This document shows, piece by piece, positions 1-64,000 of a stretch of DNA of 64,000 nucleotides (positions within the stretch are counted from its first letter, which is position 1; each line of letters starts with the position of its first letter). The notes beneath the pieces were generated by a model, which saw nothing but the letters and a program-made list of their open reading frames with translations, had not been told where the DNA came from and ran no database searches. The position numbers and the translations under genes were made by a program. Source of the stretch: Takakia lepidozioides. Taxonomy: Eukaryota > Plantae > Bryophyta. Location: assembly GCA_030704615.1 (NCBI GenBank), contig CM060732.1, forward strand, positions 28,210,001 through 28,274,000, given 5' to 3'.

Positions 1-1239
1 ATTCAGGCTCTTGAAGCACTTAGTGTCCCAACATAAACAGAGTGCACACTATGAGGAACTCACATGGACTTTACGAGCTCTGCTCTGAATCTATTCATAC
101 TTTTGCAAACCAAAGGCCTCTATGTGGCCCCTTGCGTGAGTACTTGGCTCTAGTAACACCTTCCTTTTGGAAACGGGTGCTTACTGACATAGGACCACCC
201 CTCTGGAGAATGGGCTGACATAGGTGCTGCTAAGTTGTGTACCTATTCTTGACTGAAATGGCTGAAAGGACCTCCCTTACCTCTCCTCTCTTTGGTGATA
301 TGACCTACTGCAGGGATGGCATTGATAACAAGTGTGAAGTGGTTTCGGCCTGAGGTTCCACAGGGATCACTAACCTGTTGGTTTGTTGGTTTGCTGTGAT
401 GGATCCAGATTGTTCTGTATATAGCTCATTGGGGTTTGTTAATGAGCCCTGGCGAAGTCATCAAATTAACATCCGCCAATCCCTAGTCGGCATCGTTTAT
501 GGTTGAGACAGTTCTGGGACTTAGCCATTTTCGGGCCCAACCTAGGAAAATGGTGCCGAAAATGGTTTACGAGTGAGTGGTCACATTGTAAGTTGCCTCC
601 TGATTTTGTGAGGCAGCTCCCCTCGCTCTTTTATTTCATTGAAAGACCGTTTCTGCTTCTGCTGGTATTGACATTCTTCAAGTGGATTTGTTCTTACTGT
701 AGGATGCCAAGTACTGTAGGAGGGACGTCTACACCGCAGTTCATGGGCAGGATGAACGTGCATTTTTTTGCCAGGGGGGATTTCATGCCTAGTCCAGAAA
801 GGGACTACATCCTTCCTACTTATGTTGCCCGGCTTGCTTCGGTGTCCATTAGGAGGTGTTCCGAACCTAGTCGTGTACAGCAGATTTTAGACAAGGCAAG
901 CCTCAAGAAAATGAAGATGAGGGAGGAGGCAGCAGCTATTAGAGCCCGTCAGGCTCGTAGATTTGTCTTGGATTCAGCTGAGGAAAGTGGGGGAGAAGAT
1001 TCCCAGGAGGTGAGGTGGACAGTCCCCCAAGAGGACGGGATTTTTGAGAGGCATAGTGGAACTGATGCATCACAGAGCTCGGAGGATGAGGGGGATGAGG
1101 GGGATGAAGAAGAAGGTGGGGCAAGTTCCTCGGAGGGTGTTTCCAAGGCTGAGGATGTATTTGATTAAAAGAAGCAATCTGATGCAGACTTCTTTTCTAG
1201 TCTTGACATCACTCGCCCTATCACTCTCCTCTCCCCTCC

Positions 1240-1300
1240 CTTTTGTTCCACTCAAACTGGGTGCGGGGTCTATGGCCACAAGGCTATGGCACACAACATG
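1240..1300 (+). mobile_element. Short fragment of LINE 3' end (same family as 31700-34500)
   Basis: CCACTCAAACTGGGTGCGGGGTCTATGGCCACAAGGCTATGGCA matches the end of the LINE at ~34450-34495 (CCACTGAAACTGGGCACGGGGTCAATGGCCACAAGGCTACGGCA). Confidence 0.55.
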
Positions 1301-1565
1301 TCTGAGCACATTCTCTTCTGCCCAACCATTAACACTGTCAAAAATAAGAATTCCAGCATCCGTTTACTAATTAATTGAAGGAGTGTTAAGTACCTGAAGC
1401 TGCACAAAAAGAAATTAATTCGTGATTACTGTAAAAATGAGTATGTAACACTACCTGTCATGACAAGGTTTCACAAACTTAAACTGTCATGCTTGTCAGC
1501 TAAAGACCCATACAATTTCTTTATAAACAAGAAGACGGTTTACGCAGAAGAGAAAGGCCACTCAC

Positions 1566-4500
1566 TTCATAAGCTCAAACTCTCCATCAGGGGGTACAAA
1601 GCTCACTGTCTTTTCGGTATTGAAGCGTGTGAGGTTGACACACTGGTGAAAGGTAACGTCATCAAGCTCTATAGTCTTGCCACTGCCAACCACAGGGCCA
1701 AGTCACAAGAGAACCATGTTACTTTCTTCCCTAATAACATGTCTTACAGCGCAATTGAAGACATGAGTTTGTGGCCAACAGCCATGCTAACCAAGGGTCT
1801 CACCACACCCAGCCCATTGACAATCTCTTTCAGTCATCACTCTCCTATGGACATACAGGAACGGCTGGCTTCACAGCAGGACTGCATGTTAGTGGGGCAG
1901 TCAAGTTGCTCCGCTAAGAGCTCCAAATTAAAATATTCTTCTGAAATCTCAACCTGCCACTGGACTCTACTAACCTTCTTGATGGTCGAGCCTTAGCTTG
2001 GGCTTCCTTCTCAAGACCAATTTTGTCATTCAGTCCAAGCTTCAAGTCCGGCATACCCGAAAGAAAGCATTTCATCAAAATCTTCCCGGTCACATCACAC
2101 CGCAAAGTGGTGCCTGGAAACATCAGCAAACACACCTCAAGACATGGAAAACATCAGACAGTCTAACACTATCTTCAGAGTTGAAGATGAGATATGATCT
2201 CTGCAAAAGGTCCCTGAGCACAGATATCAAAACTGGAAAGAATTCATCTACCACATGATAAAAAACAAAAAATGGCTGTATGAGAGGAGCAGGAAATTCA
2301 CAAGTCAACACTCCAATACAGCATCTAAAATCTTTAACATATGGCATCAAAACATATTTCTCGTGCAGTGTGAGAGAGTTATATAAGTTTGTGGACAAGT
2401 GACTAACCCTTTTGAGACATGAGCAGATTCACGCTCTCCACAATATCAAGGAAAACCTGCACAGGAGATAAACCTAGTTACAATTTCTTTTCCTCCTTTT
2501 CCCCAGACATTGATGTCACTACCAAGCATTGAAAAATAAAATACTTCTGAGACTCGAAGCCTGTACCTCGTTCTTCTTGTAGACAAGCCCTTCTCGTCGC
2601 CAGCCCACAGCTCCTGTGACTTGCAGTGTTGCATTGGCAGGAGGTCTGGTATCTTGCGGCTGCAGACCATGCCACAAAGCCGAGATCTCAGAAACTAAAT
2701 CCATTTCTAACACCCACTACCTACAGGTTTTGAACTTGAAGTGCAACATCAAGGCTCAAACACAAACCAAATTTCATTGGAAGGCACTAGCCAGCCTGAA
2801 AACTAGCATGTAAACCAAGCGTGACTCATGGTGGAGTCTTTCAAATGAATGTCAATTGCCCACTCATTCCAATTCCCTCTGCTCTCAACCTCAAGAAGCA
2901 CTTCCTGTTGTCATAGTAGACACATGTTTTCCATTCCTCTAGCCTTGTTGCTTGACCTTCAGAGACACTAATGGCTAGAAGGTATCTAACTAAATGCATT
3001 GTCTGCACTGAAGGGCAAAGCCCATAACCTCTATAATCTCAAATTGACAATTCATCCATAACCTAACTGGAAAGAATCCTTTTGCCATAAGGTGAAGCTC
3101 TAGTCAGCGGGAGTTGTGTTTTGAAGCACAGTCCACAATATTGACCCAGTTTCTCCATGGCTTGTCAAACCTAGCTATATACAATTCAAGGTGAGCTTTT
3201 GTGACAACAGAACCAACAAGGTGGCACTGCAGTAAGGTGCTTGCATGTACACCATGCCTATCTATGCATATTGTACATTCCTACACCACAATCTGCCACA
3301 AGAAGTAATCTCAATTTGAGAGGGGATGTTTCTTTGACGAGGACAAAATAAAGAACAATACCTCACCTTTGATGAAAACGGAGACCGAACGCCTTCTTGT
3401 GTGATGTATAGCTTTAAGATTTCGGGGGATAAATTTTGGGGATAACCAAAGTCCATAATCTCTGTACACCATCATCCAGCAATGATAAGTAGTTACCCCT
3501 CCACATTTTTACAGCTGTAACTAGGAAACATTCAGCAGTAGTACAAGTCAGCAATAGTACAAGAACATTCAGCAATAGACTTTCTCCAGGTTTCTGAGTA
3601 GTACAGGAACCATACAGCTACTGCTAGAACAAGATTCAAAGCAACCCTCAACAATCTCTTTACATATGAATCATCTGGCAAAAGAGAACTTCAAGACAAC
3701 ATAGTGTATCCGAAACACTTTTTCCCAATCTTCCCACGATGGTGGGTACCTATGCGTAAACCCTAAACCCAAGCATCGGATTACCAGGAAATAGACTGTA
3801 TTAAGTGGTACAATTGCAATTGGAAGATCACTAGCGTGGTAATATTACAATTCTTAAACCTGCTTCAGATCAAACACGGCCTGTTACAACTGCTAACCTA
3901 GGTTCGAACAAGGTATGCAGAAGCCAGCAGAACCAGGTACAAGTAGATAGGGTATTTCCCCAGACAGATGAATATGAGGTTTTCTTTGTGGGAGTTAATT
4001 GGACTGTGTGTGCCACACCATCAAGAAGCTCGTAGATGAGCACAAAGTTGTTCCTGATTGCATCTTCATCAAATGCCCCTCCAAAATACGATTTGAACAG
4101 CGCTACTGCCTGGTGCCACATTCCCCCTTCCCTTCATCACCCACTGAACCGAAACCAGAAGTTTAACCATGAAAACAAACCCTAAAGCCTAACATATTTG
4201 ATGGCTCCATTTATGCTACTGCCTGGTGCCACACATCCCTCCTTGCCTCCATCATTCTCTGAACCGAAGAAAAGCAGAAGTTCAACCATGATAAGAAAGC
4301 CCAACATCATGATAGACCCATCAAGGATCCACAACCAACCACAACAGTTTGGAAAGCTCATGTACCTCACGACTTATTTTAAGCTTGTTACCTCCATGGC
4401 AAAACTTCAGCCCAAAACCACCCTGGAAATTGCCTTTATCCCTCAACCCCATTATCTGAACGAAGCTGTGTTTGAACTAAGGGTCACCACAATGCGCTAC

Positions 4501-5966
4501 TGTGAGCCACTACCACTTTTGCGCCCCAATCCCAATCATCAGGTGTGTATTTTGGGCTTGTGGTGACGAAAGCTCTCCCAGAAGCTACCTGCGAGGTAGA
4601 CTACCAGGGAGGGATTTGTTGATTGAAAATTGGGGTCAGGTATCTAAGCCAGACCTCCAAGTTGCTGCAGCAGTGGCAACATTTGCTCAGAATTCACCCA
4701 TGACTATGCATCCAAAGGCACCATCAATAGGTCATGTCAGACGGACCTGCTGTACCTCCCTTCACCCTCTCCTTTCTCTTACCAATCACTTGAACAGACT
4801 GATTTGTTCAAAATACTCAAAAACAACCTCCAACCAGTTGTTGAGCTGCCTGAGACTTCTTCCCCAGAGTTTGTTATCCATGAGAAGATCAGTGACCTTT
4901 GTTCTCAACAAAGTACTCAAGTGGATACCCACCAGTTAAAATTTGCAAGAGCTTTGGCACAAATCACCAAAAAACAGCTGTTCAGTTTCTTCCAGAATAT
5001 CGTTGCGAGGCCAGTGAGAAGACGAGTAAATTGCGTATTTCATTGCTTTCATTGCCTAGGCGCACGCCGCGATAACTGTGCCAAAGCAGCTGCACTGCAA
5101 GCCGGTTGAATGGGTTGACTTCCACTACTAGGAAAAGTGACTCTAACCTAGATCCACAACTCCAGGTTTGGAGTCTTTGATGGCTACAAACAAGACACCT
5201 CTAGATCGGAGGGCATACCTCAACCACAAACTTGAAGGCACATGCAGCATTGGCATTGCTGCTGACAACAGTTACAATGTAGACATTACTGATGCGCATG
5301 TACAGAAAGGAGCAGCCCCCTATTTGCCGCACCGGACATGTGCCCAGATCCTTGGTCTGCATTATATGCGTGCGGAACGCATCCACCATATTTCCTCTGC
5401 AACCACCATAGCCACAACCTCTACCAAGTTAGCTCACTGGCATAAGAGCTCCACAAAGTGCAGTCTCACCATTTCATCTATGAAAATCCAGCATTGATGC
5501 ACGAGATTAAATGCCTCGTGGAGGAGGTCCAGCCTGGAGCTGCAAACAGCAGAACTGCACCATAGTTCAGAATTTGACCTAATTGTCTTGGGCGTCCCCA
5601 GCAATTATTTGCATAAGAATCATTGACTTACTGTTACCCCTAACCATTAGATCTGAGAGCTTCTTTGGACGAAGTTACAAGCTTTTCCAAATAAGATCGT
5701 ATTGGAGCTAAAAAAAACTGTACGACCATCCTCCAAACGCCCCCAAAACTGGCTTGCGATCTGAAGTCACTTCCTGACTCCACATGAAACGGTTGTGGCG
5801 ATCGGACAATCCAGACCTGGGTTACCAAACACCACAAGCAGAGCAGCGATAGCATTCACAGGAAAGAAAACAAGTGGTCATACCCGACATCATCGCGGTA
5901 CATACGGTTGATGAGCACATCTCCCCGCAAGTTCAAAAAATATATGGCAGATGCTGCCACCGGCAT
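1566..5966 (-). CDS. AP2M: AP-2 complex subunit mu, exons 1-8 (3' exons not found in window)
   Basis: Spliced GT-AG exons 5966-5884, 5396-5219, 4109-4019, 3461-3367, 2659-2567, 2456-2408, 2113-1975, 1682-1566 give [40 protein letters not shown]...[35 protein letters not shown]...[32 protein letters not shown]...[15 protein letters not shown]...[14 protein letters not shown]...[12 protein letters not shown]. This is the typical plant mu2 adaptin sequence. Confidence 0.95.
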
Positions 5967-7236
5967 TTTTAAGCTCTCAGAACAGAACGCTTACCTCCCA
6001 CCCTCCCTCCCTCCCTCCCTCTTTCAATCTCCCTCTCGATCTGCCCTCTTCTCTCCCTCTCTTGATCCCTGCAAAGCACTTTAAACCGCGACTTGCTTGC
6101 TTGTGATACCTATGGATGATCACATTTGTCATCCATCCACCTGTTTGTCACACCAAGCATCCACAAACATTCATCTATCCGGAGGTTGAATGTGGAATCC
6201 ACCCAGGCATGCACATGACATGCATGCATACATCCACATTCAAAGCATCAAGCTACCACCTGCTTCTTCTATAGGCAACCGCAAGATCTTTGGAGGTCTG
6301 TCTGCGTCAGTAGGTCCCTCTGTATTGTATGAGGAGCAAGGACCCACTCTATCACTCGTAGACGTGGCGTTGGACTTGGGAAGGTCTCTTTTCAGCTTTG
6401 ATATCTATCCGAACGAAGTAGAATACTAGTCTGTGTGCAGGAGCATTTGATGAGAGCGAAGTAATATTGGGCTGGCGCAAGTTATAATTGCTGAGATACG
6501 AACATTAAACTACGTCTTCAGCAACAGATTTGAGATCAAAATGGAAAATGTTTTGAGGTCCAGCATTCTGTTGGGAATTTCCTGGATGATTCTTGGGAGA
6601 AGCAGAGTTTTCCTGTATGATCATCATCACAGGATCATTTCTATTCCTTGGAGAGATATCCGAGAAATCACCCGAAAAGCTCTAATTCCATGCTATCAGG
6701 ATTATGTTTGGACACCTCATAAGCAATTTCTTTACCTGAGCTTCACCTTCGGTCAAGGAAAAACTAATTGGAAAATGTTTTGAAAACCAGAAGTGGAATG
6801 CATGAAGATCAGAGTGCACGCTCTGCTTGAATCTATGTAAGTGGAAGGGTCCTGAAGCTAGTGCGGACTATTTCTGAGTCTCTTTTTGCACTTGTTGCGG
6901 TTGCTTGGAGGAACTGGTCACTGCAGCGGTCCATACCTTCTTCCTTCTTGTTGCTAATGTGCGATCTGTCTCTCCACGGGATTCTGTCATGCTTAGGCAG
7001 GGATCGCAGGGAAGGAGAACCCCCAATGCAGAGTTTTGACATGATCAATTGATGAGTTGATTATGTGGTGTGCGCGTAATACAGATCACGCTGAGCGAAA
7101 CAAGTGGTAGTATGCTGAGTGCGACAAGAAGAGTTTGAAGCTTGAATGTGCAAGACGTGGGCTCGGATGCGAATTCAAACATTCCAGACTTGGGGGCCAA
7201 CTGCACTCTACCGTATCCTTATTATTAGTATTATTC

Positions 7237-7725
7237 CTAGGGTAGCCTGTGCGGATTGGCCCAAGTGTCCAGTGTCATCTAAGCCCAAGTGTAATCTCCT
7301 AGGTATGTATCCAAGGGCGTCTCCTATATGGACGCCCAAGTGCGACCTCCAATGTCCAATGTCATCCAAGTGCAATCCCCTATGTATTTGGAGACCTTGC
7401 AATTTTGGGAGATCTCCATGCCATTGTTCCAACAAAGCCCACTTTGCTATTTTCGCAATCTCCCCTATCGAGGCTTCATATATATCCACTTTGTTATTTC
7501 TCGCAAATTTTCCTGAATTTCTAGAGACCAAAAATACTGGAAATTCTATATCACCCACACCGCGGATCCAAAAATCATGAGACCAAGCCCGTGCACCCCT
7601 CCTCATCGAGGGCTTTCCAATCGCACCAAGCACCAGGGCTGGGCCCCGCAGTTTGGGACATCTTAGCGCTACAAAACAAACAAACAAACTGGCTTGCTTC
7701 ATATATTGATATATTGATATATTGA
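7237..7725 (-). mobile_element. Possible non-autonomous Helitron
   Basis: On the minus strand it starts A|TCAATATATCAATAT and ends ...CGCACAGGCTACCCTAG, with short internal tandem repeats (CCCAAGTG). The 3' flank is G rather than the expected T. Confidence 0.4.
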
Positions 7726-7772
7726 TACTAGTATTTATTATTTTATTTTAAAACTCTTACTATAGTATACCT

Positions 7773-8960
7773 CTTTTTTTTCTTTTTTCTTTTTTCTTTT
7801 TTTCTTTGATGAACAGGGGATCTGAATGGCCCCGGATGAAATTTTATTAAAATTATTGAAGGAAAAAATATTAAAACACTTGAAGACCGAAGGCCGCCAT
7901 AAGGCCCAAACGCACGGCTTGCCATGACGGATACCCCGAAGAACAATAATTGTTGTGTAGAATACTGAAGGAAAGTGTGGACCAAAAATGAGACCATTCC
8001 AAAAGCAAGCGACGGTGCAAGATCCAGAAAATGAACCTAAGGCACAATACAAAAAAGGCCAGGGATCTAGGCTAGCCTAAGATCGGCTAGCCCTCAAGGA
8101 GTCTAAAGAAGATTATAGATAACGGGAACTGAGAGGAAAGAGGTGTAGGACGTCGCCAACTGGGGAGCATAGCTATCTATGGTAGGATAGCTCGGTTTTC
8201 GTTGTAGTCTTGACGTGCTTCCAGCTGATATCTGATTTATCGAACTCTGGGGAAGCGGAAGAGGAGGGTTCAATGCTGCTGCCACTAAAGGGGGATTTGC
8301 CTTGGCCATTCGTAGGAACTGTCTGTCCCAATGCAACAACATATGATGTCTTGCCTCCCCCATGTGGCCCTGAAAGTGCTGAGGAAGAAATGCTGACATT
8401 CTGGGGTCTTGATGATGTCTGCACGCACTTTTTTCCAAACCAACTTAGCTGCTATGGTAAGGTCAAAGAAAATCTTTGTTAGAATAGCAGTGGCAGTTGA
8501 ATTCATAGTACTGTCCAAAGACCAAGTACATCTGGCTTTCCAAAGGTGCCAGAGGGTAGACCATCTCAGAGCCTCAAACACCGGATATTTGGAGGCAATT
8601 GATTTCGATCCTTTGTTGTAATTGAGAAGCAGTAGCACCTTATGGGAGGGAAAAGGGTTCAAACGGTGTAGAAAAAGCAGATTAGGGGCCAGATGAGAAG
8701 GGGTGCTTGACAGTGAATGAGGCAACACTCTAGAGTTTCTATTGTTCTTGTGTGGCAACAGGTTATACAGAACAGAGCCTCCTGAAAGTTCAAGAACTGT
8801 CCTACCTTGGGAACTCTATTGGCTACCTGCCAAAGGAAGGCACTGAGCTTGGCTGGTTTTGTTTTCTCCCATATAAGAGCTCGGATGCTCTCCCAGTTTT
8901 CATCTTGGAAGCGCTCATGTGCCCATTTTCCATTCCATTTAGCAGTCAAGGATGTGGCAT
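7773..8960 (-). mobile_element. L1/Tx1-like LINE 3' fragment with zf-RVT region and A-rich tail
   Basis: ORF 8659-8949 WESIRALIWEKTKPAKLSAFLWQVANR...CITCCHTRTIETLECCLIHC resembles the zf-RVT region of the LINE at 53000-55643. The T-rich tract at 7773-7808 is poly-A on the minus strand. Confidence 0.65.
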
Positions 8961-10999
8961 CGAAAAGGGCTCGGTATGCTTCTTAAAACTTTAAACTTTT
9001 AAAAACCTTCTTTTTTTTTTCTTTTTTTTTAAATTTATTTAATGAAAGAGTGTGGATACGTAGAGCTTTATAACTAGGAGAGGAATAAATAACCTTTGTG
9101 AGGGTGCCATAGAGGCTGATCTGGGAAGGCTATGCTTCGTAACCTAAATTCAGCAAAGATTCAGAAAGAGATAAAGACAAAAGAGGAGAAGAGAAAGCCG
9201 ACGGCAATGCTAATAGTTATCCCTTTTTCTTCTGTACGGTTCGAAGGAAGGATGGCCTCTTGATTTCCCTTTCCTAAAACTACGTCTCCAATTAACTTTA
9301 AAACTCTTATTATAATAATAGGAAGGATGGTTTGCATTTAGTTTTCCCGTCCTCTTTTATATGATTTTTTGGTCTTTGTCCCCTTTATGATCCAAAAGAT
9401 ATATTGCCTTATGGTGGACTGGGGTTTTTATTTTTTTCCCCCTTATAATTCCAAACAAATGGCTAGTTGTGCATAGCTCCTCTTTGGGAATAGTGGAATA
9501 TACTTTTGAAAACTCGTCCATTTCTTTATCATAAAGTTGTTCAATAACAGAGATGTTACATGAGGGAGGTCTTACCTAGAGAAGGCACATCACACCTCTG
9601 TAAGCTTAGTATGGCCTGACAATACCATGTGAACTGCCTCAGAATACATACAACTGCTTGAGAACACTGGTCCTCATGATCTCTCCATCTACCTCGTCCA
9701 CCACATTGAGATTAGGGATATCCTCATTTTCAATGTGCAGATTTGCAAGACATCTACACATAGTTTCCTCTACACTAAGGTCAACTTGTAGATATCAGTT
9801 GAGCATTCCCGTCCACCAAATCATCATTCACGCAAACAAATTGGTTATAAAATTTGCTCGCATAGCTTCTCCCTGGAAAGTGTAGCTGGAGCGCGGAATG
9901 GCCCATGGGCATTGGGTGTCTATTTTTTACTTTTATTCTTAAGAAAATAAATGTTTTCTCTTCTCATGTGCCTAATTCTAAGAAATTATAGCATGAAGAT
10001 GCCTAATTTGAGAAAATGTTTTCAAAACATGCGTAATTGATTGATTTTATTATTAGGCGCAAAAATGCCTAATCCGTTGTACAGGGACGGTAGCTACAAA
10101 GATATCCAACTCTTCCCAATGGATTAAGTTTATAATTGGCTTCTCTTTATTCTAAAAAAGAGACCACACATCCCATCAGTGTCAAAGATTACTTATAACC
10201 CCTTGTTGTGGCTTCCATAGGTGTCACCTCCTCTCTTTTGCTGAAAAATACTTCCATTATGTGCCTTCTCCAGATAACACCTCACTGAATTATTATCTTT
10301 GTTATTGAATAAATTATGAAAAATAAATGGAGAAACCGAGTGAAAAGGCAACGATTCTTTTAATCAAATTCGTAGGTGGTTCAACTCGATGCATTGTTAG
10401 AGACCGAACACAGCACTAATGCTTCCACACTACTTAGGGCGTCATTCCATATGATCAAACCCAACCACATGATGATCTCATGGCCAGGTCTCCAACTTCT
10501 GCTGGATCTTTCTATAATGTGCAACACTTGGACAGAAACCGGTCTGACCTCCTAACTCTCCATGAGAAGCTGAAAGTTAGGAGATCGGTCAAGATCTTTG
10601 ACTTTCACTGGCTATATGACGTTGTTTTTTGCAATCATTAGACGAGAAAGTTTCTCTCTTTGCGTTTTTACTTGGCTTTCCTTTCATCGCGCACTTCGGC
10701 GATCGCATTGTGTGAACCAACCGAGAATGAATAGTACATGAATATGGATCTAAAATGATACCTACGTTGAATGAAGAAGACTCACATGCAGCGTATGAAA
10801 CATGAGTAATGGAAATAAATGGATCAATTGATGGTGTATACCACCGAGCTCAACAGAGATGCATTCCATGCAGTTATAAGAAAGATGCATGGCTATTTTT
10901 TGAGATGATGGTCTTGCTAGCTCCAAAATGAACCAACGGAATAAAATATGGCCCTCAAGTAGGTTCCATAAGGTATCAATACCAATCTTGTCCATCGCA

Positions 11000-11170
11000 A
11001 TACCATACGGGTATGGTATATACCATAGTATGGAGCAAGGTATGTATTGCCCCTAGTATGGTATTACCCGGGTATTGGCCACCCTACCTACCAGCCACGT
11101 ATGGTCTTACCTACCCAGGGTGATAATTTTATTGATACCTGGGTTGGACCTATATACCAGTCCAACACTG
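11000..11170 (+). mobile_element. Solo terminus of hAT-type MITE family
   Basis: Ends in ATACCAGTCCAACACTG (11154-11170), identical to the right TIR of the MITE at 63166-63606. No left TIR was found. Confidence 0.5.
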
Positions 11171-11269
11171 GTTACCACCATGATGGGACACCTATATTTT
11201 TTTTCCTTGTTCAATTGTTGAGTTTCTTCATGTCTGACACCTCTCGGAACCCGCCAATTTTTCCCGGGA

Positions 11270-12240
11270 GCATCGAGGGGTTACAGCAACTGGGGTGACA
11301 TGCATTGGGGACAAAGGATCCAGGCTGACACTATATAGGGGTGACACGACCGGGGGTTACACGTCGGGGATTGCAGATGGGTGACAGAGGGTCGGGGTTA
11401 CATGGTGGGGTTACACAATGAGGGTTACACGAGGGGTCCTTATAGGGGCTGACGTTCAGGGGGTTACATGGGCGTGGGTTACAGGGATGATGGGGTTTGG
11501 AGTAACACGGAGAGGAGTACATGGGGTGAGGGTTACATGATACGGGATTTCATGGAGTGAAGGGCACAGGGGGGATAACATGACGGGTTACATGAGGGCG
11601 AGGGTTACATGGGATTACATGATGCAAGATTACATGGAGTGAGGGTTACATGGGATCACCTAATGGAAGAGTTACATAATGCGGGGTTACATTAAGCGAG
11701 GGTTACATGGGGAAAGGGTTTACACGACGGTGAGGGTTACATTTGTTGGGGATTACAAAGGGCTACAGAGGGTTACTGGAGGGTTACAATATGGATCGGG
11801 CATCTTACGCCACGAATGTTTCAGCCACGCTCGACGAACATGCCACAGACATAAAAACATCGCTACGACCCCAAACGATTCCCTGCATGCATACACATCA
11901 ATGCCATCCAATCAATCAGCAGTGTAACTCTTAGTACTGAAACTCACAGCAATGCAACCCACCACATGTAACCCCTCGTGCAATGTAGCACGTGTAACTC
12001 CCAGTGAAACTCACAGCAGTGTAACGGAATCCATGTAACCCCGCAGTGCAACTCGCAGTAGTATAACCCTCCGTCCAACTCGCAATGTAACCTTCGCGGG
12101 GTGACTCCCACGGATTCGTTAATGTCGAACATGACTTCGCCAAGCTGCTTCAAAACACCATTGCGTGATGGGGGGTTACATGGTGGTGAGGGTTACACCG
12201 GCGGAGTTGCAGAGGGTTACATGGTAGGGTTACATGGGAT
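11270..12240. repeat. Degenerate GGGTTAC(A) motif array, partly inverted
   Basis: Dozens of GGGTTACA/GGATTACA motifs at 11278-11790 and 12170-12235, with the reverse-complement GTAACC/GTAACT motifs at 11920-12100. Confidence 0.75.
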
Positions 12241-13144
12241 ATGATATATATCACATTTGGTCAAATATTTATATTAATAATGATAATATCCGACATGGAC
12301 GGGTACAGTGATAAATTATGAGTGGTTAAAGACACCTCAGTGATGGGAAGTGGTTGAAACCTCTTTCTACTCCACATGTAATAATGTTTTTTTAAAGATT
12401 TTTATCATTTCAAAATATATTATTCCACGTGGACGAGGATAATATACGTAGATCTGGAGTGGTTAAAGACCCCCCAGTGATTGGTACCACTTGCACAGTG
12501 GTGGAATGTGAGTGGTTAAAACCCTTTTGTAACTGGAACCACTCTTTTCAAGTAGGCATTTGTGAGTGGTTACATACACGTGAGTGATTGGTACCACTTC
12601 TGTGGTGGGTTGTGAGTGGTTGAAGACACCCGAGTGATGGGAGGTGATTGAAACCACTTGCTACTCCACGTGTAATAATTCAATTTTTATTTAAGATTTA
12701 TCATTTCGAAATATATTTTAATCATGAACTATATTATTCCACGTGGACGGGGACAGTATACGTAGATCTGGAGTGGTTAAAGACCCCCATTGATTGGTAC
12801 CACTTTGAGAGTGGTGTAGAGTGAGTGGTTACAGACCATTTAGTATCTAGAACCACTCGGCTAGTGGTTACGCATGAGTGATTACATACACACCAGTGAT
12901 TGATATTACTTCTGTGGTGATACATGAAAAACTTTAGTGATTAGCGTGTTGATGGAAAACCCAAAATCCATCCATCTATTGCTACATTCATCCATCCAGT
13001 CATGAGTAGAGGGGACTTAGCGTTTTTTTTGTCTTCCCTACCACTGTGGTATCTGTTTGTTTTCTTTGTGTTGAGTTTGATCGTGAGAGACAAACAGGAC
13101 AGAGCTGTGTTTGTTTTCTTATAATGTCGAGTCTGATCACGAGA

Positions 13145-13459
13145 GACGACGGGCAGAACTAGTGGGATAGGGGCAGACAGGGACTCAAGACCTAGAATCG
13201 GGGCATGAAGGTGTGCACGATGGTGGGATAACCGCGATCGCAAGGTGTGGGTTTTTCTCAATGTACAGTGACGAGCGGAGCTGGTGGGATAGGGGGCAGA
13301 CAGGGACTTAAGACCTAGAATTGAGGCATGAAGGCATGCACGATGGTGGGACAACCGTGATCGCAAGGTGTGGCTTTTCTAAATGTACAATGACGAGCGG
13401 AGCTGGTGGGATAGGGGATAGACAGGGACTCAAGTCCTAGAATCGGGGCATGAAGGCAT
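13145..13459 (+). repeat. ~122-bp tandem repeat (continues at 24397-24580)
   Basis: Unit GACGAGCGGAGCTGGTGGGATAGGGGGCAGACAGGGACT...GCATGAAGGCATGCACGATGGTGGGACAACCG..ATCGCAAGGTGTGGC is repeated, and is split exactly at GCAT by the retroelement. Confidence 0.85.
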
Positions 13460-13907
13460 TGTCGTGCGCATACATATCGCTACACAACTACATCGCTGTC
13501 CAAAACCACACAATACATGTGCACACCACACACTAGTATACCACTAGTCTACCACTAGTCCAGCCACTAGTCCAACCACTAGGCTACAACTAGTCAGTCA
13601 CTAGGCTGCCACTACGCTGCCCACTATGGCAGTCACTAGTCCACACAATCGCCCCCCTAGCTGGTGCTTAGGTCCCTCTAAGTCCAGGTAGCCACAAGAT
13701 GTGATAGTGACCATAGCCTCACTAAGTCATCCACCACTATCCCTACTACACTCAAACTCGATAGATCAAGAGGCCGGGTGCAAGAGTTGCCCCATCGTTA
13801 GTCGCCGTCTTGCAACCTGTGAACTTGAGCTTGGGATCTCATGTATTGACTCCTATGAGCTTGGCCTCCCATGTCTTGTTAGCTGCCTCCAGTCATGTCC
13901 ACTGCCA

Positions 13908-16097
13908 CTATCCCAAGCAGTGTGGACACAACCAATCTCCGTCAGGAACCTTCTCAAGAGGTGGTGTCAAGCATCCCATATGCCAACCCCTTGAGCACCG
14001 ATCACACACCAGCATGGTGGCTGCCCCTTTGGCGGACCCACAGAGCATGCACCTCAAACCTGCAGGTACCACTGCCAAGTTTGGGTCAACTCTGCCATCG
14101 ACATTGGGAAGGTGACATGGCGCACAATTACGCACATGGTCTTTCCAAGTCATGCCATCCCGACCCTCTAAGATCAGGACCCCTGAGGGCAACACCTCTC
14201 GAACCCTCAGAATAACACGCCCTGCAGTAACATCCAGAGTCGTAGGAGCAGTCTGCTGCAAATAAACATAGTCACCAGGGCTAAACCTCCGAACCCCAGG
14301 ACGATATCCTCCACCACGTATAGTGGCATACCTCAATGTATCACGGTGTTGTGCAATGGCAAGGTTCTCAAAAGCCATGGGCATGACTTTCTTGAACAAC
14401 TCTGCACGCTGATCACATGCACGTACCCACACGTCCGGATCGTCAAGGTTAAGGACTTGAGCAGTGTCCCTACGAATGGCTGCAGGCAAATCCGGCTCTC
14501 GGCCAAAGAGAAGGAAATATGGTGAGAAGGAGGCAAGTGATGCTTGTTTGCTAAACCTGTAGCCCATGGCTAACCAAGGAACCTGAAGATCCCAATCTCC
14601 TAGGTGTCCCTTCTGCAAGCCATACTTGCGCAAACCCCTCTTCACCGTCTGAACAACTCTCTCTGCTAAGCCATCGGCCTCAGGATGATCCCGAGAAGTG
14701 GTGCGGTGGTCTATCAAGGCTTTATCACACAAAGCCTGAAACTCCCCCAAGAACTCTCTCCCTTGGTCCGTGAGTACCTCAGCTGGAGCACCAAATCGGC
14801 TAAGCACACGATCCAAGAATGCATACGCAGCCCCCTCACTAGCCTTGTCAGGCAATGGAACCAACTCAATCCACTTGGAGAAGTGCTCCACCATCACCAA
14901 CACATATCTGTGGTGGCGCATAGTCAGTGGCAACGGTCCTGCGAAGTCAAGACTCCACCTGTAGCCCAATCCCATGATAGGTAAAGGATGCAACTGTGGT
15001 GTAGGGGCGTTGAATGAAGCACGTACCCTGTCACACACCATGCACCTAGCCACAAACTGTTGCACCTCTGTATGCATACCACGCCACCAATACTGCCCCT
15101 GCAGTAAACTGTGAGTGCGTCGCACTCCAAAATGCCCCAACTCCTCATGGGCATGCCGCACTAACCGTGCACGCTGTGTGAGGTGAGGCACAATCCTCAC
15201 CCGACCATCCTCCCACACTCGAAGTAGGTGTATCCCCTCCCACTTGAACCTCTTGGCTCGTTGCAGGATCCGATCCCTCTCCCTGGCAGTCACAATGGCT
15301 GCCGTGTCTCCCGTGCGGAGGTAGTCCAACACAGCCGAATCCTCATGTATATCTCTGGCACCACCTAGCTCATCACTAGCCTCAGGGTCCTCAGACACTC
15401 CGTCTACAGTCATCCCTGTTGTAGGTCCAATCTGACCTCCCGATGCCAAGATACACAAAAATGCAGATGCGTGCCATCCCGGCACCATCTCCTCGTCCGT
15501 CTCACCATGCCACCGAGCTCCAGTGTCATCCTGCTGGCTCATGCATGGATTGCGACTCAATCCATCCGCATCCCGATTGACCAAACCCGGTCGATGCACA
15601 ACCTGAAAGTCATACTCCTGGAGTATCAGTGCCCACCGTGCAAGCTTCCCTGTAAGCTTGTCTGACTCCATCAACCACTTGAGTGGCTGGTGATCCGTGA
15701 CAAGGGTGAAAAGATTGCCGTATAGATAGCACCTGAAGTGTGTCACGGCCCACACTGCAGCTAAGCACTCTCCCTCATATGAGCTGTACTTAGCCTCTGC
15801 AGCGTTGTTCGAGCGGCTAGCGTAAGCCACTACGAACTCTCTTCCCTCATCATCCACCTGTGTGAGCACCGCTCCAAGCCCCAGCATGCTCCAATCCGTA
15901 TGCAGCTGAAAGGGACGCCCCCTGATAGGTCGTCTCAAGATAGGCGCCGAGGTCAACCTTGCCTTGAGCTCTTGAAAAGCTCGTTCCTGCTCATCTTCCC
16001 ACTGCCACTCCTGGTCCACCTTGGTCAGCTTGGTTAGAGCCTTTGCAATGGTACTAAATCCCTTGACAAACCGTCTATAATAGTTTGCCAACCCCAT
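13908..16097 (-). CDS. RNase H - integrase - C-terminal PHD finger
   Basis: RNase H LHTDWS...YSSYEGECLA...TDHQPL. Integrase HHCC (HEELGH...CMVC) and D-D-E (SLDFAG / LTDQG / LAERVV). C4HC3 PHD CMLC...CDRC...WHMGC...WLCPHC at 13917-14051. Confidence 0.96.
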   Translation of the reverse strand: MGLANYYRRFVKGFSTIAKALTKLTKVDQEWQWEDEQERAFQELKARLTSAPILRRPIRGRPFQLHTDWSMLGLGAVLTQVDDEGREFVVAYASRSNNAAEAKYSSYEGECLAAVWAVTHFRCYLYGNLFTLVTDHQPLKWLMESDKLTGKLARWALILQEYDFQVVHRPGLVNRDADGLSRNPCMSQQDDTGARWHGETDEEMVPGWHASAFLCILASGGQIGPTTGMTVDGVSEDPEASDELGGARDIHEDSAVLDYLRTGDTAAIVTARERDRILQRAKRFKWEGIHLLRVWEDGRVRIVPHLTQRARLVRHAHEELGHFGVRRTHSLLQGQYWWRGMHTEVQQFVARCMVCDRVRASFNAPTPQLHPLPIMGLGYRWSLDFAGPLPLTMRHHRYVLVMVEHFSKWIELVPLPDKASEGAAYAFLDRVLSRFGAPAEVLTDQGREFLGEFQALCDKALIDHRTTSRDHPEADGLAERVVQTVKRGLRKYGLQKGHLGDWDLQVPWLAMGYRFSKQASLASFSPYFLLFGREPDLPAAIRRDTAQVLNLDDPDVWVRACDQRAELFKKVMPMAFENLAIAQHRDTLRYATIRGGGYRPGVRRFSPGDYVYLQQTAPTTLDVTAGRVILRVREVLPSGVLILEGRDGMTWKDHVRNCAPCHLPNVDGRVDPNLAVVPAGLRCMLCGSAKGAATMLVCDRCSRGWHMGCLTPPLEKVPDGDWLCPHCLG

Positions 16098-17042
16098 GAA
16101 AGCTCAAACTCGGCTCACATCCGTGGGGCGTGGAATTTGTGCAATGGCCTCTACCTTAGTCTGCTGTACCCCCAATCCTCCAGGATATATCATGTGACCC
16201 AGATACTCAATCTGGTTGTGGAAAAACTTGCACTTCCCCGGATGCAACTTCAATCCGTGCGCTCTCAAGCGCTCCAATACCACCTGAAGGTGTCTCTCAT
16301 GCTCCTCCATCGTAACACTAAAGATGATGATGTCATCTATGTAGCACCGAGCAAAGTCCACCCCTGCTAGAATCCTATCCATGACTCTCTGAAACTCTGC
16401 AGGAGCATTCTTAAGCCCAAATGGTAAGAACCGCCACTGATATAGGCAATCCTTGCCGTGCTCATTGATCCCCCAGAATGCCGTCTTCTGCTTGTCCGCC
16501 TCCTTGATTGGCAACTGGTGATATCCGGATCGTAAATCCAAAGTGCTAAAGGCCTTAGCATGCCCGATGGCATCAAAGATCTCCTCTGGTGTTGGCATGG
16601 CATACTTATCGGACTTGGTCTGACGATTTACAGGCCGGTAATCACCGCACATACGTCTCTCCGTCCAATTGCCATAGACATCCTTCTTGGCTGGCATCAC
16701 TGTGGCTGAAGCATACTCTCCACCAGAGAGCTCCACCAAACCTGCCTCCCAGAGATCTTGAGTCCTCATCTGAATCAAAGACCTCTCCATGTCACTGTAT
16801 CTATAGGGTCTCCGAAAGATTGGCGTGTCAGTGGCCAACTCAATACGGATCTCTTGACCCTTCAGTGCTCCCAAGTCCTTCAAACTGAAGGCAAAGCAAT
16901 TCCTGTAAGCCCTCAGGAACCGCCGTATACGTCGTCTCTCTCCTCCGGTGACAATGGGTCCAATGTCAGGCTCCCAATTGTCCTCCGTAACTACAACCTT
17001 AAGTCCAGTGGGCTTAGAGGTAGAGGACGCGTCCCGTGGTTG
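16098..17042 (-). CDS. Reverse transcriptase
   Basis: RMCGDYRPVN, FSTLDLRSGYHQ, LPFGLKNAP, YIDDIIIF, LGH. In frame with the post-DNMT linker (TAG at 17043-17045) and with RNase H (TGA at 16104-16106). Confidence 0.97.
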
Positions 17043-17339
17043 CTATGCTGCAACCTCTTGAGCAGTACTCCCTACCTGCTCAGTCAATGACAAGGCATCA
17101 TCCTGCCCCATCATCTCATCCTTGAGGACCTCCTCAACTCGAGAAGAATCCCCAACCTCATCCATCACAGCCGCCTTGGCTGCCAACTCCCTCTGATCCT
17201 CAAGCACTTCCCACGTGTGCCATGGATGCATGCACCCCGTGGTCCTCATATGCTCGCCCCCACTCACTGCCTGTACCGTCTCGGTAGGCAGAGAGACCAT
17301 TAAGGGAAGTGTATTCCGCACTCTGCGTTGCTCAGCTAG

Positions 17340-18313
17340 AGCCAAGCTGATAATCCAGGTCAAGCAATTGAGATCCATTGCTTGCCCCAACACTTGACGA
17401 CGTGATGCCTCAAAAGAGACGACACCGCCGTGGTACCAGTGGTAAAACCCATTGCCCGCTCACGCTCGTCAGCATTAGGCTCCACTAACTGCTGCAACTG
17501 AGCATCCCACAGGAGGCCAGGTCCACTATCCCGGAAAGCATGCGATCCTGGGAAGCTGAGCAGTGTAGGTAATGCTGCTCGTGGTTGACCCACCTTGTTG
17601 ACCACTGCCAAAGGCAAACGGTCATCGTGTCTCACATGCTGAGACTGCCTCCCTGTGTCCAGAATGTTATCCACTGTGAGATGTGCTGGCCGCTGCACCC
17701 CATCAAATGCACGCTTGAGCAGTGCGGGTGGCATCAAGTTAGTCCACCATAGCCGTGGACGATGAGCTCGTGACCCCACTGTAGCTGCATCTAGCAACAC
17801 TGCTGACCCAAGCCACGACCGGACTTGATGCACACTGGCCATCACCCTGGCCCGAGAATCGCCCATCAGTGGCACATTCTCCAAGATGTATGCTGGAGAT
17901 ACAGCTTGATGAAGCTGCAAGTGGCGCAAAACCCGCACCATCTCCCAAAACAGACCCGACCTCGAGTCTCGCAATCCATTGCCATGCCCGGCTGATGAAT
18001 GCCCTTGGCAGGGCCAACCTGCCACTACCAGATCAATGGAGCCAACCCGCTCCAAATCCTGCGCCCCCAGCAACGAAATGTCTGCTGGCAAGGCCTGCTG
18101 ATATCCACGAATTGCAGACACCGACAACAACTCAGGGTACCGCTGCACCAACTGAGCAACATGGCGAAGTGAAACGCGTCGTGCAGTCTCATCCCTCTCC
18201 ACATACAGGTAACGCCGAACTCGTACACCTGCCTGTAACACAGCAGCCAATCCGGTGCTGATCCCGCCAAACAAGTCCAGAAGACAAATGTCTTCATCCG
18301 GATACTGCCACAC
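17340..18313 (-). CDS. DNMT3-like C5-cytosine DNA methyltransferase domain within the Gypsy polyprotein
   Basis: Motif I LLDLFGGISTG, motif II YVERD, motif IV DLVVAGWPCQG (catalytic PC intact), motif VI YILENV, motif VIII RAHRPRLWWTNL, motif IX ERERAMGF. Motif X RRQVLGQAMD follows a 1-bp frameshift at ~17413. Confidence 0.93.
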
Positions 18314-18599
18314 AATAGGTGTGGTGTCAATGGAGACAACTGAGGTGGTCCTGGTGCAATCCCCGCACTCTCCTCCTCTCCTGACGGTACAAAAGCCTCC
18401 ACCCAGGCTTGTTGCACCCGTCGATCAGCATCCCGCTGCAAATCCTTGCTCGTGCCCCACAATGGAGTCTGAGCAACCATGGTAGGCAACTCCGCCATAC
18501 CATACATGTCATCCTGCTCTCCCGGAGGTGGTACATCCTCTGAATGAGCATTGCCCTCAAGCAACTCTCTAGGCCAACTCACTGCCGCTGTGAATGCTG

Positions 18600-19100
18600 C
18601 TAGTGTCGGCATCTTGCCTCGCTGGGCAACCGCAACTCCTCCTATGAACGTCACAGGGAGCTGCACACGCCGGCCCTCCCCTGACTGCCATGCAGGCCTA
18701 TAGGAAGCTGACTCCTCCCAAAAATCCAGGGTGAAGCCCATGGGGTACAACACTGCCCCACCAACCAGGACATCGTATGAGACTGCGTCTGTGACAATGG
18801 CCTTGGCTCGCATCACTGAGCCATCTGTAGGGTGATCCGGCCGTAGTCTGATAGCCAACTCACGCCGTGTCATGCCCCGAGCCTGCTCCGATCCTCCCAA
18901 GACGTCTGTATCTGGAAAGGACAAGGCTCCATATCCGCCTCCGTGAGGCCCAAGCCTGCAATAGCAGCTCTGCCCAGCATCAATGGCTGAGCTCCCGAGT
19001 CCAACAAGACCCGCAGTGGCCGGTACCTCTTGCCTGCCGGTCCACTCAAACAGAAAATGCCATCCTGGTTGTCTAACATGACAACTCCAGGTGTCACCAT
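18600..19100 (-). CDS. Retroviral-like aspartic protease domain
   Basis: RVLLDSGAQPLMLG catalytic motif and downstream YDVLVGGAVL (ILG.D-like) motif. A 1-bp frameshift lies near 18900. Confidence 0.8.
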
Positions 19101-19297
19101 GGCGCGCTCAATGGCTGGCCTAGCTGGCAGCTCCATCAACCTGGCAGCTGCAGCTTGCCATGGCGCCGCCGTGGCAGTCTTGACCCTCAAATCCGAGGAT
19201 CCCTCCGGCACTACACCTCCTACTATCTCCGCAGAAGATGAAGTAACCTCCCCACTCTCACAGAGTGTAGCTGCCAGCCTGAACACCTCAGCTGGTC

Positions 19298-21232
19298 TTA
19301 CCCCGGCGTCGCAATCATGGTAGCCGAGAACAATGGAGCCTGGCACACAGATGTGGCCGCTCCTAGCAGCACACTAGCTGCCGTAGCCTTGGCAACACTA
19401 GGTAGTGGTGCTACCCGTGTAGCTCTCCCCAATGGCATAGTAACCTCCGCCTCGGTAACAGTCGGGCGAGAACTAGGTGCCATGGATGGCGTCGACACTG
19501 TCTCCGCCAATGTGAATGACTGAGGAAGCCTAGCCTGACGGCTTGCCTCCCCACGCTGTGGATCCAACTCCACCTCTGCACCTCGTGGCTCAGGAACTCG
19601 TGCTGCTCCTCGAGTCACGGCTGCAGCAGACTCCACCTGCACTAGTGGTAGTGCTGCTCCACACATGAATCCCATGCCTCCCATATCTCCTCCCTCAGGA
19701 GCAGGAGGTGGACCATCCGGCCTTAGAGCCGGTACCACCTGAGCTGTAGCCATGGCAGCGAGCCTCTGCTCTAGCTGCTGAAGCCGGTTGGCCATGCCTT
19801 GGTCAACACCCTGACCTTCGCGTCCTTGGCCACGTTGAGCTTGCCCTTGGCCTCGTGGCTGGCCACCTCGTCCCCTCTGGGCTGCTCCACCTCGCCCCCG
19901 GCCACCATTGTTCTCTTGGAACTGGCCTGGGCGCAACTCAGGATGCAAACCATAACACTGAGCCTCTCCATGCCCGTGTTTGCCACAATGCCCACACTGT
20001 AACTGTGCAGGCTGTGCATGTGCCGGCCCTTTGCCTCCCTCTGGACAATCCTTCTTGACATGGGGTCCTCCACATGTCCAGCACACCACATCCGCCCGTT
20101 GTTGGCCAGCAAATGAAGGGAGAGACCCCTGCATCTGAGGTCCTCTCTGCCCTTCCCTGAGCTTCACCTGAGCCCCCTTGTTGCCTTGAGCACGTTGAGG
20201 TAGTGGTTGGCTAGGAGCACCACTACCCCGTGGTGTCTCCTTAGCAAATCCCACCATGACCACTCGTTCCTCCACCATGTTGAGCTCTATCCGCTCTGCC
20301 AGCAAAACACATTTGCTAAGGTGGGTTGGGCCGCTTGTAGGAGAGTTGCATCCCGCACCCTTCTCCTCAGCTCCTTGTCCAATATCCCATACCAGAATTG
20401 GACTGCCTGAGCTTCCGTAACCCCTTGGGTTACATTTATCAAGCGCCTCATACGAGTGAAAGCCTCCCTCAAGCTCTCGGTCGGCTTCCGTTGGAACTCT
20501 TGCAAGCTCCGCAACTTCTCTGTCCTCACCCCTTGGTAGTTCCCTCTCAACTCTTCGAAGAACTCCACGACAGGGTTGAAGGCAGGCACGGGTGCTAGTG
20601 CTGGTGCGGTAGTGGCTTGGGTGGACGTCGTAGCTACTGTACCACCAGTCCCACTGCTGCTTGCTGAAGCTGCCGGTGCAGCGGCGGGTGTAGCCACTGC
20701 CCTCGTGGCTCTAGTGCCCTAGTGATGGAGACATAATCGGGTGACCAGTACATCCTCCACTCCTCTATCTCAACCTCATGCCCCGCCTGAACTCATGGTA
20801 ATCATCCATAGGCGGCCCCTCAAGGTGCTGAAACAGCCCTTCCATGCCATGAAAGGCGTAAATAGTTGTGGATTGCGCATTTGCTGCAAATCACACCAAC
20901 TATCAAACTCTTGGATAAAATCATCCAACTCGATGGTGCCCACCGCCCCAGAGTACCTTCGTGGCCCCTTGGTAGCTCCATACATCTCCTCCATGTGTCC
21001 CACAACAATGGCAAAGAAACAACTTGCACCGCCGGTATGAGTCCTTCTGATTCACAATCCGAATCAGAACCTTCCGTAGAAGACACAGGAGGTGAAGGTG
21101 GCCTAAACCCACACACTCGCTCGTGTACCCACTAGTATCGCTAGTGCTCGAACCGGCACTATCCCCAGCAACTAGTGGCACCTCCGTGTTGACACTCAAC
21201 CGGTCATGAAATGTCCCTAACCCCCTCTCCAC
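19298..21232 (-). CDS. Gag (frameshifted pieces) with two CCHC zinc knuckles
   Basis: RRYSGAVGTIELDDFIQEFDSWC...; FQRKPTESLREAFTRMRRL (Retrotrans_gag-like Q..ES...F.R); CWTCGGPHVKKDC and CGHCGKHGHGEAQC. Confidence 0.8.
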
Positions 21233-21439
21233 AAGGTAACCGGGTAGAGAAACCTGTTGCGGGCTTATGGTTTGGAATACTAAGTTCCTAACATAGCCTA
21301 CACCTGAACTTGCATGACCATGGGAATATCATGAAGATACTCCTCAAACCGCCCTCCACGAGCTTCAAAATTCGGCCTTCCAGACCACATGCCCAGTCCT
21401 TAGTCCACCAGTGCCTCTACGAGTCAGCACAGGCCATCC

Positions 21440-22700
21440 ACAGGTCAACACGGGCCACCACAGACCTGCACAGGCCCACACAGCTCACTGGTCACAGCCG
21501 TCACAGTCCCACAGGCCACTGGGCACAGCCTGTCACAGCCCCTCACAGCTCGTCACAGCCTCAAAGGCCTCAGGCACAGCCTGTCACAGCCCAAAGGCCT
21601 CAGGCGCGGCCTGTCATAGCCCTCACAGCCCTTAGGCACGGCCTGTCACAGCCCTCACAGCCCGTCACAGCCTCAAAGGCCATGGGCACAGCCTGTCACA
21701 GCCCGTCACAGCCCCACAGGCCTCAGGACACAGCCTGTCACAGCCCCGCACAGCCCGTCACAGCCCCAAAGGCCACTGGGCACAGCCTGTCACAGCCGGT
21801 CACAGCCTGACACAGCCCGTCACAGCCCCACAGGGCACAGGGCACAGCCTGTCACAGCCTGTCACAGCCCATCACAGCCCATCACAGCCTCAAAGGCCAT
21901 GGGCACGGCTGTCACAGCCCATCACAGCCCATCACAGCCTCAAAGGCCATGGGCACGGCCTGTCACAGCCCCTCACAGCCCGTCACGGCCTCAAAGGCCT
22001 CAGGCACGGCCTGTCACAGCCCCTCACAGCCCCAAAGGCCATGGGCACGGCCTGTCACAGCCCCTCACAGCCCCTCATAGCCTCAAAGGCCTCAGGCACG
22101 GCCTGTCACAGCCCCTCACAGCCCCAAAGGCCATGGGCACAGCCTGTCACAGCCCATCACAGCCCCAAAGGCCACTGGGCACAGCCCGTCACAGCCCACA
22201 GGGCACAGGGCACAGCCTGTCACAGCCTGTCACAGCCTGTCACAGCCTGTCACAGCCCATCACAGCCCATCACAGCCTCAAAGGCCTCAGGCACGGCCTG
22301 TCACAGCCCCTCACAGCCCATCACAACCCCAAAGGCCATGGGCACAGTCTGTCACAGCCCGTCACAGCCCCACAGGCCTCAGGGCACAGCCTGTCACAGC
22401 CTGACACAGCCCGTCACAGCCCCACAGGGCACAGGGCACAGCCTGTCACAGCCCATCACAGCCTGTCACAGCTTGCCACAGCCCGTCACAGCCCGTCACA
22501 GCCCCAAAGGCCACTGGGCACAGCCTGGCACAGCCTGACACAGCCCGTCACAGCCCCACAAGGCACAGGGCACAGCCTGTCACAGCCCATCACAGCCTGT
22601 CACAGCTTGCCACAGCCCATCACAGCCCGTCACAGCCCGTCACAGCTCGCCACAGCCTGACACAGCCCGTCACAGCCCGTCACAGCTTGCCACACATGGC
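21440..22700. repeat. ~10-bp TCACAGCC(T/C)(G/A) minisatellite in the Gypsy 5' leader
   Basis: About 1.2 kb of TCACAGCCTG/TCACAGCCCG/GCACAGCC units with higher-order AAAGGCC spacers. Confidence 0.95.
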
Positions 22701-24559
22701 CGCTCTGGCAGTTTAGCCATTTCTCCAAGGGGTTTAGCCACGCCAAGCTAGGGTTTGTGTCTCTTGGACTCTAGGCTTCTTTCCACCGAGCTATGGTGGC
22801 CGTGAGGAAATCAGCAAGGTATCCTTGCTCTTTCGGCTCCCACACACCACCATAGTAGCCCTAAGCCATGAGGTGGTTGCCACAAACCAAGCCTTCTTTC
22901 TCACTTAGCCTACCCAAACACGCCACTAAACTCAATGGCAAACAACCAAGCCCTGCTGGTTCCCAGCCCTTGTGAGCACTCATTCAAGCACTCTCCTTGC
23001 CATAGCATCTGTCTTAGAGCCTATTCCAGCCCTCTACACCTGTTGCTTCAAGAGTTGCGCTCCCTTCAAGCTTGAAGTTGAAACCCCAACTCACATAGGC
23101 CCTACAAGTGCTTTTCTTTCACTCCAAGTGGAAACCAGCCCTAGACCTTCCGTTCTAGCTCTCTAAGGCTTGAAAACAAGAGCCTCAATGGGCTGAAGGC
23201 ATGCTCCACACATGCCCCACTCTCACCATAAGAGAATCAGCTCCTTTGCTTCATTTCTTGCACCCACAAACCTGATAATACAAGCTTCAGCAGGCTGAAA
23301 GCATGCTCTACATGCCCTACAGGGAAACCAGCCCCTTCCTTCCTTTCTTGCACTCCCACACCTAAAAGTGCAAGCCTTCACCAGGCTGATAGCATGCTCC
23401 ACACATACATTGCCCTCACATAAGGGAAGTCAGCCCTTCCCTCTTCCTTGCTTGCCCTCCAAGCTTGAAGATGGAAGCTTCAATGAGCTGAATACATGCT
23501 CCACACATGCAACCTCTTCACACAAGAGATATCAGCCCCCTATCTTGGCTCCTTGGCTCCTTGATGCTCTCTATGACAAGACTAAGCACTCCATAGCTTT
23601 TGCCAAGCTCCTGAAACCCTAAGGCTTACATTTCCAGCCACAAGACACTTCTCTTGTGGTGCAAGAGCTCTTCTTCCAAGCTCTGTAACCCTAGGTGCAC
23701 ATTCCATGGCCTTGCCGCACCTCTTAGCTCTTGTTCCAGCCCTGCTCTCGCCATGACAAGAGCCCTCTCAATGCTGAAGCTCGAGATTGAAACCCAATCT
23801 CACCATACTCCACAAAGTGCACTGATTTGCCCCAAGCCAAATCAGCCCTTTCGCTTGGTCCTGCAGTATGGTGCTTTCATCTCTGAAGCTGAAGATCGAA
23901 TGCCAAGGTTTACCACCTCGTAACCCACATCGCCTCCGCTTCTAACAACCAAGAGTTCCACGGTGCTCCTTGCATAACAACTTGGTTTCTCTCATTCTCA
24001 AGCAAAAACCACAAGTGCTACAACTAACTCGTATCTAGCACTCATAGATACGAGCTCATCTTTCTCGAGTGATAAAGAAGAAGAATACAAGCACAAGCTC
24101 ATGCGAGCTCACAAAGCTGAAGCATAAACTCATGCATATATAACCTCATCACTCAAATACAAGTCAAGCCAAGTGCACCCCACGCCATGGGGAATCCACA
24201 CTACGGCGCCATAGCTAGGCGCGGTGAGGCTCAACTCGAGAAAGATGAGCCTCCCGCGCTTGCCGTGAAGATAACCACTCCAGGGCCTAAATCTGCCTTG
24301 ACCCCTGGATTGACACTTGGGCCAATCCCAAATGTCAATATGTAAAAGCTAGCTATTTCCTAGCTAGTTTCACACTAGTGGTAAAATAACTTGACAGCAT
24401 GCACAATGGTGGGACAACCACGATCGCAAGGTGTGGCTTTTTCTCAATGTACAATGACGAGTGGAGCTGGTGGGATAGGGGGCAGACATGGACTCAAGCC
24501 CTAGAATCGGGGCATGAAGGCGTGCACGATGGTGGGACAATCGCGATCGCAAGGTGTGG

Positions 24560-26920
24560 CTTTTTCTCTATGTATGATGTGAAGAAGTTTGTCCATCTTG
24601 CAAATGCGGGCTCTTGGCTCTTGTTAGACGTACCATGATTTTGTATTCTTCCTGATGTTTACAAGGTTCTTGGGAGAGTCAGGTTGGTCTTAGCAGGTCG
24701 TGTTTCAATCTCCGCTCGCTCAGCTGCACCGTGGTGGTTCTCATGGACCAATCTGCCATTACCAGACTACAGACACAAGTAGTACACACAAGAGGTCCGT
24801 ATGGGTTCATGGGGAGTCAAATCCTCCATGGGTCATGACACAAGGTTGAGGACAATGTGGTAAGGGCACCTTCTTCTTCGACCTATTTCAGAGCTTGCAT
24901 GAGTTTTTTTACCGATCCTTACCGATGGTGGGACAATCGCAATCGCAAGGTGTGGCTTTTCCTTAATGTAGGATGTGAAGAAGTTTGTCCATCCTACAAA
25001 TGTGGGCTTTTGGCTCCTGTTAGTACCATGATTTGGTATTCTTCCTGATGTTTACAAGGTTCTTGGGAGAATCATCTTGGTCTTAGCAGCCCGCTGATTC
25101 ATTTCCTGATTCAACCTATTTCAGCCTGTTTTGCCCTCTTATCAGACTCGGGCCTGATATGCATATTGAATTTTGTTAAGTTAGCTCGTTGGTGCAAGAA
25201 AGAGAGTCAGCTTGGTCTTAGCAGGCTGTGAGGGCACCTTCTTCTTCAACCTATTTCAGCATGTTTTGCCCTCTTATCAGACTCAGGCCTGATATGCATA
25301 TTGAATTCTGTTAAGTTAGCTCGTTGGTGCAAGAGAGAGAGTCAGCTTGGTCTTAGTAGGCCGTGATGGCACCTTCTTCTTCAACCTATTTCAGCCTGTT
25401 TTGCCCTCTTATCAGACTCGGGCCTGATATGCATATTGTAATCTGGAAAGAGGTCGACATGTTTGCAAAATGAAGGCCTTGCTTGGTGCCTGCAGAATCC
25501 ATTGCAATGTGGAGATGGCTAAACGTGCGGCATGAAGGTACCTTCTTCAACACATTTCACACTGTTTTTCCCTATTACCACAGTCCCTAAATTTTCATTT
25601 TGAATTCTGCAAGTTAGCTCGTTCGTGATGTGAGGTTGCATGAGTTTTATACCGATCTTTCACGATGGTGGGACAACCGCAATCACCAAGTGTGGCTTTT
25701 CTTAATGTACGATGTGAAGACGTTCGTCCATCTTGCAAAGGTGGGCTCTTGACTCCTGGAGTACCATGATTTGGTATTCTTCCTAATGTTTACAAGGTTC
25801 TTAGGAGAGTCAGCTTGCAGGTCTTAGCAGGTCGTGTTTCAATCTCTCCTTGCTCAGTTGCACCGTGGTGGTTCTCACAGACCAATCCGACATTACCTGA
25901 CTACAGACAAACAACACACACAAGAGGTCATTTTTGGGTTGATGGTCGGTCAAATCCTCCATGGGTCAAGGACAATATTGTAAGGGCACATTTCAGCCTG
26001 TTTTGCCCTCTCATCAGACTTGGCCCTGAGATGCATGTTGAATTCTGCATGGGTGATAAGTAGGGTTGGGTGTTTGCTGGAACAATTATAGGCTGTCATT
26101 GTCAGCTGCTAGCAGCAAGGGAAGGATGTATGCATGATTTGTGCAGAGCTTGGATAGCTGAGGAGCAGGGGTAGAGTCTAGTGGGTCCAGATTCATCCAA
26201 GAGGGCGGGACTTCAAGCTCACGATTACCTATAATTCTCTGTGGATCAATAGCTGCAAGAAACCTGCATGGATAGATGGTCAACTGGAAGCCGCAGTAAT
26301 AGCGGCACAATTGATAAAATCGGGCACTACTAATGAAGGCACCTTCTTCAACACATTTTCACCATGTTTTTCCCTCTTATCATAATTGGCCCTAAATTTT
26401 CATGTTGAATTATGCAAGTTAGCTGGTTGAGTGAACCTTTGATAGTTTGGAGTGACTTTGACATGGTACTGCCAATGTGACAACAGGGAAGTATCCAGAA
26501 ACAGGTTACAGCTGAGACGAGGAGAAGCTGTGGAATGAATACTTTTCTAACCCCAGTCCATGGTGGGACAATCGAGGCAAAAAGGTGAATGCCTGTTGGA
26601 TTATAGAGAGTAGCAGATGCAATTGACCACAGTGATAAGTTGAGTTGGGTGTTTCCTAGAACAAATCTAGGCTGTCATTGTTAGGTGCTAACAGTGAGGC
26701 AAGGATGTATGCATGATTTGTGCAGCGGCATGGATAGCTGAAGGAGCAGGGATAGAGTCTGGGTCCAGATTCATCCAAGAGGGCCGGACTTCAAGCTCCA
26801 GATTACCTATGATTCCATGTAGATCAATAGCTACAAGAAATCTGGTGCATGGGTAGATGGTCAACTAAAGGTAGCAACTGCAACGGCACAGTTGATAAAA
26901 TCAGGCACCTCAACCATGAC
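24560..26920. repeat. Mosaic of locally duplicated 100-350-bp blocks
   Basis: Repeated blocks include GCACCTTCTTC..TATTTCAGCCTGTTTTGCCCTCTTATCAGACTC and CAGCTGCACCGTGGTGGTTCTC, plus the duplicated 26060-26330 / 26635-26910 segment. The same blocks recur at 34940-35000 and 35680-36100. Confidence 0.75.
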
Positions 26921-26924
26921 CACA

Positions 26925-27220
26925 GTTTTTGAAAGAGGATCAAGAGAGGTGGTTGAACGAGATGTGGTGTTTTGGAGTGCCATGATTGCAAGGTATGTGC
27001 AGCATGGGTATGGGATTAAGGCTTTGGAAACCTAGGAGCAAATGATGTGGGAAGGGATGAAGCAAGACCAGGTCATATTCATTTGTGTTTGTAATATGCA
27101 TATGGGAGCCTAACAGCCCTGGGAAGGGGCAAAGAGGTTCATGGTGACATTATCAAAGCTGAAATTGTACCAGATATCATTCTGAACATTCCCCTAGTGT
27201 ACATCTACATCAAATGTGAG
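26925..27220 (+). pseudogene. PLS-class PPR gene fragment
   Basis: ERDVVFWSAMIARYVQHGYGIKALET*EQMMWEGMKQDQVIFI, then (frameshift) GSLTALGRGKEVHGDIIKAEIVPDIILNIPLVYIYIKC: S/P-L-S motif consensus with a stop and a frameshift. Confidence 0.8.
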
Positions 27221-30200
27221 CCTGGCAGCCCTGACCAAAGAAGAACATGAAGAGGGCTTACAATTTCATTCGCCCAGGCATAGACATTGCTGGCAATGAG
27301 AAGAAGGCAGGAAAGCAGTTCAGTGTTCCTAGCATGCATGCGGAGACACCGTATAGAAGTTAGGCTTAGACTTTTATCATGGCTGGATTTTGTTGACAAT
27401 GTTCCAGCACTTAACTCTCTGGGATTCTATTTTATTTTGTGGAGCTTGAATCTCCAATGGTACTTCTTTCACTACACTAGTGGTATGTGTTCCTCTAGTC
27501 ATGTTCATAATCACTTGCACATCACTGTAATAGTGGTATAATTTAAAACTGTGGGAGTAGCCAAATGCACACAATTGCCTATATTACCACTTGTATAGTG
27601 GTATAAGTAGTCACATTCTATTACTGTATTAGTGGTATGAATTCCTCCAGTGGTATTCCTAATCACTTATATACCACTCTGTTACTAATCACTCCAATCC
27701 ATAGTTCCCACTCAGAGAGACACCATGGATGACTCAAACAGCTTACACACCACTCTATGGGTAATCATTCCAATGACCTGCTGAGAGACCTCTATGGGTA
27801 ATCATTCCAATGACCTGCTGAGAGACGTCATCCACTGACATAACCACTCTGTGAGTGCTATTGTATATTATCAGTTTTCATAGCATGACTCTATGAGTCA
27901 ACAAAGTGGCTTAGTGTCTTTTACCACTCAAAATGAGTGGTTAACAGAGTGGTTATTCCGCATTTTTCTTCTAGTGTGAGCTTCCTGTACCTGTATGCGT
28001 GGAGAGAGAGTGATGGTCGGCATATTCAGTCATATAGTCTTGCATTGCATTTTCTCTGTTTCAGGTTGAACAGATTAGGGAAGTGGAATGGCGGTACCGC
28101 CAATCACTTTTTTTGAGACCATACTGTAGATTCATGTAGAGTATCGATTGCAAAGTACATTCCAGACAGACAAGAAATAGTGATTGTTTGTGACGATCAT
28201 CACAATGGAGTCTCTCTGACTTATCTGCACTCAATTTCTGCCCTAAACTAGAGCAAGTGTCGGTGCCGCCAATCACTAAGACATATATTTCATTGCACCA
28301 AACCGATCCAGTAGGTCCTTCAAATGTAATGTTTTTTTTATTGTTGTTAACGCCGTTCGCTAATGCTCAGAACCTCTCTGTAGATACAAATGGGAAAAGC
28401 ACATTAGTGTCTCCTGAGATCACAGATACCTAGGATGATTGCTGGAAGGATGTTAATGAGGAGTTCTAGCTGGGCCTCATGATGGGAAGAAACACCCAGC
28501 AATTCTACAACCACATGTTCTACGTCTGGGACGGCAACCACCGATTGCTGGCATGGATGGGATACATTCAGAAACATCATGCGAAAGACAAAGACAAGTA
28601 TGTTGTTGTAGAGGCAATGGTTTTGGATCCTGGAAACGACATCACTAGGCTTTCTTCTGCTATGCACGACGTGAACAAGTAAGTCATCCTACAGACTCCA
28701 TTACCTCTCCAATGTCTTGTTAATCCCACCAAAAAACGATGTTTACCAATGTATTGTTTTCAATCTTTTTGCAGATCGACAGAGAAATCGCATGTGACAA
28801 CAAGCTTGGTCTACACACTGTTTCGAATTCAGAGGATTGGTCTGATGAAGCTGGATGATTTTCGCACAGTACTCCACCCCGATATAATCAAGAAGTGCGA
28901 AACAGGAAGAACTGCAAGCACTTGGTATTCTTTGACTCGAGAGACGTTTCTGGAGTACATGTATGCGGTAAGGCCGAGCCTGTACTCACTTGTCTTTCTG
29001 AATACATGTTTGTATTCCGTTTTGTACTCATCCCTATTTGATTTGCAGCAAGAACTGGCAGAGGCAGCTGAGAAGGGGAAATCCAAATACTACCGCACTA
29101 CAACAGAGAACTTAGGACATCAAAGGGTGTGGAAGCAACAATAAAGAAGGAGTATGAAATCCGCAGAACCAAACTGATGTCCGCCTTCTCAAAGCAGCTT
29201 AGAATAGTAGATCCTGGCCTTGGAGATGAGTTCCTTCTGCAGATCAAATCTCACTATAACAAGCATGTGCACCCGGAGATGCAGCAGGAGAAATTGCACC
29301 GGCTGGCCATCTCCATGGTCGACCCCCAAACCAAAATAAGATGGCTGGAGATTTGGAACTCAGAGCAGACAGTGAAGGACTTGAATCAAGGGGATGCTTC
29401 CGCATGAGAGCGCGTGAGCGTGAGTGGGCTCACGCCACGTCATCAGTTATTGCTACGTTGGCTGACCGGTCTGACGCCACGTCAGCCGACCTCGCCAGCG
29501 CGCCCGACGCCACATCACGTCATGCCACATCATTGTCATAGGCATGGCCCTATAACCGCGGACCGAACATGCAAATGGGGGCCTATAGCCGCGGATTGCG
29601 CATTTGGCAGACATGGAACCATGTGTGGGCGACGAGGCGAGGTGCAGAAGAGAGTTTAGGGTTTGTTAGTGAATGTTGCAGAATGATAGAGACTGAAATG
29701 GTTGTGGATGTTAATGTCTAGGTCATCAGTCTACAATGATGATGAAATTTGCATTTCAGTCACTAGAACTATCCCTTGAAACTTGTGCAATATCATCGAC
29801 ATAAACCCGAGCTCCGAGGTGCATGTTGTGCTTTCGAGCACATGGGGGAGATAACATGAAACTCTGTTGACGAGCAATGGCCTTCGCGTAGTCGGGTAGG
29901 ATGAATGAACGTGGAGGGCTGCATCACAAGTCACTGTGAATAAAAGAGACGTCGACCAAAGGAATAGCTTCCAATATCCTGCCATCCAAAGAACCACAAT
30001 TGCATTAGCCACCATTAATGGGAAAGGGGGGGCCATTTTCACAGGAGAAATCGGATGCTTACAAAAACACAACTTACTCACATGCGAAATCGTCGTCCAA
30101 GACTTTGTCGTCCCCTTCGTTGATTTCCACATGCACTATACCCTACTGTTGTTGGGCGGCGGGCGCCGGCGCTGATGCTTCCAAGTTATGGAGGAGGTCA

Positions 30201-31699
30201 TTGAAAATGTCCGCATCCCCTTCCATACCAAACAAATGCCTGCCCGCTGCCTTGCAAGCATGGTATGAAGCTCCTGCAAGACAGAGTACTCTTAGGACAC
30301 GTATTAACAAATTTTGCACCAAGAAGAAAACACCGCAGCAGGTTCGGGGTGAAACCTGTGCCAAGAGGGAACAAGTCTCCACAATTGTTTGAATAAATGT
30401 TGGGCTCTTCTCCTTGGCCCCTCTCCATGGTGTGGAGTTGGACTTTCGTAAGCACACATTGGAATCCACGTAATTGTAGTGCATGTCGTCCACCACTGGA
30501 TCGAACTTATCGTTGATGAAAGAACCTCCCCCATGAAGCCTGAACTCCTTCACTGTTGTGGGAGTTGAAGCATGGTGCACTTTGACGAGGCAGATGGCCT
30601 CAAAAAGGCGGGTCTACACACAAGACAACATGAAGCACATATTAGTGAATAAAAAAAAAATCATATGGAAAGAACAGTGCTTGAAACCTCCAAAAATGAG
30701 TGCGTTGACACATTGATTTCTGTAGGGGTGAAATGGAACTTCAAATGAAGCAGGTAAGAGAAAGTTGATTACCATTTGTTTGGGACAGTCGCCCTTTGTC
30801 AAATACAAGCTGTTCACACCATTCCACGTTTTGATGATTTTCATCCCCGAGGCCTTCAGGTAGCTTGCAAGCTCCCGGCGACATTTTGTATTGACCGATT
30901 GGATCATTACAAGAACCCCTGCATCCGATAAAAAAAAATTGTAAAATGAAAATATCCACCGCCAATACCTCTCATCAAATGCATTCCATGTTGGGCAAGT
31001 GCATGTGGGTAAAATGTCCGGTACTGGCAGCCCATCCAGAATGTCCACAATCACCATGTCCGCACAACATGGTTTCAGAGAACCATTGACCCAACATTGC
31101 CCTTTCGAAACCTGAAAACAGACCCCGGGGGGTGCACTCCTCATTAAATGTACCAGCCACGTGCGTGCACAGGAGGGGGTATTTTAAACCCCCCCATGTA
31201 CAACATTATACATACAGAGGGGGGTTTAAAACACCTTAAATATAATTTTACAGGAGGGGGTTGTTGAGTTTTTAGGGATAGTGTAGTGGTAAGAATGGCG
31301 ATTCTGCCGTGATGCATCCCGGGATCGAATCGTGGAATCGTCGTTTTGTATGTTTGTTTTTTTTTTTTTTTTTTTTTTCGCTCCACGATCTTTCTCCCCT
31401 GACCTCCCGCGGCTTTCTCTTTTCTTTCTCCTCCTCTCCCGCGTTCGCCTTCCCTTCCACGGGCTTTCTCTTTTTCCTCCTCTCCTCTCCCCTCCTCTCC
31501 ACAGGGCATGGTAGGACAATGTGGTGAGGGCACCAGAATGTGGTGAGGGCACTGACTTGGGAGAAGGTTTGAGGTTGTGATGTATGTAGAGGGCAGGAAT
31601 CGAAGGGGATGAAGTAAGTGCGCGGGAATGTGGGGCAGGCCTGGGCTGATCGGTGATGATATGCGGGTGTGGTGGCGGATTGTTGTGCAGCAATGACAG

Positions 31700-34500
31700 G
31701 AGGACATGGGCATCAAGATTCCCAGTCATCAGAGGTAATGAGCACATTAGGCCTATTTTCTTTCCTAATAATGATTGGTGTGACACAATGGTTGTACTCA
31801 CTGTATCAGGCCTATTCTCATCCTTATTGAATCCAAACAGCCAGAGGGACAAGATGCCCCTAAGTGTACAGAACCTGAACGTCCTGAATCTGAAGGATTT
31901 GGTACTCAAGAGTTTACACAAGACGAGCAAAATCTACACATGGGGTAACTGTCCCCCCTTTGCAGAACGGTTGGGCGTCCAGGAGCAATCCCAAGCTACC
32001 TAGACGACAAACAATTCACATGCAAAGGGCTGGCTTGCGGCTGGCCACTTTCAACTTCTCAGGGCTTACTAACCAAAGGAAACAACTCGAAGTGGGACAA
32101 GTCCTTCGGACTAATGATATTCATATCTGTGCTGGGCAAGAAACATGGGAAACTTCGGATAAACTGGTTGGAGATGTCAATGGTTATAAATGGGCAGGTA
32201 GGATGTGTACTCTCAAGGCAGCCTCTGCCAAACGCGGTCAAAAAGGGGTTGGATTCTTTATCCGTGATTTCTTGTTTGATAATTGTGAAATTATCAACAA
32301 GGGTTTGAGGTACGAACATAGTATCTGGCTAAAACTGAATCTGAAGGGCGGCATGAGTACGAAGGACCTCTTTGTGGGTTGTGTTTACATGCCCACAGAG
32401 GGGACCCTTAGTGCTGACGCAGACAAAGCCTTCGAAGATGTAAAGCTGGACTGTGCTTCGTTCCTTGCCAAAGGTCAGGTAGTGCTATTGGGTGACTTCA
32501 ATGCCCGGGTGGGCAAAGGGCTCCATCAGGACGATATCATTGGGCCTTTTGGTGAGGACGAGCCCTCTATAAAGAGTGCTGCAATTTGAAAACCAACAGA
32601 GAATTGTGGGCGAGGCACTATCAGCTCCGGAAAGATATCAATCAGCTTGTTAGGTCTCAGAAGAAATTATACTGGGATAAGTTATACAGTGAAATAAACT
32701 CAAACCACCATGGTGGTAATGACAAGAAATTATGGTTGGCCCTTCAACGTTTGTACAAGCCTAAAAACGGTCAGCAAGTACAAGCGCTGAAGACTACTAA
32801 AGGTGCAGTGGTGACTTCATCGGTTGACATTGTCAAAACCTTTGAAAATCACTACAGTATCCTTGGCAGAACTTCTAGGTCTAACAGTGAGGGGTCTTCT
32901 GCTGAATGGAGGGACACAGTTGGAAAAATTGTTCCTATGATTCAAAACAGCCCTGATGAACTGGAGTATATTTTAATGGCTTATAACGCTCCCATTAGTT
33001 CTTCTGAGATTGTGGAAGCAATTGAACATTTAAATGGATATAAAGCTGGTGGACCTGATGGTATTGTCAACGAGCTTATCAAGCACGGTGGCGATCCCAT
33101 GATAGAGGCCCTAGTTCTCCTCTTTAACCTTATCTGGAAGACTGAAATGATCCCCTTTCGCTGGCGACAGGGGGTCATTGTCAGTCTATACAAGAAGGGT
33201 GACAGAGAAGAACCGGGGAACTACCGTGGCATCACACTCAGGAGTTGATTAATTGCGCAAAGAGATACTTTGATCTTTGGGGGCTAGAGGCTAATGTTAG
33301 CAAATGTGCAGTGGTAGCATTCAACGACAGAGGAGAGGGAGGAAGTGATCTTAAGTGGTAGTGGGGTAGCCAAGAGATCCCGGTCCTCCCTTCCTACACT
33401 TACCTGGGCGTTGAGTTTTCCTCCAATTGTTATTGGGATGCACATATCCGGAAAGTTGTTCGAACTGGCAAGGGCAAAGCTCTGGGGCTCACTAATTTTT
33501 TCCACTGCAGAGGGGTCATCTCTGAGGTTAAGAAAACCATGCTTTGTCGCGTTATTAGACCTGCCTTGGAGTACGGATCTGCTATATGGGTTGATAACTC
33601 CAAGCAGGCTAAGTCTCTAGAATCCATTCAAGTGGGGGTGCTTAAGGAGTGTATGTCAGCATGCTCCAAAACAGCCAATGTGGCTGTTCGGGGTGAGTTT
33701 GGCATTCCATCCTTAAGCTCCCGACGAGATGAATTCAAGGTCAGATGGTGGGGTCAGCTGCAACATATGCCCAACACCAGATATCCTAAGTTGATTGACT
33801 CTATATCTTGGAAACATGACCGCCCTGTCAAACAGGCTAAGTCCTGGCAGAAGAGAGTAGAAAAGATTCTCAAGGATCTGGACCTGGATCCGCAAGTCTT
33901 GACCCTGCTGGATAAATCTGCCTTAGAGGTTGTAGTGTCTGAGGCCATGTCTGTTGCCATGAGATTGTCTGATGAAAATGAAGTTAGGCAGAGAACTTCC
34001 CTAAACTTGTTTCCAGTCAGTGACATGGGGGTGGACATCTTGGATGACCTCAAGGGTCTACCCACTCTCGGCACTAGAACTCAGGGCAAGAAGCCTACCT
34101 TTGAACAGCAAACAGAAGCAGAGAGGAAAGGGAGAGTGCAATTGTCCGTTGTGTGGGCAATCTGAAGACAATATTCATTTTCTGATACGCTGTCCGGGTT
34201 CTCTCACCAAAGAGAGGCTCTCTTCAATTCTATCAAGGGAATTGTGCCTGTACCCCTGTTTACCAACTTTGAAAGTCTCGAGGCTGAGCCAAAAGCCCAG
34301 GCCCTCCTGAGGCCTAGTTTTTGGGCAAATCACACACAGCAGATTGATGCTTGTGTGAAGGGTTTTCTAGAGGATATCTGGAAAACCCGGATTAATTCCT
34401 TATACGATGGTAAGTCTTACTACCAACGTCAGCCCTGTTCCTTTTGTTCCCACTGAAACTGGGCACGGGGTCAATGGCCACAAGGCTACGGCAAACAACG
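31700..34500 (+). mobile_element. Internally deleted APE-type LINE (RTE/RTEX-like by inference)
   Basis: APE: LRLATFNF...AGQETW...CVYMP...LGDFNARVG (31960-32560). RT N-part KAGGPDGI...LYKKGDREEPGNYRGITL (32586-33248). C-part IRPALEYGSAIW and CPLCGQSEDNIHFLIRC. The YADD core is missing. Confidence 0.85.
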
Positions 34501-34989
34501 TCTTATGAGTACAATCTCATCCTTATCATCCCTCGCCTTTTGGAAAATTCCAGCCATAATTGAAGGGCAATTGGTTGTTGTACTTAACTGCACAAATGTT
34601 CCCCTTTCTGTTGGAATGAGCCGCACGTCCTTTCCATGCTCACATACCCTTTCTTCTTCCTGCAGGATCCTTTGCCCAGCCCTGTTATTTCTATCATTTG
34701 TGCCATCCTCTTGGCGTTTCCACAGCCTCCCCTCATTGCCAGTGAAGTGTTTCTTTCTCTTCCCTTTGTCTTTAAAGACACTCCAACTGTTAGCTGCAGT
34801 ACCCTTCGCTGATTTCTTATTGCCTTTGACCTCATGTATGTTTTCAATCATGTTTGAAGGGTGATCACTTGCTGCCATATGCATGACTGTGTCCTTGACT
34901 GCTTCTCTTGTCTCAGTATGATGTTTAATTGTTGTCATGTCAGGCTGTGCTCAGCTGCACCGTGGTGTCTTCAAATGGATCAATTTTTC

Positions 34990-35665
34990 AGACACGGTCT
35001 TGCCAACTGAATGATGCAGGTTCACTTGGGAGAGTGCACTCCCCCTTTCCTCTCTGCTTCTGTTTCATGTTCAAAGGTAGGCTTCCTTCCCTGAGTTTAA
35101 ATTTCAGTCTAGTGCCAAGAGTGGGTGGACCCTTGAGGTCATCCAAGATGTCATCCCCCATGTTACTGACTAGAAACAAGTTCAGGGAAGTTTTATGCCT
35201 AACTTCATTTTCATCAGACAATCTCATGGCAATAGACATGGCTTTGGACACTACAGCCTCTAAGTCTGATTTATCCAGCAGGGTCAAGACTTGCGGATCC
35301 AGGTCCAGGTCCTTGAGAATCTCTTCTACTCTGGCCTTGGGAAAACACCTTTTGATCTCAGTCCAAAAAGTGGTCAGAGGTACCAATATCAGTTCTGTCG
35401 ATCAACACATTGGCACACTGGGGGAACAAATTTTTGTCCATTATGATATAGTCCACAATGGAACGTTCCCCAGTTTGGGATTTCTCACGAGTCCACTGCA
35501 CTTGGTCACCTCTTGTCTTGTTAATCAAGGTCAAAAGCTGAAGCTCTTCCAGATAGTTAATTAACCGTCTGCCATTAGAATTCAGCTCGTCCTCACCAGA
35601 AGACCCAATGATATCGTCCTGATGGAGCCCTTTGCCCACTTGGGCATTGAAGTCACCCTACAATA
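34990..35665 (-). mobile_element. Second, inverted fragment of the same LINE
   Basis: APE end (GKGLHQDDIIG...SIVDYI...TSDHF) is fused directly to a C-terminal segment nearly identical to 33850-34140. Confidence 0.85.
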
Positions 35666-36104
35666 GCACCACAGAGATGAAGAGAAGCTTTGGAATGAGA
35701 CACTTTTCTGACCCCAGTCAATGGTGGGACAATGTGGGTGGATGGTCAACTGGAAACAGCAGCGGCAACAGCGCAATTGATAAAGCAAGGCACTGTTGAT
35801 GAAAGGTACCTTCTTCAACGTATTTCAGCCTGAGGGCACCTTCTGGTTTGACCTGTTTCAGCCTGTTTTTCCCTCTCATCAGACTCAGCCCTGAAGCATA
35901 TGTATTGAATTCTGTAAGTTAGCTCGTTGGGTGGATCTGCGGTGCTCTGGAGTGACTTTGCAAGTTGTTGCCGAGGTGGTAGCATGACAGTACCTAAAAA
36001 AAGATAATAGATAGAACAAGGGACTGCCTATGATTCCATGTGGAATGATAGCTACAAGAAACCTGGATGGGTAGATGGTCAACTGGAAGCCACAGTAGTA
36101 GTTT

Positions 36105-36840
36105 GATCAATGGAGGATGTTTTGAGCCAACCTTTGGATGATCATGCGGAAGAGGTACTTGTTCAAAGTGAATTGAGACATACTCTGGATGCTGTCATTG
36201 ATGAGTTTGAACAAGAGAAAGATGGATCGAAGGCAGTGGTTCCATTTGTCAAAGTAGACGGGAAGACCATATTCAAAAGCACTTTGGTTAGCCAACTCAA
36301 TGGCAACCCTACTCTATCCAAGGATAGATTGACACGAGTAAGAAGTGCATCGATGTTGTTTTGCCGAGAAAACAAACCAACTACCAGCAACAAAGCCACG
36401 AGCTTGGGATTGGGTTCGGATTGTGCTGTATTTTTTGTTGATGGGGAGACTACGATCCAAACTACAAACATGAAAAGTAGACCAGGGAAAACCTGCAGAG
36501 GAGCAACCAAAGGCACTTGGTATTTGGGCAGGGTTCAAAGAATGCGGAAGAAAATCATAAGCGGTTTGTAGAATGTAGGGATTATGTTGATTTATTGGAG
36601 TATCCTTCTCATATGGAGATTGGGTTAGCATGGTACCAAAAAATTCGACGAGGGGTCTATACGTACGATTTGACGGATAACATGATGGTTGATTTGGATT
36701 CCATTATCGCGTTAGCATGTTTAAAGTACAATGTCAAGTCAAACACATATGTTCTTGATGCAAATGACCGAAAAGTTTTTGACAACTTTATCAAAGGCAA
36801 ATTTTTTTTAATTAATTTGTTAGATTTTATTATGTTTTAA
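36105..36840 (+). pseudogene. 3' remnant of the native ORF of the CCCGGG-TIR element (unknown protein)
   Basis: Two overlapping ORFs (36110-36571, 36517-36840) joined by one frameshift give a protein-like sequence, IFKSTLVSQLNGNPTLSKDRLTRVRS...WYLGRVQRMRKK...DYVDL, ending ~265 bp before the right TIR. Confidence 0.55.
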
Positions 36841-39800
36841 ATGAATAAATTCGATATAATATAAAAACATACATATACATATTGGAGGGTTATTTTTAAT
36901 GATGAAAAATGAGAATATACATACAGAAGGGGGTACTTTTCGAAAATTGTAAATTTTTGTATATTTACAGGAGGGGATTTTATAATCTTCAAAAAATATG
37001 TACAGAGGGGGTATAAATTATCCAAGGACCCGTATACAGGGGGTTTTTTTATTAGGCGACGAACGCACGTGATATGCACAGTTTATAAAGAGTGCACCCC
37101 CCGGGAAACAGACAGACGACAAAAATTAAATAACTATCCAAAAGGGAAAACATTAAAGAATACAAACAGTGGGAATTGGCTTACCGAGTCAAGGAATGTA
37201 CACAGCTTGCCCCAAGTTCAAGAGGGTTCTCCAGTGTAACCAAATTTCCTGCTTTCCATAATGGCAAAGAATGAATCATTGACAATCTCGCATTTACATT
37301 CTCGCTGGATTCTGGATGGGTGCTCCACTGCGTCGTATGGCTCAATCTTCCCCTTCCGTTTTCGTTCCTTGTTTGCAATTGGGGTCTGCGCTACCTCACT
37401 CCCCGCAGTCTCCCCTTGGGTGGCCTTCTCCTTCCCTTTGTCCTTTGTACCATTTCCCTTTCCCTTCCCTCTCGCAGGAGTTTTGTTGGCTGCGGGTTCC
37501 TTCTTAGCGAGGTTTCGCAGATTCCTCTCACGCAATTCCTTGTCAGTAAGAGGGGCCAAAGACTCCGCATTGTCGTTCTAGTTCCATGTCTGTTACTCAT
37601 ACCAAGGGCAATCTGATTTCGGAATGTCTAGATACCAGCAGCAGTCTTTCAGGTGATATCTCCCGTAGTCTCTGAGGATGGCTGTCGTGTACATGGTCTG
37701 ACTGTTAGAGGGGTCAGACCACAAGTCGATGAAGGTAGGGTACTTACTGAGGTTTTTTTCCCGGAATGAGCACGTTCTTGATATACCTACAAAACAAAAG
37801 AGGTACACTTTTAGTCATTGAAGGCAAAAAAACATATTCTGCGGACCTCCCAAAATGCATGCGTCGACGCACACAGTTTGGGGTGCACAAATACTTGAGC
37901 ATGAGGCAACCGAAATACACTCACAAGTACCATATGCAAGAACAGGAGAAAACAAAGGGTTCCATATGCAGTAAAATATCCCATTCTTGGCAGACACATA
38001 TTCCATTCAGAACTGCCAACCAAACATTGAAATTCATGATGGAGGAGAGAACACATCTGAGTTTGTGGCCCTCCAAAATTGTGTGCATTGGCGCACGCAG
38101 TTTTGCATGGCCACAAACTGCCCGTCTAGTGATTGCCAAAGAAAGTTTTCAAACATAAAACAAAATTAACGAACCTGTATAGGACCCTCTTCATGGCTCC
38201 CTCCGCCCCATACTGCTGGTCAAAGTCATTTGTGGGGGAGATTCCTCCATCTCGGGAAAACTCTCTGAAAAAGCAGTCGCTCCAAGCAGTGGCCTTCCAC
38301 TGCCTCAAGTAATCCTCCAGAGTGTCATCGGGCACGGTCATGGTAATTTTGTAGTCATAAAGTTGTTTCTCCAATACCTTGTTTGCACAAGCTTCAATCT
38401 GCAGGTATTCATATGCATGGATTATAGTCCATTCATGGGAAAATATTCTCAAAATTTCAAGCAAAGAAAGTCCTGAAAAGTACCTGGCTCCAGTAGGTGG
38501 CTTTGTGCAACCATGTATCAAGAACTTGGTCGCTGAAGGGTTTGATGTGCCCAATGTTCTCATATCTTTCACCCCCATGGAAGTAGTATGTATCCTTGAC
38601 AGTTGGGTTGAATTCCAAATCTCCAACCATTTCACTTTCTGGTCAGCTTCCACAGCTGCAGTTGACAACCGGTGAAGCTGTTCCTGTGTCATCTCCGGTT
38701 TGGTGTTATTGTTCTAGTGGATCCTCACCTGGTTAAGGAACTCGGGACCAAAATCAGGGTCAGCTATTCTCAGCTATTTCACAAAAGCGCTCATGAGCTT
38801 CTTCCATATCTCATTCATCGTAAACTTCATGGCTTCCACCACTCCCTTGGAAGTCCTCATACCCTCCGGGTTTTTCAAATAATACTCAGCTTTTCCTCTC
38901 TCTCTAGCTTCAGCTATTTCTTGCTGCAAAACGCAATCCGGAATGAGATCACAACAGACAATGTTACTGACAATCACAACAGACAATGGAAGGCCAGAGC
39001 GATGGAATACTTACAATGTACATGTACTCCATGAATGAAGCTTGTATCAGGTATTTGACGTTTTCGATGTCAAACATTTCTTGAATGACTCTGCATTCAG
39101 GATGCTCTTGAATGAATTGAGGGACATCTGGCCGATATTCTGTAACCTGAATAGTGTGTGAAGAAGGTTCGTTGTCACATGGGCGGTTTCAGTTCGCTTG
39201 CACATATAGTGGTGTGTCATCGGTGAGTGCTAAAAGCAAACAGACAGTCAAGGGAAAATTGCAGACAATATTAGGTGAAGAAGACACTTACTTGTTAACG
39301 TCATGCATTGCCGTCAACAATGTAGTGATGTTTCCCTTGGGATCCAGCACCATTGAGGCCACAGAGTAGTGCCACTCCTCCTCGGTGCTATGATATCTCT
39401 CGATCATGTTCCTCCAGGCAAGCAATCGGTGGTTGCCATCCCAGACATGAAACATTTTGCTTGAGAAAGGCTGGGTGACGAGCCTCTTGTAGGTGATCGA
39501 TTCGAACTCCTCGTTTATCTGTCGCCAGATATGATCCCAGCCTCCAACAATGGACTCGTCCACCAATACCTCTTTGCCAGCGGAGTCCGCCAAGGAGATG
39601 TAAAAAATAGTCTGACCCTCTATGTACCCATGGCAGAAATCATGTTCCAACTTTTGAATGTCATTCGTCAGAGCTGGTCGAACGAAGGGCATGGAGATCA
39701 AACGGCATAGGGGTATCATTATTTTTCCCCCAGGGACGCCCATGGCCTTGATGACTCTGGCCGAATTCACTTTGGAGAAGGAAAGCAGATCTTTCGCTCT

Positions 39801-40054
39801 GTCTTCGTATGGCCTGCCATCGTCCTCCTCCTCAACAACCACCAGTTCTTGCTCAATCCTTCGTTCTCTACCTGAGCAACACCTTACCTTTTCTTCGTCT
39901 GCACTCAAAGTGATAGGTTTCGCATGTAAAAAAAACTTGCCAGAAATTGCGTGCTTCAACGCACGCAATTTTCTACCATCTAAAATTTACTCATTTCTTT
40001 GCCTATTTCATCACACAAAAAAGAAAACAAAAAACAAAAAAAACAATTGTTATT

Positions 40055-40510
40055 TATAATTGTCCTTAAGACTCCTTAGGACAGTCCTAAGGAGTCCTAA
40101 GAGGAGGAAAAAGTAAATAAATAAATTAAAAAAATTTATAATTGCCCTTAGGACTCTTTAAGATAGTCCTAAGGAGTCCTAAGAGGAAGAATATATATAT
40201 ATATATATATGTGTTATTTATAATTGCCCTTAAAACTCCTTAGGACTGTCCTAAAAAGTCATATTTGAAAAAAACAAATTGTAATTGCTCTCAGGACTCC
40301 CTAGGACAGTCCTAAGGAGTCCTGAAAAAAACACAAAAAAACAAAAAAACAATTTATAATTGCCCTTAGGACTCCTTAGGACAGTACTAAGGAGTCCTAA
40401 GAGGAAGAAAATAATAATAATAATAATAATTGCCCTTAGGACTCCTTAGGAGAGTGCTAAGGAGTCATAAAGGAGGATATATATATATAATTGCCCCTAA
40501 AACTTTTTAG
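40055..40510. repeat. Tandem hairpin repeats AGGACTCCTTAGGACAGTCCTAAGGAGTCCT
   Basis: About six copies of a ~31-bp palindrome preceded by TAATTGCCCTT and separated by A/AT-rich spacers. Confidence 0.85.
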
Positions 40511-40740
40511 GGAAATAAAAAAATCAAGTGCTACAATAAATGTATCGACTATGTACTGCTTATTAGTATCTACCAACAAAATTTGTAGGTTGTCACTATT
40601 TATTACAATTAAAACAAAATTTTGTTCTCGATAAATGTTCATACAGTTATTTACAATGCACCGACATCTATTTTTGAATAAACTTTCATGAGTTAGTACT
40701 TGAAACTTTTATTTCTATCACATCTGCTATAACATCCAAA

Positions 40741-41002
40741 GTAGTTCGATTAGAATTCGACAGCTGAGAGAGGTGAGTGTGAGAGAACCCCCAGAAATGG
40801 CGTGCGTTGACGCACGCAATTTCTGGGGGTTCTCTCACACTCACCTTTATGCCTATTCAGGGCTTCTGTCGCTGTCAACACAACACAGTGGAGAGAAGGT
40901 GAGTGTGAGAGAACCTCCAGAAATTGCGTGCGTCAACGCACGCAATTTCTGGAGGTTCTCTCACACTCACCTTCTCTCAGCTGTCGAACTCTAATCGAAC
41001 TA
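40741..41002. repeat. Nested inverted repeat (foldback with two internal ~75-85-bp hairpins)
   Basis: Outer arms GTAGTTCGATTAGAATTCGACAGCTGAGAG / CTCTCAGCTGTCGAACTCTAATCGAACTAC. Internal hairpins are centred on GCGTGCGTTGACGCACGC (~40808) and GCGTGCGTCAACGCACGC (~40934). Confidence 0.9.
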
Positions 41003-42332
41003 CTGGGGATGTTACAGCAGATGTGAATGTGAATGTCTCTCCTCCTATGCAGTACATGAAAAGTGAGAAGTGGGTCACACCTGGGTTTGGTTGTTATGCA
41101 TTGCCTGCATCCCTGTTGTCTTACTCTGAATGATAAAGAAAGAAATAGCAGAAAAGAGGGCAAGAAAATTGCGTGCGCCAATGCACGCAGTTTTCATGCC
41201 CTGGAAACTTGACAGAAGATGGCAAGTAAGAGAATCACCTGAGGTCCTTTGGCTGAAGAACTCCCAGATGCCTTTGATGTGGCAACATCGGCGGTCGTCC
41301 TCCCAGTTTGGGCAGCCTTCTTAACCTTTGGCGTCGCCTCCTCCTCCACGACGTTCTTCCCCTTCGGCGTGGATTCCTTCGTAAGAGCGTCTGCCTCGTC
41401 TGTGTCCATAGCGTCTGTGTCGTCCTCTGATGCAGTTTCGTCCCCAACTTCATCTGGAGCTGGCGGCTGGTCCTTCCCCGCCATCTGTTCGGTTTCCAGG
41501 GCTGCGCTCTCCTCTGCGATCTCCTTCAGTGTTGTGTTCAGCTTTCGGCCTTTCATTCTCTCTCTTGCCTTCTTCCTCTCTCGCGCTGAAGTAAAAGAGA
41601 ATTATTGTCTTCTACGCCTTTCACTCTCTCGTGCGGAACTCTGTCTCCTGCTACTCTCCAGCTTGAAAAACTACGATCTACTAGAATGAGAGACGTCGTG
41701 CGATGAGTAGCAGCCGGGGCATCGCTCTTGGCGGTTATGCATGTATTCACTGCATACGTTGTCCCCACCTAACGGCACATTCATCCATTCTGCAGTGGCC
41801 GCTATCTTTCATTATGGAGGTATGGCCATCGCATGGATTTGATTTGGATGGATGACTTATTTCAGTAGATTTTTTGGATTCTCCCGGATCAACATCTTCC
41901 ATTCGTTCGCTGCCAATTCCTCTTAAACCCTACACTCAATGCATTGTCGGGTTCCACGTGGCTGAACACATTGGGGTGACATGTGATGTCGGTCTCCGCC
42001 GTCAATTTACATGGGTCGGTAAAGGCACATAACTGCTGAACAACTGTTTTATGAACTGTTTTGACAATTGTTTCTGAAAGGCTCTTTAATGGTATGTCAG
42101 CTTTTAAAATAGGTCTTGGCTGACCCTTCCAGAACGGTTTGGGACATACATGACGTGTTGTCCTTTGCCGACCTTATTAGTTAAGGTGACGGACTTCTAG
42201 GTTTCCGTCGGAAATGCAAAACATGAGAAATGTAATCCCCACTATCATTTGTAACAAGAATCCGCACAGAAGTTGTGGGTTCCACACTCAAGTGGCTTCC
42301 GCACTTCTGCGAGGGAATTTCTCTTGCAGCAA

Positions 42333-45300
42333 TATGGCTTCCTCCGAAGCGGAGTTTTACTCTGTCGAGAAACCAGTACCTTTCTCGAAGGAGACCAATG
42401 ACAATGGTTTTGCAATTGCGGAGGAACATCTCCTACCAATGCGTTTCGAGTTCCAGTATGGTATTGTGTGGCTGGAAAGAGAGGTTTACGGTGTCGATGG
42501 GAAGTTGAAGAAGTATGCTTCCAGAAACCGGATGAAAACGCACTTATGAGTCAGTGGAGAGTTCCTCTAGGAAGATACAGAGTCCTTGGAGCTCCTCGCC
42601 GGCAGTCGATTGGTTCGAATGTGACGCCGGGAGCTGCTACTTTTGTTGTTCAAGACAAGAGGAATGTGGTCCTAAAGACTGAGCCCACAACTTCCAGACA
42701 AATTGTTGAGCTCTCCGACTCCTCGGAGGAGGACGTCCCGAAAATTCCTTTTGTGGCTCCTTCTCTGGTGGGCGTGGTGGTGTAGTGTCATTCCTAAACT
42801 GAAGTCAATGGGAGGAATGTCCGGTTTCAAGAGTGAATTGCGGGGGATTGACTGGGACACGGTCCTTGTTGAGCATGTGCAGTACCTTCCGAAATCTTTT
42901 GATGGGGATGTCGTCTTCGAGTTGCCTCCACCTGGGCGGGGTGGACCTGTTTCGAGCCTGATGCACGGAATGGACAAGAGACACGATGGACACCCATGGT
43001 GCAGAATGAAGACATCCAATATTCAAAATGATGATAAGCTCGTGTTCAGGAGAGCGGTGTGCAATGGGCACCTGAGGTGCGAGAATTTGAGTTACAGACA
43101 TTTCCTGTGGTCAGAGGTTCAGAACCAGAGCGAGTGGGAGGGTGTCGTCAAGAATCCTTTCAAGCCCGGTGAAGCACCTCCAAGCTCCAACACGTTCGTT
43201 TGCAAGTTCTGCAAACGAGCGCCTTCCTGTGTGGCAGTGTATGGAGCAAGAATGTACTATAGGGTGCACCGTTTTCCAACCTTGACTAGAGCCGGTGTGC
43301 ATTTCGGGTTCCACAACCATCCAGTGTCGAAAAGGGATTACAAGGAAAGCATTTAAACTGTATCCAGGTTGATAAGACAAGAGTATGTGAGCAATCCAAC
43401 AGCCACCACCTCCACAATTGTTCTTGGAGCAAGCAAGACTTTCCTGGAAACCCATATTCTTAGTGAAGGAGATTCTGTGGGCAGGAAACTTGACGGGGTA
43501 GCCTTGGACAATGTTATGGATCACTTCTCTACCTTGAGCTCGCCGAACATTAAAAACTAGGTGAATGCATTGAGGATGGGCTTTGCTAACAGAGGGTATG
43601 TTGATAACATTTTTGAGTTGAAGCGACGGAGCAGGTATGACTACATTCAAGAGAGTGTGTTCCTAGGTCAAGGATCGAACAAAGTGTACTTTTTAAAATG
43701 TCCACAGCCGGGGAGGGCAGCGGAGTCAGTCTTGTGAAGCGCATGCAGAAGGGTGACGATCTTCAGAACTGTTTCCTTATGTTTGATCACGTCAAACGAG
43801 TGAAAGACTGGACTACAATGGTGTGTCATGTTTACGATCCTTTCTACCAGCGAGTCATGACAATTGCAGTGTGTGACATGCAATCAGAGGATGTGGATTC
43901 GCAACAGCTAATGTGGAGAAGTCTCATTCGCGTTATGGACTCCCATGGTCTCCCATCTCCAGATTTTGCCGGATGGCCGACAGTGCTTAAGTGAATTTCA
44001 ATGCTATTCGCATTGTATTTGGATCAGGAGATCCAAAGGTGCCAATGCCAGGAAGAGAGCGGACGTGTCTTTTCCATTGGACCCAGTCCCTTGAGAAACA
44101 TACAAAGACAGACATCAAACGGGAAATGCAGCCTATTCATCTTAGGCTATGCAAACAGTACAAAGATGCCAAAAGCATGGCAAAGGCGAATACATTGTTC
44201 CAGACAATTTGTGCCTGGTGGTTCTCATCTGGGGCTGCATTAGAAGACAGTATGAGAGCGCTAGAAGACTGGCTGACATTTTGGCACTTCCGGTACAGAC
44301 AATGGGGAGCATGCATGACAACGGTGCGTGCATTTGAATTGAGTTTGTATCCATTTCCAATCATGTCTGTTGTAGTGGGGTGTGCCTGTCCTCTTTCTGA
44401 TATATGTTTTTCCATTTTGCAGCACTTCTCAATTGAAGAGATGGCGGACATGCCCTCTTGCAATCTTGTGGAGACAGTGCACAATGTATGGTTGTAGCAA
44501 TTTGGAAAGCGGGGCCGGGATTTGTATGTGGCGACAACAGATGATCTGATTCGAGCTCTACTACAACAGACAAGATATCAGGAGTTCTTGCGGGGTGGTG
44601 TTGGTGGCAAGGGTCCAGACAAGTCCGAGTTGATGTTGCGAGCAGCAAGAAGATCAGGGGATCTGAAAAAGATTGCTAGGGCTGTCAGCATGTGTGCGGA
44701 AGGAACTCCACTGGTGTCCAGAGTTCCCCATCTAGAGGATGAGGAGAGATTCGGGTCTTATAAACGGAAATTGAACACCCCTCCTGGGTCGGATGCGGAT
44801 TCCCACAGGCCGGACATGGACAACTTCTCCATGCCGCAAGTTCCATTTCATCAGAGGTTCGTTTCCGACATATCCAGTGTGGACGATCCTTTGTCACAAA
44901 GCCAAAGGCAGCCATCTCCCACAGTGAGTGCAATGGGGCAGGAGGCCATGAATGTGCTCCCCCTTGTGGTGGAGTCCATGTGCCCTGACGAAGTCTGGCA
45001 CATAGAACGCACCACTACTGGGTCTCGAGTGAAGTGCACGACAATCAGAGCAACCAATCGCGAGAAATGCAAGTCCTCTATATCCAGAGGCAAGGTCCGC
45101 ACTCCGGCTCCGACCTTCACTGGTTTGTTCACGACTTACGGGCAAGCCGAGGTGAAGAACCACAAATTCTGGTTCTGCCCTGACGACTATGGTAGGTGCG
45201 TGCATGGGACTGTGCGACCATCGGTTGTCAGGAAGCCTCCTCCACCAAGCATTTGGCCTGTGAAGGTGGGGACACATCTCACAACTCACGAGATTGGCAT

Positions 45301-45830
45301 GTTGGAGGAGGCAGGCTTCTTCCTTCAGCGAGCCCCATCTATACATGGAGGTGCTTCTACTTCAGCAAGTTCTGGAGTGCCACTACCGAACGCTGATGCA
45401 TGACCAACAAAATGAAATGGGAAGCTGGTTCGTCGTTTCCCTCCGACTGCCGAGCATTTCGGCAAGGTAGAATCCGCTCGAATGCTTCAAGGTCGCGTTG
45501 CAGGCACTATGGAAGTTCCACATCCCGGGTATGGACGAATCTACACTATGGTGACCTTCACATCCGCTATGCATGACCGGTTGTACACACAGTTTCAAAT
45601 TTCCCCAACTGCACCTGTCCTGATTTTGTTGGCATGCTTAAAACAAGTTTGGGAAAGACAGGCAAATTTATATCCTGCAAGCATCTGTATTTTATCTTCT
45701 TGAACAGAATGGTTTGTGATCCCAGACGCAACATCTTCATTCACCAGGCCACCATGAGTTTCAACGAGGTGAATACACTTATGCAGCGGGATAGGAGCAC
45801 ATAACATCTTCTTCACTTTGGTCAACTGCA
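42333..45830 (+). pseudogene. MULE (Mutator-like) transposase with WRKY/GCM1-like and SWIM zinc fingers
   Basis: HPWCRMKTSN...RAVCNGHLRC...CKFC...GFHNHP (WRKY/GCM1-like). FLMFDHVK (D1), MADSA (D2), RTCLFHW (CxxH), CNLVETVHN (E). SWIM PNCTCPDF...SCKHLYF at ~45605-45700. Contains several stops and frameshifts. Confidence 0.85.
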
Positions 45831-48800
45831 AATTCCATTATTGCATTTCACAATAGTTGAAACTTGAACTTGATGTCCCTTCATATATTTGATGCCAATG
45901 CAGCCTCCAATTATGTTGTGCAATGTGTGCCATTTCTTTCTTGTGTGTAGTCGTTTGAAAATAAATGGAACGGATGCAAATGCTTTCACAAGTCGTTCCT
46001 GCATTTTAATTTCTGGTGTTTTGCTTGAATGAATGCCACGTCTATAGGCCCCTCGGCTATATGTGTTATATGTTTCTGATGACATGGCATCTGACAAGTT
46101 GTCCAAATGCCACGTCATTCAGACAACTGCCACGTCAGCGTGACCCCACTTTCACGCCACATTAGCTGGTGTGAGCCTGCGCTCACGCCACATCACCTTC
46201 GCGTGAGCTCACGCTCTCACACTCACGCGGAAGTCACGTCCCTTGAATCAGTTCCCAAAGAGCACTATACAGCCTGGCACAAAGGTGGAAGGAATAAGTG
46301 ACATTGTGTTTGACAACTGGCTTCACAAGGCTACATTTTGGCGTCAGGTGTGTATTCAAAGAAATTCCATCTTTGTTGATTTCATGAATGTGATGAGTAC
46401 TTTATTTGCAAAACTGACAAATGTACCATTTGCAGCTGGAGAAGCGCGCAATCATTGTGCTCAAGCAGACTTTGAAGGACTTGAACATTTATATTGTTTC
46501 CCCGCCTCAAATGACATTGGAGGCAATACATAAGGAAGTGGAGAGGTCTCACCTGGAGATACTGTTTTTTCTGAGAGTTCTCCAAGGATGGTAACATTTT
46601 ACGGTCCAACGACTTTGACAGTCAGGTTGGGGGAGAGTTGGCCATGATGCGAGTTGTGTACAAGTGCAATGTCATACTGGAAATTGTGTTGCCTCTTGTG
46701 AGAAATCGTTAGGCTTTGTTAGCACTGTAATCACACATCCAAAGTGAATGTCGGTGCCGACATTCACTTCTATGTCTGTGTCCTTCCAAAGTTAGAGATT
46801 GCATTCACCTGGATTATGAACTTAGGGTGTGTATGCAGTGTCCTTGAATGGAATTTTGTGAATGTCGTTGACGACATTCACATCCAAAGCTGTTGTGAGC
46901 TCCTGAGATTTATTGTACATTTTGTATGTTCCATTGACTTTTTAGTGAGAGTTCATCATTCGAGTTTTCTGAATGTCGTTGCCAACATTCACTTTCCTTG
47001 CAATGTGCTTTTACATTGATAGGTTTATTTCCAATAGGTTAGGGATATTTCCGGGCAGAATACAAAGGGAAGCAAGTACTTTAAAAATTGTCAACTCATT
47101 TCCTTCCTCATTTTCATTCTATGCTATTGGCATCTTACTCACTTCGCGCTTTGGTGGGTTGGGTTTTGTCTCGTGTTTCACAGGTACACGAAATATGTGC
47201 TTATGGATGGAAATCACCTCAGCGGTATTCCAGACTATCTTGACATGTGGTTGGACCCTACAAACAATCCAACCATGTACACTGCAGGGATATTGAAGGA
47301 CCGGAGTCCTTTTCACTTCAGAGACTGTGGTTGGTACATAGACTGCCCACCTAAGCACACGACCTTTCAAGAGCAGCACATGAAATATTTGAACAATAAT
47401 GCTGAGATGCTGGCGCCTCTGGATGATGAGGAGTACCAAAGAAACATAACAACATTGGTTGCCAAGGAGCCTTATGCTCAGGAAACGACATAGAAGGGCA
47501 AGAAGGCGGGGCGCAAACCAAAAGACAAGGCTCCTGATGTCATAGCCAGGTCACCAGCAAAGCTAAAGGACAAAGACAAGTCCAAGGATAAGGAGAAGGA
47601 AAAGGACAAGGAGAAGGAAAGGGACAAGGGGAAGGAGAAAGAAAAGGAGAAGGAGAAGAAAAAGGAGAGGGAGAAGGAAAATGAGAGTGAGAAGGACTTC
47701 ACTGCTGGAAGATATACCTGCCCAATTCAGTGCGTGATCGATGCCAAGCCACACCCTTCCCGTGCTGATTTGGCAGGAGAGATTAAGATTGTCAATGAGG
47801 GTTGGCTGGCGATGATGCAGAGTCGAAAGAGAGGATACACTGGGGGGCCTTCGCCTACCTGGGTCAACATGATCTCATTCCTTAATCTGGTGAGAATTTG
47901 ATTTTCTTTCCTTTGCATCTGTAAGTGTCATTTGCAGTATTAAAGTTTGTTTATTTGAAAACATTCTTCTCTTCGTTATAAAATTGAACATGTCTGTTGC
48001 AGGTGAGCACTGGTCCTACCTTTGTGTGCGGTGTGCAGAAAACATTTGTAGCTGACATGGTCATTCTCGACATCCCGGACGGCTAGGTTGTGCCAGAAGT
48101 TCTTCCGAAGGGCAAGACGCTAAGCTGGAACAAATTCGATGACATCTATTGGAGTTGGGTGTTCGGGTTCTGCAATAATTTCCTCTCTGATGTAGGGACA
48201 CTTTTGTTTTTTCAGTCATGTGTGAAAGATAGTCGTCGGGCATTGGCATCATACCTGAAGTCCTCTGGGTTTGAAGTTTTGCGCACATGGAACTGTGTGA
48301 ATAGCCTCTATCTTGTGAAAGGGGGTTGTCCTGGTCAGCTGGTATGTCGTCTCCCTTCTGCTTGTGCTTTCATGCTGCATTTCAATGTTCTCTGCAGCTC
48401 CACTCTAGAAGAATCTGTAATGATCGACACCGATCATCACAAATTCGTGACAAAACATATTGTTGTATGCCTGTGTTTTGAATAACCAATGTAAAAACTT
48501 CCACTATAGTTTGTGTTTACCACCCTAACCTGCAGTCTTGGGCAGACGAGGATGTTCGAGGCGATTTGCCTGCGGAGGATTCGCACCTCAAAGACACCAT
48601 CCTCCGTCCGCAGCTTTGAGATTTCTGACCAGGGTTGTTTCGTCAACCCCCCGTATGAGCCGCATGTTGATGACATTTTGTACAACTTCATGCAGTCCAG
48701 TCAGACTCTCAAGAGACCAGATGGCAATCCTTGGAGAGGTGCAAAGGAAAAAAACCCAGCGTTCATGCAGACACTGCTGGAGTCATGTAACCACCATTCT

Positions 48801-49529
48801 GCACGGGTGGTCGATCTTTCTGTGTCCACAGGTTTGTTCTCTCCCTTCCGAATTGATTTTCTTTCACCAGTTTCATCTTCTTAAATCCCCCCCCTCCCAC
48901 CAACCTGTTCATGTCCTCCTGTCTGGTGCATGAGCAACTTACCATGCGTGCAAAGCAGGCGAAATAAGCCTTTTTGGCATGGAGGGTGATTCTAACCTTT
49001 ACAAGATAGTGCTCCTCCCCGCAGGATAGATCCGGAGCAGGATCCGGAGCAGGATAGATCTGCCTACGGAGGATTTACTTTGGGAGCCATATTCAATTTC
49101 TCGGACATCAAATTTATAGTAATAACTTTTTTCGGGCTGTGACTTGCAAGAAAGGCAGCGATGGATCTTCAGGAGATACCCCCATTTGTGGCGAGACTGT
49201 TTTCGACAGCCCCCTTTCCAATTTTCTGCTTCTTGTGTATGCCGAAGCAATGGCACTTCATGCGGCCGAGTCTCTATCCCCTGACTTTTTATTGCCCGGC
49301 CGCAAGTGTAGCCATCGTAGATCCGGAGTGCTTAAATACTTAGACTTAGATACAGAGGACGCGGGGATACATTGTATTGACTCTGAGTCAGACTGAACTT
49401 TGTTCTTTTAATATTATGTTTCATCATCTTCGTAAAACATTGAATCCCCTTACTCCACTGTAGTTGTTCCGACAGAACCAAAAAGAATCAAATAATCCAC
49501 TTTCATTAAAATGGCAATATGTATGAATC

Positions 49530-49880
49530 CATCCCGCATACCCCACTCACTCTTGTCATATCCATTGTGCATTCATCTACTGTGTATTCATGCGTGCTCC
49601 ATTCATGAATGTTTTCCATTATTCAACATCCATAGTACATTCATCCACTGTACTCTGTAATCCACCCCACACACCTACCACACTCATGTTATATACATTG
49701 TGCATTCATCTACAGTGTATTTATGCATCCTCCAGTCATGAATGTTTTCCATTATTCAACATCCATTATACATTCATCCATTTTACTCTTACCCATCCCA
49801 CATTCATCCATCTACTTTCATTTTTCGCACTCATCCCTCTGTTTATCATCCACTCTACATTCATCCATCTTTCATTCATC
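49530..49880. repeat. Degenerate CATTCATC(C/T)A repeats downstream of MTase gene A
   Basis: Many CATTCATCCA/CATTCATCTA units and a duplicated ~135-bp block. Confidence 0.7.
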
Positions 49881-49989
49881 TGTTGTTTTCAGGTGGGAAT
49901 GACCGCGTCCTTTTATTATGTCGTCTAGCTTGTTTCCACGGTAAAGGGTGCTCTTCCGCGGGAATACACTCCACTTCTTCCTTGGCGCA

Positions 49990-50109
49990 TGGTGACGCGG
50001 CCTTCAAGCGCGATGACGTGGAGTGATCCCCATGATGTGGCGTTGGCGCAAGGTGACGTGGCGTGAGCGCAGTTGTGCTCACACGACCAGGCTCACGCTG
50101 AGGCATCCC
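49990..50109 (-). mobile_element. Terminal inverted repeat of the outer (older) MULE that carried gene A
   Basis: The reverse complement of 50109 inward, GGGATGCCTCAGCGTGAGCC...GCTCACGCCACGTCA, closely resembles the inner MULE left TIR GGGATGCTTCCGCATGAG...GCTCACGCCACGTCA. It lies downstream of the MTase exons, as in copy B. Confidence 0.75.
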
Positions 50110-51330
50110 TGCTCAAATCCCCTAAATGAACCCTCCAGATCAGCAGTGAGTCGGAGTATTGAAGGCTTTCCGAGGGTTCACGATGGTCCTCAAATTGAGG
50201 GTGGATCCTCGGTCAGACCCTTCTCCTTTCGGGAAGCGGGCGACACTCTTCTCCTCTCGGGTCCTCCTGGGTGTAAAGTCCAAGATGCAGGTGAAGAACA
50301 GAAATATCCCAGAAACTTTATCGACCTTCCCCAACATTCCTCACCCTCCCCGTTCAGTACGCAGGGTCTGGTTTATCCAACCCCCAGGGCAACCGTCGGG
50401 GACTCGGCTACGGCTCCACTGCACCTTGTTCCGTCTCTTCCTTGCATATCTCCCCAGCACGAGGGTTGGACAGCCCAAATTCGCAGGAGTTAGGTGACTT
50501 AAATTCATTTCTCGTTCCTTGCTCATTCTCCTAGTTTCACTTAGTTTGGGGTCTGATATTCATCTGTTGCTCTAGGTCAGAAAATCTGCAGATTATGACC
50601 TTCATGTCAAACGACGTCTGCATTGGAATGCAGTTCCGAGGTAAATTATTCTTTTGTTGACTTTTAACTCCATCCAGGATGTTAAGTGCTCAAGGGATAA
50701 TTTTCTGTGCTTGCCTGTTGTTGCCCCTCTACTCCCCCTGTCGTTCAATGGCAAAACATCTCCAACATCGACACAGCCTGACCCTGAACTGGTGGCATAA
50801 TGTTCTGCACCAAAGAGGTGAAAAAAAACCCCCGAGCCATTTCCTTCCTTTGCAGGAAATCTTTCCAACGGACAAAAGGCTGACGAGAAAAAAAAAAACG
50901 GACTCCAAACACATGAGGACTCCCTCGGATGTTGTGGCGCCTCGTCAATCCAAGCCCACGAGAATCCACCGTTCCTCTACGAAACCTTCAATGGTAAATT
51001 TCAAAACCATTTCTCCACTTTCGTTTGCAGTTTGTTTTGCGGTCCCAAACTAACTCCGTAATTTTTATACAATCGAATAAGGAGCCGCAGAACTTCTTGA
51101 ATGCGCCTCCCGACAAGGTGCGTCCACTAACCTCCACTTGACAGCCGATGTTCATCTTTTCATGATCTCTAACTCTTCGATATATCGTCTACTCTTGGTC
51201 CTTTACAGTATTCCATTGTCGGGACACTAATGTCTCGGCAAACGTAGATGTCACTCTGAAACTAAGAAACACTACATCGTGTTGTTTCTGACGGCGGGAA
51301 CACTTGAATTTATTTCCTTAAATTGCGCAG

Positions 51331-52481
51331 GATGGCATCGTCCATCAACCTTCATCTGCCACATCGGGGAAGAGGAAACGGATGTTGTTAATATTGAGTG
51401 TCAACAGACTCCTCTGCTATCGGCTACCTCCAACCGGCGGTGAATTGTTTAAGGAGAGATTTCGTTTCAAGAAAGTTACAGTTCATGTTCTTGATAGACC
51501 TTTTGTGGTTCCCCGGCCCCGAGTCTTGGAGTTTCTCAACCTTGCGTTGATGCATTTTCATGTGGCGATTTGGTCATGTGCTGACAGAGATGTTCTTTAT
51601 AGGATGCTCGAGTGCTTAGATCCCACGAAAATTGCGAAGAAGTTTTGCTTCATCTGGTCAGCTGAGGATTTCAAAGACACTACCAATTACATCATGCCTG
51701 GGATGAAATATCTCGTTAAGGATATTCGCACTATTTTTGCCAAGTACCCTGGTACACCCTTTGCAATGCAGGGACAAATACTCCTTGTCGATGATGAGCC
51801 ATCAAATGGCCTCCGAAACCCACCAAATACTGGATTCTTCCATATTTCATACAAGCCATCACCAAAAGGCTTGATTGACCAGGATGATATGACAAAAGTT
51901 GTGTGGCCATATATATTGAAAATGGCTGCAACTTCAACAGTCGTAGATTACATCAGCGATAACCCTGCCAAGTGTTCTCGTAAGCCTATTGGTCGCGACC
52001 ACGCCTATTGGGCTTGGTATGAAAGATATGTTGATCCTCGTGCTTGGATCCCACAACAAAAAGAACCTGATTATCTTGGTATGTACTTATCCCACTATTT
52101 GTTGCTTATGGAGAATTTGATCTTAAAAGTGTCTTCCACTTGCACTTTTACCTTATCATTTTTTCTACAAATGTTCCACATTTCAGCTGACATTTGTCAT
52201 ATGAAAAATTGTTTTGCCCAGTCACATTTAAGGAGCGAATTCGAAAAGAAGAAGAAGAGCTTCGTGATTGGCAAGAATGGCGGGCTTCCCGGCAGGCTTC
52301 AAGGGCATCAAGAGATTCAACAAGTAGAGTTCCAAGTAACATTTCGGATTATAATGTTACTACTAGGTTTGAGTTCTCCGAAAGTATTTCCGTTTCCTCT
52401 GGTGCGGAGACCGTTGCAAATGGTTCTGGTGATCGGAGGCGTCTTCGAACACATGCCTTGACTGCGAGCCGTTTGGGATGA
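51331..52481 (+). CDS. FCP1/NIF-like HAD-fold protein with degenerate catalytic motif
   Basis: LILSVNRLL (DxDxT position), VPRPRVLEFL, VAIWS, LVKDI, ILLVDDEP..GLRNP.N. Exons 51331-52078 and 52222-52481 join in frame. Upstream exons are not resolved. Confidence 0.75.
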
Positions 52482-52999
52482 GGCTTTGTAATATTAATGG
52501 GTTAGTGTAAGCCGTTGTATGGCTTCGAGCCACTGGATAACATTAAGTCCAACGGATGTACAGTTGACGTTACATTATGTCTGATTGCAACGCCAAATTT
52601 GCAATCTCTAATAAATATGAATGTTTATCATCAATGTATGCGGACTCATTCTTTCATGTCATCCTCTTCATCACATGCCATGATTGTTCTATGTTTGGTT
52701 TTGTATGTCATTTGATATGGGAACCATTTTGTGCAAATTTTTTTACATATCTGACTTCACATCATGATGTAATTTATTGCATCCTCCTATTTTTTTCGTG
52801 AACGTCAACTTGGCAATGGATGTTCTTCTAAAACCACAATACATACTTATATTGTCTCCAAAAAATGTTTGGAGGATTATTGTTCATGGTTATATTATGC
52901 ATAAAATAGCCAAATAATCATATATATCACTTTATTTCAGTAATAAATTTTGTTTATTCATATTCTCATATTATTTCTGGACCAAACAAAAGTCCATAA

Positions 53000-55680
53000 T
53001 TAGTTAAAATAGTGTTGCATGTTCAAGAGCAAAACGGAAATCTGGGAAGAGAAGTCCAATGACCAGTCAGCATAAAATCTCTTAACATGAGCCCAAACGA
53101 ATGAGGCCAGAGGGCATTGGACCAAGCAATGCTCAATGGACTCTGGACCACACAAGTTACAGATGGAGCAGGGGAGCTGAGGATCCGAAATGTAAGCGAA
53201 TACTGGCAAAATACGATTGATTATCTTCCATAGAAATCCACATATTTTTGCTGCCCTTTGTTTTCTCCAGACATCCTTCCAAACCAATTGCCAATTCACT
53301 GGGGGCAATGGAAGATGCTCCCATTTACAATTCCATTTGTGAGAGAAGAGAGCCGAGGGTCTCAGCAAATTGTAACCAAGCTTGACCGAATAGCTAAAGA
53401 AGGGTTTGTGAGGGCTTGACATCTAGTTCCACTCTGCAGGGTCAAACTGAAGTTGTGTGACCGGTGCATTGAGGAACCAATAGAAACATCCACTGTAGTG
53501 TTTGATGTTGACCGGCGGCGAAGGGTTGCATTCTCCTGAGATCCTGCAGAACACTCTAATCGCAATGAGACCTTCTTTTTGAAGATATTTGAACGATGGC
53601 TGATACAAGCCCCCAACCCTATCAGCCAGAAACTGCCAGCCAGCCAGAGTGTTGCCATGGCGAGATATGGCGTAGAGGGCCACCTGCACAGACCCGGGGG
53701 CACCTTTTCCAAGCCAAGCTGGAAGCAGCCTTGGTGTCGCTTGCACCGAGGGAAATGAAGTCCAAAGCTGGGGTATCTCTGTTACCAGTGAATCCCAAGC
53801 TCCTGCCCTTCTGGAAGTGAGATGGGAGGTGACCAAGTCTTTGGGGAGGAATCTGGGAGGATCCCAGATATGACAAAAATGCGAAATTCCAGCCTTCTCC
53901 CAATGAGCCCATTTTTTAGCACCCGATAATAGCACCTCAGAATCGGAGTTGTAGTTCGCAAATAGAGGTTGTCGCAAGGCCTCTTCCAATGTGGATGACA
54001 TGGTTTGATAGAGCGAGTTTCTTATTTGAATCCATGCAGCCCATATAGATTGCCATGCTTTGGAGCCCAAGGGATGTGTTTTGAATGAACTTTTACCTTG
54101 CACGATCCAACGAAGGGATTTAGACCAGTCTCCAGATGTGGGAGCTGCATCCATAACATGATGACAGACCAGCAGACTCCATGGAGCTTAAAGATTTGTG
54201 AAAATCCTGGGAACCCATTTTGCGAGAAGGGAGGTAATCTGAGTAGAGGGTCTATGATACCTAGTCCTCCCGACTTTTTCTTTTGGGTGATTTGAGCCCA
54301 GCTGACCATAGCTCTGCGATTTGGAGAGGAGGCAGTTCCACCCCAGAGGAAGTTTCTAACCAAGATTTTAATCTGGTTTATAATTTCGGAGCCTGGAGAC
54401 CGGACTGTAGCAGAGAACCACGAGGATGCGAGAATCACATGGTTAGCCATGAGAGCTCGCCTTGTAATTGAGAACCCAAGAGAACTCCAATAGACAAAAT
54501 GCTTCCTGATGATCTTCATGACTGCTTCACAACGTTGAGAGTCTGTCAGATCGTGACCTATGAGGTGCCCGAGCAGCTTGTGGGCTTGCCCGTTCTGAAG
54601 CCAACGCAAGCCAAGATCATGGCCCCAAGCGGCTGCATGGTTGTTTATCGAGTCTGGACGCTGTTTAGAGAGGATCCCTACTGACTTAGGCCAATTGACC
54701 TTGAGACCCGACGCCGTACAAAATTGATGAAGAGCCTGCAGCGCGGCCGTTATATTCGATGTCATAGCGTTGTTCAACAACATGACTGTATCATCAGCGT
54801 ATAACGATGTTTTGATCGATGTAGGAGCAGGCAAGGATCGGGGGATCTGCAGGCCCTGTATGTGCGATCTTGAGTCTAGGAGATGTCCAAGACAATCTGC
54901 CGCAAACAAGAAAAGAAAGGGGGCCAACGGGCAACCTTGTCGAACAAAACGATGTAATTGAAAGGCGGAGGAGATGACACCATTCACCAGGACTTTACTG
55001 GAAGCGGAAGAGAGCAGGATCTTGACCCATTGAAGAAAGCTCCTTGAAAATCCTAGCTTTTGCATAGCACCCAAGAGAAAGTCCCAATCCACATTATCGA
55101 ACGTCTTCTCGAAGTCCAACAAAAGCAGGGCCAAAGGTTGATCCGATTCATAAGCAAGATGCAAGGCTTCAAGGGCCAAGAGGATATTATCCAAGATCAT
55201 CCTCTTGCTCATGAAACCAATCTGATCAGGCCGCACTAGCTTATGAAGGAAGGGCTGCAATCTCAATGCCAGAGCTTAGCAATAATTTTATAAGTTGAAT
55301 TAAGCAAGGTGATGGGTCTATAATTGGAAATAATATCTCTGTCGCCCTTCGTGAAAATCAAGGTAATGACTCCTTGAGAAAGTTGGGATGGCATAATGCC
55401 CTTTCGAATGATGTCGTTTGCCATGAGAAGAAAATCATCTCCCAAATTGCTCCAAAGGGCTTTGAAAAACTCCACAGGGAGTCCATCGAGGCCCGGGGAT
55501 TTTAGAGAGGGCAGGGCTTCCATGGCATCACGCAATTGGGATAAAATTCTGGGAACACAGTCCAGGACTCTATGTCTCGAGTCTACAATGTCCACAGAAA
55601 TTATGGGGTGAGTAACAAGATTGGAGAAATAGGATGCTGCCACAGAAGCCTTGGGGCTAGAGTGGATGTTTTTGAAAAAA
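53000..55680 (-). mobile_element. 5'-truncated L1/Tx1-like LINE (RT + zf-RVT)
   Basis: KSPGLDGLPVEFF, NYRPITLLN, LDFEKTFD, VRQGCPLAP, LYADD, GGLGI, CSIC..ESIEHCLVQC. Contains frameshifts. Confidence 0.92.
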
Positions 55681-55985
55681 TTAAACTATGGCACTGGGCG
55701 TTGAAGGCGTAATATCCGCCCAACACTGGATATTAAGTTACTTACACTTCATTCAGTGTGGTGGGCCACTGGGCCCGCTAGGACGGCTTGGTCCTCTACG
55801 CCACACACACAATTTCAAAGCCTGCGTCACACCAACACGTCAATGTGGCTAGTCACTGCTGCCACCTTTCGGTATCTATCACGTCTAATTCGAACGCCAC
55901 CATCTCTGTGTAGTCAGTGCGCTCTGCAACTCATCAGAGACCAGCATGGCTGCAGTTGGGAGGAGGGAACCGAGCTGAAAGAGAG

Positions 55986-58900
55986 ATGGGGAAGCCCAGC
56001 GTTGCTGAGGCGGGGATTAGGCCCGTGGTGTTTGCGTTGAGTGGACAGCGTGTGGAGTTGGCCAACGTGGATCCTGCCACCACGCTTCTCTACTACAGTC
56101 GCAGGCACACACCCCTCCGCGGCACCAAGCGCGGATGTGGGGAAGGTGAAGATGCATCTTTGCTCCCTGTTTTCATGTTGTTTAACTGTTCGAGGTCAAA
56201 TCACACTGTGCCTAGTAAATTCTCAGTTGAGCGTCTTGTCAAATAACTGCGTGTCTCTGTGAACGATGGGCAGCTCTAAGTGACAGTCTGAAATGAACAA
56301 ATTCTACGATTTCCTGCATGTTCTTATCGCTCAATTTGCGGATTTGACGCTGTAGATTGAAATCACGGACCCACGTCGGCGAACCTTCGAATAGCACAGC
56401 CTTTTCATGCTGTTGTTAACTGTTCGAGGTCAAATCACTCTGTGCCTAGTAAATTGTCACTTGAGCGTCTTGAATAAGTACTGCGTGTCTCTCTGAAGGA
56501 TGGGCAGCTCTGAAGTGACAGTCTGAAATATACGATTTCCTGCATGTTCTTATTGCTAAATTTGCGGATGAAGCTGTAGGTTGAAACCACTGACCCACAT
56601 CGGCGAACCTTCGAATAGCACAGCCTTTTCATGCTGTCGTTAACTGTTCGAGGATGGATCACACTGTGCCTAGTAAATTGTCACTTGAGCGTCTTGAATA
56701 ACTGCGTGTCTCTGGTCTAAATTTGCGGATTTGAAGCTGTAGGTTGATATCACGGACACACATCGGCGAACCTTTGAATAGCACAGCCAAAAAGCACTAG
56801 ATTTTGGAACTCCCAGTGCATGCTCTGTGGGGTACACGCCAATTGCGGACTCTGGGTGAACTGTACTTCGTTCAAAACCTTAGCTGAAGTGTGAATTCAA
56901 TACAACAGTGAGACCCGGAATAGCATAGGATTTGTTACAGAAACCTGTACCCTTGCTTTGCGAGCTTTTCTCAGTGGGCCGCAAATCAGCTGTATCTCCG
57001 TTATTTATACCATTAGAGATGCAGCTAGAATTCTTCGCTTGTTGGTTCCTCAGGCATCCATCCATAGATGGCCATGGTCATTCCTGGGGTGCAGAATCCA
57101 CATTGGGAAGCATGAAAACCGGAGAGCTGTTTATAAATAGCATGATGTCCATCGCGTAAGCTCCCAAGCCTTCAGTCGTTGTGATTGTACAGCCATCAAT
57201 GGAGCAAAGGAGAGTGAGGCAAGAGTTGATAGTGAGCTCTTCCACTTGCTTGGTGCTTGAATTGTACCTGGAGAGAAGAACGACACAAGCGCCGCAGCCA
57301 CCTGCAGGTGCGAACCCATAAAGGATACATGGAATCACAGATCACATAAATTACACTCTGATTATATCATTGAAGGGGCGTGAGATTGAGACGAGAAAGC
57401 TGTTTCTGGCAATCTGTGTCGCTGCACCGGGTACAGACCCATTCTCGATGCTTGCAAGAGTTTTGCTTGTGATGTGGATCTGGAAGATCTGGGGCTAAAT
57501 TCCTTTCAGGCAAATAACCTGTCGGGAGGCCCAGGTCAGCTTCCGCAGTACGATCCATCAGCGGACCCCATATTTCCAAAGTTTCTCCTTGAAGAGTTAG
57601 AGGCAAAGGCGATACCCAGGAAACAAGACAACGAACCTCACGATCATTCACTGCAGTTGCGATTCCGACATGTTGACACAAGCCCAGACGAAGGGGAACA
57701 GGACCGTTTGTGGGTCAGCCCCAGAAATCTGGCAGAAGTTTTCTCTTCCTTGAAATTGTACCAGGGTAAACGTAATGTGAGACTTGTTGTGGGGAACACC
57801 AGCTCTGGATCTTCAAAGACATAAAACCTGAAGTCTTCATTGACATAAGCAAGGTATACGTTGCACTCAGCCAATTCTGGCCTTAGACTAGCAAGTGTTT
57901 CGAGGAATTGTGTTCATGAAAGGCAAAGGCCTGGTTGTTGATTAGATGGTGGAGGGGGTATATATGAGTCAGAATGCCTCCAGAGATATGGTATTTTGGG
58001 GAGCACCCCTTCCTCTTCTGGAATCAGGGTGTCATTAAGAGATTCTTTGAAAGTAGCGGCTTCTTCCTCCACACATGTAGAGGGACTAAATGATGCAAAC
58101 ATCGTCCTCTTGTGTGTACAGGTACCTGAGCTGCTTTCTGTTCATCAAGATTCTCATGGAATTGAAGTGGGTCCAGCTGTAAGCATTGCCAAACTCATTG
58201 ACCTTTTGGAAGACTTTGCACCCCTCAGCCCCATCTCCGGCGTAAATCATACACAGGAAAATGATAAAGCAAATGGAGGCACCCTGTCTTATTGGGAGAA
58301 TGCGAGCAACCCATACGTCTTGCTCTGGCAACTCACCTCAAGCAATTGGCCACAGGACATGTGCGCAACTGGGGGAGCGTGGGGGGTAATTTGGTGATGG
58401 CCCAGCAGTACTCTTTTGATTCAGATCTAGCCACCATGGGTCTGTAAAGGCAGACAAGCTACCTACCGAATACCTTGCCAAGATTTTGAGGCCTCCCAGG
58501 GCAACAGTGGCGTCCTCTACCTCCAGAATCTCTAATACGCGAGTTACTTCTCCTATCAATGATGGTAAGGAAGCAAATAGATCAATTGACGTCGTTGGAA
58601 AATTTGAAACAATAAAAATTTAAGCGCATCTCAACTCAAAGCCGTCTAGGCACAAGTTTAGTTGGTTGTCCATTGTGGCTTATGCTCTCCCTTCCAATGT
58701 TGGCCTTGTCCCCCAATTATCTTATTTCTCCCTTCTTCAACAATCTGGACTACCTTGTGCATTGACCCTCTCTCCTTTCGTCAGCACTCTGCTCTTTGCT
58801 CAACTTCCTTGTTAGCTCTGTTCGTTCTTGTGGTCACTCCTGGGTCAAGTGTGGCCAGGAGATAGGGTAACCACTCTTCTGTGCACCTTGTGACTTTGCG

Positions 58901-61693
58901 AAGTTAGCTTGCCTTTCACTATTATCAGAAGGGAAAAAACATGTAAATTTGTTGCAGCAAGGAAACTTTCACCCCCACTGTTCTGCAGTACTCGAGTTAC
59001 TGTACCCCAGTGTGAAGACAACCTGTTCGACTATGACGTTGTACTGGCTTTGCTAGTGACATTCCCCCTGGGGGAAAGAATGTAGGAGTTTCACATGTCT
59101 ATTTCACGGAGACCCTCTTTGCTACAGACCTTGTGGAGTGTGTGGGTCAACTTTTGGGAGTTGTGGTACTTTCCACTAACCTGAAGTACAGGTTTGCTAT
59201 ACTTTTGGAGGGTGGCCAGGAGGAAGAGAGGTGCTAGAGCTGTGTGGGGGAGATTGCTTCACTTCAAAGTTTGCCTTTTAACAGTTTTGGCAGAACTGTC
59301 CTCAGTATAAGAAAGCATAGAATGAAGCTAGTAGCACGTGGCCCCACCTTAAGCAGACATGCTGGTTGATGTCAAATCAATATAGCAGATTTGTCTGGAG
59401 AGTGGACTCTCACATCACCCACTCTCACACTCACTTCGGGAAAAGAACAGGAAAATTCAGGACTGGAAATAATGTTGACAAAATTATGTTTTCCCCCTCA
59501 ATAGTGGGATACGGCGCGTTTGTCTTGACAGGTTGTAGATACATATGACCATGCTAGAACTGCTGCAGCCAAAGTCAGCATAGACTACGATACACATAGT
59601 GTTGGACCTGCTGTCCTCTCTGTGGAGGATGCGGTCTCTCAAAAATCCTTATTTGATCCCCACTGCTTAACAGCCCATGCGCTGCACCCTGTAGGAGATG
59701 TCGCAAAGGGCCTTGCAGAGGCGGACTTCAAGATTGAAAGGGCTGAGGTAAGTATTTTTCAAGCCATCATCACTCTCTCTTGCATGGCTAGGTGAGCAGT
59801 TTAGGAATCCCCCTTATGTTTTTAAGTATGTGTCAAGGAATGAACACTCAACCATCTGTAACAAGATGGTCGTTGGCTCTGCACTACTTGGAATTTGGGG
59901 TGCTCCAGGCTCATGGTGAAACCCCATGGAAGGTATGTTCCCCTGGGTGGTGTACTGCTCTACCCAGGGCCCTGAGGTTGTGCAAGGGACCATAGCTGCC
60001 TGCCTAGAACTTCCTTTGCACAATGTGCGTGTCATTACTCGCCGGCTTGGTGGGGCATTCGGAGGCAAAGGATTTCGGAACATTTCTGTGAGAGCCGTTA
60101 ACTTGCTTTTGAATTAGATCTGTCATGTGTCCCCTCTTTAACCCCCCATTCAAATTTCCATCCAAATTGTGAACGGGGTTCTCGGTCCGAATTACAGGGC
60201 CTTGGAAGATAGTCAATCAGTACCCGTCTCTAAGGTCCTTTGGCCTCCCAGTGGAAAGTGCTTTGTTGCAAAAACAACAAAACTGTAGTACTATCTGGAT
60301 ACATTCTCGAGCGGTCCTCCATGCCGATAGAATCTTGCGGCCGGATTTCCTGTCTGCAGCTCTATCTCCCTCTTTTCCAAGCGCATTGTGGAGTTTTAAG
60401 GTGGGCTCCCACAGTTTGTGGAAAGAGAGATCCGTGCGAGATTCAACTGTTTATTCCGGGATACCTAATCTCTCATAGAGGTCTTCCCTTATCAGGATCA
60501 GAAATGCTTTGCAGCTTACCCACTTGAAGCATTGACTCTTTGGCAATCCCTGGAGCTTTAGTTGCTTTTGGGCTGTTTTTGTCCCCTCTCTCTTTCTGGG
60601 CTCTTTGAGCATGAACATAATAATGAAATAAATCATGTATGCACCCACCCCTTTCTACACGACTACATGTGTCGGAATACGCTGGGGTGCTATGGGTTTC
60701 TTCTTATTCTACTTCATCCCATGGCACTAGGGGATCTTATCCTCTCTCAGAGTGTGCTACAACTAACATCAAGTGTTTTGAATGCAAGCTCCCACTCCTC
60801 GTTGAATGCTTTTCTCTCCCATGTTCCCTCCACCATAACCCTCCATATAAATCTGTGCTGGTATTTTATGACCATACTTCCAGTTTCTTAAAATGTGTTA
60901 TGACTGAAAAGTCTTTGTGCCTTTCCTCCCTGTTCTCCAGATTACAGTGGCATGCGCAGTCGCTGCCTACAAGTTGAATAGGCCTGTGAGGTTCTCACTC
61001 GACCGGAACACGGACATGATTTTGATTGGCGGACGAAGCCCTACAAAAACCACCTTTACTGTGGGATTCACGGCAGATGGGAAAGTTACAGCCCTCAAGC
61101 TTATGTTTTGATTGAGGCAGGTTGGTCTCCAGATGTGAGCATCATAATACCTCGTAGTATTTCGAGTGCCATGAAGAAATACAATTGGGGGGCCTCGGAT
61201 GTCGCTATCCAAGTGTGTAAAACTAATTCGGCCCCCAAGACTGCCATGCGAGCTCCTGGTGATGTGCACGGGTCCTTCATTGCAGATGCAATAATTGAGC
61301 ATGTGGCAGCAGCACTGGGCATGGATGCACATAAGCGGGAGAAAAACTTTCATGATACTTCCAAGTATTGAAAAGTTCTGTGGGGCTGACAAAGTAGGCG
61401 GTGCTGAAGGCTACACTTTAGCCCTGATGTGGGAGAAGCTCAAGGCTTCTGCCAACTGGGAATTCAAAGAGCAAGAAGTGCAGGCGTTCAACTCTCAATC
61501 AAAATGGGCCAAGCGTGGACTGGCTATGATCCCATGCGTCTACGAACTCCGTGCTTATCCCTGTGTTGCGACAGTAAGCATTTTCCAGGATGACTCCATT
61601 GTAGCAGAGGTGGGGGGAGTGGAAATGGGGCAAGGGCTCTACATGAAAGTGAAACAGACCATAGCCTTTGGTCTCAGTAAACTATGGCCACAG
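55986..61693 (+). pseudogene. AAO: Aldehyde oxidase (AAO-like molybdo-flavoenzyme), disrupted
   Basis: Exon 1 55986-56145 (VVFALSGQRVE...GTKRGCGEG). [2Fe-2S] GGCGAC...QCGFCTPG lies on the minus strand; SGNLCRCTGYRPI at 57405. FAD region VVGNT and RNWGSVGGNL. Moco region STQGP...RRLGGAFGGK, AMRAPG, GGVEMGQGL. Inversion, frameshifts, missing middle exons, and no 3' exons seen. Confidence 0.88.
56170..56790 (+). repeat. ~230-bp tandem triplication in AAO intron 1
   Basis: TTTCATG..GTTAACTGTTCGAGG..ATCACACTGTGCCTAGTAAATT...CGGCGAACCTTCGAATAGCACAGCC recurs at ~56171, ~56403 and ~56627. Confidence 0.85.
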
Positions 61694-61949
61694 GTGAGAT
61701 TGCACCGCAGAAACCATCAGCGGGACTTACTGGATTTTTTAAATGGATTTGCCCATGCAGGATTAGCATGTCCCCCTTTTTAGGATGCTAGCTAGTGCCA
61801 AGTTTTTGTTTCTCGGCAAGACAGAAGGCCACGTTGCCAAGTTTTGGCTAAACCCTAATATATTTTAGCCAAAAAATCACGTTATTCTTAGCCAAATAAC
61901 TATATTGTTAATAGTTGAATTATTGAAGGGGAAGAAGAGTTAAATCTCA

Positions 61950-62830
61950 AAGGATATGCCTCAACAGTCAACCATGACCAAGAAGAAAAACTCTAACATA
62001 TTTTTTACAATGATCCCTTAGAGCCAATGTAAGGATCTCTTAAATTGGAAAAATAAAAAAAACTAAATTGCTATTTACGTTCATTGTAAGGATCCCTTAT
62101 AACGTTCTAAGCCGCTCTAAGGATTTCATAGAGCGGGAAAACTAATCGGTCAACCATGACGAAGAAGATAAACCTAACATATTTTTTACATTTATTCTAA
62201 CAATCGCTTAATATCCTTAGAGCCAATGTAAAGATTTGTTAGATTGGGAAAATAGAACAAGCTAAATTGCTATTTACGTTCCTTCTAAGGATCCCTTAGA
62301 GCCGCTCTAAGGATTTCATATAGCGGGAAAACAGAAATAGCTAAATTGCTATTTATATTCGCTCTAAGAATCCTTTAGAGCCGCTCTAGGGGTTTTTTAG
62401 AGTGGAAAAACAGAAACAACTAATTTGCTATTTACATTCGATCTAAGTATTATTTAGAGTAAGAAAATAAAAAAAGATAATTTGCTATTTACATTCGCTC
62501 TAAGGATCCCTTAGAGCTGCTCTAAGCCGCTCTAGGATTTTCTACAATGGGAAACATAAAAAAGCTAAATTGCTATTTGTATTTGCTCTAAGGATCCTTC
62601 AGAGCCGCTCTAAGGATTTATTAGAGCGGGAAAACAAAAAAAATCTAAATGGCTATTCACATTTGATCCAAGCATTACTTAGAGCAAGAAAACAGAATAA
62701 ACTATATTGCTTTTTGCAATCGCTCTAAGAATCCCTTAGAGCCGCTCTCAGCCGCTCTAAGGATTTTTTAGAGTGATTAAAAAAACAACACATTCACTCT
62801 AGGAGTTTCTTAGAATCACTCTAATGATTT
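61950..62830. repeat. ~60-70-bp tandem repeat with TAAGGATCCCTTAGAGCCGCTCTAAGG hairpins
   Basis: Recurrent CTAAATTGCTATTTAC..TTCGCTCTAAGGATCCCTTAGAGCCGCTCTAAGG units. Confidence 0.8.
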
Positions 62831-63165
62831 TTTATTGCTGATTGAATTGGTATATCATATTACGATCAATATTATACATGTCATATTCGATGTATACATA
62901 TGGATATATATACATTATACAAAATACGAATATGAACTCCTATATCAGATTGGACTGCTTTCAGCCCTGGTTTTCAAAAATTATTTTTGTATAGGGTTTC
63001 GAACCCTTATAACTATCCATTATAGGATACAAAATTATGGCCCAAAGACCTTAAGGATTAGCCATAAAGGTTAAAAAAAATTGGAGATTTTGAAATATAA
63101 TATGATAAATAATTTGATTGAATGGATTTTGAATTTATTGAAATGATGAAGTCTGAGGTTGAAAA

Positions 63166-63606
63166 CAGTGTTGGACTGGTATAAAGTACTGCTATATGCA
63201 CTGGAATTAGATTCCAGACCAGTCTCGTTTGGGAGAATACTTGGTCATATACCAGACCAGGCTGGTATCAGTTTTTTCATACCAGCCACAATACCAGTAC
63301 TCCCCCGCAGTCTACCTCATTTACTCTGGTATGTGTACCATATTAATTTATGTGTAAATTTGCCTATACATTTGTATTTATGTATATTTACTTCTAAAGC
63401 CATCTTGAATTACAAGTTTATCAAATAGCAAATATCAAGTGAAAATAAATGCAATACACATAAAGGATGATACCAGAGTTGATATCTCATACGAGCTGGT
63501 ATTGTGGTCATGATACTCGTACTCATATCAGTATTTGGACAAATATACATCCACCATTATATAGACCAGACTGGTATGTAAAAAACTTGATACCAGTCCA
63601 ACACTG
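63166..63606. mobile_element. hAT-type MITE (441 bp)
   Basis: 17-bp TIR CAGTGTTGGACTGGTAT / ATACCAGTCCAACACTG, 8-bp TSD GTTGAAAA (63158-63165 and 63607-63614), and internal TACCAG/CTGGTA motifs. Confidence 0.92.
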
Positions 63607-64000
63607 GTTGAAAACATGATATAATATAATATTCTACATTATATATTATATGTTTATTTATATTTAAAATGTTTAATACATAATTATATATCAAGTTCTG
63701 TTAGATCTGGAACGACTGGGAACACCTGAAACTGGGGGGGGGGAACTGGAGGGGGGAGGATGGCTCCGTAGGTTGCGGTGAGAGAGCCGGGGGACTTAGT
63801 TTTTCTCAAGCTCTCCCCCGTTCGGCCTCCTCGCATCTCCCCATATATTTTGATGTGTACTGAAGCTACATGCAAGCTCTCAGTACCATCGTCGAGACGG
63901 ATACGACGTCTCTAGGGCCTTGCCCCAATCCCTAATCTAACTAACGAACTAATGGAACTCTTCTCATTCCCCCAGCTCCTCCACTTCTCTCTCTACTCCG

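Follow-up and report, generated by a model that had tools for sequence, protein, structure and literature searches.

Our analysis indicates that the 10,937-bp Gypsy element on the minus strand at 13460..24396 of the window (the whole 64,000-nucleotide stretch of Takakia lepidozioides DNA that was analysed) is probably a broken, DNMT3- and PHD-bearing retrotransposon with an LTR divided at an internal palindrome, which the integrase likely used instead of the cDNA ends, and that this copy is likely a one-LTR insertion product. Its layout, A-coding-B, amounts to one LTR equivalent that has been rotated. The copy lacks repeats at its ends because a short internal palindrome divides the family repeat into two halves, of which one is kept at each end.

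The plus-strand termini of the element are TGTCG..TGACA, of the TG..CA type, and they are bordered by the target site duplication (TSD) GCAT, with its left copy at 13456..13459 and its right copy at 24397..24400. The insertion lies in a host 122-bp tandem repeat whose left part occupies 13148..13459 and which resumes in register at 24397. Comparison of the intact host unit, GAAGGCATGCAC, with the end of the left flank, GAAGGCAT, and the start of the right flank, GCATGCAC, shows that exactly 4 bp were duplicated, which bears out the ends, the 4-bp TSD and the exact resumption of the host repeat described in an earlier reading made from the letters alone (the sequence-only reading). That reading also saw no LTR pair, and self-blastn with a word size of 7 agrees, finding neither a direct repeat between the two ends nor a long terminal inverted repeat in the element. 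The only long self-matches are inside the 5' leader, which contains degenerate ~100-bp repeats (23130..23540, by self-comparison) and an array of about 114 copies of 10-bp units (21423..22694). Among the canonical traits of LTR retrotransposons, the window copy has TG..CA ends with a 4-6 bp TSD and, by sequence only, a primer-binding site (PBS) after U5 and a polypurine tract (PPT) before U3, while two complete terminal direct LTRs are absent.

The coding region, all on the minus strand, follows the gag, protease, RT, RNase H, integrase order of Ty3/Gypsy (Metaviridae-type) elements. The gag region, a Retrotrans_gag piece with zinc knuckles, is broken over several frames (19298..21131; PF03732, E 5e-4, under the curated cut-off), and the protease-like region at 18870..19373, also broken, was recognized by eye from an LDSGA motif with no Pfam match and is likewise placed in relatives. 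A DNMT3-like C5 cytosine methyltransferase domain with a broken end is located at 17360..18424 (PF00145, E 3.6e-13); its best solved match is DNMT3A (E 5e-10), and a Dnmt3-type methyltransferase is also present in 22 of the 24 relatives screened. The RT at 16104..17042, which ends at a premature stop (PF00078, E 7.5e-34), appears closest to Ty3/Gypsy RTs, with 4ol8 (E 8e-40) and Ty3 Gag-Pol (E 7e-39) as best solved matches and retroviral RTs at 1e-13 or weaker. An open frame of 731 aa at 13908..16103 encodes the RNase H, an integrase with HHCC and D-D-E motifs and the PHD finger; rve and Integrase_H2C2 matches were found in the element ORFs, and the 10 element ORFs scanned gave no match to a tyrosine recombinase. 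Between DNMT and RT an in-frame TAG (17043..17045) is followed by CAA CCA, and CAR-YYA is a read-through motif. One in-frame stop is likewise placed in the open-frame relatives L006 and L081, and the TAG is likely a programmed read-through stop. Several DNMT domains of the clade are annotated as Marchantia genes.

The hidden LTR was recovered from contigs of the window copy's own family, whose junctions match the ends of the window copy base for base. Repeat half A, 327 bp on the minus strand at 24070..24396, is predicted to hold the downstream U3, R and U5; it starts with TGTCA, the right half of the palindrome, ends in ...TATCA, and is delimited by contig junctions at 24070 and 24396/24398 and by a depth step at 24070. 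A unit equivalent to it is duplicated in relatives. Repeat half B, 189 bp on the minus strand at 13460..13648, is the predicted upstream U3; it is delimited by junctions at 13460 and 13648/13649 and ends in CACGACA, the left half of the palindrome. In contigs of runs X1, X2, X5 and X6 (three studies) the right end is joined through GC to 13460, with 20 contigs of X2, 3 of X5 and 1 of X6 joining 24398 to the left end. Position 13648/9 is joined to 24070 in run X6 and in 12 X2 contigs, whose agreement of 0.98 means that there are no varied flanks at this junction; the 63 X2 contigs at 13460 agree only to 0.43, as is expected of varied flanks. Because the two ends are joined through a GC spacer and 13648 is joined to 24070, the family almost certainly carries a hidden, split LTR composed of B (13460-13648), GC and A (24070-24396) and bordered by a PPT and a self-priming site of the Tf1 type. 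In this family the depth at A steps by about twofold, which hints that short copies are in the minority here, although depth is no copy number. At the right end no contig was matched in run X8, which does not prove absence.

The sequence-only reading had found no convincing PBS or PPT, and both can now be proposed. Directly before B, at 13649..13660 on the minus strand, there is a G-rich tract, sense CTAGGGGGGCGA (13660-13649), and a G-tract is likewise placed in relatives. The predicted PBS, directly after A on the same strand (24054..24070), is complementary over 17 nt, perfectly, to a predicted self-primer at 24234..24250 (minus strand), the presumed RNA 5' end; relatives have sites at an equal position with other sequences. 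The 216-nt leader folds with z = -7.25, and 0 of 200 shuffles were equally stable. A self-priming match of at least 15 nt at the end of A was present in only 6 of the 14 relatives tested. No tRNA gene was found in the window.

The relatives comprise 83 loci in short-read metagenome contigs, with integrases 43-80% identical; none was found in viral contigs. Our counts leave out L006 and L081, in which the order is B-gc-A-PBS, perhaps through assembly collapse or because they are tandem or circular forms, and L015, L048, L069, L070 and L074, which are interrupted near the 3' end. Six of the complete relatives are A-coding-B-A-B and five are A-coding-B, and the 44 distinct 3' ends are divided into 22 single (A-coding-B) and 22 double (A-coding-B-gc-A-B). 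Each of the 12 clean 5' ends begins at the palindrome CACGACA-GC-TGTCA, and none has B upstream. A perfect 4-bp TSD borders 7 of the 11 two-ended copies, two have one mismatch and two (L047 and L061) have none, so that some short-read contigs may be chimeric. The ordinary LTR pairs and 5-bp TSDs that the sequence-only reading had proposed to look for in other copies did not appear, there being no ordinary 5' LTR at any of the 12 ends and no perfect 5-bp TSD among the 11 copies.

All four families keep the palindrome, as does L083 (43% identity), whereas the opening bases of B vary between families; for this variation we dropped the idea of TG..CA ends on the hidden LTR itself. In 32 of 32 loci the spacer between B and A measures 2 nt. 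The A-B joint, by comparison, takes seven forms in 14 distinct copies of family f2, with PBS or PPT remnants, and two odd forms in 7 copies of family f1, a variety of the kind that end-joining would give. Raw identity between the two B copies of one element (B1 and B2) was too noisy, and a test of shared variants was used instead. In f2, private variants are common to the B1 and the B2 of a single copy (n = 12, p = 0.0006, or 0.002 without C>T/G>A), which argues that B2 is recopied each cycle; in f1 the test was not significant (n = 7, p 0.07 and 0.14).

The mechanism we propose has five steps, of which the first, third, fourth and fifth rest on sequence anatomy. The RNA would start inside A, prime itself just after A and have its plus strand started at the PPT before B, and from this start and these priming sites an ordinary cDNA with the LTR B-GC-A at both ends is predicted. 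Inserted copies never end at those predicted cDNA ends (second step); they begin with TGTCA and end with CACGACA, the palindrome halves in mid-LTR, having lost its central two bases and gained a 4-bp TSD. Such ends point to an integrase that cut both before and after the central GC and, in the third step, would have joined both CA-3' ends to the target; that it acts at the palindrome and not at the cDNA ends is highly probable. In the fourth step, joining of the free cDNA ends and cutting of the upstream palindrome would give an A-coding-B-gc-A-B insert, predicted to be the only form that keeps the downstream R and can copy itself again. In the fifth, cutting of a one-LTR circle or a gapped circular intermediate, or of both palindromes of a linear cDNA, would give A-coding-B, which is repeat-less and a predicted dead end. 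If a two-LTR circle were cut equally often at either palindrome, about half of the 5' ends should have the form A-B-gc-A-coding-B; this form was seen at 0 of 12, and the model therefore has to assume an unexplained preference for the upstream site. On the same count we rejected the idea that single-B 3' ends arise by symmetric opening of two-LTR circles, since it predicts B upstream at about half of the 5' ends. Autointegration, as described in the portion of PMC7197481 available to us, was rejected because break points are scattered there and the cut site is fixed here. Tandem LTR arrays, from the available portion of PMC11899658, would yield a B-gc-A joint, but neither the A-B joint nor TSD-bordered termini in mid-LTR.

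We lean to the view that the window copy was inserted directly in the short form. In the less probable alternative, the family and the palindrome cutting are the same, but the insert was at first A-coding-B-gc-A-B, and recombination of B1 with B2 later removed gc-A-B and left the TSD intact, as a counterpart of solo-LTR formation; only as such a precise B-to-B deletion does the earlier suggestion of a rearranged copy survive. The direct repeats needed are available 280-360 bp apart, the product cannot be distinguished from a directly inserted short copy, and no A-B-gc-A-coding-B form would be needed. Single-B copies of f1 are also slightly more diverged (median 0.889 vs 0.912, p 0.10), in the direction that later deletion predicts, although neither family shows a detectable age difference between single and double 3' ends (f2, p 0.68). 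Three observations weigh weakly against the deletion: the f2 result just given, the short form of half of the 44 distinct 3' ends in two families with repeats of only 95-190 bp, and the 10 sites sampled more than once, at each of which both contigs were alike in form, so that no site showed both.

Direct insertion could also occur by a route that we consider rather unlikely, in which no covalent circle is made: the integrase would cut the upstream palindrome in linear cDNA, keep the short B piece as the second end and insert both, and host repair would join the A-end to the B-start. If the B end of the downstream LTR were taken instead, the short form would result; this is a variant of steps four and five and overlaps our preferred explanation. 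It accounts for the ragged A-B joint and for both layouts with one fixed 5' end, but it requires that a loose 95-190 bp fragment be retained in the complex and also needs the upstream-site bias. That assembly collapsed B-A-B into B, in the window or the relatives, is very improbable: the relatives are short-read metagenome contigs and 2 of 11 lack a TSD, but in most loci B1 differs from B2 by 5-15%, which resists collapse, and the short copies L002, L021, L071 and the window copy have matching TSDs. A truly LTR-less or Ginger-like element, moving as DNA or priming without PBS and PPT, would fit the lack of a terminal repeat, the TG..CA ends and the 4-bp TSD but is hardly credible given the RT, RNase H, PPT and self-priming site, the family junctions that rebuild an LTR from contigs matching the window ends base for base, and the absence of long inverted repeats.

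Of the two lineages offered by the sequence-only reading, the atypically replicating Gypsy lineage is supported and the LTR-less one is not, the family LTR being split and rotated. Its parallel with Ginger also fails. Ginger has a Gypsy-like integrase and Gypsy-like termini as our element does, but it encodes a transposase only, with no RT, and none of the Ginger1 traits in the portion of Bao et al. 2010 (PMC2836005) available to us, namely 40-270 bp inverted repeats, CCGG/CCGT targets and cut-and-paste movement as a DNA transposon, is found here. Troyka was set aside for its CG..CG termini and 3-bp TSD (PMC12440569), against TG..CA and 4 bp in the window element.

DIRS elements, for which there is a circle model, use a tyrosine recombinase, whereas the window element has a DDE integrase, Gag, protease and a 4-bp TSD. 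The order of the long form is nonetheless identical to that of DIRS, A-coding-B-A-B, and the same arrangement is described for KnitGypsy-Dnmt3 of Klebsormidium nitens in the available portion of de Mendoza et al. 2018 (PMC5890265). KnitGypsy-Dnmt3 shares with our element the Gypsy domain set and a Dnmt3-type methyltransferase, but its DNMT is in the Pol ORF and ours is separated from RT by a stop codon. Its A-coding-B-A-B repeats occur in the window family and the six complete relatives, while the window copy is without the A-B tail. In an outgroup-free tree of 30 rows, three integrases from Klebsormidium (54-58% identical), possibly those of the published K. nitens element, are placed among the split-LTR families. 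The window element fits the Gypsy-Dnmt3 group of Klebsormidium. Neither a TSD nor a palindrome, priming sites, a short form or a mechanism is given in the portion of PMC5890265 available to us, and we found no published mechanism for the split layout, noted in 2018, in the literature searched.

With plant Ty3/Gypsy elements, as covered in the available part of Neumann et al. 2019 (PMC6317226), the window element shares the PR-RT-RH-IN order, TG..CA ends, a TSD and a PPT; self-priming was predicted there in 12% of elements and 4-bp TSDs were found in 6.2%. The window family differs in that its inserted ends are in mid-LTR and neither end has a complete LTR, and since that survey required a 5' and a 3' LTR, split layouts would have been missed by design. 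In Tf1/sushi elements (PMC7175516, available portion) the RNA 5' end pairs just after U5 in place of a tRNA, as predicted here, but the pairing is 11 nt in Tf1 against 13-24 here, Tf1 has ordinary LTRs, and the chromodomain is absent here. Prototype foamy virus integrase cuts a palindrome at the 2-LTR junction (Delelis et al. 2005, PMC1180852, available portion), resembling the internal palindrome cutting by a DDE integrase, with processed ends, that we propose; that palindrome is made by joining cDNA ends, whereas ours is part of the encoded sequence in the middle of the LTR, and the joint that truly connects the ends is ragged and uncut.

In the standard view of LTR elements and retroviruses, as given in the portion of PMC7197481 available to us, linear cDNA is integrated by its two ends and one- and two-LTR circles are by-products. 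We tentatively suggest that in a green-lineage Gypsy clade the integrase attachment site moved from the cDNA ends to an intra-LTR palindrome, so that circular cDNA, normally a dead end, became an integration substrate. End-joined two-LTR circles would yield autonomous A-coding-B-A-B copies and one-LTR circles the repeat-less A-coding-B, about half of insertions and invisible to LTR finders; the element's own DNMT3, made on the Gag side of the read-through stop, may methylate one palindrome, which contains a CpG, and so choose which is cut. If this is true, the standard view would have a lasting exception in a widespread natural clade whose inserts always have both ends in mid-LTR, the old question of productive use of circles by a DDE integrase would become testable with short DNA substrates, and the Gypsy and DIRS layouts would be linked by convergence. 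Repeat-less copies, half of the sampled 3' ends, escape both LTR finders and split-repeat searches, and the clade is therefore likely undercounted in bryophyte and algal genomes.

The Gypsy element at 13460-24396 (minus strand) is a real feature: within a Gypsy-Dnmt3 clade whose LTR is permuted, it represents the repeat-less form. It lies nested in a 122-bp tandem repeat that picks up in register past the element, with GCAT duplicated as a 4-bp target site duplication (TSD), which bears out the integrase-type ends and 4-bp TSD described in the sequence-only reading. The LTR pair reported there as missing is indeed absent from this copy, since self-blastn (word size 7) found no terminal repeat between the ends of 13460-24396. 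The element codes for gag, a protease motif, a C5 methyltransferase (DNMT), RT, RNase H, integrase and a PHD finger; the nearest solved structures are DNMT3A for the methyltransferase and Ty3-type RTs for the RT. The window copy is disrupted by frame shifts and a premature stop; its RNase H-integrase-PHD frame is open and retains the HHCC and D-D-E motifs. The nearest named protein matches come from Riccia, Calypogeia, Sphagnum and Marchantia, which points to a bryophyte as the likely host, and many annotated Marchantia polymorpha genes (P0123-P0136), 60-76% identical to the DNMT domain, are probably retrotransposon copies.

Contigs of public sequencing runs were compared with two stretches of the element, whose family is highly repeated (85,099 matching contigs in X1 and 94,669 in X2). 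In X1, X2, X5 and X6, from three studies, contigs exiting the element at 13460 continue into its opposite end plus GC. Contigs exiting at 24398 show the reverse of this joint. A second joint connects 13648/9 to 24070 (in X6, and in 12 X2 contigs with an agreement of 0.98). The joints indicate that the family has two repeat halves, which are A (24070-24396) and B (13460-13648). At 13460 the agreement among 63 X2 contigs was just 0.43, the pattern expected if some carry the joint and others varied flanks; at 24396, among the matches listed, one contig (X5) had different letters past the end and no varied flanks were found. Contig depth approximately doubles across 24070-24396, which is a hint only. 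A G-tract immediately precedes B and a 17-nt perfect complement of 24250-24234 immediately follows A, so the earlier view that the element has no primer-binding site (PBS) or polypurine tract (PPT) did not hold. The complement adjoining A has the same arrangement as Tf1-type self-priming (PMC7175516), and the fold at the predicted self-priming region has a z of -7.25. By standard priming rules the cDNA LTR would be B-GC-A, about 518 bp, and the inserted window copy is this unit opened at GC. At 23860, contigs of three runs depart leftward from the window sequence into one common other sequence, and therefore most copies have another 5' leader; that of the window copy contains 10-bp units arrayed over 1.2 kb (21423-22694).

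Relatives were examined at 83 loci, the best 80 of 516 metagenome matches plus 3 genome-contig loci, and the counts in this paragraph refer to that sample. They fall into four families (integrases 48-80% identical); a further one, the distant GC-rich relative L083, is at 43%. Six complete relatives have the long layout A-coding-B-gc-A-B and five the short layout A-coding-B; their TSD is a perfect 4 bp in 7/11, has one mismatch in two and is lacking in two, and none of the 11 has a perfect 5-bp TSD. A 5' A is present in 14 loci, reduced to 12 by excluding a duplicate and one unclear start (L074); all 12 start with TGTCA next to unrelated flank, with no B upstream of the 5' A. Readable 3' ends in 56/83 loci (27 were excluded because the contig ended, B was unmatched, or the end was interrupted or entered A-PBS) represent 44 distinct sites, half of them (22) single-B and half (22) B-A-B; no site shows both. 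At the B-A joint lies the palindrome CACGACA-GC-TGTCA, intact or decayed, with a 2-nt spacer in 32/32 loci. The A-B joint is ragged, with seven forms among 14 distinct copies of family f2 and two odd forms among seven of family f1, and PBS or PPT bases remain in it. The first and second B of a long copy (B1 and B2) have private variants in common in f2 (p 0.0006), and not significantly so in f1 (p 0.07). The same position holds self-priming pairs whose sequence differs; in 6/14 loci they are 15-24 nt long, the others being too decayed or not found; the pair is 13 nt in L081 and 16 nt in L006. L083, of different domain order (DNMT between RNase H and integrase, L083:5833-6783), ends at CACGACAGCTG, its contig stopping (10362) at the palindrome of the B-A joint. 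L083, L081 and L082 come from genome bins of prokaryotes, where they are probably contaminating eukaryotic sequence. The L081 contig has identical ends (1-127, 9159-9285) and the order coding-B-gc-A-PBS, either a collapsed repeat or a one-LTR circle. In L015 (1795 onward) and L048 (2605 onward), from two families, the second A stops after 56-57 bases, followed in L015 by an inverted piece of its own family.

The copies terminate at fixed points in mid-LTR and lack the central two bases; they have a 4-bp TSD, a ragged end-to-end joint and two layouts. Reverse transcription would yield ordinary LTRs, of which integrase would cut the internal palindrome. Joined cDNA ends would give the long form, which alone would retain a downstream R; a one-LTR circle, a gapped circular intermediate or linear cDNA cut at both palindromes may give the short form, as in the window. 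Alternatively, the short form could be produced later through B1-B2 deletion; the age comparison of short and long copies gave p 0.10 in f1, a trend toward later deletion, and p 0.68 in f2, and does not decide between deletion and direct insertion. For integrase cutting, the mirror layout A-B-gc-A-coding-B was found in 0/12 clean 5' ends (best 80 of 516 plus 3), which suggests that the upstream palindrome site is favoured; earlier completion of the upstream LTR or methylation of the other LTR are candidate reasons for this preference. The integrase of foamy virus reportedly cuts the palindrome at the 2-LTR junction (PMC1180852). A figure legend in PMC5890265 (de Mendoza et al. 2018) calls KnitGypsy-Dnmt3 repeats DIRS-like, and among the passages of that paper covered, figures aside, no mechanism, TSD or short form is given for it; a 2026 preprint names streptophyte Gypsy-DNMT3 in passing. 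A literature search that took in few subscription papers, Repbase reports or theses returned no account of Gypsy-clade mid-LTR integration or repeat-less copies.

Elsewhere in the window, the 122-bp host repeat is one part of a more extensive repeated region (24397-26908, 35585-36101), which includes 135-bp units as well as dispersed copies and is probably another mobile element. An endonuclease/phosphatase-family ORF (31894-32589, plus strand) and a separate RT ORF (54022-55275, minus strand) are probably LINE remnants. An ORF of 379 aa without introns, carrying a NIF phosphatase domain (E 5e-8), lies amid repeats (51322-52461, plus strand), and a molybdopterin cofactor-binding domain (61295-61783, plus strand, E 3e-14) probably represents an exon of a gene for xanthine dehydrogenase or aldehyde oxidase.

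In the window element an in-frame TAG at 17043-17045, followed by CAA CCA, divides DNMT from RT. The open-frame relatives have one stop each at the matching place (L006:5083, then CAG TTA; L081:3489, then CAA TCA), and L008:4661 is an in-frame TAG with CAR-YYA-type context between the same domains. A matching or decayed stop context occurs in 12/20 loci scanned, and in 0/7 loci scanned of f2. CAR-YYA after a stop is a read-through motif, and the conserved TAG is likely, judging from its sequence context, to be a programmed read-through site. With such read-through, the methyltransferase would be produced at Gag levels.

Follow-up and report, generated by a model that had tools for sequence, protein, structure and literature searches.

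The closest described system is KnitGypsy-Dnmt3 of the alga Klebsormidium nitens (de Mendoza et al. 2018, PMC5890265), which joins the Gypsy domain set to a non-rearranged Dnmt3-type DNA methyltransferase (DNMT). 'Gypsy-DNMT3' has since been used as the name for this kind of streptophyte element (bioRxiv 10.64898/2026.05.21.726589). Since 2018 it has been asked why retrotransposons carry an enzyme that silences them, but hosts known to have such elements were hard to work with. In yeast, the isolated KnitGypsy-Dnmt3 domain produced no methylation, a result its authors judged inconclusive, and the Dnmt3 domains of Symbiodinium DIRS elements methylate CG de novo (both PMC5890265). Rice gypsy elements and SIRE1 have been described as candidates for readthrough of a stop codon (PMC2754532, PMC11166343, PMC2194720), the CAR YYA readthrough motif being that defined in PMC2754532.

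The window, by which we mean the whole 64-kb stretch analysed here, holds a relative of these elements. It is a dead member of a Ty3/Gypsy family present in high copy number. Judging from sequence comparison, we give an even chance to the reading that the DNMT of this family would be made at the level of Gag by means of a leaky stop, and would methylate the element's own cDNA in the particle.

Anatomy and ends of the element

The features are as follows, in window coordinates.

13460..24396, minus strand: Ty3/Gypsy-type element in A-coding-B form, 10,937 bp, ends TGTCA..CGACA, without an LTR pair
13456..13459: left copy of the 4-bp target site duplication, GCAT on the plus strand
24397..24400: right copy of the duplication, GCAT on the plus strand
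13148..13459, resuming at 24397-24574: 123-bp tandem host repeat split by the insertion
23130-23540: repeats of about 100 bp in the 5' leader, after the 10-bp array
21480..22700: 10-bp tandem array within the 3.3-kb 5' leader
19300..21050, minus strand: gag, split by frame changes (Retrotrans_gag E 5e-4, below cut-off)
20060-20083 and 19970-19996, minus strand: two zinc-knuckle-like motifs in gag
18870..19070, minus strand: aspartic protease (PR) with an internal frame change, LLDSGA at 18990-19007
17367..18313, minus strand: DNMT3-like C5 methyltransferase (Pfam DNA_methylase E 3.6e-13)
18251-18274, 18005-18022, 17873-17884, 17744-17767 and 17447-17467, minus strand: DNMT motifs I, IV, VI, VIII and IX
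17367-17387, minus strand: DNMT motif X, beyond a frameshift near 17412
17046..17366, minus strand: poorly conserved linker, end of ORF1 (Gag-PR-DNMT)
17037..17045, minus strand: conserved in-frame TAG (17043-17045) followed by CAA CCA, a CAR YYA readthrough context
16107..16979, minus strand: reverse transcriptase (RT; RVT_1 passes the cut-off), YIDD at 16332-16343
16104-16106, minus strand: premature TGA directly after RT
15612..16001, minus strand: RNase H (RH; Pfam match passes the cut-off)
14682..15176, minus strand: integrase (INT) HHCC zinc finger and DDE core (rve passes the cut-off)
13917..14051, minus strand: C4HC3 PHD finger at the integrase C-terminus (Pfam PHD E 1.1e-10)
13908, minus strand: ORF2 stop
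13649..13662, minus strand: polypurine tract
13460..13648, minus strand: terminal segment B, from the polypurine tract to CACGACA

The domains thus run, on the minus strand, in the order gag, PR, DNMT, RT, RH, INT, PHD. Of the hallmarks of Ty3/Gypsy (Metaviridae) elements, the Gag-PR-RT-RH-INT order, the TG..CA ends and a target duplication within 4-6 bp are present, and two full direct LTRs are not; we class it as an element with a Gypsy-type Pol whose ends are non-canonical. Asp_protease_2 scores E 0.03 for the window copy and E 2e-4 in its relative L032. The copy, which the sequence-only reading had called near-intact, is dead, since it carries at least five frame changes in ORF1 (about 20850-20300, 19300, 18900-19070, 18327 and 17412) together with the premature TGA. 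At the site near 17412 other copies differ. The 64-kb window contains no tRNA gene; the named matches of a flanking aldehyde-oxidase-like gene are from Ginkgo (50%), Adiantum (47%), Selaginella (46%) and Ceratopteris (45%), and two matches were better than that from Ginkgo; they place the host among the land plants.

Segments A and B each occur once in the window copy, with no repeat between its two ends. Relatives take the form A-coding-B-A-B or A-coding-B, and split repeats were found in L015, L021, L051, L054, L060, L063 and L070. The B|A joint of these relatives is a palindromic GACA-NN-TGTC, in a layout as reported for KnitGypsy-Dnmt3, and its internal spacer is always 2 nt; the motif was matched 12 times, always 3' of the PHD, against about 2 matches expected. 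The 4-bp duplication is exact in six of the eight elements with both ends visible, holds in three of four bases in another and is absent from the last. B shrinks to about 11 nt in L047, and inspection by eye recognised no tRNA primer site after A in the relatives.

We tentatively read these ends, with a little less than even confidence, as a B-A LTR cut by the integrase at the internal GACA-NN-TGTC, probably on circular cDNA. The constant 2-nt spacer fits a single staggered cut that would make both processed ends, and L070, in which B2 is 5'-truncated and the target duplication intact, is as expected of an end-joined junction. Comparable credence, likewise somewhat short of even, is due to an account without a circle cut, in which recombination between B1 and B2 after insertion reduced A-coding-B-A-B to the A-coding-B of the window, the ends having come from linear cDNA and template repair as proposed for split-repeat DIRS elements. 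It accords with B1 and B2 being direct repeats about 300-340 bp apart, and with B being followed by flank in 7 of 17 loci and by A in the other 10. Symmetric cutting of 2-LTR circles, moreover, predicts A-B-A-coding-B copies; that none appeared among 20 5' ends (18 distinct flanks) counts against it and in favour of the linear route.

Methyltransferase, PHD finger and hosts

The sequence-only reading placed a DNMT3-like C5 methyltransferase between PR and RT, and the Pfam match bears this out: motifs I, IV (PC), VI (ENV), VIII (Arg), IX and X, the set of an active C5 DNA methyltransferase, lie at 18274-17367, with X out of frame in this copy. The proposed DNMT3 affinity also holds, as the best solved-structure matches are DNMT3A/B. 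Profile comparison gave DNMT3A at E 2e-20, DRM at 2e-10 and HhaI at 2e-7, and a predicted model of the L003 domain (pLDDT 88.6) had exclusively DNMT3 among its top Foldseek matches.

Contrary to a one-off acquisition, a possibility the earlier reading had itself raised, the DNMT occupies one position throughout dozens of loci and proteins, and the RT and DNMT trees are congruent, the DNMT tracking RT. Viral contigs gave only distant partial matches, at 11 loci. Between families, the DNMT dN/dS is far from neutral, at 0.13 (L031/L032) and 0.07 (window/L013, near saturation), like that of RT for the same pairs (0.17 and 0.07). It reaches 0.87 between the decayed sister copies L003/L013 and 0.32 between L054/L063, and the linker after the DNMT is weakly constrained or unconstrained (0.60, 3.7). 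By these comparisons the DNMT is family-wide and under purifying selection between families, and of the refuting outcomes named in the sequence-only reading, those within reach of sequence analysis did not occur.

It is reasonable to suppose, from sequence, that the enzyme would methylate the element's cDNA. A fairly unlikely alternative is that the domain owes its retention chiefly to binding DNA or nucleosomes as part of the particle, or that it works in trans on the chromatin of the host, with no methylation of cDNA. Volvox members retain the domain although its Cys and ENV are lost and it is catalytically dead, the yeast assay of KnitGypsy-Dnmt3 was negative, and a structural role would suit expression at Gag level. 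Nor is there element-specific CpG loss as a sign of self-methylation, the observed/expected ratio being 0.53 both in the coding part of the element and in the rest of the window. However, the catalytic Cys, Glu and RxR are retained in 156 of 173 near-full domains across green plants and are invariant in all 18 aligned unbroken ones, and the Symbiodinium domains do methylate.

That the integrase ends in a C4HC3 PHD finger where a chromodomain might stand was also recognised from the sequence alone, and is confirmed by the Pfam match; no chromodomain is present at the integrase C-terminus, which sets the element apart from chromoviruses as defined. PHD fingers that read H3K4me3 (ING/BPTF type) have a cage Trp two residues ahead of the zinc His. 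The element's finger lacks it, this residue being Gly in 124, Ala in 3 and Trp in none of 127 fingers; Cys-Asp is retained in 119 of the 127, and the nearest structures are CHD4, PHF12, KDM5A/B and ATXR5. On these residues we lean slightly towards a finger that would bind the H3 N-terminus, not H3K4me3, and so bias insertion away from active promoters.

In run X2, 7,854 contigs matched 661 bp of the element, which indicates a large family and is not a copy count. Among the hosts known by name are Marchantia, Calypogeia, Sphagnum, Closterium and chlorophytes, whose annotated proteins already contain the DNMT domain, and Coleochaete with Pol only. The anticipated extension of range to a land plant is real, and it reaches beyond a single genome. 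In the chlorophyte layout the DNMT lies within Pol, between RNase H and integrase, without a stop, and a second moss-like family also has it in Pol without a stop; a Gag-level dose is thus not required. Support for monophyly of the layout with the DNMT before RT is weak (UFboot 50 and 79). PHD-bearing integrases of K. nitens, seen as integrase pieces only, fall inside the lineage and outside the stop-bearing clade; no K. nitens DNMT was found among 58 DNMT matches, nor among the best 120 of 139 in a second set.

The stop between DNMT and RT

The DNMT ends the Gag-PR-DNMT frame, and an in-frame TAG-CAA-CCA parts it from RT-RH-INT-PHD. The earlier placement of DNMT and RT in the same polyprotein is accordingly not confirmed. 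The TAG is the family state: no variant letter reached 1% at 17043-17045 in runs X2 (583 contigs), X1 (502), X13 (4, organism C) and X15 (1, organism D), while close by, in X2, other letters make up about 20% of the depth at 17048 and about 10% at 17049. The junction is visible in 33 of 37 close loci (26 TAG, 6 TAA, 1 TAC) and deleted or cut in the other four. Many stop-bearing loci are redundant copies, and the independent count is five families, that of the window and four other divergent ones. Their clade is exclusive in the RT and DNMT trees (UFboot 97 and 100; 26 rows).

Linkers before the stop are unalignable among the five families, and the stop lies 321, 366, 414 or 465 nt from where the motif X segment begins, each of these distances being in frame; in the decayed L067 it lies 320 nt away. 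L032 has 1,369 open codons, TAG CAG TTA, then 1,047 open codons. Gene models of Marchantia and Calypogeia end 93-99 aa past motif X. The context is that of a Type I readthrough site, an in-frame UAG with CAR YYA: CAA CCA in the window and L033, CAG TTA in L031/L032, and CAA CCC/CCT, five of six consensus bases, in the largest set (29 loci, one family), relative to a background TAR+CARYY frequency of 173/18,950 (0.9%). No stable RNA structure was found 3' of the stop (z -0.03 to -1.6). This conserved context makes low-frequency readthrough of the TAG-CAR-YYA stop likely, and a rate of roughly 5-10%, a figure borrowed from TMV, is quite probable. The literature searched contains no readthrough stop or junction anatomy of DNMT-bearing Gypsy elements. 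The sequence-only reading, too, had missed both this stop and the split-repeat ends.

Pol might instead come from a separate or spliced RNA, or from re-initiation at an AUG just past the stop, as the Ogre intron and the Tca2 junction would suggest, leaving CAR YYA incidental; we hold this to be unlikely. The in-frame stop junction of Tca2 drove downstream expression far over readthrough level (PMC2194720), and an ATG does stand 3-5 codons past the stop in L031, L067 and the 29-locus family, where in most copies it lies two codons past the start of the hexamer. However, no ATG precedes the RT core in the window family or in L032, the first in-frame one coming no earlier than codon 85 and codon 117 after the stop, respectively. 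In five families the frame before and after the stop is also preserved despite differing linker lengths, the hexamer holds while the codons around it vary, and the Ogre spacer is non-coding and about 270 bp long, compared with a single stop here. CAG often mutates to TAG in methylated repeats of plants and the window copy is decayed, but a captured host gene or nested insertion with a TAG born of decay is refuted by the invariant stop, the shared position and the congruent trees, and its probability is negligible.

Proposed mechanism and comparison with known systems

With a leaky stop, most ribosomes would end at the TAG and yield abundant Gag-PR-DNMT, while rare readthrough would give RT-RH-INT-PHD. 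The protease may then free the DNMT from the ORF1 product, the enzyme would methylate the element's cDNA in the particle, and the PHD would read the end of the H3 tail and steer insertion. It is possible, at slightly under even odds, that de novo methylation of cDNA leaves new copies already marked and tolerated on arrival. The ADD-MTase analogy once proposed fares poorly in the stop-bearing clade: DNMT and PHD lie on opposite sides of the conserved stop, and most DNMT molecules would consequently be made without a PHD. The widest reading is improbable in its entirety. It posits a Gypsy lineage spread across green plants and dating back to the split of chlorophytes and streptophytes, with circular cDNA that is integrated via an internal palindrome cut by a DDE integrase; one clade would have shifted DNMT3 onto Gag behind a leaky stop, loading particles and delivering pre-methylated copies to PHD-chosen chromatin. 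If true, circle-cutting would give LTR elements a new route of integration, and the Gag-linked DNMT would be a system of self-methylation under control of dose.

The family is present in the genetic model Marchantia, with many copies annotated as ordinary genes (Gag-PR-DNMT models such as Mp4g09160 and Mp5g06330), and such gene models may inflate bryophyte DNMT counts. The conserved stop offers a direct handle on dose and predicts abundant Gag-linked DNMT. Split ends, a DDE integrase and a target duplication point to a replication route of LTR elements that would escape LTR-finding programs, a possible reason for the absence of the lineage from the plant LTR classifications searched.

Among known systems, chromoviruses also carry a histone reader at the integrase end, where a PHD here replaces the chromodomain. 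EpiLTRs (bioRxiv 10.64898/2026.05.21.726589) likewise combine a methyltransferase and a reader in one element; their DNMTs, however, are DNMT4-related and accompanied by a DAM domain, whereas ours is DNMT3-like. Troyka (PMC12440569) proved unrelated. The split-direct-repeat elements PAT, TOC and Ngaro (PMC4157794) share the A1-B1-A2-B2 layout but use a tyrosine recombinase, in contrast to the DDE integrase, TG..CA ends and 4-bp target duplication found here. Gypsy-7a_cRei and REM1 of Chlamydomonas (PMC9940879), compared by description only, are green-lineage Gypsy elements with a PHD finger and an intergenic insertion bias, and have no DNMT among their listed domains; a figure legend gives sub-parted LTRs, the left one without its final 8 bp, as would be expected of a very short B such as that of L047.

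The stop itself resembles Type I (TMV) UAG-CAR-YYA readthrough in stop, hexamer and the lack of 3' structure. It differs from the TMV-type, rice gypsy and SIRE1 candidates in following Gag-PR-DNMT, which places the enzyme on the abundant side of a predicted readthrough. With KnitGypsy-Dnmt3 the element shares, besides its domains, purifying selection on the DNMT and DIRS-like split repeats (here in relatives), and the link to this charophyte kind suggested by the sequence-only reading is supported. That report (PMC5890265) covers one alga, compared with liverworts, Sphagnum, Closterium, Coleochaete (Pol only) and chlorophytes here, and the term 'PHD', a domain present in our element, occurs nowhere in its main text and readable supplements. 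In KnitGypsy-Dnmt3 the DNMT shares one ORF with RT and RNase H, as it does in sister layouts of our lineage, whereas in the stop-bearing clade it closes the Gag-PR frame ahead of a conserved TAG-CAR-YY; the element is therefore a variant of the KnitGypsy-Dnmt3 kind rather than a plain member of it.

Domains of the element and of its relatives

Pfam matches to both DNA_methylase and PHD bore out the proposal, made from sequence alone, that a Gypsy element in the window carries a DNMT and a PHD finger, and the motifs named lay where that reading had placed them. The feature itself is real, while the copy in the window, taken for near-intact, is dead: its Gag-PR-DNMT part changes frame at least five times when aligned with proteins of Marchantia and Sphagnum, a TGA lies at 16104-16106, and a frameshift near 17412, where other copies in four runs differ, severs motif X of its DNMT.

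Domains of the element (13460-24396, minus strand) and other features of the window
13908-16103, minus: RNase H, integrase zinc finger, rve and PHD (Pfam; PHD E 1.1e-10)
16104-17039, minus: RVT_1 (Pfam)
17360-18421, minus: DNA_methylase (Pfam; E 3.6e-13)
24397-26900, 40025-41193 and 62009-62780: tandem and inverted repeat arrays
26823-27250, plus: decayed PPR-like fragment (by eye)
31894-34162, plus: LINE-like element, endonuclease at 31894-32586
33854-34078 and 35108-35332: 225-bp inverted pair
39291-39986 (minus) and 42676-45400 (plus): long ORFs that match no Pfam family and may belong to a DNA transposon
40718-41026: foldback
51322-52458, plus: NIF-like phosphatase ORF, 379 aa
53000-55685, minus: LINE-like element, RT at 54025-55275
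57390-61780, plus: aldehyde oxidase or xanthine dehydrogenase-like host gene, in exons

The suggested affinity to DNMT3 is upheld by three comparisons. The best solved-structure match of the window DNMT alone was DNMT3A (E 1e-9); a profile of 18 unbroken DNMT domains ranked DNMT3A (E 2e-20) ahead of DRM (2e-10), HhaI (2e-7) and DNMT2 (6e-5); and the predicted structure of the DNMT of a relative locus, L003 (pLDDT 88.6), had DNMT3A, B or C in every listed match. Catalytic Cys, Glu and RxR are all kept in 156 of the 173 near-full domains drawn from 366 proteins, and EC replaces PC in about half. Five Volvox reticuliferus proteins (P0120, P0221, P0224, P0228 and P0229) carry a DNMT-like domain before the integrase which has lost the catalytic Cys and ENV. 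DNMT dN/dS was 0.13 between the relative loci L031 and L032 and 0.07, near saturation, between the window copy and L013, RT values being similar; it was 0.32 for L054/L063 and reached 0.87 in a comparison of two sister copies that are both decayed. Five further pairs were saturated at synonymous sites.

The integrase does end in a true C4HC3 PHD finger, whose nearest structures are CHD4, PHF12, KDM5A/B and ATXR5. Among 127 fingers found by pattern in 258 proteins, the cage position is never Trp, 119 keep Cys-Asp, and 57 have an acid immediately before the first Cys, which the window copy lacks. Such features are the mark of fingers that read the end of unmodified H3.

Layouts and the stop before the reverse transcriptase

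Named hosts of DNMT-bearing relatives include Marchantia, Calypogeia, Sphagnum, Closterium, Haematococcus, Chromochloris and Hariotina, as well as Volvox, where the DNMT is dead; integrase-PHD relatives also came from Klebsormidium nitens and a Coleochaete transcript, and Riccia yielded the integrase only. The window itself comes from a land plant. Three layouts occur among the best 80 of 295 metagenome matches: DNMT before RT with a stop between them, the same order without the stop, and RT-RH-DNMT-INT-PHD, which is the arrangement of the named chlorophytes. In RT and DNMT trees of 26 rows, picked from earlier sets of 53 and 58, the last layout forms a single clade (UFboot 100 and 99, respectively), as do the stop-bearing elements (97 and 100), and the two DNMT-before-RT groups are weakly joined (50 and 79). 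This branching fits one old DNMT capture followed by relocation inside the element.

Several relatives deserve separate mention. Seven loci (L044, L049, L051, L054, L060, L063 and L070) make up another family in which DNMT precedes RT; it has no stop, shows the same split repeats, and one Calypogeia integrase clusters with it. Proteins P0352 and P0361-P0363, of a distant clade, run from Gag to DNMT in 1,261-1,279 aa and terminate exactly at the DNMT end; judged from the proteins, they may represent a second DNMT-on-Gag arrangement. Single open frames at L055:55-10881 (3,609 codons) and L050:1865-11851 (3,329 codons) cover RT, DNMT and PHD with long extensions past the PHD, and some members with DNMT after RT (P0049, P0117, P0303, P0307) have a G-patch domain. 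P0194 and P0291 belong to the plant retrotransposon lineage under bacterial MAG names, likely through binning contamination.

DNMT and RT had been placed in one polyprotein; in the window, a conserved in-frame TAG (17043-17045) divides them, terminating ORF1 (Gag-PR-DNMT) and followed by CAA CCA and RT in unchanged frame. Because this stop separates reader from writer, with PHD and DNMT on opposite sides, the analogy drawn with the ADD-MTase logic of DNMT3 fails in the stop-bearing clade. No alternative base was recorded at 1% or above at the TAG in a 71-bp stretch compared across four runs (three organisms, three samples); the recorded variants apparently cover just the middle of the stretch, short of the last bases of the hexamer. 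Positions 3-4 bases 5' of the stop vary in 10-20%. The junction is visible in 33 of 37 close loci, from four families in addition to the window's own, and reads TAG in 26, TAA in six and TAC in one, the other four being cut or deleted. Motif X segment start and stop are 321, 366, 414 or 465 nt apart by family, always in frame, through linkers unalignable across families, and Marchantia and Calypogeia gene models terminate 93-99 aa past motif X (protein models). At L032, 1,369 open codons are followed by TAG CAG TTA and a further 1,047.

UAG-CAR YYA is known from TMV as a readthrough signal that works at about 10% in vivo, and rice gypsy elements include readthrough candidates (PMC2754532, PMC11166343); retroelements need a Gag:Pol excess of about 20-fold (PMC2194720). 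The stop might instead be passed by another route, for which Ogre (PMC6317226) and Tca2 (PMC2194720) offer precedents, and the largest family does have CAA CCC after the stop with an ATG close by. Neither the window element nor L032 has an ATG between stop and RT core.

Split repeats at the ends

Read from 24396 to 13460, the element begins with TGTCA and ends with CACGACA, shares no long repeat between these ends, and lies between two copies of GCAT inside a 123-bp host repeat. Relatives are built as A-coding-PPT-B-A-B, A and B being terminal segments of split repeats, and exact 4-bp duplications flank six of eight elements with both ends visible. The B|A junction reads GACA, two bases (GC, AC or GT) and TGTC; this pattern matched 12 times in 689 kb against about two expected, always 3' of the PHD and in all three layouts. 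What comes after the first B is A in 10 of 17 loci and host flank in the other seven. At L047:7060-7100, segment B spans just ~11 nt from PPT to junction, recalling the 8-bp LTR difference of Gypsy-7a_cRei.

We read B-A as the true LTR and the internal palindrome as the attachment site, which the integrase would cut with a 2-nt stagger, circular cDNA being the likely substrate. IS3-type circle junctions offer a parallel. Simple symmetric cutting of such a circle should also leave the mirror form, but B preceded A at none of 20 5' ends examined. On our reading of the junction, the A-coding-B form of the window may be a later product of recombination between the first and second B; because terminal redundancy is absent, we infer that replication of this copy was precluded either way.

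Proposed mechanism and relation to known elements

Anatomy, conservation and selection are the observed part of the scheme that follows, and its remaining steps we infer. The majority of ribosomes would terminate after Gag-PR-DNMT, and a few would read through into RT, RNase H and integrase-PHD. Packaged at Gag level, the DNMT would methylate new cDNA, so that copies would already bear the mark of silent repeats on arrival. The PHD would shift insertion away from active promoters.

Self-methylation was proposed by de Mendoza et al. (PMC5890265), in whose yeast assay the DNMT domain of KnitGypsy-Dnmt3, the Klebsormidium nitens element, showed no activity; the authors call this outcome inconclusive. 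A 'Gypsy-DNMT3' of streptophytes is named in bioRxiv 10.64898/2026.05.21.726589, and PMC12344493 states the range as streptophytes and dinoflagellates. Retrotransposon PHD fingers, that of Gypsy-7a_cRei included, were already known (PMC9940879, PMC6673714 and bioRxiv 10.1101/2021.11.30.470311). Troyka (PMC12440569) is unrelated in the text consulted. The open literature, judged from listings and the texts cited here, yielded nothing on the family in land plants or chlorophytes, its stop or its junction; subscription papers, Repbase and theses lie outside it, as does the main supplement of PMC5890265, where the PHD or more hosts might appear.

The core idea is already published; what makes it testable in a model plant is its wide range together with the conservation of a readthrough-type stop and the anatomy of the junction. 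The window element is of the KnitGypsy-Dnmt3 kind, in variant form, and a figure legend in de Mendoza et al. (PMC5890265) gives KnitGypsy-Dnmt3 the DIRS-like layout that relatives of the window element show.
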